A stretch of 64,000 nucleotides of DNA from Eledone cirrhosa (GCA_964016885.1 OZ024740.1:207824001-207888000), one strand, 5' to 3'; positions 1-64,000 are shown, numbered from the stretch's first letter. Numbers and translations are program-made. The notes: a model not told the origin generated them from the letters alone.

Positions 1-662
1 GAAAACCACACAAAAAGACCACGGCCACCCTGACAACCAGGGAAAACGCCCTCTCTCAGTTTTCCCACTCCTCAGTCTACAGGCGCATACTCAGAGCGGG
101 CCCGTTCACTCGGACCAGACTCGCCACTTTCACCCACCTTTCAACACACTTACTAGAAGACACCACTTGCCTCCCCACCCTGATTTTCCTCTTCGAGTGA
201 AACTTGAAAAAGTTAATCAAGGATTGGCCGGAGAGGAAATTGTCCGTCTTCAAAGCTTTCAACCTTGTCCACCACACAATCTCTTTCGGCATGGCCACCA
301 GGCAGATGAAAAATGCCTGCCCTTCCTCCTCTTTAAAGGAGGATGGTGGGGCTATCTGCATATCGAGCAGATGTAGCTGTGCATCGCAACGATCCAGCTC
401 CTAAAAGCGGGCCCGAAGCCGGCCGCCTCGAGGACCGCAGCAAGGTACCGATGGTCGACCCTATCAAATGCTTTAGATTGATCCAAGTTGATCAGGGCTC
501 CACCCGTGCCAGGTTCCTTAAGCATACTCTCTATGATGTACCGCATGAGATGGAGGTTGTTGTGGATGGATCTGTCCGGAATGGCGCATGTCTGCGCCTC
601 TCCCACCAGATCACCGACGACAAGCGCCAATCTCTTTGCTAACACCTTGGCCAAAATCTTGA
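1..662 (-). pseudogene. Tx1/L1-clade LINE ORF2 fragment (RT plus C-terminus, internally deleted)
   Basis: ORF 352-654 has RT motifs (LDQSKAFDRVDH) and joins directly to a C-terminal piece (77-361). It is a diverged paralog of 8049-11536. Its 5' junction abuts (TAA)n. Confidence 0.85.
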
Positions 663-672
663 TAATAATAAT

Positions 673-1428
673 GGTTTCTTATATAGGCCAACAATTTTGG
701 GGGAGGGGAAAGTTGATTAAATCGACCCCAGTGCGTGACTGGTACTTTATTTTATCGATGGATGAAAGGCAAAGTTAACCTCGGCGGGATTTGAACTCAG
801 ATCATAAAGGGCCGTAACTCTATGCTGAATCTTGATAATAATAATAATTATAATAATTGTTTCTACTTTAAGCCAGCAATTACCCAGTGCATTACTGGTA
901 CTTTATTTTATCGACCCCGTAAGGATGAAAGGCAAAGTCAACCTCGGCGGGATTTGAACTCAGATCGTAAAGGGACGTAACTATGCTGGAAAGCATGGCA
1001 TCCGATACTGCCAATCCACTGGTTTCTAGTATAGGCACAAGGCCAGCAATTTGGCAGAGGGGGGGGGGGGGAAGTAGATTAAATCGACCCCAGTGCATTA
1101 CTAGTGCTTTATTTTATCGACCCTGTAAGGATGAAAGGCAAAGCTAACCTCGGCGGGATTTGAACTCAGAACGTAAAGAGTCATAACTTTATGTCACAAA
1201 TCATATTGTTCGTCGTTCTACCGATTCTGCCAAATCAAATAATAATAATTGTTTCTACTTTTGGCACAAGGCCAGCAATTACCAGTAGATTACTGGTACT
1301 TTATTTTATCGACCCCATAAGGATGAAAGGCAAAGTTAACCTCAGCGGGATTTTAACTCAGAATGGCAAGGGCCGTAACTCTATACGTCAAAGCATGGCG
1401 TCCGACCCTCTACCGATACTGCCAATTC
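673..1428 (-). mobile_element. Stack of four tRNA-derived SINE copies, head to tail
   Basis: Repeated B-box (gagttcaaatccc) and body (ctttgcctttcatccttacggggtcgataaaataaagtaccag) on the minus strand, mostly joined by (TAA)n. The first copy is flanked by an 18-bp direct repeat aatcttgataataataat (655-672 and 828-845). Confidence 0.9.
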
Positions 1429-1444
1429 ATAATAATAATATACT

Positions 1445-1810
1445 ATAGGATTAGACCTCCGAAACTTCTTGTCGCCGTAAGCAATGAACGCATTAAAAAA
1501 ATTGTCGAAAGGATTGTTTCATTTATAAAGTGTTCAAATACACCCTTTTCGCCTACTTATTCCTGAGAGGGTCGTTGAGGCAGAGTCCTTAGAGACTCCT
1601 TCCGGCGTGCCCTGTAAGGAGCAACCGTCTGCAACTAATCCGGCTGGATCCCCAAGCGTGACCATCCAAGCCCAAGGATATTATCCAACCATGTTGCTCT
1701 GGGTCTTCCCCTGGGTCACCTACCGATTAGTTTTGCCCGTAAAATTTGTCCAGTGATTCTTTCCTGAGACATTCTAACCACATGCCCATAGTATCGGAGC
1801 TGTGATCTCT
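1445..1810 (-). mobile_element. RTE-clade LINE 3' fragment (degenerate)
   Basis: The minus strand encodes a remnant resembling LRYYGHVVRM...RxVGRPRGRPxxxW, followed by a short-repeat tail. Confidence 0.6.
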
Positions 1811-2231
1811 CACATTCATCATGCGCTACATAACATACAGAGACATGGCACTCCTTAAGATGTAGTAGGTCTCAGATAAAAAACATCTAACCCGTATAAA
1901 TAGTACATTATTGGAATTAGCCTAGATTTAGGTTATGCACCAGCTGGAAACAGCAGGAAACGACGAGGCACTGGTTCTATTTCCAGTGAGGCTAAATAGT
2001 ATGTGGTGATAACCTCATGATAAATAGGTCAGGCCAGCAACGTTGGTGTTCCTTCAACCATTCACTTTAATGTTTTTTTACTTCTGACATACGAGACAGA
2101 AATTTCGAATTTGGCAAATATTTTAAAATATTTATTTTTACTTAATTTTACTTCATTTTATTAATTAAAATATGTTTCTTTCGTCTGACTTAGTCGATTA
2201 CGTCTGTGAGGGTCGTTTTATTTTGTAAAGT

Positions 2232-2549
2232 ATGTCTGTGTGTAAATGTGTGAAGTGTACATGTGTGTGTGTGTACGTGCATGTGTGTATGTATGTTTAT
2301 ATTTGTGTGTGTGTATTTGTGTGTGTGGTTGTGAGTATATGTGTGTGTATGTGTGCATCTATGTGGGTGTACCTATGTGTGTGTATTTATGTGTGTGTAT
2401 GCATGTGTGCATGTGTGTTTTATTTGGGAGGTATGTGTGTGTGTATGCATGTGTTTGTATGTGTGTGTGCATATGTATATGTGTGTGTATGCATGTGTGT
2501 GTGTATGTAGTGTGTATGAGTGTGTATGCATATGTGTGTGTGTGCATGT

Positions 2550-2616
<67 letters not shown>

Positions 2617-2690
2617 AATGTTCCAGTAACTGGCTATTTGGTAGTCGTCACATTCCAGCTGTCATCTGGTCTTAGAATAACAAATAATAC

Positions 2691-2722
<32 letters not shown>
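2232..2722. repeat. (TG)n/(TATG)n/(TA)n microsatellite block
   Basis: Directly visible. Confidence 0.95.
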
Positions 2723-2862
2723 GAAAAGTGTAATTTTCTACACAAAACGAAGGTTATAGAGAAAATTGAGGTTGGTAATGGCACATGGAATATATAAGAG
2801 ACAGAATACTTTTTTGTGAAAAAACATAATTTTATAAGGTAAGGAAATAATAAAGGGTATAA

Positions 2863-2910
2863 AAAATGACCGGTTTCGATGGGTCTGCAAAAGCCATCTT
2901 TTCAAATGTT
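2863..2910 (-). ncRNA. Minimal hammerhead ribozyme motif (U3-A8 variant), Penelope-like pLTR
   Basis: Minus strand reads aacat-TTGAAAA-gatgg-cttttgcagac-ccatc-GAAA-CCGGTC-atttt, with a 5-bp stem II and palindromic stem III ACCGGT. Confidence 0.65.
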
Positions 2911-3132
2911 GATTAATATTAAGAAAAATTAATAATACGAAGAGTTAAAATTTGAGACTTGAAAATTCAAGTATAAAATTCATTGTGGGATTTCATAGCA
3001 GTTTTCATCTAGGTAGCAACAACAGGTTGACTGCTGTGTCCCTTTCTGGTAGTGAATGAGAAGTTATTTGGGGTGTGGGTTATTTTATAAAGGTCAGATT
3101 TAGCAATAGCCAGCTGCTGGTCAGTGAGGGGG

Positions 3133-4260
<1,128 letters not shown>

Positions 4261-4406
4261 CGAAGTTGCTGAGTATTCGGCAGACACGTGTACTCTTAAA
4301 GTAGTTCTCAAGTGGGATATGCAGGACCCTGTGGTGCTGTTCATAGGTAAGGGAAGACAACTTTACACATATCGGACCGTGAAGTATGAAATTTGTAGAA
4401 ATTTGA

Positions 4407-4462
4407 CTGCATTAGTAGATCTGCATTAGTAGATCTGCATTAGTAGATCTGCATTAGTAGAT
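4407..4462. repeat. 4 x 14-bp tandem repeat ctgcattagtagat
   Basis: Directly visible. Confidence 0.9.
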
Positions 4463-4567
4463 CTGGAACAATTAGCTGATATTACATAAATAGCTTAAAC
4501 TTAGTTGAAGCACTTCTATTTCATCAAATAATCTCTGATGTAAGTTGTAGTTTATCTTACCTTACTA

Positions 4568-4878
4568 CAGAGTTTCTCCAACCCTTTGGGCCACCGCCTC
4601 CCTCACGGCCACGCAATACCCTCAGCACCCCCAACCCTATTTCCAAAGAGACCTGCCTACACGCAAATTGTAAATAACATACAATAAATAAAATCGTTAA
4701 TTTATATATAATAAATAATATAATATATACTATGTATAAATAAATATTTTTTATTTTACTCTATTTATATATAATATGTATTATTTGATATCTAATATAC
4801 TATTATATCATCTCTACCCGCTCCTTAGGTCCCAGCGCCCCCCCTGGGGGTTGGTAGCGCCCAATTTGAGAATCTCTG
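4568..4878. mobile_element. hAT/Charlie-like MITE
   Basis: TIRs cagagtttctc...gagaatctctg, AT-rich core and GC-rich subtermini. Confidence 0.65.
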
Positions 4879-5507
4879 CATAAGTAGATCTGGAACAATT
4901 AGCTGATATTACATGAATAGTTTAAACTTATTTGAAGCATCTCTATTTCATCATATAATCTCTGGTGTAAGTTGTAGTTTATCTTACCTTAGCAGAATCG
5001 TTTTAAAATTAACGAGAAGGAATGCTAGCATATATCGGCAGGACAACTTAAATTCATTTCTTTTATTTAGAATTGGAGTTTACTGAAAAATACATCTCTA
5101 TTCTATAGAGAGAAACCATATGAATCCATTCACACCTTAAACGTTGGTACGTTCAGAAATATTCTCTATGTAACGCAGAACTTACGGGCAGTATTACTTG
5201 TTAAAGATCGAGCTAGAGTATAAAATAATATCTGTTATCCTATATACTCAAAGTTATACTTTGGCAGGGTCATGCTGCCAATAAAAAAACACGTACCTGT
5301 TGGTTTTCACTTCAATTTATTATAAATTTCCGGTTGGTTGGTTCAATAACCGGATGGTTGTTTATCTAATATCAAAGCTTATTCGTCACACATTCCGTGA
5401 CCTCTACAGTGACTGATTTTTTTATTTTGTATTTCTCTTTTGTTCTATCCTATACCATCTTGTCTTTGTGATGCAAAAACAAGATGGTGTATATATATAT
5501 ATATATT

Positions 5508-7985
5508 AAGGCCACCTTCGGTCAAGTCTGACCATGGGTAGTATCCTGTTGTCAGCTCATCTGGAGCAGTGTCTCTGGTGGCTAAACAGACCTATACGTG
5601 AGTGACAGTCCCTGTCACATTGAACACATATGTATATGGTCTCTGGTCTGTTGGATTTATTGCGCTTCTTTCGTCGGGCTCTCCCGTCCACTGCTGCAGT
5701 CATCAAACTCTCCTTCCTTGTTTTGAGGCGTTGATTCAGGGTGTTTCTCAATCTTCGCCAGGCGAGGCTCTCCCAGGACTCTGTGTTGATCTCAATGGCC
5801 TTCATATCTCTCTTCACAATGTCCTTGTATCGCAGCCGTGGTCGACCGGTGACTCTATTTCCAGAGATCAGCTCACCATATAAGATGACTTTGGCGATGC
5901 GGCCATTATTCATGCGGTGGAGGTGTCATAGCCAGCGTAGTCTGTCGGAGCAGGGCAAACATGCTGGGAAGGTCAGCATGAATAAGGACCTCGGCGTTGG
6001 GCACTCTGTGCAGGCTTCTCAGATGGAAGGTGTTGAGTCACCTCTTCTGTCTAGCATATGGGAACAATGTCTCACTGCCATACAGCAGTGTGCCGATGAC
6101 GCAGGCATTGTACACAGCCATCTTTGTCTTTACCACCAGCTAGGGGTTTGCCCACACTCGGGTTTTGAGTGAGCAAATGTTATGGCTGCCTTCCCACTCC
6201 TCCTGTCGAGCTCTGTGTCCCGGTTGTCTGTGATGGTGGAACCGAGGTATGTGAACTTATGGATGATGTTGAGCTCAGTCATCGATCTTTGATGACCGGT
6301 GGTGCCTCTGTGTCCTGTCCCAAGACGTTTGCCTTCCCAAGGCTGATGGTCAGTCCAAAATCCATGCAGGCCTGGGAGAAGCGGTCCATCAGCATCTCGA
6401 GTTCCTGCTGGGAGTTCGTCGCAACTGCTGCTTCATCGGCAAACAACATGTCGCTAATGAGAAATGTTACGTACCTTTGTCCTTGCTCGGATGCGGGCGA
6501 GGTTGAACAGCTTGCCGTCTGATCTGGTATGTAGGAAGATCCCCTCTGTTGCAGTGCCGAAAGCATGCTTCAAGAGTAGGGCTAAGAATATCCCAAAGAG
6601 TGTGGGCGCCAGGACACAGCCTTGTTTTACTCCGCAGCGAATGCTGAATGGTTCAGAGGTGCTCCTTCATGCTGATGTGGAAAGATTCGACCATGCTCTG
6701 CAGACCCGGTGGGAAGCCAATCTTTGGGAAGATATTGAAGAAGCCGTCTCTACTAACCAGGTCAAACGCCTTGGTGATGTCGATAAAAGCAACATACGGG
6801 GGCATGTTCTATTTTCTGCACTTCTCCTGGAGTTGGTGGAGGGAGAAGACCATGTCTATTGTTGATCGCTTGGCTCGGAAGTTGCACTATGATTCTGGAC
6901 CTTATTCGGGTCAGACGTACCGCCATCAAGAACGTTCTCCACACACACCCCTACCACAGTGGAGACTGTAACACAAACCACTGCTTTGTGTGTTGCAAGA
7001 TCAGGCTGCAACCGAGGAGTTTCCATCGAGTCAAGAAACAAGGAAATCCTTGCCTTGATGTCAGCAAGATGTACCAACCAGAACTTATAAGACAATTCAT
7101 GGAGGTTCTAAAGGAAGAACTTCATACCTCTCAACCTGGAGACTCTGCCACAGAGAAGTGGGAAATACGGCGAAACATCATGCACAGTATGGCCTTGGCT
7201 ATCTCTGGAAAGAAGGGTTTCGTAGTTGAATGACTAGTTTGAGGCCAAGTCCATCAGAATGATCCCTGTCATTGGAGCCAAGTGTGCTGCCCTAGCTGAG
7301 TACAAACGATCACTCAACGAGAACCTGCATACTCTCAGGGCTGCCAGAAGCAAGGTTCAACAGACTGCAAGGCACTGTGCTAATGAGTACTGGACACAGT
7401 TCAGTGAGGACATTCAGACAGCTGTCGTAAGAGGGAACACCAGAGGCATGTAGGATGGCATCAAGAAGTCACTGGAACCGGTTCAGAGCAAAACAACTCC
7501 CCTGAAATTCAACACTGAGGAAGTAGTCACTGACAGGGGCCAGAAAATGGATGGATGGGTGGAGCACTACTCTGACCTCTACTCCAGACAGAACACCGTG
7601 TCGTACTCGGCTCTCGGTGCTGTTGAGTGCCTGCCTGTCATGGAAAGCTTGATGCTGAGCCGACTTTGGAAGAGCTCAACAAGGCCGTTCACAGCTTGGC
7701 CTCAGGCAAGACCCCAGGCGACGATGGGGTTCCTAAAGACCTGATCAAGCAACATAAGACTATCCTACTGCAGCCAATGCATGAGGTCCTCTACCATGGC
7801 TGGCAAGAAGGTGTTGTGCCACAGGACATGAGGGATGCTGAGATCATCACCCTCTACAAGAACAAATGCGAAAAAAAAACGACTGCAACAACTACGGGGA
7901 CATCTCCCTTCTCAGTGCCGTCGGCAAGGTATTCGCACGGGTCATCTTGATCCGCCTGCAGAAGCTGGCAGAGCAAGTGTACCCA

Positions 7986-7989
<4 letters not shown>
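5508..7989 (-). mobile_element. RTE/BovB-like LINE, 5'-inverted (3' part on minus strand 5508-6898; upstream part on plus strand 6895-7989)
   Basis: The minus strand gives RT and C-terminus (LFADEAA; CVQCDRDCHSRIGLFSHQRHC). The plus strand gives the EN end and linker through NYGDISLLS...VYPE. Frameshifted, and flanked by (TA)n on both sides. Confidence 0.9.
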
Positions 7990-8048
<59 letters not shown>

Positions 8049-11000
8049 GCTTTCTTTATTAACCAGAAGGGTTTACAAAAAGTAAGACATTAAGGACAGT
8101 ACAGGACAATACAGGACAATACAGGACGGTACAAATGGGCATTTCTGCGTGCAAAAAAACCAAAAACAGAGGATGTAACAAAAAAAGAAACAATGAAAAA
8201 TTTCCCAATAGGGGGGAGATTTCCGAGGGCCATCATGGAGAAAGCCCATTAAAAAAGCCACGGTGACCCTGACCACAAGGGCAAGTGCCCTCTCCCAGTT
8301 TTCCACCTTCAATTTACAGGCACATACTCAGAGTAGGCCCATTCACACGGGCCATTATTGCCTCTCTCACCCATCTTTCAACAAAATGTTGGGAAGAGAG
8401 CACCTCCCTCTCTACCCTGATTTTCCTTTTTAAATGAAATTTGAAAAAGTTAATCAGGGCATCACTGAAGAGGTAAGTGCTTGTCTTCAGCCCTTTCAAA
8501 CGCGTCCACCATATCTCTTTCGCCATGGCCACCAGACAGATAAGTCGGATCTGATAGCCGGATCTGATAGCTGGATCCGTCCTACACGCGACAGCAGGTG
8601 TTCATCATAAACCCACAGGTCAGCAATACTCGGACACTGGACGAGTGCGTGCAGGACTTTTTCGTCGCTCTGCGCGCATCTTGGACATGCCCGGCTGACG
8701 GCACCTCCATGCCTGTAGAGTTTATTCCGAACTGGCAAAGCTCCTCGGTAGCACTGCCAGGCCAGGGATTTCTGGAAGTTGTCCATAGGCCCCGGCCCGA
8801 AAGTTCTTCCGAAGAGATTGGCTAGTTGATTTTCATCGACGCCTAGAGTTTCCCCAAGTACGTCGTCGCTCTTCCCCTCCACTAATCCTCTATAGAAGGC
8901 CAAGGTGGAGTTTCCACCGATCACATTGCCCGATTGGTCGAGGGCTGTGAGCGCCTGAAGACATTCCAGTCTCCAAGCGCTCCCTCTCGGTCTTCACTTG
9001 ACCCAGGACTGCAGCACCGTCAAGGAGACGAGCTGGGGAAAGACGCGTCTAGCAAACGGCGACCACACCTGATCACCGTCGAGGATGAGGTGGAGATGTC
9101 GTAGTCTGAGCGCGTGTCTGCGCATCATCAACCATGGCATGCCCATCCCTCAACAGAGCGGGTGTTGACAGCAGATGGACCGCCTGACCATCGGAGCGCG
9201 TCCCTTCCACAAAAAGCGAAAGAGCAAACGCGATGTACGCGTTAGCCACCTCCGCTCGACCTTTCAGGGATAGCTTCCTCTCCGCCCATTTCTGGGTGAG
9301 AGAAGCCATCCTGCTCGTCACCTCGTCCCAGTTTTTGTCCGTCTTGAGGTCCGGACCGAACCAGACCCCTAGCAATTTAACCGGTCCGTCCGTCCAGCGC
9401 CCGACGTCGCCTTTGGACGGCATGGACCTGCCTCTCCAGGTGCCGAGCTGCAGGCCCACCGACCTTTCCCGGTTGATTATTGCTCCTGTCACCGCTTCGT
9501 ATTCTCTTAGTGTAGTGCCGATCGCCTCGATGTGTTTGGCGTTCGACACCACTACGGTGACATCGTCCGCATATGCTGACACGGATCTTCCGCATCCTAG
9601 TTCGCGCGGGACCCCCCTCAACGTCTCCAGTTTGCACACTAATGGCTCGATAGTCAATACGTACAAGAGGGACGAGAGGGGACATCCTTGGCGGACCGAG
9701 GGCCTGATGTTGAACGGTTCCGAAAGGTGACCGTTCACTCTCACCACAGAGGAGATGTCGCTGTGCATGGCAGGGATCCAGCCTCTGAAGACGGGCCCAA
9801 AGCCAGCCGCCCTCAGGACTGCCGCCAGATAACGATGGTCGACCATATCGAAAGCTTTCGACTGATCTAAATTGATCAAGGACCCACCCGTGCCAGGTTC
9901 CCTAGCTACCCTCTCCACGATGTATCGCATGAGGTGGAGGTTGTCGTGGACGGATCTGTCGGGAATGGCGCATGTCTGCACCTCTCCCACCAGACCACCA
10001 ACGACAAGCGTCAACCTCTTTGCTAGCACCTTGGCCAAAATCTTGAACTCTGTGTTTAGCAGGGTTATGGGCCTGAAATTATCTATGTTATCCCCCTTGT
10101 TCGGATCCTTTCTCAGCAGCGCCACCGCTCCTCGGCTCACAAAGCTGGGAATTCTCCCGTTCTGTTGCCAGTTGCAGTAGACGTCCGCCAAGAGGCCTCC
10201 GAACAAGTCTGGCATCTGTACGTAAAGTTCATAGGGCAGACCATCCAAACCAGGCGATTTACCCCTTGTGCAGCCAGTCATTGCTTCCGTACTTCAGCTG
10301 CTGTTATTGGCTTTTCGCAACACTCCGCCTCAGTGGCCGAGAGCCGCGGCAGTCCGTCGAGGAAGACACTAAAGTCCATCCCTCGATCCGGCCCGCCACT
10401 GCCCCCGAACAGCTGAGCGAAGTGTCGCTGAAAAGCTTCACACATTTGCCCGGGATCGAGTAGCATGCGCCCGTCGTGGTCCACCAAAGACCGCATCGTG
10501 GCTTTGTTGCCACGACGTGCCTCCACCACTCGGGCCCATTGAACGGCTTTCGTCTCCTCGTGTCTGAGAGCACGCACCCTAGCTCTGACAACATAGCCTT
10601 CGTGCTTTTGCATTGAAGAATTGGTCAAGGGCCAATTTCGCCGCAAGTACGTCGGTCGCGATGCCTTTGCTAAGCGCCTCGTCTTCAGAGCAAACCACCA
10701 TTTGTTGTTGATGATGGCCCCGTCAACGCCCGCTTAACTAGTTCGCTAATCCGGTCTCTGTAGGCCTTGCGCGCTGTTAATGACGCGTTTAGCTTCCAGT
10801 AGCCCGGTTCCTGTCTATGAAGCCTATCCAAGTCAACCACACAGATCACGAATTTGTGGTCCGTGTAGCTGACTATCTTGAATTGTGGACAGCCTATGCT
10901 AGACCTATCTATTTCCATACAAAATATTCTATCTAGATATGATCTGGATGACCCGATACGGTTTGTCCAAGTCCACATTGGCACATTCGGGAAATCCAAT

Positions 11001-11536
11001 CGCTACCTGTCCGAGAGTTGAAAACGATTGAGTAAGTTTGTGAGGCTTTTACACCCTTCTCCCCTATCCGCTAATCCCACACAATCCCAGCGTGCATCTA
11101 AGATCCCGTTCCAGCCGCCCACTAACACTAGAGAGCGGGACGTTCCAAGAAAGGTCTCCACACGCCGGAAGAATTCAGGCCATCCTGCTCCTGTTGGGGC
11201 ATAGGCGGCCACTAGCCTGAAAGCTTGTCCATCTCCGCTGGTCACGCCCAGTACCACCAACTTACTCTCTGGGTCCAAGAATCTCGAGATCCAGACTTCT
11301 CCGGAACAACACGGCCACTCCCCCCCCCCCCCGATCCGGGACGGCTTAGAGTTGTGTACACCTTGTAGCCGCCGAAAATGGGTGCGAATGCCCATGCCTC
11401 GGAGATTCTGGTCTTGCTGATGGCCACCACATCTATGTTTAGCGACCTGAGATCGTTCAGCAGGTGGCCCTGCTTCCCAGACGACCCCAGGCCACGTACA
11501 TGTATGCTACCTATTCTGAGAGAAGCCATGTTGGCT
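8049..11536 (-). mobile_element. Tx1/L1-clade LINE, near-complete ORF2 (APE endonuclease plus RT), frameshifted
   Basis: APE start MASLRIGSIHVRGL, SYLDRI, TDHK; RT motifs NFRPITLLN, QGCPLS, AYADD; C-terminal CPRC...H...C. AATAAA precedes the (TTA)n tail. Confidence 0.92.
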
Positions 11537-11636
11537 ATAATAATAATAATAATAATAAAAATAATAATTATAATAATAATACAAGGACGATTTGTTAAGC
11601 CTTCATTGCGGTTATTGATTGGTTACGCGCGTTTTG

Positions 11637-11702
<66 letters not shown>

Positions 11703-12144
11703 GTAGGTATCCGCGATCAGATGATAACTGTGAAACGTAGGTTAGAAACCGACCCAGTAATATAATTAAAAAAGAATATACAATACACTCTGCTTTCATA
11801 TTGAGTAATTTTCTTCTTGTTTGTAAAGTAGACAATTTATAGATTCTTCATAGAAAAACAGTATATTTATTCAAAGCTGTATCTTGATGAGTCGCTACTC
11901 GGAGTCTCTCGGTACTGATCCTGAGGCATATTAGTCCTAATTAATATAATTAGCCAGTGAGGTTACAGCCTTTTCTATTAATGGTTTTATCATATCTTCT
12001 TTGTGAACCGTTTTCAACAATGACTTTCCTAAGTCAATCAACATTTCGAGATATTTTTGGTCTCATCTTCTGGTCGAAGTACTTTGTGGAGACGTTTTTA
12101 TGTGGTGATTACTATGGGAGTAATATTTTTTATCTGAAAAAAAT

Positions 12145-12340
12145 CAAACCTGCCAACCTCTAACAATCAAAACAGAGAGTACCATGAAAAAAAGTGTCCC
12201 CAAATGGTAAGAAATGACGCAAAATGGGGAGATTTTATATAATTAAAGCTATATCCATTTTCACAAAAACGGTAAGACGGGGAGACATGAACCAAAACGG
12301 GGGAGATCTCCCCATCCGACGAGGAGAGTTGACAGGTCTG
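12145..12340. mobile_element. MITE, copy 1 (TIR CAGACCTGCCAAC-like)
   Basis: TIRs caaacctgccaac/gttgacaggtctg; homologous to 25369-25563. Confidence 0.7.
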
Positions 12341-12827
12341 AAAGATGTAACTGCTAACACCAAATTTCTGACTTTCCTACATGTTTAACATGGTGCAGGC
12401 GCAACATAGCAACAAATGTCATGGTATATAAAATATCTAACAAAAACACTTCATACTATACACTTGTACAATAACCTCACATACACAACAACACACGAAC
12501 ACAGACAAATACGCACAAATACTTACTCACACATATATAGATGTGTATGTGTGCGTATGTGTATGGAATGTCTACTATTAATTGTCGTATGAAACCACAT
12601 AGATTGCTTTTTCTAACTGTTGTTGTTGTCAATGGTATAATTTCCTCTCCGCCTAATCCGGTGCATCCATAATCCGGTGTATATGACAAACAGTTGTTTA
12701 TGGTATTAAAGTTACTTTGACTCTCATAACATCCGACTACTTTCAATTGCTTCCTGACTCGCATTTCTGCTGACTCTCCACATCGTTTAACACACTTGCG
12801 CACACGTACACGTAATCCCACGCATAC

Positions 12828-12875
<48 letters not shown>

Positions 12876-12910
12876 CCATACATACATAAATACATACATA
12901 ATAAATACAT

Positions 12911-12941
<31 letters not shown>

Positions 12942-13022
12942 CATGCATATATCTGGCTAACTTGGTCATTTACAATACAAACATAAATATGAGGATATTT
13001 GTGTTTATCATATATATATATA

Positions 13023-13103
<81 letters not shown>

Positions 13104-13122
13104 ATATATATATATATGTGTG

Positions 13123-13168
<46 letters not shown>

Positions 13169-13196
13169 TATATATATACACACACACATACATATA

Positions 13197-13283
<87 letters not shown>

Positions 13284-13333
13284 CAAGTAAGAATATTTTC
13301 CAAACAGCGAGTTGGTTTGAAATGATTAGAAAT

Positions 13334-13516
13334 GTAAGCTATCGCCGTATTTTGACTAAAGAAATTAAAGAAATTATTTAGCCTGATAGTGGGGTGTGTG
13401 GAGGGGGGGGGGGGTTAAGAACCCTCGGAGAAATGGAAAAAGATGAGTATTGACGTACATCCCATGTACGTCAATACTCATTTAATTTCTTTAGTCAAAA
13501 ATACGGCGATAGCTTA

Positions 13517-13517
<1 letters not shown>
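13334..13517. repeat. 36-37-bp inverted repeat enclosing a perfect 18-bp hairpin (13443-13481)
   Basis: gtaagctatcgccgtattttgactaaagaaattaaa and its reverse complement; atgagtattgacgtacat-ccc-atgtacgtcaatactcat. Confidence 0.85.
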
Positions 13518-13557
<40 letters not shown>

Positions 13558-13946
13558 GTATGCACATATATATATTTATATGTGTGTGTGTCTCTGTGTG
13601 TGTGTATATATATATATATATAGATAGATAGATATAGATATATATAAATTGTGGGTGTGTAGTACTGGTTTTTGACACGCATGTCTTGTAATCTTTGAAT
13701 GTCTCTTTCCTGTTCTAAAAATTAAAAAAAATCTTAATCAGCCAGACGTGAACAACACCCACCCCACCCACTATCCTTAATATTGAGCACCACACGAACT
13801 GGATTCTAGCAAGTTGTATTGGTCTCTCAATAAAAATGTAATAATACTGTCAATCAACGTGAAGGCTAGGTTATAATTAGAAGACCATCGGGGTCAACTT
13901 TATTTCCCCGCCACTCGTGTCGAATAGAGAGAGAGAGAGCGAGAGG

Positions 13947-14038
<92 letters not shown>

Positions 14039-14084
14039 TGATAAAGAGTGCCAGAGGAAGAACCAACTCTAGTACAGTGCTGGT

Positions 14085-14408
14085 ACTTTATTTATCTACC
14101 TCGGAAGGATGAAAGGCAAAGATGACACTCGGCGGGATTTGAACTTAGAACACACTGAGTCGGATCAAATATTAAGCCATTATAAATCTGCGGTGGATTG
14201 GCAGTATTGGTAGAGTGTCGTACAACATGCTTCGTAGCATAGAGTTACGGCCCTTTACGTTCTGAGTTCAAATCTTGCCAAACTTAGCTTTGCCTTTCAT
14301 CCTTACGGGGTCGATAAAATAGAGCACCAGTAATGCATTGGGCTCTATTTAATCGACTTTCCTCGCCCCTAAAATGTTGACCTTGTGCCTATATCAGAAA
14401 CTATTACT
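14085..14408. mobile_element. Two SINE copies (partial minus, near-full plus 14189-14408)
   Basis: Same A/B-box head, body and ccttgtgcctatatcagaaac tail as 673-1428. Confidence 0.85.
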
Positions 14409-15003
14409 AATCCGACGTGTTAATGACTGGCAATTCACTGCCTTCTCAGGATATTACTGGTATATGTTTCAGTCGTTGCCCATATACTGCAGCACACAGA
14501 TACTATATCTACATTATTCATTTCTAGTTGAGTGATATAGAATATATAGCAATATATGGCGTATATATCGAATGTGAAACAACATGTCTCCCTCACCATC
14601 CTCTGGAAAAACACCTTCTCTAATCTGTCTGCCGGGAGCGCGGGGCGGCCAGTGCGTGGATCGCCATTTGTGAGAAGATGGGGAAAGCGAGAGAGACGGA
14701 GGCAGTGACAGTGGAAATTTGATTCCATTATGTTCAGACCTAATATATATGTATATATTTATTTACCACACCATTTTTCCTTTTTCTTTCCTTTTCACTT
14801 TTGTTACTATTTTTTTCTCTCTCTTCCTTTTACCCCCAATAACTTCCTTGAGTTATTGACGCACTGGGGTGAGATATATTGTATTTAATGCGTTGAAATA
14901 TCCAGGATCCCCAGCAGACAACTGATGAAGGAAACTTTACTCCCGTTCTTGCTTTCCTCTTATTTATAAGTACACCTTAGCCAGTAACTACACAGCTCCT
15001 GTT

Positions 15004-15096
<93 letters not shown>

Positions 15097-15101
<5 letters not shown>

Positions 15102-15853
15102 ATATATAAAGATGAAGTTTTCTGTGTGTGTGTGTGGACAATTTTTAATGAGGGCTCATATATTCTAAACTATTCATGCGATTTCTTTGAAATTTTTTAC
15201 AGAGCTTCTCCTTGCACAAAACCTGTACATGATCTACAAAGGCTTTCAAAAATCGATATTGGGGCCTTTGGAGACATTAAAAAAGTTTCGGTTATTTGTG
15301 TCAATTTTCGTAAATTTAAGTAAGACAAGAGTTATCTTTCGTCAATACAATAGGAACTCATTTTTGATGACGTTGGCTGTTCTCGAGTTGGTAATCCTGA
15401 CAACCTATTTATTTATGCTCCTGACGGGAAAACCCAAAATGTTGTGTATAAATCTGCTCTTCAATAATCCAAAAGACAATTAGTGCTCTCACCCAACATC
15501 CATCTCTTTTTATAACGATTTGCTTATCCATCAGTTCCCCCCTGTTATGCTCAATCTGTATTGTTATTCCAACCTATGTACATAATAGTGTCTATTATTC
15601 ACTTCACTTCTCTATTTCATGATGCGCTTTTACTGTTGTCAAAAAAATGTATATCTAGACTGGATTTCTGTTGTTACATGGGATAACGGATGACACCGAG
15701 CTCATATATTAATTATTTCGCTGGAATAGTGCCTAATATTTTCATGTTTACATAAAGTACGTTTTTCTTCTATGTATTCAAATTTACATTGTTTAGTTTA
15801 ATGAGCTACATCGAAAGCTACTTGAACAGTCCAAAGGACGAGTAGTTTAGCTA

Positions 15854-15854
<1 letters not shown>
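15097..15854 (+). mobile_element. Non-autonomous Helitron-like element
   Basis: 5' atatatataaagatgaag...(gt)n; 3' hairpin gtcc-aaa-ggac followed by ...gctag|t. Confidence 0.5.
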
Positions 15855-15893
<39 letters not shown>

Positions 15894-15963
15894 TAGCTAA
15901 ACTACCCGTCCTTTGGACTGTTCAAGTAGCTTTCGATGTAGCTCATTAAACTAAACAATGTAA
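15784..15963. repeat. Fold-back palindrome: about 71-bp arms around (TA)n
   Basis: 15784-15854 versus 15893-15963, one mismatch. Confidence 0.92.
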
Positions 15964-16024
15964 TATATATATATGTGTGTATATGTATGTATATATATGT
16001 TTATATTTATTTACATCATGTATA

Positions 16025-16091
<67 letters not shown>

Positions 16092-16102
16092 TTATTTACA
16101 TC

Positions 16103-16200
<98 letters not shown>

Positions 16201-16207
16201 GTTTTTT

Positions 16208-16240
<33 letters not shown>

Positions 16241-16469
16241 ATGTATATATTTATTTACTATACCATGTATATATATGTAAATATTTATTTACCACAGCTT
16301 GTAACTGTTGAATGATATTGACAAACAAACTGTCAAACTAGAAAACAAACTAAGAACGAAGACATTGCCACAAACACAGTGTGTATTTCTCGTTGATAAA
16401 TTAAATACCTATTCTTCCTTTCTTCCTCTTTCACCTTCTCACTCTTTCCTTTTCTTCATCTCTCTACAC

Positions 16470-17050
<581 letters not shown>

Positions 17051-17568
17051 TCCTGTGGAATGTAAAATATGTGGCAGGTTGCATCCGAATAAATATTTAA
17101 GGCTGCGACAATCGCACTTAAAGATTTGCATGACTGATTTAGCTTAGTTATGTTACGCACGCACTCCCCCTCCATATATACGCACATACCACCGCTCCAT
17201 ATACACGTACACCACGTACATGCGCATATACATACATACATACACATACACACAGTCAACGTGTGAATATCCCGGTAACTATCACACCTGTTACCCACTT
17301 ATCAGAATATACTAGTATATCCGGGAAAGTAATATAACCACGGAAACACATATAATGTATGTATATGTATGTGTATGTTTGTATGTATTTATATATGTAT
17401 GTATTTATATATGTATGTATATATATGTATATGTATGTATGCATGTATGTATATATGTATGTACGAATGTATGTATGTGTATATGTATGTATGTATGAAC
17501 GTAAGTATGTATGTATGTATGTATGTATGTATGTATGTATGTATGTATGTATGCATGTATGTATGTAT

Positions 17569-20054
17569 AACTCAAGGATGTGAAATCACGTGTTAGGCGG
17601 AGTCTTTCTCAGATGAAGGGTCAGTGGTGGAGTGAGAAGGCTGATGAGATACAAACTGCGTTAGATTCCAATAACACAAAGCTGTTGTACAGTCTCTTGC
17701 GTGAATTTTATGGACCGTCTTCTTCTCTGGTGACACCGCTTCGCAGCAAGGATGGCAAAGAACTTCATCGTGACTCACAAGGAATTCTACGAAGGTGGCG
17801 AGAACACTTTGATGATCTTTTGAATCAACCGTCTGCCGTCAATGAAGATTTCCTCAATCCCATTCCAGAAAGTCCTGTGAAAGTAGCTCTCGCAGAACCT
17901 CCAACGCTTGTAGAGGTTGCAGTGGCTATCTCGAAGCTGAACAGTGGAAGGTTTCCATGTATGGATGGCATACATGCTGAGCTCCTACAATATGGTGGTG
18001 AGAGACTCCTGCAACATCTTCACTCTTTGTTTGGCAGGATATGGGCTAATGAATCCGTACCTGAGGACTGGAGAGATGCAGTAATGGTGGTATTGTACAA
18101 GGGAAAGGGTAACAGGAATGATTGTGGGAACTACAGAGGTATATCATTGCTTTCTGTCGTAGGGAAAGTTTTATGTAGGGTGCTTCTGGACCGTCTGCTG
18201 ACACACATTGCAGATTGTGTTCTTTCTGAAAGTCAATCTGGTTTTCGTGCTGGACGCGGCACTACTGATATGATCTTCTCAACTAGACAGCTCCAGAAGT
18301 GCATGGAACAAGGTTTGGATCTGTATCAGGTTTTTGTCGATCTAACAAAAGCTTTCGATACTGTTAACAGAAATGCATTATGGAAGGTTCTCCAGAAACT
18401 TGGTTGCCCTGATAAGTTCCTTGCTTTATTTAGGTCTTTCCATGACGACATGAAGGCTTGGATTAATGTCGGAGGTAACATGTCGGAGCCTATCTCAGTA
18501 AAAAATGGAGTGAAACAGGGGGATATTCCAGCACCGACCCTGTTTGCCATATACTTTGCAATGGTTTTCTATATTGCATTCAGGAATTGCGAGCATGGTG
18601 TTTACATCCGATATCGAACCTCAGGCAGCATATTTAACATCAGGCGCTTTGCTGCAAAAACAAAAGTATTTACATCAATCATAAGAGACCTCTTGTATGC
18701 AGATGATTGCGATCTTGTAGCGCACACAGAGTGATATACAGCACATTTTGAATGCATTTTCTGATGCTTGCACTGCCCTAGGATTGACTGTCAGTCTCAA
18801 GAAAACCGTCGTCATGTAGCAACCTGCCCCCCGGTAAGCAGTACAGTGAACCAAATATCTATGTGTATGGTAAACAACTTGGAGTGGTTGATAAGTTTGT
18901 CTACATGGGAAGCACTGTCAATCGATACAGCAACCTTGACAGTGAAATCTCACTTAGGATTAGGAAAGCAAGTGATGCTAGAAAGGCGGAAAGCTAGAAA
19001 GGCGACTCTGGGGTCGGCGAGACATATGCAAGGAGACAAAGGTAAAGGTGTACAAGGCATGTATGCTCTCTTGTCTTCTTTATGCCTGCAGACCTGGGTC
19101 ACATATCGACACCACCTTAAGCAATTGGAGCGTTTCCATCAGATGTGTCTCAGACGGATCCATGGCGTTCACTGGAGGGACCACATCAGTGATGTCGAGA
19201 TTTTGGAAAGCTCTATGTGTGACAGTATAGAAGCTCTTGTGCTTAAGCAACGACTCCGTTGCAGTGGTTACATTGCCAGGATGAAGGATTCTAGAATACT
19301 AAAACTCTTTTATGGAGAGTTAGTTAAAGGAAAACGACCGCCACATAAACCAAAAAAGAGGTATAAGGATTCCTTGAAAGCCTCTCTGAAAGACGCTAAC
19401 ATCTCTGCTGATACATGAGAGAATATTGCTGCTGATGGTAATAAATGGAGAAAGACTGTATATGAGGGAAAAGTTGCCTTTGAGGCATCTCGAATCGCAT
19501 ACGAGAAAGTAAAGCAGGATGTGAGGAAGGGCATTGCTGCTGCACTTCCAGACGGCGAGGGTCCTCCTATGGTGCTGACATGCAGCGTCTGTGCGAGACT
19601 CTGCCTAAGCAAAGCTGGACTCGAAAGTCATATTCGCAGTCATAAAGTGAGACCAGTGGTTGACTACCAGGCTGCTGTTGGAGATGCTACTCATCATGCT
19701 TGCCAAACATGTGGTAGAGAATGTAAATCAGCAGGAGGGCTCAAGCGACATGCAAAAGTACACGAACTCCAGCCACAGCCGACTATTCCCAGTGAATGTT
19801 TTGGTTGCCGACACTGTGCAAGACATTTTAGATCATTGGCTGGGCTAAAAAGCCACATTCGATCGCAGCGCTGTTAGTTGCTATCGTGTGTGTATAGATA
19901 TGTTTATGTGTGTGCGTGTGTGTGTATATATATATATATATTATTATTGTTGTTGTTGTCGTTATTGTTATTGTTGTTATTATTATTATTATTGTTATTA
20001 TTATGTTTTTTTTCTCGTGCAATGGCCATACTCGATAACGAGGGGGCAGCTATC
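17569..20054 (+). mobile_element. RTE-clade LINE, 5'-truncated, RT plus three C-terminal C2H2 zinc fingers
   Basis: ORF 17580-18734 (NYRGISLLS, FVDLTKAFD, GVKQG, LYADD), then a stop and frameshifts. 19521-19877 encodes three CxxC-12-H-type fingers. Flanked by (TATG)n. Confidence 0.92.
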
Positions 20055-20128
20055 ATGTATGTATGTATGTATGTATGTATGTATGTATGTATGCATACAT
20101 GCATGTATGCATGTCTATATATATATAT

Positions 20129-20460
20129 ATATTGGTAAACGGAATAGAAAATGCTGACAAATTGTTCACAGTTGAAAAATGGTTTAATTAGGAATAAAAG
20201 AGTATTAGTGATTGTATGGGTTAGTATTCAGTTGTGGTTTTAAGTTTTTAAGTTTTTCAGATCAGAGCAAACAGCACGGACACTCTATCTCAAAATTATT
20301 TTTGAAAAGCATTTAGAAATGCGCAACCGGTAAGAACTTAAAAACTTAAAACCACAACTGAATACTAACCCATACAATCACTAATACTCTTTTATTCCTA
20401 ATTAAACCATTTTTCAACTGTGAACAATTTGTCAGCATTTTCTATTCCGTTTACCAATAT
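20129..20460. repeat. 126-bp inverted repeat with a degenerate hammerhead in the spacer (Penelope-like inverted pLTR)
   Basis: Arms 20129-20254 and 20335-20460. Spacer 20298-20336 reads TTGAAAA-gcat-ttagaa-atgc-GCAA-CCGGTA. Confidence 0.8.
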
Positions 20461-20487
20461 ATAATAACTTGTGTGTTACACCTCTAT

Positions 20488-20527
<40 letters not shown>

Positions 20528-21079
20528 GTATGAATGTATGTACATAAGTACATGCGTACGTATGTATGTACATAAGTACAATCGTATGTATATATATGTG
20601 TATATTCGTGTAAGATTTCCCTTTTCCGTCTTATGATAATTTATTAACTCCACCCATGTTGATATACTTGTGACATATATCATATGTCCTACTGGAGTTT
20701 CCAATATGAAACATGTTTACATTATTCCCAATGCTTCCTGGTTTAGGGCAATTCATTTTTCTTCTGGTTTATTCAGAGGAACCGAGCTAATACCTTCATT
20801 AACCCTTTATCATTTAATCCGGCTGTATCCGGCCAGAATTCACTTACCTCTTTCTGTTCAAACCAGTCGTAACCGGCCGCTCTTACTGACATTAAGATAT
20901 GGTTCTCAAAATAAATAATATCAAGTCCTCATAGATTCGATATTATGCGGGATAACTATGTGAGATAAAGCCTTTACCATGAAAATATAATAATATATAT
21001 CGAGTTATGTGAATGCTAAAGGTTTAAGCTAACTACGCAGCCTCTCAGAGTGAGGATCGCAGTCATGCCTAAGAAACTT

Positions 21080-22540
21080 CCCTAATGTACGCAAATTACG
21101 GTAGAAGATTCTTCCTCCATTGTGCTAGAGTTAGAGTAGAAGACACTGCACCAATTTGTTGTCCTTATATTAGAATACATTTGTCAAACATGTCACGGTT
21201 ATAGTTGAAAGCACCTGCCCAATGTGCCGCGGTTATGATCGAGGACATTCTTCAAATGTGACGCAGTTGTGGTGGAAGATAGCTCCCCAATCTGCCGCAG
21301 TTATTATTGAAGACATTCCTCCAGTGTGCCGTCATTTCGGTGGAAGATAGCTCCCCAATGTGCCGCGGTTATGATTGAAGACCTTCCTCCAGTGTGCCGT
21401 CATTATCGTGGAAGATAGCTCCCCAATGTGCCGCGGTTATGATTGAAGACATTCCTCCAGTGTGCCGTCATTATGGTGGAAGATAACTCCCCAATGTGCC
21501 GCGATTATGATTAAAGACATTCCTCCAGTGTGCCGTCATTATGGTGGAAGATAGCTCCCCAATGTGCCGCGGTTATGATTGAAGACATTCCTCCAGTGTG
21601 CCGTCATTATGGTGGAACATAGCTCCCCAATGTGCCGCGGTCATGATTGAAGACCTTCCTCAAGTGTGCCGTCATTATGGTGGAACATAGCTCCCCAATG
21701 TGCCGCGGTTATGATTGAAGACATTCCTCCAGTGTGCCGTCATTATGGTGGAACATAGCTCCCCAATGTGCCGCGGTTACGATTGAAGACATTCCTCCAG
21801 TGTGCCGTCATTATCGTGGAAGATAGCTCCCCAATGTGCCGCGGTTATGATTGAAGACATTCCTCCAGTGTGCCGTCATTTTGGTGGAAGATAGCTCCCC
21901 AATGTGCCGCGGTTATGATTGAAGACCTGCCTCCAGTGTGCCGTCATTATGGTGGTAGATAGCTCCCCAATGTGCCGCGGTTATGATTGAAGATACTCCT
22001 CTAATGTGTCGTCATTATGGTGAAACATAGCTCCCCAATGTGCCGCGGTTATGATTGAAGACATTCCTCCAGTGTGCCGTCATTATGGTGGAAGATAGCT
22101 CCCCAATGTGCCGCGGTTATGATTGAAGACATTCCTCCAGTGTGCCGTCATTATCGTGGAAGATAGCTCCCCAATGTGCCGCGGTTATGATTGAAGATAC
22201 TCCTCTAATGTGTCGTCATTATGGTGAAACATAGCTCCCCAATGTGCCGCGGTTATGATTGAAGACATTCCTCCAGTGTGCCGTCATTTTGGTGGAAGAT
22301 AGCTCCCCAATGTACCGCGGTTATGATTGAAAATACTCCTCTAATGTGTCGTCATTATGGTGGCACATAGCTCCCCGATGTGCCGCAGAGGGCGCTTTAC
22401 GAAGGTGTTGTGTTTATACAGTATTAGAAAAGTTTAACGCACAGCAGCTTTTGTTAAACTGACTTGTCAAATGTTTCCTAATTATGGTAGAAGATATTTC
22501 TCCAATGTGCTACGTCTATATTAGAAAACACTTGCCCAGG
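21080..22540. repeat. 68-bp minisatellite (dimer of two 34-bp monomers), about 16 homogeneous units with degenerate 34-bp flanks
   Basis: ccaatgtgccgcggttatgattgaagacattcct + ccagtgtgccgtcattatggtggaagatagctcc; period 68 (21423 to 21491). Confidence 0.95.
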
Positions 22541-22794
22541 ATGTCATGCAGAGGATGTGAACTGTGTGATCTCAGCTAGATTTGAACTCAGAATACCATG
22601 GACATGTGTGTGTGTGAGAGAGAGAGTGTGCGTGTGTGTATGTGCGTGTGTGTGTGTGTGTGTCTGCGTTTGTGTGTAGATATTAACCACTCCCATGCTA
22701 TCTAATCAATGTTTTCATTGCCTTAAACTGATAAACACCACTTGACACACACACACACACATACATAAAACACACACACACAAACACACATATA

Positions 22795-22852
<58 letters not shown>

Positions 22853-22869
22853 TGTAATAAACAACATAG

Positions 22870-23135
22870 GCGGCGAATGCTTTGTGATATTCGTTCCGGC
22901 TCTCTACTCTCTGAGTTCAAATCCCGCCGAGGTCAACTTTGCCTTTCATCCTTTCGAGGTCAATAAAAAACTGGGGTCAATTTTTCCTCTATATCTCTTT
23001 CTCATTTCTTCTCTCTCATTTTCTATCTTTCTCAGGAAAAAAATCTGCTGTACTCAGGAGGCCTGAAAATGCCCAAGAAACGCCGTATGTCAATACGGCG
23101 CCCCTACGATTCTATCAGGAGTTATGGGACCAAGC
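22870..23135 (+). mobile_element. SINE with alternative 3' tail
   Basis: Shared SINE head/body, then ctatatctctttctca...gtcaatacggcgcccctacg tail also seen at 31130-31670. Confidence 0.7.
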
Positions 23136-23348
23136 ATGCAAACCAATATATATATATAAGATCCAAATTCAATAAACAAACCAGGATTTTTTCATTCTGA
23201 GGATTGAAAGCAAAACCTTTTGCTTTTAAGAAACCACTGGTAAATGGAATAATTGCCTTATGTTGTTTATTACATAATAATAATTAAGCTCTGTTGCTTA
23301 CATAGAGCACTCTTTTTTCCTGGACTTTTCCGACGGAATTACTTCATT

Positions 23349-23407
<59 letters not shown>

Positions 23408-23414
23408 GTTTATT

Positions 23415-23812
23415 TTATTTAGGCACGAATCCAACAATTTTTGGGAAGGGGAAAGTCGATTAAATCAACTCCAGTGCATTTACTAGTACTTTATTTTATC
23501 GACCTCAGTAAGATGAAATACAAATAATAATTGTTTCTACTTTTGGCACAAGGCTAGCAATTATCCAGTGCATTACTGGTACTTTATTTTATCGACGCCG
23601 TAAGGATGAAAGGCAAAGTCAACCTTGGCGATAATAATGGTTTCTGATTTAGGCAAATTGAGGGGAAATTCGATTAAATTGACCCCAGTACGTTAGTTGT
23701 GCTTTATTTTATTGACCCCCGTAAGGATTTGAACTCAGAATGTAAAGGACCATAATTATATGCCGCAAAGCATAATGTCCGATGCTCTAACGATACTGCC
23801 AATCCACCGCCC
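23415..23812 (-). mobile_element. Stack of three SINE copies
   Basis: Same family as 673-1428, joined at taataa runs. Confidence 0.85.
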
Positions 23813-24734
23813 TTCATGTAAATAGTGTTTTCGATGTTGTTTTGCCAGGCAGTAACAAAAGTTGAATTACGGCATCTCCTTGCTTACTCAATGAAACAAG
23901 AATATCTGAAACAGTGTGGACTCCTTAAATTTAGCAGGGCGGGAGGGGTGGGGGGCTGGCAACGATACATGATGAAAGCGAGAGGAATTTATATATGTAT
24001 ACATGTATATATATAGATAGATATAGATGTATATATATGTGAGTGTGTGTGTGTTTGTGTGTGTGTGTGAGTGTGTGTTTGTGCGTGTGCGTGTGTGTGT
24101 GTGTACATACGCATAGAAACACGTATATATACACTGTTACGACTTAAGGACATTTACTGGCGGTAGGAAACGAACCAGAGACTGTTCGATTCATCGACCA
24201 ATACTGTTTATAACTATTGACTCTGAGCTACAAACATAGAAAGATCCCTGCTCGCTTAAGTGACTAAAGTTATAACAAGAAGAATTTGTTGTAACATTTC
24301 AAAGCAAAAATACCATATTACATGTGTGCAATTAAAACCGAGCAAATATTTCACTTATGTTATCGCCCTCTGAATACCGAGAGAATATTTTATATCGAAA
24401 TTTTAATTAAAATTTAATTTTACATTAATATTATTAAAGTTTAAAATTTCAAACCTGTTTTAATTAATCTTCACTTGGAATAATTTATAAATTGGGAAGA
24501 TGTCGCGGCCAACAGATGACATCAAAGTAAGATTTTCCAACCGAATTTAATTAAACTTTACATCACAAGGAATGCTGTAGCAAATGAAAGGTTGACCTAC
24601 AAACGGTGTTCAGACCAGTATCCAGACTATAGAGGTAATTTTATTAAAGTTAGACAGTTGTGTGTCCTTATAATAACAGTCATTGTTTAACGCTCATATT
24701 TTCAACATATTTTCAGAGAGGCTTTAAAAAGTGA

Positions 24735-24925
24735 AGACGTGTGGTCTAGAGGTTAAGGTGTTGGGTTTTTATTGTAATCCGGTTTCGATTCCTTCACTGG
24801 GCAATGCATTGTGTCATTTCACGTTGTTCCAGTTCACTTAGCTGAACGAAATGAGTCTGAACAGCAACTGGGAGTTAACTCACCCCAAATGAAACCGAGA
24901 TAGGGTATTGACGCATGACCTTTTT
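24735..24925 (+). mobile_element. tRNA-derived CORE-like SINE
   Basis: gtggtctagaggttaag A box, ggtttcgattcc B box, atttcacgttg core. Confidence 0.55.
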
Positions 24926-25368
24926 GAATTGGGACAGACTTTCTAACAAGATATGAAATATATATTACGTTAGTTTCTGACCCACAGTTTCGGGGATATA
25001 CTACATAGTCCCTTGCCTTGCTAGAAAAAGTAGGCAAATGACCATACTGACTTATATAGAGAGGAACACGTTGGGTAAAGTAGTCCTTAATGAATTTGAT
25101 CATATGCCTGCTGTATGAAAGTTTACATTGGGTCTAACTTCAACAGTAACACATGGGCTTACAAAGTTAACTTTGCCATTTATATTCCGTTGTCTTTGTT
25201 CCAAGTAACACACAAGTTGTGTTGTTGTTGATGTTAATGTTGTTGTTGATGTTGTATTTGCTGTTAGCCTCAGTCGAACACATCAATAATATCAAAGATA
25301 TTTCAGCCGTTGCCACCCTCTACTTTACGTTGGTGCAATACATCTAGAACGTTTCTATTCAATATATC

Positions 25369-25563
25369 CAGACCTTCCAGCCTCTAATAACTTAAACGGG
25401 GAGTACCATGAAGAAAAGGGCACCAAAACGGGGAGAAATGAGGCAAAATAGGGAGATTTTACATAATGAAAGTTATACCCATTTTCACAAAAGAAGACAC
25501 TTCTCTCCCACGGCAATGTGGGTGGAGGATCTCCCCGTCGGACTGGGAGAGTTGATAGGTCTG
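25369..25563. mobile_element. MITE, copy 2, 6-bp TSD tatatc
   Basis: TIRs cagaccttccagc/gttgataggtctg; flanks tatatc/tatatc. Confidence 0.7.
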
Positions 25564-26043
25564 TATATCTGTTTGTAAGGTGTTAGGTTGTAATGTATAA
25601 TTTGTGAAAGATTTCGCGGCTATTTCTAACACAGCAAATAACCACATAGAAGCTCGTTCATTTGACCACTTGGGTAATGTGAGAAAGCAGAGCAGCTAGG
25701 CTCTTTATTTACTTGTACCCTCAGTTTAATTTATTCTCGTCATTGCGTTCGCTGTCCTAGCTCATCCCTTTACTACTACTACTACTACTACTACTAATAC
25801 TACTACTACTACTACCAGAGGTGGTGTGACTATGTCAGGTTAATTGCCAGTCATTAAATACTCCGTGGAAAATAACATTAATGGCAAATAATAATTAGTT
25901 GAGTTAATTTTAGAGGGGTTGGGAGATAATACCGGACAAACAGACAGACAGATAGTTAGATAGTCAGATAGAGAGGCAGCTAGAGATAGACAGATAAAGA
26001 GACGAAATATCTATCTACCCCTCTCTCTCTCTTTTCTCCCAAT

Positions 26044-26106
<63 letters not shown>

Positions 26107-26145
26107 AGTATTTGCGTGCATGTGTGCCTCTCTCTCTCTCTCTCA

Positions 26146-26322
<177 letters not shown>

Positions 26323-26863
26323 TGTGTGTGTGTGTGTATGGCAAATATTTGAAGCTAGTTCCCGTGTGACAATAGCATAGTCAATATAACAAACGTAATC
26401 GTTAATTAAGTGTTTAGTGCATTAGTTTACATACTAGATCATATTTCAAGGACCAATTTCATATACATTATGTAGAATCTTGCACAAGTGTATTTTACCG
26501 TAGCTTCAGGTTGGCTAGAGCTTTATGAGGGAAATTGTGTAGACAGAAACTGTGTAGAAGGTTGTCAGAGGGACTATATCTGCAATTCAAAAGTCCAGAG
26601 TTGTTATACATTGTGTTAGGCTGATTCAACTTGAGAATTACATTAAGGGTGAACGTAGCCGTGGAATACTCAGCCACTTAGCCATTAATGCATTTAGTAG
26701 GCAGTCCTGTTGATCGAACAACTGGACGGGGAGTTCATCATAATAAACCGATCATGTAAGTTATCATCGGTTAAAGATATCATCTAACTAAGGTTTGTAC
26801 TAATTATCAAAGCCGATGTGATGATGGCATCAATGGGATTAAACATAGAACATGACGAAATGA

Positions 26864-27193
26864 AGCGGTGAGTTGGCAGAGTCGTTATATCGTCAGATAG
26901 AATACTTGTAGTATTCGTTATATCACTCTACTCTCTGAGTTCAAAACCCACCAAGGTCAACTTTGTCTTTCATCCTTTAAATGTTGATAAAAAAAAGCCC
27001 AATCCAGCACTTGATTCTTCTTCTATATCTCTTTCTCACTTTATCTCTATCACTCACAGTTTATCTCTCCTTCTCTGGAAGAAATCGTCTGTGTTCAGAC
27101 CAGATGTGGGGATGGTTTAAGACGCCCAAGTCACACTGTTTATCATTACTGTGCTGTTAAGATTACATTAGGAATTACAGGTCCATACATATA
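26864..27193 (+). mobile_element. SINE with alternative tail ending in catacatatat
   Basis: SINE head/body plus a tail shared with 29460-29627. Confidence 0.75.
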
Positions 27194-27194
27194 T

Positions 27195-27500
27195 GGCGAC
27201 TCCCATCGGTCACTAATGACCATGGTTTGGCACCTAGAAAGTTTCCCTCCGAGGTACAAGCCTCGGCATGGTTTGTTTGTGGAAGACCAGCAATCAACCA
27301 TGCATACTAGTCTCCCTTCTCTACGTCACCGATGTTTTCCAAGGGAAAGGCACCACTGAAGTCGCAGCTCATTTCTGCAGTGAAGCAACGTGAAATAAAG
27401 TGTCTTGCTCAAGGGCACAAAGCATCACACGGTCCGGGAATCGAACTCATAACCTCTCAATTACAAGCCTAACGTTCTAACCACAAAGTCATGCGCCTTC
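27195..27500 (-). mobile_element. tRNA/CORE-type SINE
   Basis: Minus strand gagttcgattcccgg B box and cttgagcaagacac core. Confidence 0.6.
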
Positions 27501-27659
27501 GCATACATATAGAGCGATACATAATAAAATGCTGGTGATATTTAATCTGGCGCTCTGCAACTCCACAGCCTTAATTACTTTGAAACTTTATTGCTGTCGG
27601 TTATTCCCTCAAGGTCAAGTATTTATAAGAGGTGAGTTAAATGTCTCTCGACATGACAA

Positions 27660-28127
27660 AGAACATGCCTGTACAAGAGCATCGTGCTGCCGACAGTGCT
27701 TTATGCGAGCGAGACCTGGAAGAGTACCGCAAAAATAGAGAGACGGCTGAATGCTTTCCACCAGCGGTGCCTGCGAAAGATCCTTCGTGTGTCCTGGCGC
27801 GACCGAGTGCGAAAGGAGGAGATCCTGCGGAGAGCCGAGTCGTCGGCGCTACAGAGAGTGGTCACGGAGCGTCGGTGCCGTCTGGCTGGCCATATTCTGC
27901 GTCTGCCAAATGAACGGCATTCGAAAACAGCGATGAACTGGACTCCGCTTGGCGGTAACCGGAGGCGGGGTTTCCCAAGGATCACCTGGCGAGGAACGTT
28001 CCGGAAGGACCTGATGGCAGCCAACATCACCTGGCACAGTCTCGAAAAAGTTGCCGCTGATAGTGACCGTTGGCGAGTACTTACTACTCGATGCGCCGAA
28101 CGGCACGGAAGAATCTAAGACTAAGAT
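27660..28127 (+). mobile_element. RTE-clade LINE 3' fragment
   Basis: VLPTVLYASETW...FHQRCLRKIL...GHILR...W; (ctaaga)2 tail. Confidence 0.85.
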
Positions 28128-28134
28128 ATATATA

Positions 28135-29054
28135 TAGAGGACGGTGCCCCCTTAGAGGATACTGCTTGACCGATAGGGTTATATATAGATGCACTATTAC
28201 TAGCCACAATAGCGTTAAACATTATATAGGGGCCACCTCCGGCCCGTTCAAAATTAGGTTTCGAACACATCTCCACTCTTTCACAAATAGAAAACTAAGG
28301 CACTCCACCTCGCTCGCGGACTACATCACATCACTAAAGGACTTAAACATTAGCTTCTCCACGCACTGGGAGATTGTCGACAGGGCTGCACCGTACAACT
28401 TCAAGAGGAAATGCGATCTTTGCCTCATGGAGCTCTACCACATCATAACTGCACCCCACGAGCTCATCAACAGCAGAGCTGAAACAGCGATAAGTTGTAC
28501 ACATCGCTTACAAATATCCTTCTTTAGATGGGTTAAGAATGAAGAGTGAAATAGCACACTGGATCTCCCTGCAACAAGTCTTAACACCCCGGCGGGCAGG
28601 CGCAGCAAAATAACACCCAGAAAACAATCCCTGCATACCAAAAATTATCCGGGAAAGACTGCCCTAACACCGGCCAAAGTTACCTCCCTTGACCTGCTGC
28701 AAAATCAAAACAAGATATTTTTGCGAGCAATGAATCTTGATGTGGATTTAACCCCCAAAACTCTTTCCGAACTATATAAGGAACACTTGTGATTGTTTAT
28801 GCCCTTGAGAAGCCCAACTGGGCGAAACGTACGTAGGTGATATTTTAAATAAACATGTTTTAACGGTCTATTCTCCGATTTTTCACTTTCCCACGTGCTT
28901 ACGCTCTGCTAACTCTCTAGCCCACTAAATATTAACACTTCGAATATTTAATACTGCCGGCACTAGTATCGAGCACCTTTGGCATACGCTACTTGGCAAA
29001 TAACTATATGTATCACCTATCCCTCCTTTTTTTCTCTCTTTCTCGATACGTAAA

Positions 29055-29060
<6 letters not shown>
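28135..29060 (+). mobile_element. Penelope-like element 3' part: GIY-YIG endonuclease (to 28549) plus pLTR
   Basis: CPLRGYCL..VIY..YIG.T..FK.R..H..SF...CDLCLME...LIN; followed by a hammerhead; bounded by (TA)n. Confidence 0.85.
28798..28842 (+). ncRNA. Minimal hammerhead ribozyme (U3-A8 variant)
   Basis: TTGAGAA-gccc-aact-gggc-GAAA-CGTACGTA; palindromic stem III ACGTACGT. Confidence 0.7.
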
Positions 29061-29123
<63 letters not shown>

Positions 29124-29326
29124 CAACCCCAACACGTGTTACATAATACGTGTTCTTGTCATGACTCCAGTGAAAGATTTTCTGTGAATTTTTTCTAAAA
29201 CTATTTTCAATAATCTTTCAAATTTCTTTAATACGTTCTCAAACAACGATCCATGACCCCCAAAGCCTTATTACATGGATATTTTGAAAAAAACAAACAA
29301 ATATTTTGGGGTTGATACTTCTTCTA

Positions 29327-29350
29327 CAGGGTGTGTGAAAAAAACGCCCT

Positions 29351-29430
<80 letters not shown>

Positions 29431-29460
29431 AAATAGGTTGTTTCTTTTCACACAACCTGT
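29327..29460. mobile_element. Tc1/mariner-like MITE with (CA)n-(TA)n-(TG)n palindromic core
   Basis: ta-cagggtgtgtgaaaa...ttttcacacaacctg-ta; TA flanks. Confidence 0.6.
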
Positions 29461-31329
29461 ATATATCTCATTTCCTCTCTATTACTCACACTTTCTCTCT
29501 CCTTCTCTGGAAGAAATCGTCTGCGTTCAGACCTGACGTGGGGGATGGCTTAAGGCCCCTGCGGCACACTGTATATCATTACTGTGCTGCTAAGACAACA
29601 TTAGGAGTTACAGTTCCATACATATATAGGGACGATTTCGAAGTTAGAAGGCAAATGGACAAAATATAATATTATTTAGCATTTAGTCTGGCAGTCTATT
29701 GTTTCCGCTACTTCAATACTTGAAACATTATTAAGAAACCAGCTAGCCACTTAGAATTACTTAGATGTGGTCAACTATCAACAATTGGATAAATTGAATA
29801 GTATTGAACAAGAAAAGGAAAAAAGCTTGTGTGGTTTAAAACGGAAACGATGTGAATTCCTACGACGCCATCTTAACCGCTTGAAAGTCACTTGAAAAAC
29901 TAAGAGCTTATTTACAAAGACATCAACATTCGGCAAATTCTTTTGATCAGCGTTCCTTTCAGTCAATCATCTAATCTATAGAAAATTATCTTGATGAGGA
30001 GATAGCTACCGTATACTTCTTAAGACGTGGATAACAACACCACCAACAACAACAGCAACAACAACAATGGCAATAACGGCAAAAAGAAAGAAAAAAGGAA
30101 AAGAGAATAAAACACGAGTTAATAGTTGTATTATTTTGTTGTGTGTGAGAAATTCAGTAGATTTCTTCTGGCAATGTCGTCGACATTTCCAAATTGCTAT
30201 CTATCAAGCAGACGACACTCATAACGTCTAACAGGAAGATAATAGAATTACAAGAGACTTACATGTTAAACGCTCCAATAAAAGTTCATAAAAAATACAA
30301 GAGGAGTAAATAAATGAACAGAAACAGAAGCAGAAGCATGTTGAAGAGGCTGCAGAGTGTGTGTGGTGTGCTTCTGTGTGGGTGCAGGTGTATGTGTGTG
30401 TGTGTGTTTCTGTCTGTGAGTGTATACGTGTGTGTGTATGTATGTATGTGTGCAGCTGTGTGTGTATGTGTGTGTGTGTGACTGTGAGTGTGCATGCGTG
30501 TGCGTGCATGTGTGTGTGCATGTGTGTATGTGTGTGTGTTTATATGTTTCTGTGTCAGTGTGTGTATGTGTATCTCTCCGTGTGTGTATGTGTGTGCGCA
30601 TGTATGTGTGCATATTTCTGTGAGTTTCTCTTAATCTTAGTTATTAGATTAAAGCCAATGTGTTGTAGACCAAACGACATGACCTGTAACAGTCCCTTAC
30701 TTTATATTTTCGTTCAAGGTTGAATTAGCCCGTTTTCATCCTTCGGAAAGGCGCTAACCTGGCAGAGTCTTTAGAAGGCCGGATAGACTGCTGTGCAGGC
30801 TCTCAGTTCTCTCGGTGCAAATCCCACCCCACCGAGGTCAGCTCTGGCTGGGTGCCCATTTGCTTATAATAGAGAGAGATGGGGAGAGCGAGAGAGACGG
30901 GGGCAGTGACAATGGGAACTTGATTCTATTATGTTCAGTTTTTGTTAGGAATTTTTCGTTTAATTTCTAGTTATCTGACCACTAGATGCTGTTCTCTGTA
31001 AATATTCTTCAAAAGTATCAGTATTGCTTCATTGCTGAATTGTGTTTTTCCAATGTTGTTATATATTTTCACTTGTATATTATTACTGTATAGTTGAATG
31101 GTTCACGTAATTTTACTATTTACACACATCCATACAAGCTCGATAAAAAAGTATTAGTCGAGTACTGGGGTCGATTTCCCCTCTATATCTCTTTTTCACT
31201 TCCATTCTTTCATTCTATCTATCTTTCTCTGGAAGAAATCTACTATATTCAGACATGGAGAGGAGATGGGCTCCGCCAGGTTTTAAAATGCCATAGAAAC
31301 GCCGTATGTCAATACGGTGCCCTTACGAC

Positions 31330-31632
31330 AAGAAACTGATTTAATGGGGGACAAAGGGGGCAATTACCCTGGGCCCCTTGCAGTGAGGGACCCCATCAGT
31401 GACGGATTTGTGTCCTCAGTTGGACAGTTTAGTTTTAGGACGGTTAAATTTTTTTAATTTAATACCTGTATAACTTTTCAATTCCAATTACTTGAGCCGA
31501 GCTAACTTTAAGATATGTAAAATTGGGGGAGGGGGGTTGCTGTGTATTCTAAATGCTCGTGTATGTACCCCCCCTCTCCCTAGAAAAAAAGCTGAAGTCC
31601 CCCGGGCGCCTCAAGGCCTAAATTCAACCCTG
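31330..31632. mobile_element. hAT-like MITE inserted in a SINE tail
   Basis: 8-bp TSD cttacgac/cctacgac; 3' TIR taaattcaaccctg; the interrupted tail is intact at about 23090-23130. Confidence 0.55.
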
Positions 31633-31825
31633 CCTACGACTGCCCCAGGTGTTACGGGACTGTTCGTCCATCCGTCCTTCGGAAATTGATTATACATTCC
31701 TATTCAAATACATAGTATCGATATATTCAACGATATTGCACTCTTCAAAATATGTGGCTTTGTGGATATGTTTCAAATTGTTATTCTTCCTATGTATGTC
31801 TATACGTGTATATATATATATATAT

Positions 31826-32182
31826 ATACTATAGAGTAAAGCATGTCCATAGAATTATTTGATAATATATATACATCATTTAGTGATTTAATCCTGGTAT
31901 GTATATAAACATTTCTAACATTAATTTTTACCTAATTATGTATGGTTGACCGTATATTTAATTAATTTCCACGTGCTGTTGAAATGTTGGGTAAATATTC
32001 TATAGCGGTTGGACGCGAAGACGCCGCTGTGGCGTATTTATTTACTGTTTCTTCATAGATGCCTTTTATTCTTAAAGCCTGGTCTAATTGATTTTTTGTG
32101 TGGTTAATTATGCTGATTGGGAGTAGAGATGATGTATATATATTATCAAATAATTCTCTGGACATGCTTTACTCTATAGTAT
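31826..32182. repeat. 54-bp inverted repeat adjoining (TA)n
   Basis: 31826-31879 versus 32129-32182, one mismatch. Confidence 0.88.
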
Positions 32183-32283
32183 TTTGCTCTGATTAATTTA
32201 TTAATTCTCCATTGAGCCACATCGTGAAAAGTTGCCAAAACACATATATGCCTGTGACTTTGTTTAATTGGTGTATGTGTAAA

Positions 32284-32362
<79 letters not shown>

Positions 32363-32468
32363 AGAGAGAGAGAGGGAGAGGGAGAGAGAGAAGTTAGTTC
32401 CACACCTGCGGATATAACCTACCAGTGTTCTACCACTATATATATGTTTTTATCTTCAATAATGTTAT

Positions 32469-32524
<56 letters not shown>

Positions 32525-32528
<4 letters not shown>

Positions 32529-33164
32529 TCAATAATTTTATCATATAATATATATTCCATCAACGACATTTGCGATGAACCGGACACCTCTGCGTAATGG
32601 AGGATGATCGAATCCCGAAACAACTTTTGTATGGCGAGCTTTGTAAAGGCAAGAGTCCACCTCACAAACCAAAGTTCCGGTTCAAAGATTGTGTAAAGGA
32701 CTCATTGAAAAAAAAATGGTTTGATAGTGGAAGACTGGGAGATGGAAGTTCTTGAAAGAGAAACTTGGCGTGTAATGGTTAATGATGGGGCCATAATTTT
32801 GAGGACAGACGCATAGAGCACGAGAAGATCAAATGGGATGTGCGTAAACAATACCCTGATGTATCTCTTGAAATTATCCGTGTCTGCATTGAATTGGTGT
32901 GCCCTGAGTTTGGAAAGATTTGCTTGAGCAAATCTTTCTACACTCAGGAGCCACAATCGCAGCCATGTTCAAAGAGAAGCAGTGAACTATGATTTCCACC
33001 GTATTGTGTAGCTTCACAGGCAGCCTGGTGCAAGACCTGAGGCCAGGCAGATTCATAATTGTCGTCAATGTGCGAAGGAGTGCAAGTCTCTAGCAGGCTT
33101 GAAAAGCCATATCCGAGCGTCACACATCTGACAAGCGATTGCAATACTCTTAGCAGAGCTTGCA

Positions 33165-33170
<6 letters not shown>
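32525..33170 (+). mobile_element. RTE LINE 3' fragment with two C2H2 remnants
   Basis: MEDDRIPKQLLYGEL...RPPHKPK; CRQCAKECKSLAGLKSHIR; 3' hairpin then (TA)n. Confidence 0.8.
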
Positions 33171-33234
<64 letters not shown>

Positions 33235-33279
33235 TTTTATATTTGGGGAGGGTCATATTGTTATAATATTGCTAGAAAT

Positions 33280-33665
33280 AATAATTGTTTCTACTTTTGG
33301 CACAAGGCCAGCAATTATCTCAGTGTATTACTGGTACTTTATTTTATCGACCCCGTAAGGATGAAAGGCAAAGTTAACCTCGGAGGGATTTGAACTCAGA
33401 ATGGCAAGGGCCGTAACTCAATGCGTCAAAGCATGGCGTCCGACCCTCTACCGATACTGCCAATCCACCATTTTGCTAGAAATAATAATTGTTTCTACTT
33501 TAGGCACAAGGCCAGCAAATTACCCAGTACATTACTGGTACTTTATTTTATCGACCCCGTAAGGATGAAAGGCAAAGTCAACCTTGGCGGGATTTGAACT
33601 CAGATCGTAAAGGGACGTAACTATACTGGAAAGCATGGCGTCCGACCCTCCACCGATACTGCCAA
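33280..33665 (-). mobile_element. Two tandem SINE copies
   Basis: Same family; tgctagaaataataatt is repeated at both junctions. Confidence 0.88.
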
Positions 33666-33979
33666 AAAACACAATCAGTTTAGTTTGGATTGGTTTTCGC
33701 TTCTGTATCATTTATATTTCCATAGTTAACTTATCTGGCAATCACTGTTTATCATTGATTGACCAACGGTTAGAAATACAGATATAAATATATTATAGGG
33801 CTCGTTTCCTTGGGCTATTTTAATTGTAAGGGACTATTTTGAATTTCTAACTCAATATATACTTTTGATATAAATATATATATAGTCTATCAAAGTTCTT
33901 TCGTTACACATCTGTGACATCATCAGTGGTACTATTATGTTTCCTCCCATTGTATTGTAATGCCTACGCTATTTTTATT

Positions 33980-34030
<51 letters not shown>

Positions 34031-34445
34031 TTCTTGTCTCTGTCTCTGTTTGCGCATGCGTTTGCGTTTCCTGTTTGGTGTATGTGTTCGTGTTTGAGTG
34101 TATATGTTTTTGTATTCTATCTTTGCTCACTAGTGTGTGTTTCTGTGTGTTTGAGTGTTTGTTGTTATTGTACTTGTGTATATATTTATTATATATTGTA
34201 CTTGTGTGTATATATATTTATTTATTCATATTTTCCTTACGTCAGTATTGTTTGTTTGGGTATGGTTGTTGTTATTCCATTCGTTTTTTTGTTTTTTTTT
34301 ATTGGTTTTCTTTTCCTTATATATATATATATATATTTTTTTTTTTAGGAACGATCGACTTTCGTCAAATCGGACTGAGGAAACAATGTTCCCGTTGGTC
34401 TTCCCAATTGCTAATACTATCTATCGGTCGCAACACCAGGTAGAA

Positions 34446-34505
<60 letters not shown>

Positions 34506-34793
34506 GTCTAATAGAATCAGCAGTGAGTAAAAATGATGCTGTGCGATATTTGTCTCTGAGTTCGAATTCTGATGTGTTTACTTTTATCTATCATCTTTTC
34601 GAGATCAATAAAATAAAGTATCAGTCAAGTAATGGTCTAAATTAATTCTCTTTCCTTCCAAATCGATGACCTTGAGCCTAATTTAGAAACCATTAAGATT
34701 GCTGGAAAAGACAGAAACACTAGAAACTATTATTACCAGTATTACTCTGTTACTATTGTGTATTGTTGTTGTTGCTGGTACTGTTTATCGTGG

Positions 34794-34794
<1 letters not shown>

Positions 34795-34825
<31 letters not shown>

Positions 34826-34916
34826 CTTTTTCTTCTTCTTCTTCTTCTTCTTCTTTTTCTTCTTCTTCTTCTTCTTCTTCTTCTTCTTCTTCTTCTTCTT
34901 CTTCTTCTTCTTCTTT
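34795..34916. repeat. (TTG)n-(TTC)n microsatellite
   Basis: Directly visible. Confidence 0.95.
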
Positions 34917-35079
34917 AGTTCACTAAAATATTCTGAAGTGATTCGTCTTTCGTGTTGGACATCTCTTGACACACGAAACAGAAAGAGAAAAGAAAAAGAA
35001 CAGAAAGGCAGGTGGAAAGAATGAAAGACTGAATGAAAGAAAGAAACTATACGAAAGTGGAGGTCTAAGTAACGCACAG

Positions 35080-37428
35080 GAGCCCACACCACTACATCTC
35101 AGCCCACACTACTACATCTCAGCCCACACCACTACATCTCAGCCCACACCACTACATCTCAGCCCACACCACTACATCCCAGCCCACACCACTACATCTC
35201 AGCCCACACCACTACATCTCAGCCCACACCACTACATCTCAGCCCGAGACTACACTACTACATCTCAGCCCACACCACTACATCTCAGTCCACACCACTA
35301 CATCTCAGCCCTCACCACTACATCTCAGCCCACACCACTACATCTCAGCCCACACCACTACATCTCAGCCCTCACCACTACATCCCAGCCCGGGATTACA
35401 CCACTACATCTCAGCCCCCACCACTACATCCCAGTCCACACCATACATCTCAGCCCACACCACTACATCTCAGCCCACACCACTACATCTCAGCCCACAC
35501 CACTACATCTCAGCCCACACCACTACATCTCAGCCCTCACCACTACATCCCAGCCCGGGATTACACCACTACATCTCAGCCCCCACCACTACATCCCAGT
35601 CCACACCACTACATCTCAGCCCTCACCACTACATCCCAGTCCAAACCACTACATCTCAGCCCCCACCACTACATCTCAGCCCACACCACTACATCTCAGC
35701 CCACACCACTACATCTCAGCCCACACCACTACATCTCAGCCCACACCACTACATCTCAGCCCACACCACTACATCTCAGCCCACACCACTACATCTCAGC
35801 CCTCACCACTACATCCCAGCCCGGGATTACACCACTACATCTCAGCCCACACCACTACATCCCAGCCCACACCACTACATCTCAGCCCTCACCACTACAT
35901 CTCAGCCCACACCACTACATCTCAGCCCACACCACTACATCTCAGCCCACACCACTACATCTCAGCCCACACCACTACATCTCAGCCCACACCACTACAT
36001 CTCAGCCCACACCACTACATCCCAGCCCGGGACTACACCACTACATCCCAGCCCACACCACTACATCTCAGCCCACACCACTACATCTCCGCCCTCACCA
36101 CTACATCTCAGCCCTCACCACTACATCTCAGCCCTCACCACTACATCTCAGCCCACACCACTACATCTCCGCCCTCACCACTACATCTCAGCCCTCACCA
36201 CTACATCTCAGCCCTCACCACTACATCTCAGCCCACACCACTACATCTCAGCCCACACCACTACATCTCAGCCCACACCACTACATCTCAGCCCCCACCA
36301 CTACATCTCAGCCCACACCACTACATCTCAGCCCACACCACTACATCTCCGCCCTCACCACTACATCTCAGCCCTCACCACTACATCTCAGCCCTCACCA
36401 CTACATCTCAGCCCACACCACTACATCTCCGCCCTCACCACTACATCTCAGCCCTCACCACTACATCTCAGCCCTCACCACTACATCTCAGCCCACACCA
36501 CTACATCTCAGCCCACACCACTACATCTCAACCCGGGATTACACCACTGCATCTCAGCCCCCACCACTACATCTCAGCCCACTACAGCCCACACCACTAC
36601 AGCCCACACCACTACATCTCAGCCCACACCACTACATCTCAGCCCCCACCACTACATCCCAGCCCGGGACTACACCATTACATCTCAGCCCACACCACTA
36701 CATCCCAGCCCGGGACTACACCACTACATCTCAGCCCACACCACTAGATCCCAGCCCACACCATACATCTCAGCCCTCACCACTACATCTCAGCCCTCAC
36801 CACTACATCCCAGCCCGGGACTACACCACTACATCTCAGCCCACACCACTACATCTCAGCCCTCACCACTACATCTCAGCCCACACCACTACAACTCAGC
36901 CCACACCACTACATCTCAGCCCACACCACTACATCTCAGCCCACACCACTACATCTCAGCCCACACCACTACATCTCAGCCCACACCACTACATCTCAGC
37001 CCACACCACTACATCCCAGCCTACACCACTACATCTCAGCCCTCACCACTACATCTCAGCCCACACCACTACATCTCAGCCCACACCACTAGATCCCAGC
37101 CCACACCATATACCTCAGCCCTCACCACTACATCTCAGCCCTCACCACTACACCTCAGCCCACACCACTACATCTCAGCCCACACCACTACATCCCAGCC
37201 CACACCACTACACCTCAGCCCACACCACTACATCTCAGCCCACACCACTACATCTCAGCCCACACCACTACATCTCAGCCCACACCACTACATCCCAGCC
37301 CACACTACTACATCGCAGCCCACACCACTACATCTCAGTCCACACCATACATCTCAGCCCACACCACTACATCTCAGCCCACACCACTACATCGCAGCCC
37401 ACACCACTACATCTCAGCCCACACCATA
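35080..37428. repeat. 20-bp minisatellite agcccacaccactacatctc (about 115 copies, with 25-bp cccggga(c/t)ta variants)
   Basis: Directly visible, 2.35 kb. Confidence 0.97.
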
Positions 37429-37467
37429 ACAACATTCCTGTCGAGCACGGGCGCACCCCCGACATAC

Positions 37468-37514
37468 ATATCCTGATGATTTTTTTAATGAAACAGCTTT
37501 AGTCCTGTAGAGGT
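37468..37514 (+). ncRNA. Possible degenerate hammerhead motif
   Basis: CTGATGA-tttttttaat-GAAACAG-ctttagtc-CTGTA; stem II is weak. Confidence 0.35.
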
Positions 37515-37911
37515 CATTTCCATATTAAACATGATGTTTACACTCTATTATTCTATTGAGTACCTTACTAACTGTGGTTAACCCCGACTGAACCTCCCCC
37601 CCCCCCCCCTATATATATAGAGTATGTATAAATATAAACATAAATTCAGCGAGAATCGCATTGCGGCGGGTAGAAAAAGCGAAACGCAACGCAAATTCCA
37701 AGTCATGCTGGCAAGCGCTCCATGGGCGAAAAGACTAGAGCAATAAAATAGGTTATAAAGACCATACAAACTGAGAAGGCGGTCAAGAAGCCATAAACCA
37801 CCTAAGCCAAAAAGCAAGTCAAGCTAAACAGGTCAGACAAAATAAATGACATAATCATATATATATACACAATCATATATATATACACACATATATATAT
37901 ACACACACACA

Positions 37912-38008
<97 letters not shown>

Positions 38009-38030
38009 TTATTATATATATATATATACG

Positions 38031-38066
<36 letters not shown>

Positions 38067-38068
38067 AT

Positions 38069-38129
<61 letters not shown>

Positions 38130-38330
38130 ATAACAATATAATTTCAGTTTATTTTGATATTGCATTTATTTTTAAATTTTCTCATTCCTTGTATTTTGAT
38201 CATGCTTTATTTTTATTTATTATATTTTTTGTCTTTATTTGTTAATTTTTCATTCGCACCGTTTCCTTTCGCTATATGTCTCTCCACCACTCCCCTACAC
38301 ACCTTTTGAACTCTGTTCCCACACACTTCT

Positions 38331-38364
38331 CACCTGAAGAAGGGCTTATGCCCGAAACGTCGTC
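38331..38364 (+). ncRNA. Minimal hammerhead motif in a Penelope-like pLTR remnant
   Basis: CTGAAGA-a-gggc-ttat-gccc-GAAACGTC; stem I is degenerate. Confidence 0.6.
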
Positions 38365-38449
38365 CCCCACCTACCCCCCACTCTCCTGAGCGTGAATTTA
38401 ATAAACATTTATTGTACTGCCTCTCTGTTCTGTCCCTGTTCAATTTTTC

Positions 38450-38496
<47 letters not shown>

Positions 38497-38504
<8 letters not shown>

Positions 38505-38728
38505 ATACTTTGGGAGGGTCATGTTGCCAATAAGAAACACACGCACCAGTCACTGAAGAGGTCATAGAATGTGCGACGAAAGAACTTTGACAATATATAA
38601 ACAATCATCTGGTTGTGGAACCTACCAACCAACCGGAAATTTATAAATTTATTATAATAAATTGAAGTGAACCAACTGGTGCGTGTGTTTCTTATTGGCA
38701 ACATGACCCTCCCAAAGTATAACAATAT
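38497..38728. repeat. 54-bp inverted repeat enclosing a hammerhead motif (38549-38591)
   Basis: Arms 38497-38550 and 38675-38728; gtca-CTGAAGA-ggtc...gac-GAAAGAACTT-tgac. Confidence 0.8.
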
Positions 38729-38782
38729 CGGTTTCAACACACGTTTTCAGATAAAGAATCTTGCTAAACAAATTCAGAAACG

Positions 38783-38882
<100 letters not shown>

Positions 38883-38993
38883 CAAACCTGGACCCTTGGA
38901 ATTGATGGTAAAATCCAGTACAAGGTTTCTGCGACACCTAAATCAATAATACTGTCTGCTTAAAACAATAAGCTTTTGGTATAGTGATCGAAC

Positions 38994-39017
38994 GAGGAAT
39001 ATCACGTTATCAACAGG

Positions 39018-39096
<79 letters not shown>

Positions 39097-39121
39097 ACCT
39101 GTTGATAACATGATATTCCTC
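38994..39121. repeat. Fold-back palindrome: 27-bp arms around (TA)n
   Basis: gaggaatatcacgttatcaacaggtta and taacctgttgataacatgatattcctc. Confidence 0.88.
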
Positions 39122-39279
39122 ATGACTGACTCTTAACCATCTACTATGTCAGGGTATGTCATGCATCATTTTATTTTATCTGATGAGGACGTACTGTTGA
39201 AGATAGCTCAGTACCGCTGAAATATGTATAACAAAATATACTTGATCACACGAATGTCTATTTTTGTTAATATTTTGAA

Positions 39280-39364
<85 letters not shown>

Positions 39365-40239
39365 ACTGAATTCATTCGCCTGATATAGGAGTTGCCTCCC
39401 TTGTCGATCCCCACCTGAGGTTAGCAATAGTCACTCATTGTATTAACATTGAACTAAAACCTGTTGAGAAAGTGGCTTCCTTGTTCAATCATCTTACCAG
39501 AAGCCTAACATTATTTGTCTAAGCGGACAGTACTTGATTTAGGAGCCGCAGAAACCCAAATACTGGATTTTACCAACCTTCCAGGGGTCCGGGTAAATTT
39601 TCAATACCCGAATTACTTGATCGTTTTTGGGGCTATGCGAATGATTGTTAGACGATCGTCTCAGTGTGTTTGGCCTTTAACGTTTGTTATAGCTCTGGTT
39701 CATCTGAATCATTGAGCACTTGCCACACATCTCGGAGGTAGTTTTTCGTTATTTCGTGGGCCGAAATGCGATTCTCGATAATTTATGTTTATATATATAT
39801 ATGTGTGTGTGTGTGTGTTTGTATATATATAATTTTTTGTTTATATGTGACTGTGTGTATGTGTAGGCGCTTGTTAGCAATCTTGATTGTGGAAGGGCGA
39901 GACACATACATCATGCTGAAGTCCGACCCAACTTACTGAGACAGGACAATAAAGGTTTCGATTAAAGAACGTTGAAGACAATTTAACAAAGTCGTTGGTG
40001 TAGTTGTGGGAAAGTGAAGCTACGAAAATCAATAAGGTTAAAATGAACTAAAGAATCAATAGATCGATATCTGTCACATCTATGATATCTAAAGCAACGT
40101 GTTAATGAAAACTCCTTCAATTAAATTGATTACTCTGTGTTTCTATTGTCAAGACTGTTTAAGATGAGGTTTATTATAAGATACATAGTAAAGATAATAT
40201 CTAGCGTGGAGGAGGGTTGTGATGTAAGAGGTCGTTCGT

Positions 40240-40780
40240 TGTAGATGATGGTGGTGGTGGTGGTGATGTAGGAGAACGTTGTAGTTGATGGTGGTGGTGG
40301 AGGACATTGTAGATAATGGTGATGGTGGTGGTTATGGTGGTGGTGATGTAAGATAACTTAGAAGTTGATGGTGGTGGTGGTGGAGGTGGTGATGTAGGAG
40401 ACCGTTGTAGTTGATGGTGGTGGAGAACATTTTAGATGATGGTGGTGGTGGTTATGGTGGTGATGATGTTAGATAACTTAGTAGTTGATGGGGTGGTGGT
40501 GGTGATGTAGGAGAACGTTGTAGTTGATGGTAGTGGTGATGGTGGTGGAGAACATTGTAGATGATGGTGGTGGTGGTTATGGTGGTGGTGATGTAAGATA
40601 ACTTAGTAGTTGATGGTGGTGGTGGTGGTAGTCGTGATGTAATTGATGGTGGTGATGGTGGTGGTGGCGATGTAAGAGATCTTTGTAGTTGATGATGGTG
40701 GTGGTGATGATGTAAGAGAACGTTGTAGGTAACCTGAAGGTGTTAGTGGTGATGTAATAGAATGTTGAATTTGCTATGAT
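40240..40780. repeat. (GGT)n-rich degenerate minisatellite
   Basis: Recurring gatgtaggagaacgttgtagttgatggtggtgg and gatgtaagataacttag units. Confidence 0.8.
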
Positions 40781-41631
40781 GATGAAGAGGTCATTATAGG
40801 TAGAGCGATGGCCCGGTGTGGTTAGGCATTTCACTACACACCTAGTTGGTCTCAAGTTCGAGCTCACTCTATGGCATTGGGGACAAATATGTTTTTGAGA
40901 ATGGAATTTGGTAGGTTAGAAATTGTACAGTGACCCGTCAGCTGTATCTTTCTCGCTTGCTTTCTCTGTATAATCCTTCATCTCAACTCACACACACACA
41001 CACACACACACATGTGAACATTATACCACGTGATTATCCTCCCTCCCGAGAAGTTTTGACTTGTAGCGGTCAGTTCAAGAATTACTCTTTTCATTTGAGG
41101 GGTCTCTTGAAAAGCCGACAGCCTCGCGGCTCTATTGCACTTTGGTTGCACTCTGATTGCATACCAGTCAGATAATCTGTACAGCCGGGTCTTTGAAGAA
41201 AATAATAGGCATAGTTTGCCTATTTTCTCTTCACATTTATAATTGTTTTATATATATATATATATATGTGAAATACAATATGCTGAAAAGGTAACACACT
41301 AGAGAGAGATAGTGCGCCATCAATAAAACAGGGAAAAACTACCAGTGTATGGAATCTATAACCTATGAAAGGCAGAGTAGACACACAATAATTAAAAATA
41401 TAAATTAAAATGTATATACGCACCTCTATAACTATATAACACACGCGTAAAAATCCAAAGAGATCTGTTTCGCCAAGAAGTTGTTGACTGTAATGGAATA
41501 GCCTATGGTTCATCAGCGCGTGCAAGATTATACATTCCAGATAACTCTAAGAGAATCTAAAGCGACTGTCCAGCTACAGGGAATAGCGAGAGTCTATGGC
41601 TCCGTTAATTTATCGTGATATATATATATAT

Positions 41632-41683
<52 letters not shown>

Positions 41684-41748
41684 CTGTAATAGTTGTACAC
41701 CTTCATATGTATATCTATACCTATGTATATATATAAATAAATAAATAA

Positions 41749-41859
<111 letters not shown>

Positions 41860-42371
41860 AGTATAGACATACATATAAAGGTGTCTACCTATTACCAGTT
41901 TTGCTCAATGAGGGAATTAATGTAAATCAATTAGACAGATTTGATTGAGAAGTTCCCCGAGGAGCTGCGAAGTCTCAGTTGAGAGTATCCTAAATTATTG
42001 TAATATTCAAAACTAGAATTACGCAGCAAAAAACTGCAGTCGGGACATCGAAGAGAATTGGTAATTTCCTTTTTTTTTTGGTTTTTGGTTTATCTTGTTT
42101 ACTTTTCCCACATAATTTTATATATATACTAGCGGCCTCCCGGCTTTCGCCCCGGTCTGTACTGTGCTCAAATCTATTCATAAGGCACCTATTGTCATCT
42201 GTCATAATGTCCATTTTCGTTAGAATAAAAGATGTTAAAAGATATTTAAATATTGTATAACAAATTTTAGAATTTTATTTAGAATATCTAAATACAGAAA
42301 GTAATAAAGAAAATAATAGAAAAATGTATTCAACGAAAATTATTAAACATTTATAGAACTCCAATATATAC

Positions 42372-42846
42372 CAGAGGTGGGGAACGTTTTCATGTTAAAA
42401 AGCCGCATTATGTTACTTGTAATATAATAAGATTGCATTCAAGCAACCATAATTATATATTCTTAAAATCTGCATTATTTTGTAATAATCTAATTATAAT
42501 GTACTAATTATCTAAGAAACGAAAAAAAAAAAATTTATTTTAAAGCAAACTACCTTTTAATGACTTTGCTGTGACTGTTGTTGGGAAGTATTTTGATATT
42601 TAGTTGCAACATGGCACCTCTTTGATCTACAAAATATTGTAATTCTGGATGTCTGTCAGCATAGATTATTTCTTTAACTGTTTGCTATTTAAAATACGCT
42701 CATTTTATGGTTTAAATTAAAATAACAAGAGATAGAAAAAAAAATATTAATACAAATTAGAAATTTGTTGGAAATCTGTTATTCTTTCAAAAGGCTTCAC
42801 AAAATAGTATAAAAGGCAGCCTTAAGACCACATGCTCCCCCATCTC
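42372..42846. mobile_element. hAT/Charlie-like MITE
   Basis: cagaggtggggaac...gctcccccatctc; 8-bp TSD atatatac/gtatatac. Confidence 0.55.
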
Positions 42847-43480
42847 GTATATACAATGTTTTAACTGTTTTATTTGGAGCATATATGAAGAGTTTGTGAG
42901 ATCTTCCTAATCTGGAATAACCTACATACAATTAATTGCCCATGTGATAAACAGCTTCTTGTAGATGGAGACCAACAACCTGCAGAGCCTGACCTTGGAT
43001 CTTGTTAATGGTCATTGTGTAACTGAATCTCACTGGGAATTGCAATCATTTCAAATGAAAGGGGACATCTGTGAGTATTAGCAGCATTCTAGGTATAAAT
43101 CTGATGTTTCCCTTACATCATCCACTGAGGATTTTGGCTTCAACAATGTGAGGCTATAGTTCAATCACAGCAATACGTATGCCATTCCACAATCTTGGCT
43201 TTTACAGAGAGAGGAGGAGATGAATTGAGTGTGTGGTGTAGTGTTTCTCTATATATATGTTGATAGCTTGGCGGACGAAAAGACATTATCGGTTTGCTAG
43301 AAATAACAGTAAATTCTCCTCCATCTTCCTCACTCCATTCTATTTTCGAAAAATAAGTCGTCAGTTAGCTTTCTGGGGTCATATTAGTTGAAAATAAACG
43401 AAAAACCTTAATTATTATCACTGTTATTTAGTATTACTAGCAGTCAACGTACGAACAAACCTCCTTTTTATAAGAATACG

Positions 43481-43519
<39 letters not shown>

Positions 43520-43542
43520 GTGTGTGCGTGTGTGTATATATG

Positions 43543-43574
<32 letters not shown>

Positions 43575-43636
43575 CATTCAAAAACATACATCTATACGCA
43601 TAGATGCACACATTATTGCATACATACACACATATA

Positions 43637-44184
43637 TAATATGGGACAGGGAGAAGAAAACATGCACAGTAGTGGAAATTAGCTGCTTAACAGATGCCAA
43701 TATAATAGCAAAGATTAGTGAAAAGGAGAATATCTATGCAGAACTGATGAGAAACCTGCAGATACTCCAGCCTGATTACACCTTCAAATTTATGCCTGTG
43801 ATTATCGGGGCACTGGGATATGTTAGTAACTGCCTCAATACAAATCTTGAGAAGCTAGGCTTCACAGGAACAGAAAGAACACAACTAGTTAGGAAATTAC
43901 AAGTACAATCCATTAATGGAACAGTAAAAATATGTAAAACATTCTAAAAATGTTGCATCTAATAACTGCATATACACATATACAGATGCAAAGCATACAC
44001 ACATGCACACATGCAACTCAAAACATCCACATCCACACATACAATAACATCCATGTGTACACATACAGACATAATCTACCTAGTTGATGTTGTGTAAATT
44101 CCAATGAGAGAGTCTTGTGTCTATGTTAGAAACCGACTCTCTCTCTATTGGTAAAAGATTTGTGAAATTATAAAACCAGAAGAA
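43637..44184 (+). mobile_element. R4/Dong family B, 5'-truncated copy (RLE end plus 3'UTR)
   Basis: IWDREKK..VVEISC; closely similar to 51915-52449; ends agaa|catacata. Confidence 0.9.
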
Positions 44185-45234
44185 CATACATACATACATA
44201 CTCACGCTTATAACATATCTATAGCACCATGTATATCGTGTTATCTATTAACTGATGATTTGCTTTTTAAGAACATATGTCGACATTAAAAACATATTTA
44301 TATAATAATTAACGTGTTTTATATATATGTAAGTATCTATGTAAGTATGTATGTATGTATGTAAGTATGTATGTATGTAGGTAGGTATGTGTGTGTATGT
44401 AGCTATGTGTGAGTGTATATATGTATGCATGTGTGTATGTATGTATATGTATGTGCGCATGTATGCATACATTTATGTATGTACGTTTGTATGTATGTAT
44501 ATTTCTATTTATGTGTATATATATATGTACATATGTATATTTATATATGTACATGCATGTCAATAAGTATATATGTATGTGCACACGCACATATCCATCT
44601 GCATTTCTATATATGTAAATTTGTGTTTGTATACATCATCATCATTTTATATATAATTTTTTTGTACGTCCACTTAAAAAAAAAACATATATATGTGTAC
44701 GAATGTGTGCGTAGTATGTATCTGCATGCATGCGTGTATATGTATATACGTGTGTATGTACATATATATGTGTGTGTTGACGGTTGTGTGTGGGTGTATG
44801 TCTTTGAGCGGACACATCATCCCATGTTATTAACTGCTAAAACATTTCCAGATTTCTGACGTCATTCCTACTTTTCTTTCTACCATTTTGTTTATCTGGG
44901 ACAGACGTATGTATGTGTGTATGTATCTATGTGTGCATGTGTGGGTGTATGTATGATTGTGTGCATGTGTATGCGTGTGTCTGTGTGTGTATGTTTGTGT
45001 ACATGTGTATGTGTGTATATTTTTCTGTGCATATATGTGTGTGTTTAGGGTGCCATCCCTAGACCCTTGCTTCTCGTCAACTCCTCTCTTGGCCCCTACC
45101 AGGTTACAACCACCACCATCCAAGAACACCTACCTTTCTAGATCTCCACTACTTCTCTAAACATCTTTTCTATGCCTCTATCAATGTACAACACTCAACT
45201 CCTTATCTCAATATAGTCCCTTCTTTTCTACTAC

Positions 45235-45540
45235 ACCCTACCTCTCTATAACTTCCTACATTTCCAGACCCCTATTCCATATAACCTCTTACCTCTCTAG
45301 AGACCTTACTTCTCTAGAGATCTTACCTCTCTAAAACTTCCTACATTTCCAGACCCCTATTCCATATAACCCCTTACCTCTCTAGAGATCTTACCTCTCT
45401 AAAACTTCCTACATTTCCAGACCCCTATTCCATATAACCCCTTACCTCTCTAGAGATCTTACCTCTCTAAAACTTCCTACATTTCCAGACCCCTACTTCC
45501 ATATAACCCCTTACCTCTATACAACACTTACCATCCTATA
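45235..45540. repeat. 68-bp tandem repeat made of four 17-bp subunits
   Basis: cttacctctctaaaact/tcctacatttccagacc/cctattccatataaccc/cttacctctctagagat; period 68 (45322 to 45390). Confidence 0.88.
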
Positions 45541-45714
45541 CCTCACCTCTGTATAAACCCTATTACTTTATTTATGTCATTGAACAAATCTGTTCTCCCT
45601 ATTCCTTCCTTATGTGATGTTTACAAAACAAGCTTTAGAGTAGCAATTAGATTTACAAAATTGAGCTAAGGGAAATAGCTCAAATAGGAAAATGGTATGA
45701 ATTTAGATAAATCG

Positions 45715-46215
45715 GGTAGACGGTGATAAACAGAAGGACCTACATAAATAATTTTCCGGTCGCGTCCTCTTCGCACCAGTCGCCGTTGAGACCTCAGGCA
45801 TACTCGGATCCTGTACTGCCGAGCTCCGCCGCAAGATCGGAACGTCAGCAGCCCATCTGAGGAAGAGCTCCGCGTGGTGGGGTGGGTGTTTGGAGCGGGT
45901 GTCACTGGCCATTGCCCGCGGAAATACTTTTGCGGTCTTGTTCGTGGGGCACAGCCCCACACCACTGCACCCTAGGCCCAGAGTCAATCACTCTCTCCCT
46001 TTCCCTCTCCTTTTTTTCTGTGACCCTTGAGGCGTTGCTTTTCCCCTCCTTTTCCTCTTATTTATGTCTTTCATATTCCTTTCCTCTACTTTCCCATACA
46101 GACAGATCTGCCCTTCCTTATCCCTTCCCCATTTTCTCATTACTTAATTTGGCTTTTATCTTTCTTTCTCATATTTATGTATCTTTTGAAAATAAACTTA
46201 TTTCTATTCATTAAA
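45715..46215 (+). mobile_element. CRE-clade RLE retrotransposon 3' fragment
   Basis: The frame from 45770 reads FAPVAVETSGILG...ERVSLAIARGNTFAVL, matching the CRE C-terminal F.P.A.ET.G..G / QRLS.A..RGNA motif. AATAAA lies near the end. Confidence 0.7.
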
Positions 46216-46439
46216 AATTTGCCTTTCATCCTTACGGGGTCGATAAAATAAAGTACCAGTAATGTACTGGGTAATTGCTGGCCTTGTGCCTAAAGTAGAA
46301 ACAATTAAAAATTATCTGTTAATGGAAATTGATAGTCACTCTCAAATAAAAAGGAACATAATTTCAATAAAATATAAATATATTTCGCAGAATATTATTA
46401 ATCTTATCTTTGATAGCAGATAAAATATCAGCTATGACC

Positions 46440-47035
46440 AAGATTACTTAATTAGACTTAGAACCTCCAGCGTTTTGAGATACATGAGGCAGTGAAAGTG
46501 GTCCAATGCCCACGGTCAGTTGAATCTATCAAGATATCCTACGTCTTGAGACAGACACGTCAGTCAGCCAATGTGCTCCAATGACCACGGTTACTTGCAT
46601 CTATCAGTACATCGTTCCAATGTTTGTTGACGGGTTTCAGGTCTTTGAGGATTGTCGCCCCCGGTTCATCTTGGGACATCCTCTTCGCCTCTTTCCACAA
46701 GGGAACCTATGCGGGACCTGATTAGCATGTCTCTCACTTGGGAGTCATGTGACATATCCCAACCAGCCAAGTTGACACTTGTACATGATGTTAGACACAC
46801 GTTGTTAGGAGGTTCATTGATGGACTTCTTTGTTGGTGATGAAGTCATCCTACTTGATACCAAGGATTTTCCGAAGAAATTTGATGTCAAAAGTATGTAA
46901 TTGGTTCTCCTGGCTGGTCTTCACACTCCACCTTTCGCACCCATACAAGAGTGTTGAACGCACGAAGCACATCATTGTTGTAAAACCTCATCTTGGTACC
47001 AAGCGAAAGTTTTTTTGCTTCTCCAGATCTTGTTG
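46440..47035 (-). mobile_element. Old RTE-like LINE 3' remnant
   Basis: Minus-strand degenerate LLYGCE.W, GHV.R and RPGxxPQR..W motifs; (ctaa)-type tail. Confidence 0.5.
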
Positions 47036-47252
47036 AGTTGCATAAAGGAGAAAGTTTCAGTGGTTTTATACCGTGCCAGCAGAGTGGAGATATATCAACG
47101 ACAGATACGAATATGTTTGGTCGGTAGTATTTTTACTTAATTTTCTCTGCTTCTATGATATCACAAACACAAACATACATAGTATGAAAGCGTAAATGAG
47201 CTTGACAGTATGCGTACATGTCCGAGTGAAACTCTGAGACCGTAAGTATGCA

Positions 47253-47322
<70 letters not shown>

Positions 47323-47583
47323 AACAACACATACCTAACGAACTTTTACGAAGGGCTGAGGGGATAAAGTTAATATAGAGTGGCGTCTCATGTACGAATA
47401 TGCTATAAAATAGAGTGAAACCCTCAGAAAAGGAAAAGTAGTCCCCGGCCACTACAAGGAAATGAAGCTGGTATTTCCCAGATGGCAACTTCTTTTTCCG
47501 TCTCTAAGGGCATTCACCCTATTTTACCAGCTATTTTATAGCATATCAGTGCATGAGCACACTTCTCTTTATGTATATACGTA

Positions 47584-47627
<44 letters not shown>

Positions 47628-47715
47628 TATATATATATATGTGTGTAGCTCTCTCTCTCTCTTTCTCTGTCTCTCTAAGTATATATATGTGTATATATGT
47701 CTGTGTGTATACATA

Positions 47716-47784
<69 letters not shown>

Positions 47785-47935
47785 GCATACTTGAGTATAA
47801 ATATACGCACCCATATATGTATATGTGAGTGCGCATGTGTTTATATGTAGTTGTTCATGTTTGCGTTCTGTGTGTTTGTGTGTGTTTTCTCATCTATGTC
47901 TGCCTGTATATATTTATATGTATACATATATACTC

Positions 47936-47991
<56 letters not shown>

Positions 47992-48281
47992 ATATAGTTA
48001 CATGTACAGATATTTATATACATCACATACGCACATACATCACATGCATACATACATATATATATACATACATGCATGTATGGATCCATACATATATACA
48101 TATATACATACATATATACATGCATGCATACATACATACATACACGCATACATACATAAATACACGCATACATACATACATAAATACACGCATACATACA
48201 TACATACATACATACATACATACATACATACATACATACATACATACATACATACATACATACATACATACATACATACAT

Positions 48282-49549
48282 ACAATACTTATGCTGTGCC
48301 AATTCTAACGCCAACATTTGGCCTACTGAACTGGTCATTGCAAGAACTAAGTGAGATGGATGTTAGAACTCGAAAACTTCTCAGTGTTACTGGGAACTTT
48401 AACATCAATGGTGATGTGGATAGGCTATACTTCTCACGCAAGGAAGGTGGCCGGGGTCTAAAATCAATATTAACAACATATGAGACCCGGATAGTAACAC
48501 TGAAACAACACCTTCAACAGAGGAAAAAGGTTGGCAACCATCTTGCCCAGGTTTATGACCATGAAAAAAAAAATATCATTAGAATAGCGACTGATCTGGA
48601 GGAGAGATATGGAATAAAGCCTGATATAAATCTCTTACCCAGAGAAATCGGAAGATCCTATTCAATGTTCAAACAAGATGAAAAAATTGACCAATTTACA
48701 GAAAAAGTTGTGCATGGATACTTGAGGCGTAAAACACAGACCATAGAGGGGATAAACCACTCAAAAAGCCTGGCATGGAGTTCCGACAAGTTTATGACAT
48801 CACACCTTGAGGGATATCTCTATGCAATACAGGAACAAGAACTCCCTACCAAATATCTGCTGCACAAAAGAGGAGGGCCAGCAGCTGACAATAAATGTAG
48901 GCTATGTAAAACAAAGATCGAGGATGTAAGCCACATTGTTGCCAGCTGCGAAAGAATGTCATCTCGCTACTACCTCCCCATGAGACACGATGGGATAGCT
49001 AGAACCATCTGGAACGCACTTCGGAAAACAAAATTAACAACAAACGAGGAAGAATATATTGAGACAGATGGCACTAAGGAATACTGGTGGAACCTGAAAA
49101 TAAAAACTGCCACCAAATTAAAGCACAACCGGCCTGATATTGTAGTTTGGGACCACACATTGAAAACGTGTTCTGTTGTGGAGATCAGCTGCCCACTTGA
49201 TGTAAACGTTGTCAGAAAAATACAGGAGAAGGAGGACATCTACGGACCATTGATGAGGAGTTTACAAATCCAGTATCCAAAATACACCTTTAGCTTCATA
49301 CCCGTCATTATTGGTGCTACGGGTTATATACCAACCCGCTTGGACCAAAGTATGATTGAACTTGGATTTGCGGACAAAAAGCGCAGCTCCCTAATTCATA
49401 GTCTACAAATAGCTGCGATAGCTGGCACCTTCAAAATTTGCAAAACATTCTTGCGATTCAAAGGATGACAATTTCTTTTCTTTTACAACCTTGCCACCAG
49501 GAAGGTGGCCGGTCAAAAAAATATACTCGAAATTAAGAGAAAGAGAAAA
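48282..49549 (+). mobile_element. R4/Dong family A, 5'-truncated copy
   Basis: Nearly identical to 56461-57728 (about 8 substitutions by eye); (TACA)n on both sides. Confidence 0.95.
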
Positions 49550-49569
49550 CATACATAGATACATACATA

Positions 49570-52449
49570 GAGTGAAAAATAAAATAGAGACGATGTTTGG
49601 TAACAGTAGAACCAGAACTCTCCAATATAAGCTGATCACCCTCAAACAAGAATTGAGAGCTGTTAGCGAAAAACGCCGATACCTGAAGAAGGTAGAGGAG
49701 AGAAAGGTGCTTAATAAAAGATTCAGACGAAACCAAACATCAGTCTATAGAGATATGAAGGGCAAAATAATAAGTGTCACTGAGGCCACTGAGGTCACTG
49801 GAGCAAAATATGGGATGAAAAGAAGAATTTCAACCAAGATGCAGTGTGGCTAAGAGAAACCCGAAAGAACTATTGCTCCTACACTACAACAAAAAACATA
49901 CGAAATAAGTGAGAGTACCCTTGAGACTGTGATAGGAAAACTCCAAGATAAGAAAACACCAGGAAGAAACATGATTGTCGGCTACTGGTACACAAAACTG
50001 ATATTCTATCGGAGGTATCTTACTGACCTCTACCAACAAGTTCTTAAGGGAGATACACTTATACCAGAATGGTTGACATTAGCACAAACATTACTGGTCC
50101 CCAAGAACAAAGACACCCACTTGGCAAAAAACTACCGACCCATTGCATGCCAGAACCTGATGTATAAGATGTATACAGCCTGCCTGAACCTATTCCTCCA
50201 AGATCACTGTGAAAATAATAACATCATCACAGATGAACAAGCAGCTGGAAAGAAAGGGATTTGGGGATGTGCTGAAGAAATCCTAATCAACAAAACTGCG
50301 ATGTCGGACGTGCGACAACTTAGGAGGAATAAGACTACAGTCTGGCTGGACTACAGGAAAGCTTTCGATTCTGTTCCCCATTCTTGGATGATAGACGCCC
50401 TCCAACTCTCTAAAGTCCCAGACATTATTGTCAGACCCATAGAGAAGCTGTCTTCTTCTTGGGCTACTAACCTAAGGTTAACGACAGAGAGGGAGGACTC
50501 TATTTTCACTGATAAAATAAAATATTGCAGGGGTATATTTCAGGGGGACAGTCTCTCTGTGATATTATTCCTCTTGTCATTAAACCCCTTGTCCTTTCTG
50601 CTCAAGAAATGTGAGGGAAACATCATTGGCTCACAGGAGGACAGAAATACGAACCTAACCCATAATTTCTTTGTGGACAATCTGAAACTCTATGCCAAGA
50701 ACATGGATGGGATGAAGAAAAATCTTGACCTGGTTACAACGTTCTCAAAGGATATAGGAATGGAGTTTGGCCAAGATAAATGCTCATACAAGACTGTAAA
50801 GTGGGGAAAAACAACAACCCAATCTAGCAACATTGTCATCAATGGCCTGACTGTTTCACCGATATCTGATGAGGACTGCTACAGATACCTGGGGATAGAT
50901 GAGAACATATCCTATAATGGTACCTGTAATAAAGAACGCGTAACCAGGGAATACTATACCCGATTAAGAAAGATCTGCTCATCGGAACTCTCTGCGCAAA
51001 ACAAAACAGTGGCTCACAATGTGTTTGCTGTGCCTGTCCTAACACCAACGTTTGGAATACTCAATTGGACGATAGACGAAATCCGAGCCGTTGATGTTGG
51101 AACTCGAAAAATACTGAACAACACCGCAAACTTCCACATCAACAGTGACATAGACCGCCTTTACTTGAAACGTAAGCAAGGAGGCAGAGGCCTAACATAA
51201 GTTCGGACAACATTTCAATGTCGCATCATATCCCTTCGACAACATCTACGAACCTCGAAGCGTAGGAGCCTGTTTCTCGAGCAAGTCTATCTGCATGAAA
51301 CAGATAAGATCATGAGAGTTGGTAAGGAACTCCTTGTGAGATATTCCCTGTGTGATAATCAAAAACTCACACCCAGGGATGTCGCTCAGCAGTATCGCAG
51401 TGAATCCATGCATGAAAAACTGCATGCCTATCAGCAAAAAATCATGCCTGGATATGTTGCCAAGAAGCTCCAGAGTGAGAGTAATATAGATAAGGAAAGT
51501 AGTCTCTCTTGGACCAACAACCGCTATATAGGCTCCCACATTGAAGGATACGCTTTTGCAATCCAGGAACAGAGGATTAGCACGAAATACCTGATTCACA
51601 AAAGAGATAGGGATGCAGGCAAAACACCTAGATGTGATAACAAGTGCAGACTCTGCAGAACTAACATCGAGGATATCACTCATGTCATCAGTAGCTGTCC
51701 AAAGATGTCATCGCGGTACTATCTACCTATGAGGCATGATGTAGTGGCCAAAACACTGTAAAATGCAGTTCGTAAAAAGGATAGCCCCAATAATAAACAC
51801 ATTAAAAGCTACAGCAATGTGGAAGACATCCATGTACATAATATGACAGAGTACTGGTGGAATGTTCCAGTAAAAACCCCAATAAAATGCAGGCATAACA
51901 GACCAGATATTATGATATGGGACAGGGAGAAGAAAGCATACACAGTAGTGGAAATTAGCTGCCCAGCAGATGCCAATATAATATCAAAGATTAGTGAAAA
52001 GGAGAACATTTATGCAGAACTGATGAGAAATCTGCAGATACTCCACCCTGATTACACCTTCAGATTTATGCCTGTGATTATTAGGGCACTGGGATATGTT
52101 AGTAACTGCCTCAATACAAATCTTGAGAAGCTAGGCTTCACAGGAACAGAAAGAACACAACTAGTTAGGAAATTACAAGTACAATCCATTAATGGAACAG
52201 TAAAAATATGTAAAACATTCTAAAAATGTTGCATCTAATAACATGTACAGATGCAAAGCATATACACATGCACACATACAACTCAAAACATCCACATCCA
52301 CGCATACAATAATATCCATATCTACACATGCATACATACATACCTACCTAGTTGATGTGTAAATTCCAATGAGAGAGTCTTGTGTCTATGTTAGAAACCG
52401 ACTCTCTGTCTATCGGGAAAAGATTTGTGAAATTATAAAACCAGAAGAA
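49570..52449 (+). pseudogene. R4/Dong family B, 5'-truncated, inactivated (RT, CCHC, RLE)
   Basis: WLDYRKAFDSVPH, QGDSLS, FVDN (mutated catalytic DD), CRLC..H..C, RHD, RPDI; in-frame stops. Confidence 0.93.
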
Positions 52450-52537
52450 CATACATACATACATACATACATACATAATACATACATACATACATACATA
52501 CATACATACATACATACATACATACAGACAGACAGAC

Positions 52538-53095
52538 AGACACGATGGGATAGCTAGAACTATCTGGAACGCACTTCGGAAAACAAAATTAAAAACAAAC
52601 GAGGAAGAATATATTGAGACAGATGGCACTAAGGAATACTGGTGGAACCTGAAAATAAAAACTGCCACCAAATTAAAGCACAACCGGCCTGATATTGTTG
52701 TTTGGGACCACACATTGAAAACGTGTTCTGTTGTGGAGATCAGCTGCCCGTTTACATCAAGTTGATGTAAACGTTGTCAGAAATATACAGGAGGAGGACA
52801 TCTACGGACCTTTGATGAGGAGTTTACAAATCCAGTATCAAAGATACACCTTTAGCTTCATACCCACGGGTTATATACCAACCCGTTTGGACCAAAGTAT
52901 GACTGAACTTGGATTAGTGGACAAAGAGCGCAACTCCCTAATTCATAGTCTACAAATGGCTGCGATAGCTGGCACCTTCATAATTTTCAAAACATTCTTG
53001 CGATTCAAAGGATGACAATTTCTTTTCTTGTACAACCTTGCCACCAGGAAGGTGGCCGGTCAAAAAAAATACTCGAAATTAAGAGAAAGAGATAA
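52538..53095 (+). mobile_element. R4/Dong family A, short older copy
   Basis: Homologous to about 57162-57728 with indels. Confidence 0.92.
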
Positions 53096-53577
53096 CATAC
53101 ATACATAGATACATACATACACGCATGCATACATACATAAATACATACACGCATACATACATACATACATACATACATACACGCATACATACATACATAC
53201 ATACATACATACATACATACATACATACACGCATACATACATACATACATACATACATACATACATACACGCATACATACATACACGCATACATACATAC
53301 ATACATACATACACGCATACATACATACATATATACATACATACATACATACACGCATACATACATACATACATACATACATACATACATACATACATAC
53401 GTACATACATGCATGCATGCATGCATACATACATACATACATACATACATACATACATACATACATACACGCATACATACATACACGCATACATACATAC
53501 ATACATACACGCATACATACATACATACATATATACATACATACATACATACATACATACACGCATACATACATACA

Positions 53578-53611
<34 letters not shown>

Positions 53612-53698
53612 CACACATACATACATACATACATACATACATACATACATACATACATACATACATACATACATACATACATACATACATTCATACAT
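53096..53698. repeat. 600-bp (CATA)n tract with CACG variants
   Basis: Directly visible. Confidence 0.97.
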
Positions 53699-56600
53699 AA
53701 AATGGCGACCGTTGTGGTCAGTGTCCGATAATCGGACGTGTGTAATTACGGCTTACATGAAGGCAACATACCATATATTGGAAAAAGTTGAGCTACATTA
53801 CGCGGTAAGATTACATACAATAATTCTACATAAATGTTTGAACTGTAAGTATGTTGTAAAACACCTATTTATATGAACGATACATACACTTATGATATAT
53901 GAACGATACATACACTTTAACATATAAATGCAACGTTGTTATATTACATTTATAAAGAAATATTACATTTATATAAAACACAGTTGTAGAATTAAAAAAC
54001 TAACTGAAAAGAAATATTACTCAAGCTGTGAATAACTTTAAATTTGATTCTGACAGAACTTTGTCGTAACTTTTAAAGAAGATCATCGACTATTTTGAAA
54101 AATAAATACGAAATATTAGTGAATAGACGAACTCATCATGGCAAAAAGTACAAGTCTCCTTCGACCAAATCGCAATTACAACCGTTGTACACAGTGGACC
54201 TACGAGTTTAACAATGTATTATATGAAGCATACAAACAATCTGAACCCCAAAAGTTCGGTTTTATGCAAAGGCTAAAAACTTTATGGAACTCCAAACACC
54301 CAGAATTAGACTTTTCTCCAAAGCATTTAAATGAACAGGCAAAACGTATCATTAGATGTAAATTGATACATCTAACAGAATCGAGTGATACTACAAATAC
54401 AGCCCTTGTAGACAACCACCCCACCTCCACTGACAGACAAAGAGAATGGCCGGCTAAATCTAACAGTGAACAGCTCACCAACAATTTTGCTGAAATTCAT
54501 CCCACTTCCACTGAAGAACAGCGAGAAAGGTCAGCTGACTCTAGTAGTAATTGTCACCACATCAACAACGAGGCTGAAATTCATGACTCTACTGAACAAA
54601 CAGAGCACCAAAAACTTGTGGGCTCCCTACAAGTGATATGGAATGATATGTTTCAAGAGATACACAGCCTTAATGTGAGTGACAGACCATACAACACTAG
54701 AGTCAGTAAAGAACCCACTAAATTGGAATTGGAAGCGGTGAACGAAATAGCTGGCAATTATCTGAAGGCTATACGATCTAAAGGTGTAGAAACGACATTT
54801 GAAACGCTTAATGTTTTGTTATATGTTTCAGCTGTCACATTGCTAGCATATAACACACATCTAAAACCACGCAATCAAGATACAAACAGAAAGCCTGAAC
54901 CAGCGTGGATGCGAAATTTAAAAACCAAAATTTTGTCCCTGAGACGAAGTATCTCACACATCGCAGTCGTTATGAAATGCAACATAGAGAGCAACTTCAC
55001 ACAACACCAGGAAGACCTAAAGAAAAAGTTAGAGAGAAGATTTGGAGATACAAAATTTAAAACTTTGAACTCCAAATTACACCAGTTGAAACAACAACTC
55101 ACAGCTACAACAGAAAGACTAAAATATAAGTCAACAGCACATAAACGACAAGTGCTAAATAGATTGTTTGCCAGAGATCCTAAATCAGTTTATCGCAGCT
55201 TCGGTGGCAAAAGCTCAATCTCTGTAAATGACACCCCTTCAAAAGAACAGGTTGAGAGCTACTGGAGATCTGTATGGGAAACGGATGACGGATTCAACAG
55301 ACAAGCTAATTGGCTAAAAGAACTGGAACAGGACTACTGCCAACATGTCCAGACAAAACAATATGACATAGATGGGTCAATACTGGAAACAGCTCTACAG
55401 AAAATGTCGAATAGGAAATCGCCAGGCCCAGACCTCATTACAGGATACTGGTTGAAGAATTTCACTTTCTATCGGCAAGATCTCATACGGCTGTTTACAG
55501 AAACCATTAAGGGCACACAAGAACTGCCCAGATGGTTATCAACTGCCTCTACTCTCCTCATTCCCAAAAATAGCCAAACCACCCTTGCTAAAAATTACCG
55601 CCCAATTGCCTGCCAAAACATCATGTATAAATTATATACTGGGTGCCTTAACCTGTTCTTACAGGATCACTGTGCTACCAACAACATCATAACACCTGAG
55701 CAAGCTGGTGGAAATAGGGAGGTGTGGGGTTGCATAGATCACCTACTAACTAACAAAATGATTCAGAAAAAAACAACAAAGAATCGCAGAAACATGACTG
55801 TCGTGTGGCTGGACTATCAAAAAGCATTTGATAGTGTACCTCATGGGTGGATTGTTAAGGCTTTACAGTTAGCTAAAGTCCCACAACCATTGGTAGCTGC
55901 TGTTGAACGCCTGACCAAGAACTGGTACACCAGTTTGATCCTTAGAGGTGAGAAGGAGCAGGTTAGGACTGATAAGATACATTACCAGAAGGGCATCTTT
56001 CAGGGTGATAGCTTGTCGGTGCTACTCTTCGTTCTCTCACTGAATCCACTATCTTACCTACTCAGGAAACAAGGTCGACAAAGAAGTGGGACCAGAAGTA
56101 TCTCCCATCTTTTCTTTGTTGATGACCTGAAGTTGTATGGGCCAAATATCAATGACATCAAGAAACAATTGGACCTCATTACACAATTTTCAACCGACAT
56201 CAAAATGAAATTTGGTGAGTCCAAGTGTGCATATTTGGCAGTAAAACGTGGAAGAGCTGTGCCCTCCTCTAGAAATCTAGAGATGAACGGCCTGACAATA
56301 CAACCTCTGCAGTCAGGTGACAACTACAGATATCTTGGACAGGATGAGAATGTCAGATATGATGGACCCATAAATAAGGAGAAAACCAGAACTGAATACC
56401 TCAGAAGAGTAAAGAAAATATGGTCATCAGAACTGTCAGCATACAACAAATACATTGCCCACAATACTTATGCTGTGCCAATTCTAACGCCAACATTTGG
56501 CCTACTGAACTGGTCATTGCAAGAACTAAGTGAGATGGATGTTAGAACTCGAAAACTTCTCAGTGTTACTGGGAACTTTAACATCAATGGTGATGTGGAT

Positions 56601-57728
56601 AGGCTATACTTCTCACGCAAGGAAGGTGGCCGGGGTCTAAAATCAATATTAACAACATATGAGACCCGGATAGTGACACTGAAGCAACACCTTCAACAGA
56701 GGAAAAAGGTTGGCAACCATCTTGCCCAGGTTTATGACCATGAAAAAAGAAATATCATTAGAATAGCGACTGATCTGGAGGAGAGATATGGAATAAAGCC
56801 CGATATAAATCTCTCACCCAGAGAAATCGGAAGATCCTATTCAATGTTCAAACAAGATGAAAAAATTGACCAATTTACAGAAAAAGTTGTGCATGGATAC
56901 TTGAGGCGTAAAACACAGACCATAGAGGGGATAAACCACTCAAAAAGCCTGGCATGGAGTTCCGACAAGTTTATGACATCACACCTTGAGGGATATCTCT
57001 ATGCAATACAGGAACAAGAACTCCCTACCAAATATCTGCTGCACAAAAGAGGAGGGCCAGCAGCTGACAATAAATGTAGGCTATGTAAAACAAAGATCGA
57101 GGATGTAAGCCACATTGTTGCCAGCTGCGAAAGAATGTCATCTCGCTACTACCTCCCCATGAGACACGATGGGATAGCTAGAACCATCTGGAACGCACTT
57201 CGGAAAACAAAATTAACAACAAACGAGGAAGAATATATTGAGACAGATGGCACTAAGGAATACTGGTGGAACCTGAAAATAAAAACTGCCACCAGATTAA
57301 AGCACAACCGGCCTGATATTGTAGTTTGGGACCACACATTGAAAACGTGTTCTGTTGTGGAGATCAGCTGCCCACTTGATGTAAACGTTGTCAGAAAAAT
57401 ACAGGAGAAGGAGGACATCTACGGACCATTGATGAGGAGTTTACAAATCCAGTATCCAAAATACACCTTTAGCTTCATACCCGTCATTATTGGTGCTACG
57501 GGTTATATACCAACCCGCTTGGACCAAAGTATGATTGAACTTGGATTTGCGGACAAAAAGCGCAGCTCCCTAATTCATAGTCTACAAATAGCTGCGATAG
57601 CTGGCACCTTCAAAATTTGCAAAACATTCTTGCGATTCAAGGGATGACAATTTCTTTTCTTTTACAACCTTGCCACCAGGAAGGTGGCCGGTCAAAAAAA
57701 TATACTCAAAATTAAGAGAAAGAGAAAA
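53699..57728 (+). mobile_element. Apparently full-length R4/Dong-clade non-LTR retrotransposon (family A)
   Basis: About 440-bp 5'UTR, intact ORF, about 80-bp 3'UTR with a gccacc/ggtggc hairpin, (CATA)n on both sides. Confidence 0.93.
54138..57647 (+). CDS. 1169-aa R4/Dong polyprotein: Myb-like N-terminus, reverse transcriptase, CCHC knuckle, restriction-like endonuclease
   Basis: QWTYEFN...LW..KHP (Myb-like); NYRPIAC, LDYQKAFDSVPH, GIFQGDSLS, FVDD; CRLCKTKIEDVSHIVASC; RHD..RPDIVV..VEISCP..K..Y. Confidence 0.96.
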   Translation: MAKSTSLLRPNRNYNRCTQWTYEFNNVLYEAYKQSEPQKFGFMQRLKTLWNSKHPELDFSPKHLNEQAKRIIRCKLIHLTESSDTTNTALVDNHPTSTDRQREWPAKSNSEQLTNNFAEIHPTSTEEQRERSADSSSNCHHINNEAEIHDSTEQTEHQKLVGSLQVIWNDMFQEIHSLNVSDRPYNTRVSKEPTKLELEAVNEIAGNYLKAIRSKGVETTFETLNVLLYVSAVTLLAYNTHLKPRNQDTNRKPEPAWMRNLKTKILSLRRSISHIAVVMKCNIESNFTQHQEDLKKKLERRFGDTKFKTLNSKLHQLKQQLTATTERLKYKSTAHKRQVLNRLFARDPKSVYRSFGGKSSISVNDTPSKEQVESYWRSVWETDDGFNRQANWLKELEQDYCQHVQTKQYDIDGSILETALQKMSNRKSPGPDLITGYWLKNFTFYRQDLIRLFTETIKGTQELPRWLSTASTLLIPKNSQTTLAKNYRPIACQNIMYKLYTGCLNLFLQDHCATNNIITPEQAGGNREVWGCIDHLLTNKMIQKKTTKNRRNMTVVWLDYQKAFDSVPHGWIVKALQLAKVPQPLVAAVERLTKNWYTSLILRGEKEQVRTDKIHYQKGIFQGDSLSVLLFVLSLNPLSYLLRKQGRQRSGTRSISHLFFVDDLKLYGPNINDIKKQLDLITQFSTDIKMKFGESKCAYLAVKRGRAVPSSRNLEMNGLTIQPLQSGDNYRYLGQDENVRYDGPINKEKTRTEYLRRVKKIWSSELSAYNKYIAHNTYAVPILTPTFGLLNWSLQELSEMDVRTRKLLSVTGNFNINGDVDRLYFSRKEGGRGLKSILTTYETRIVTLKQHLQQRKKVGNHLAQVYDHEKRNIIRIATDLEERYGIKPDINLSPREIGRSYSMFKQDEKIDQFTEKVVHGYLRRKTQTIEGINHSKSLAWSSDKFMTSHLEGYLYAIQEQELPTKYLLHKRGGPAADNKCRLCKTKIEDVSHIVASCERMSSRYYLPMRHDGIARTIWNALRKTKLTTNEEEYIETDGTKEYWWNLKIKTATRLKHNRPDIVVWDHTLKTCSVVEISCPLDVNVVRKIQEKEDIYGPLMRSLQIQYPKYTFSFIPVIIGATGYIPTRLDQSMIELGFADKKRSSLIHSLQIAAIAGTFKICKTFLRFKG

Positions 57729-58009
57729 CATACATACATACATAATATATACTCATAAGTGTCTTGTAGAAAGCTAGATAATCTAAAGACGGCAGAAGGC
57801 CTGCCAGAATAGATTATCTTCATCATCACACTGCCTGCACTTCCTGTCTACACACGCATGTGTAGAGTAAAGAGCCAGTTGGCGGAGGACACCCCCCCCC
57901 CCACTCTATGGTAGACGGTGATTCCCTATGCTGTCACACATTCCAGATTTTAACGATGTACGATCACTTCTTCTCTACACCTGCTTCTCTTTATGTTCTG
58001 TCATCCCCT

Positions 58010-58322
58010 CCCTCGCCATCGCCACCGCCGTCGTCTTCATCAAATATCCTCGTCTACCTCTTCTTCTTCCACCACCTCCTCCTCCTCTTCCTCCTAGTCA
58101 TCATCATCGTCATCGTCATCATCTTCATAATCATCATCATCATCGTCGTCGTCATAGTCATCATCATCATCATCATCAACGTCGTCGTCGTCATCATCAT
58201 CATCAACGTCATCCTCATCATCGTCATCAACGTCATCATCATCATCGTCATCATCATCATCGTCATCATCATCGTCGTCGTCGTCATCGTCATCATCATC
58301 ATCATCATCATCATCGTCGTCG

Positions 58323-58369
<47 letters not shown>

Positions 58370-58695
58370 GTCATCGTCGTCCTCATCATCATCATCATCA
58401 TCATCATCATCGTCATCATTGTCGTCATCATCATCATCATCATCATAATCACCATCATCATTATTATCATCGTCACTACAGTCATTATTATTTCCATCAT
58501 AAATCATCACCATCAATATCATCGTTGACATCACCATAGTCATCGTAATATTTCGATTTCCACTCTTCATTATCAACATCATCATCATCGTCAGTAGCAG
58601 CAGCAACACCGTCTTCATCATCATCATCATCATCATCAATAGCAACCATCTAATCATCATCCTCATCATCATTACCATCATCACCATCGTCATCA
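58010..58695. repeat. (CAT/CGT)n microsatellite
   Basis: Directly visible. Confidence 0.95.
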
Positions 58696-58821
58696 TATGT
58701 GACGGGTTAGTTAGTGTACCGGGCAACAACAATGAAGTGTACATTGTGTGATGTACTTCTAGATACACAATGTCAGAAAAACACTGGATGGTCATCATCA
58801 ACAACAGGCAAAGACACATTA

Positions 58822-59490
58822 GATAATTGTTTCTACTTTTGGCACAAGGCCAGCAATTATCCAGTACATTACTGGTACTTTATTTTATCGACCCCGTAAG
58901 GATGAAAGGCAAAGTTAACCTCAGCGGGATTTGAACTCAGATCATAAAGGGCCGTAACTCTATGCTGCAAAGCATGGTGTCCGACTGTCTACCGATATTG
59001 CCAATCCCCCGCCCTAAGACACATTAGATAATGTTGTCCTTGATACACTGTCTGAAGAAAAACTCGAAGGTCAATGACAACAGAGAACTCATTTGGTAAT
59101 CTACTCTGAGATACACTAAGTTTACCATCCTCCAGGGAAACGCCTTCTCCATTCTGTCCGCCGGGGTTGTGAGGAAGCCAAAACGTGGGATACCATTTGC
59201 TCACTCTACAGAGAGATGGGGAAGGCGACAGAGATGGAGGCGATGACAGTGGGAGTTCGGCTCTACCACGATCGGACCATATCGTTGTGGTTGTGTTCAT
59301 TATCTGTGAATTGGCAGTATCGGTAGAGGGTCGGACGCAGTGCTTTCCAGAAGCGAGTTACGCCCTATATGGTCTGAGTTCAAATCCCGCCGAGGTTAAC
59401 TTTGCCTTTCATCCTTACGAGGTCGATAAAATTAAGTACTAGTAATGCACTGGGATAATTGCTGGCCTTGTGCCAATAGTAGAAACAATT
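58822..59490. mobile_element. Two divergently oriented SINE copies (58822-59010 minus; 59305-59490 plus) around a dispersed repeat also at 14590-14730 and 30855-30940
   Basis: Family motifs as above; shared gagatgggga(a/g)..gcga.agaga.gg.ggc..tgaca segment. Confidence 0.8.
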
Positions 59491-60251
59491 ATCTATAGCG
59501 AGTCAGATGTGTTACCCTTTCAGCTGGTCAGTAGTTTAGCAACAACTAGTTTGAATGATCAATGACAACAGTGATGGACACGTTAGATAATGTAGTCCTA
59601 GATACACTGTGTCTGATGAAAGAGTGAATGGTCACCGATGACATGGAAGGACGCATTAGTTAATGTATTAACGGACACGCTATATTTAATGAAAGCTACG
59701 ATAGTCACCGAGTACAATGATGGATACATTAGATAATGTAGTCTTAGTACGACTCCGTCTCATCCTGGGGTGGAGAGGCGAGAGGTGGTTTTAACAACAG
59801 ATCATTTTGTCCTGTTACTAGAGCTTTCAAAATCATTAATAAAGTAGGAAGGGATTATAAATCCTCGGACCACTGGAGTAATGTGAAAATAAAGACTTTT
59901 GTTCAAGGAGACAATGTGCCACCTGGAATCGAACTCACTATCTTACGATCTTGAACCGGACAACCTAACCACTCAGCAACACGCCTCCACACTATGACTA
60001 ATAAAAGATCGGGTGCTCATCACCCACAATAATGAACGACACAGAAGGTAATGAATTCCAACATACACAATGTCTGAAAAAAAAAGACTAAATATCAAGG
60101 GTCGATTTAGAGATAACATTAAAAACAGCTACAGGAACAATAAAAACACCATTAACCACAAAGCAACTACTACTACGATTACTACCACCGCCAACACCAC
60201 CACCACACCACCACCCACTACAACAACAACAACAACAAAAACAACAACAAT

Positions 60252-60283
<32 letters not shown>

Positions 60284-60507
60284 CAACACAACATTCGCAC
60301 CATAATCACTCACAGAACTTTCAAAAGGATCAAAATCAAACATGGCGATTAAATAACTACAAAGTAATCACGTGATCTTCACGTGTGGGTGAATGGAATG
60401 TACTACTCGGTGTTGAAGAGAACACAAGACAATATGGTGGAAGTGATAGTTGTTTAAAACAAATGATTATGACAAAGATTACACAGTTGTGTGTCGATAC
60501 ACTCACA

Positions 60508-60638
<131 letters not shown>

Positions 60639-60699
60639 TTTTTGGGGGGTGGGGCTGGGGGGGATTTTGCTTGTCTGTACTGGACCTTTTTTCTGTTTC

Positions 60700-61775
60700 T
60701 CCATTGTGATCCTGTTTCTATTTTGTACTTCTTAAAAAGGGCTTAAGCCGGATACGTTGAACTTTCTTTCCTTTTTCCAATATAAAGCGTGAAATTAAAA
60801 AGACTTTTGTACCACTGTTTGTTGTCTCCTGCCTCTCATCCTTGTTCCCGTTCCCGCTGCAACACTTGTCCCTTCATTTCCATCCTCACCACTCTTACAG
60901 GCCCTAACGGGTCTTTCCGTATCCGCCACTCTTTCACCTGCACATCCACCCACGTTGTCTATGCCCTCCGGTGTTCCCTTTGCGGGTCTGTATATATCGA
61001 ACAAACGGGACGCCGTATGGTGGACCGTTTTGCCGAGCATTTAAGGGACATACCACTCGGTTTGAATACTCCTGTCGCCCGTCATTTCTGTTCTCCTGGT
61101 CATTCTTCCCTACATGGATCAGGCCTCACGCACCAGGACTGAACAAAGTCTGATTCACCGTCTTGGGCCCTATTCCCTTTTTGGACTCAACTCACCTCCC
61201 CAATTTCTGTAATATCCCGTCCATTATCACACCCTTAGATTCCTATCGCTTTCTCTTGATCATTAACATCTTCTGTTACAACCAATACAGGCCGACTATA
61301 TATGCTCACTCCACTTTTCCCTTCACCCTTATATTAACATACTTTTGCTCATAGCTTCGTACTTACATGCACACACACTCTTTTACTCACATATACACAC
61401 ACATTTCTTCTTAGCTACGTACGGACGTATAATAACACACACACACACACACATACATGCTTACGCACGTGTACAAGTATAGCTCTTTTTACAAAACGTT
61501 TTTTTTTTCTAAAAAATAAATCATGCACAAAACGCCAGCACCCACAGTTTTGCAAGAGATGTCAACATGAATGGACCTGTTATTTTTATCTAAAGACATA
61601 TTTTCCAATTCCAACCCACCCGTCCCCCCAATCTATCTTATTTCTCATTCATTCTTCTGATGAAGGACTAGCGTCCGAAACGTTAAGACCCTCTTCCTGC
61701 TATATCAAGCGTTAACCTAATATATCCCTTCTATATACTGTACCGATTGTGTTGTTATTTCTGTTTACCTTTTAC
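60700..61775 (+). mobile_element. Neptune-type Penelope-like element fragment (Cys-rich linker plus GIY-YIG) with pLTRs
   Basis: CSRSRCNTC...FTCTS..VVY..RCSLC..VYIxQTGR....RF.EH...PVARHF; degenerate hammerhead at about 60735 and an intact one at 61653. Confidence 0.85.
61653..61688 (+). ncRNA. Minimal hammerhead ribozyme
   Basis: tctt-CTGATGA-a-ggac-tagc-gtcc-GAAACGTT-aaga; stems I and II are perfect and stem III is palindromic AACGTT. Confidence 0.8.
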
Positions 61776-61820
61776 ACACACACACACACACGCACACAAA
61801 CACACACACTAACACACATA

Positions 61821-61903
<83 letters not shown>

Positions 61904-62963
61904 GTGCGCGTGTGTGTTGTAAATAGTCGTTACGACTATCGTCTTGTCCTTTGTCCATTTGTTACTTTCCTTTGTACACTAGAGCTAGTTGTATCGCTCT
62001 TAAAGAACTGAAACAACATTTCCCTAGCGATCGACTAAGATGGGACTTCTGTATTCACTAATTTCCCTGTTTTTGCCCTTATTTTTTATTCATGCGTATG
62101 TTTTAACCTCGGAGGACAGAGTGTGGGTATGCCTGAGTTTATGTTTGTGTGTGTGTGTGCATGTGTGTGTGTGTGACTGCAACTCAGCATGGCTACTCTC
62201 CATCATTAATGTTTTAGTCGATCATATCTAAACCCCCATTACTTATTTCAGCAGGGCACTTATGTTTTCGACGTTTATCTGTCAAAATGCCGCAATTTCT
62301 TCGGACCTACATCACTGTTTTAGTCTTAGAAGGCTCAAACCGTCTTGTTTTTTATGTTGGTATTTAAAAACCATATTAGCGGGTGGTTTCAAAATTAAAT
62401 GCGATCGAAGTGTTCTCTGCCTTTCTAGCTACTGTCCTTCAAAAGGAACAGGCATCTGTTTTCCATCTTATGCATGCTAGAATCTACTATAGTAATATTT
62501 CCCACGGATAGTACGAGGTAGTTTATATTCTGTTGCGACATTATACTTTTTATAGGAAGATAGGTAATTCGTTTTGGACAGCTTTGCGCAGCTGTTACTG
62601 ATATTATCAATTTCGTTCACATTTTTCTGAAAGAGCAGACGACAGTTTTATAGCACTGCTTTTATTTGTTGGAATCTTATTTAAACTAACTCAACTTCCT
62701 GCTTTATCTCTCATTCACTTTTTTCCTCACTGTCCTTTTAAGCTCACACTCCCACATATTTTGTGTTCGAAACGAGCGATCGTAGTCAAACAAAAGTGAA
62801 AAATAATTCCCTGTTAAAAAACAAAGTATTGTATAAATAAATGTATTTATATTCCTACAACATGGCCAGAATATTTGAACAAGGCGTGTATTCACTAATT
62901 TTCTCTGATAGAGCCTAGCGACTATTTGCATTGCAGAAACATCGGGACTTTTATATATATACA

Positions 62964-63084
<121 letters not shown>

Positions 63085-63249
63085 GTGTGTGTGTGTTGAT
63101 TTAAAACTGCACTATTCACAAGTGTATTTTAACCTTCATATCATGTCTTCCTATTTTATCTGACGAAAACATAAATGTTATTGCATGATGATATTTGTTT
63201 TTGAAATGCGCATAATAATATACATGGAACTCTTTTAACCATCTTTTGA

Positions 63250-63353
<104 letters not shown>

Positions 63354-63366
63354 TATATATATTTCA

Positions 63367-63889
63367 GATCACTCTCGAATGCTACTGGTAACATGTAACC
63401 CAGTACAACCTGTCTCATGGTCGGGTGGTCGGCGACTAAAGCGGCAACCCCACCAAGCTTGCTTGGTAAGGAGGATGATATTTGGACACCCTGCGAGATG
63501 AAATACAAGACTCGGCAAAGGGCGAAGGAACTCATCAGAGTCAACGGCCATTCAAATAGTACCTTTTTTGTTCTTTTCACCAAGGAGTGAAAGACCCTCA
63601 GTTGTTATTACAACACCTTTCTAAGAGAGGTAAACTCTGACAAAAACCTGCGGCTTCGGAAACATCCGATGATGTTGACCAGTTCCCTATTTCGAGTAGT
63701 GTTTTCGATGTTCAGAGTGTAAAATTGGTCGAGTGCAAGTCCTTTCCCCACTTAAAAAACCTTCAAAGCACAGGTATTGCTTGTTCGGGATATGTCACAG
63801 GTTCGTGTGGCTGGCTGTAGTCTAAAGGTCCACCATTTTCTGTAATCTGACAAGCAATTGCAATACTCTTAGAAGAGTTTGCAGTCACC
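63367..63889 (+). mobile_element. Short non-autonomous RTE derivative
   Basis: The last 44 nt match the RTE 3' end at 33127-33170 (39/44); structured GC-richer 5' part; (TA)n on both sides. Confidence 0.65.
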
Positions 63890-63896
63890 ATATATA

Positions 63897-63970
<74 letters not shown>

Positions 63971-64000
63971 ATTTGGGGAGTCATATTGTTATGATATTGC

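Follow-up and report, generated by a model that had tools for sequence, protein, structure and literature searches.

Polarised arrays of R4/Dong-like retrotransposons associated with (CATA)n tracts in Eledone cirrhosa

Retrotransposons of the R4/Dong type combine a reverse transcriptase (RT) with a restriction-like (REL) endonuclease and a Myb-like N-terminus, and their targets are microsatellites (PMC7998251). Dong inserts into (TAA)n and Waldo into ACAY (PMC3812793); the latter source places Dong among the elements with an APE endonuclease, which conflicts with PMC7998251. The molecular basis of microsatellite targeting is not well understood (PMC3812793). Here we report a head-to-tail array of related elements in Eledone cirrhosa, found in a stretch of 64,000 nucleotides (GCA_964016885.1, OZ024740.1:207824001-207888000) that we call the window, with positions counted from its first letter. 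Dong in the strict sense has a (TAA)n target, whereas the flanks of the present elements are (CATA)n.

Copies in the window and their protein

A sequence-only reading of this DNA had listed five copies from two families, all on the plus strand, and each was found where it had been placed (Table 1), three in family A and two in family B. Other parts of that description also held: junction reading showed that every copy ends ...AA|CATACATA (5/5), four copies are contiguous over 48.3-57.7 kb with tract spacers of 20, about 90 and 603 bp between them, and the 1169-aa ORF of the full-length A copy is uninterrupted. The fifth copy, B 43637, lies ~4.1 kb upstream of the other four and has only a degenerate tract before it. 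The claim that (TACA)n directly precedes four copies stood as far as CATA-type tracts do lie there, except that the tract upstream of A 52538 is not pure TACA and ends in (CAGA)3.

Table 1. Features of the array; positions refer to the window.
Feature	Position	Strand	Remarks
Family B, short 5'-truncated copy	~43637-44184	+	Endonuclease end and 3' UTR, then (CATA)4; outside the tight array; 91.4% to B 49570
(CATA)n tract	48040-48281	+	CACG/TAAA interruptions; left array end
Family A, 5'-truncated copy	48282-49549	+	aa 776-1169, open; older-subfamily backbone with alleles otherwise only in the full-length neighbour
CATA spacer	49550-49569	+	20 bp, one GATA unit; pattern repeated directly 3' of A 52538
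Family B, 5'-truncated copy	49570-52449	+	Lacks about 1.2 kb at 5' end; three in-frame stops; protein 48% identical to A
(CATA)n spacer	52450-52537	+	(CAGA)3 at end
Family A, decayed old 3' fragment	52538-53095	+	91%; indels, one stop, frame change
(CATA)n tract	53096-53698	+	603 bp, CACG interruptions
Family A, full-length copy	53699-57728	+	
5' UTR of full-length A	53699-54137	+	Leader (first bases) inherited by subfamily
Single ORF of full-length A	54138-57647	+	1169 aa, open
Predicted Myb/SANT-like three-helix N-terminal domain	54186-54377	+	aa ~17-80; candidate target reader; best Z 5.9, weak
Reverse transcriptase core	55560-56315	+	Pfam RVT_1, aa 475-726; QGD at 622, FVDD at 660
CCHC zinc knuckle	57075-57128	+	aa 980-997
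Restriction-like endonuclease	57285-57635	+	P1059-D1060, E1075, K1091; motif picked by eye in alignment
Four-allele patch	57460-57590	+	Common only to full-length A and A 48282; probably a conversion tract or mixed assembly
3' UTR and following repeat	57648-57744	+	81 bp, AAAA end; then (CATA)4, then unique DNA

The layout of the A protein matches that of R4/Dong: a predicted Myb-like N-terminus, RT, CCHC knuckle and restriction-like endonuclease. Pfam returned RVT_1 and a weak zf-RVT match on the A ORF and nothing else, the APE endonuclease family included. The PD..E..K motif is kept across homologues in the alignment, and the RT, knuckle and endonuclease motifs of the full-length copy are unchanged. 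In an AlphaFold model of the protein (pLDDT 85, built from 38 aligned sequences), the nearest folds were R2 proteins (E 1e-33, TM about 0.58), followed by LINE-1 ORF2p. Residues ~17-80 are predicted to form three helices (pLDDT 86.5); against 48,161 chains, the best matches of this domain were mostly Myb/SANT proteins (TRF1, Zeste, NgTRF, ISWI and Cdc5) at Z 5.3-5.9, which is a weak range (<8), with TRF1 leading at a likewise weak Z of 5.9 (rmsd 3.8, 64 aligned residues). Pfam, a PDB profile search and Foldseek at E up to 0.001 gave no Myb match in the N-terminus, no zinc-finger pattern was seen in aa 1-80, and an ESM Atlas search returned unnamed RT clusters only. Rfam found no ribozyme in 53600-54200 at E up to 5; its one strong match there was a miRNA model on the CATA tract, all others having E >1.

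Flanking tracts, probable targeting and junctions

Exact-sequence counts covered the whole 3.0-Gb assembly. Family A has 4,312 exact 3' ends, and CATA follows directly after 3,522 of them; the 18% not followed by CATA come from a count that includes old copies. Where junctions were read, the first four 3' bases are CATA in 67/73 A and 10/12 B copies.

Both junctions were read in 86 other copies, mostly the best-scoring and hence young ones, and the 20 bases before the 5' junction were scored as a tract if they matched (CATA)n at at least 16/20. Full-length A copies passed in 38 of 41 cases, truncated A in 27 of 32 and truncated B in 10 of 13. A check set beforehand was whether 5' flanks are random: they are CATA in 75/86 copies outside the window, against a background of 1.5% per strand for 20-mers at the same threshold (133,007 positions in 40 arbitrary 10-kb stretches), and the reversed repeat (TATG) precedes the junction in 0/86. 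Inspected by eye, most misses show either a degenerate tract, an internal deletion, or a short duplication, beside a tract, of the bases with which the element begins; in one B copy (L078) the 5' flank is not CATA and no tract is present. Across the genome there are 301 exact A 5' ends, and a strict leader pattern occurs in 72 of them. We fetched the first 40 leader-failing 5' ends on one contig (C1), skipping two further misses fetched before; 35 of these full-length ends pass the 16/20 test and the other five have short or phase-slipped CATA tracts, so that the low strict-leader count proved to be leader variation and not absence of tracts. In family B, the full-length 5' end was reached at 13/29 loci, and in all 13 it lies directly after a tract.

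The two flanks of a copy also resemble each other. Rare 5-mers are common to both flanks with a Jaccard index of 0.152, vs 0.081±0.012 for shuffled pairs (p=2e-4; 63/85 copies had enough interruptions to be usable), and at one locus (L019) an identical variant unit stands on both sides of the copy. Flank purity on the left and right sides showed no correlation (rho -0.07). As the flanks of one copy share locus-specific interruptions, the tract likely pre-existed the insertion; and since 5'-truncated copies are unable to bring a 5' tract along, it is these copies that carry the targeting argument.

In our judgement, A and B probably insert into (CATA)n because their own protein recognises and cuts the repeat. 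The specificity, single orientation and single phase proposed in the sequence-only reading are all supported, by the 5' flanks, by the lack of reversed tracts before 86 junctions and by the 3' ends. One could argue that CATA is only an encoded tail, or one made by RT slippage, and that insertion is unspecific in a genome rich in such repeats; CATA-like sequence is indeed common, and the 5' leaders of full-length copies are partly inherited. We consider this very improbable, because 5'-truncated copies have no inheritable leader and yet have an upstream tract in 37/45 cases, in the same orientation and never reversed, and because local interruptions are common to both flanks. Targeting might instead be set mainly by RNA-DNA pairing: the TATG strand would be nicked loosely, read-through CATA at the RNA 3' end would anneal there, and the sequence preference of the protein would be slight. 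The RNA seems to carry 5' repeat bases, which makes 3' read-through plausible, and the tracts attract several elements: their third guest is an unrelated RTE-type short element, 607 bp and non-coding, which has its 3' end in common with the RTE copy of the window, has ATGT or TA repeats at its flanks and lies on the opposite strand in 69/76 matches (69 vs 7). Pairing is nevertheless unlikely as the main determinant. In 6/73 young A copies the 3' flank is off CATA from its first bases, which, like the variant unit on both sides of the L019 copy, is better explained if flanks derive from the target, and the type of target repeat tracks the protein tree.

Of 33 truncated A junctions, nine were excluded for duplications, deletions or extra bases; among the 24 clean ones, 18 are compatible with a break behind CATA plus microhomology of 1 nt or more (p=1.4e-4 vs the element's A content). 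The 3' junction is in the same phase with a 1-base ambiguity, so insertion would be blunt modulo 4; in two CTTA-flanked relatives no A stands before the C that opens the 3' flank, in favour of the A^C phase. A target-site duplication of 6-7 bp, suggested by two copies, is not general, as the 3' variants CATT and CATATA were unmatched on the 5' side. Nor is the 5' leader of full-length copies target-derived: it follows the subfamily, a CATATAT leader occurring in 14/21 copies of one subfamily vs 0/21 others and a CATAC leader in 9/9 copies having another 5' UTR variant. Odd leaders are common to different loci among B copies. In full-length copies a few repeat bases upstream are handed down within the subfamily, and the RNA therefore likely starts inside the upstream tract. 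In R2, upstream target sequence (the rRNA leader) in the RNA helps 5' joining. For A and B, the Myb-like N-terminus and the restriction-like endonuclease may bind the tract and nick the TATG strand, and the freed 3' end would prime reverse transcription at the AAAA end of the RNA. Cleavage of the CATA strand would fall after CATA, with 1 nt of ambiguity, in phase with the nick modulo 4, and the cDNA end would be joined to that strand via 1-2 nt of microhomology or, in full-length copies, via the few repeat bases at the RNA 5' end.

Proposed array growth and the two similar A neighbours

Neighbouring A/B ends lie on the same strand in 40 cases and on opposite strands in one (34/115 fetched loci, a few of which overlap). 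CATA is left on both sides of a copy, so each insertion leaves two usable tracts; this is in agreement with the earlier proposal of polarised arrays in which each insertion leaves its target. Such arrays probably grow by repeated independent insertion; in the window, later gene conversion would have partly evened out the differences between the two near-identical A neighbours.

Tandem or segmental duplication of one block would also place copies head to tail, and several details recall it: A 48282 is nearest to its full-length neighbour (8 differences, vs at least 13 to each of 54 other copies), the haplotype of these two copies is present only twice in the genome, and a 20-bp GATA-interrupted pattern lies on both sides of the block formed by B 49570 and A 52538. 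When we ran this check, no shared breakpoints were found. The five copies have five different 5' breakpoints, belong to two families that are 48% alike in protein and diverge by 0.6-9% within a family, which excludes simple block duplication; sites diagnostic of subfamily, 57295 among them, separate the two A neighbours, and head-to-tail neighbours are frequent at unrelated loci. We regard duplication as a most improbable origin of the array and retain repeated insertion.

Judged from its sequence, family A is young and recently active. Compared pairwise over 4 kb, 42 full-length copies are on average 24 substitutions apart, with a minimum of 1, and an ORF of at least 1160 aa is kept in 23/41 other sampled full-length copies. 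The window copy is 18 substitutions from the family majority (the 41 others, 6-47). The sequence-only reading had based recent activity on a truncated sibling differing by about 8 substitutions. The count itself is correct, at exactly 8 in 1268 bp, and activity is upheld for the family by the open ORFs and the closest pair; as a date for the window copy, however, the sibling fails. The two neighbours share five alleles absent from 54 other copies, and a 45-mer over two of the shared alleles has exactly two matches in the 3 Gb, at these two copies. Alleles 56858/56859 are common among other copies in contigs of a public run, and as 56859 is one of the five, four are truly rare. Outside the overlap with A 48282, the full-length copy has 4 private substitutions in 2.76 kb. 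With a private haplotype in common but different bases at subfamily sites, the neighbours cannot be dated by their 8 substitutions. The simplest reading, towards which we lean, is patchy gene conversion from the older truncated A copy; assembly mixing would be a lesser possibility, and a local daughter copy an unlikely one. The public-run contigs show a strong depth gradient, 3' over 5', with CATA loose ends before truncation points; none spans the locus, and no empty site or insertion polymorphism was seen among them.

Relatives and comparison with known systems

Flanks were examined for 31 of 80 metagenome loci, and most of the readable ones end in (AAT)n; two (L283, L285) have TAA-like flanks, one (L220) has (CTTA)n at both ends and another (L222) at its 3' end. 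In a FastTree of 59 RT regions, from which 37 loci with no readable flank were left out, a 31-row clade with support 100 contains A, B, L220 and L222 together with 27 rows of unknown flanks; 16/16 TAA-labelled rows fall outside it. With four labelled rows, the signal for a tetranucleotide-target lineage is thin. The nearest named protein, from Argonauta hians (62%), is the sister of A. The proposed R4/Dong identity is borne out by architecture, microsatellite insertion and orientation; in the tree, which contains no named Dong, R4 or Rex6 rows, A and B are surrounded by unnamed relatives, 16 of them with the (TAA)n flanks known from Dong, and the RTE and L1-type outgroups are distant.

We tentatively entertain a broader scenario, possible though doubtful, in which a deep undescribed branch of Dong-type elements exchanged three-base repeats for four-base ones, (CATA)n here and (CTTA)n in relatives, read by one small Myb-like domain without zinc fingers, and lives on a self-renewing target. 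Renewal would come from two sources: the (ATGT)n tails that RTE elements and their short partner deposit on the opposite strand, and the two tracts left by each Dong insertion. If this were true, the microsatellite-reading code would become directly testable, with dozens of copies that are intact and nearly identical and a sister lineage whose target differs by one base. Irrespective of this scenario, the family offers young and intact proteins of the restriction-like-endonuclease type whose four-base target is clear, with TAA, CTTA and CATA as natural variants for swaps, and could bring a compact scaffold free of zinc fingers to the R2-type enzymes under study for gene insertion. It also suggests how repeat-rich cephalopod genomes assemble polarised trains of retrotransposons; neighbouring copies can become homogenised, which distorts age estimates.

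R2 (R2Bm, R2Tg, R2Pm) provides the closest solved structures to the modelled A protein, and has target-primed reverse transcription and a restriction-like endonuclease. R2 proteins have N-terminal zinc fingers plus Myb and use a unique 28S rDNA site (PMC13580325), whereas A has no zinc-finger pattern in aa 1-80, microsatellite flanks and no ribozyme match in its 5' UTR. Waldo (WaldoAg1, WaldoAg2 and the earwig Waldo; R1 clade) resembles A and B in its target, as ACAY includes (ACAT)n, which is (CATA)n (PMC3812793). It belongs to another clade and has an APE endonuclease, whereas the A protein has a C-terminal restriction-like domain and no APE, so that a shared target would be convergent; the repeat itself is not a new target for retrotransposons, Waldo being already on ACAY.

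Among cephalopods, five Dong-R4 families with 1,129 recently active insertions have been described (PMC13282606) in O. vulgaris, where Dong-R4 is abundant. O. bimaculoides has a full-length Dong ORF with no sign of recent activity in the description (PMC9115989), whereas family A is young. The passages on octopus Dong-R4 in these two papers give no target sequence, and the comparison with A and B is by description only. In the literature searched, including PMC4640811, PMC8967140, PMC10294476, PMC13580325 and PMC13708176, no element of the R4 clade is given a (CATA)n target; key surveys, Repbase and Dfam were outside this scope and may record one. Dong itself (Bombyx Dong, DongAg, snail DongBg and ostracod Dong1/2) like A has one ORF with a Myb/SANT-like N-terminus without zinc finger, RT, CCHC and restriction-like endonuclease, and like A and B inserts into a microsatellite (PMC7998251, PMC3812793). 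The difference lies in the repeat, (TAA)n there and (CATA)n here, and in the separate long-branched clade that A and B form with two (CTTA)n-flanked relatives. At the level of sequence, a known class of retrotransposons specific for microsatellites gains a well-supported new target, (CATA)n.

An RTE copy and a short element in the same repeats

(ATGT)n tracts lie on either side of the 5'-truncated RTE copy of the window, whose polarity is opposite to that of the Dong copies. A short non-coding element, C, shares the 3' end of this RTE copy, and the 5' part of C is RTE-like as well. A tRNA gene was looked for within the 607 bp of element C and none was found. Matches to C occurred at 51 of the 115 Dong loci and in 7 of 40 arbitrary 10-kb stretches. 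Elsewhere in the window, the GIY-YIG-like frame, recognized by eye, is possibly a Penelope-type remnant.

Repeat features in the window and at Dong locus L054
Feature	Location	Strand	Remarks
Broken L1/Tx1-like LINE	window 8496-11622	-	APE-like start and RT
RTE copy	window 17355-20132		5'-truncated; ORF pieces 17571-19877
Minisatellite	window 21218-22386		68-bp unit, 17 copies
GIY-YIG-like reading frame	window 28067-28549	+	by eye
Minisatellite	window 35081-37426		20-bp unit, about 115 copies
CATA pattern with GATA interruption	window 49550-49569; about 53100-53119		20 bp, two occurrences
Element C remnants	window 63380-63782
Element C	L054 807-1413		607 bp, non-coding

Starts and junctions of the Dong copies

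At several Dong loci elsewhere in the genome (L039/L098, L053/L112, L018, L133 and L135), the first 10-30 bases of the element are duplicated at the 5' junction, which suggests repeated priming while the 5' end was being joined. Family A starts with a YY1-site-like word (window 53699-53710) and family B with an initiator-like TCAGT (5' end of the B copy at L206); these words could be internal promoters, with transcription starting inside the tract.

Within the array, the truncated B copy at 49570 and the decayed A fragment at 52538 are together bracketed by the identical GATA-interrupted pattern, which may reflect target duplication, local duplication or chance.

Relatives with other flanks

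In the (TAA)n-flanked relatives L239 (1-120) and L227 (75-120), a tRNA-like sequence, noted by eye, directly follows the repeat at the element start. The 3' UTR is about 1 kb long in the (CTTA)n-flanked relatives L220 and L222, compared with 81 bp in A.
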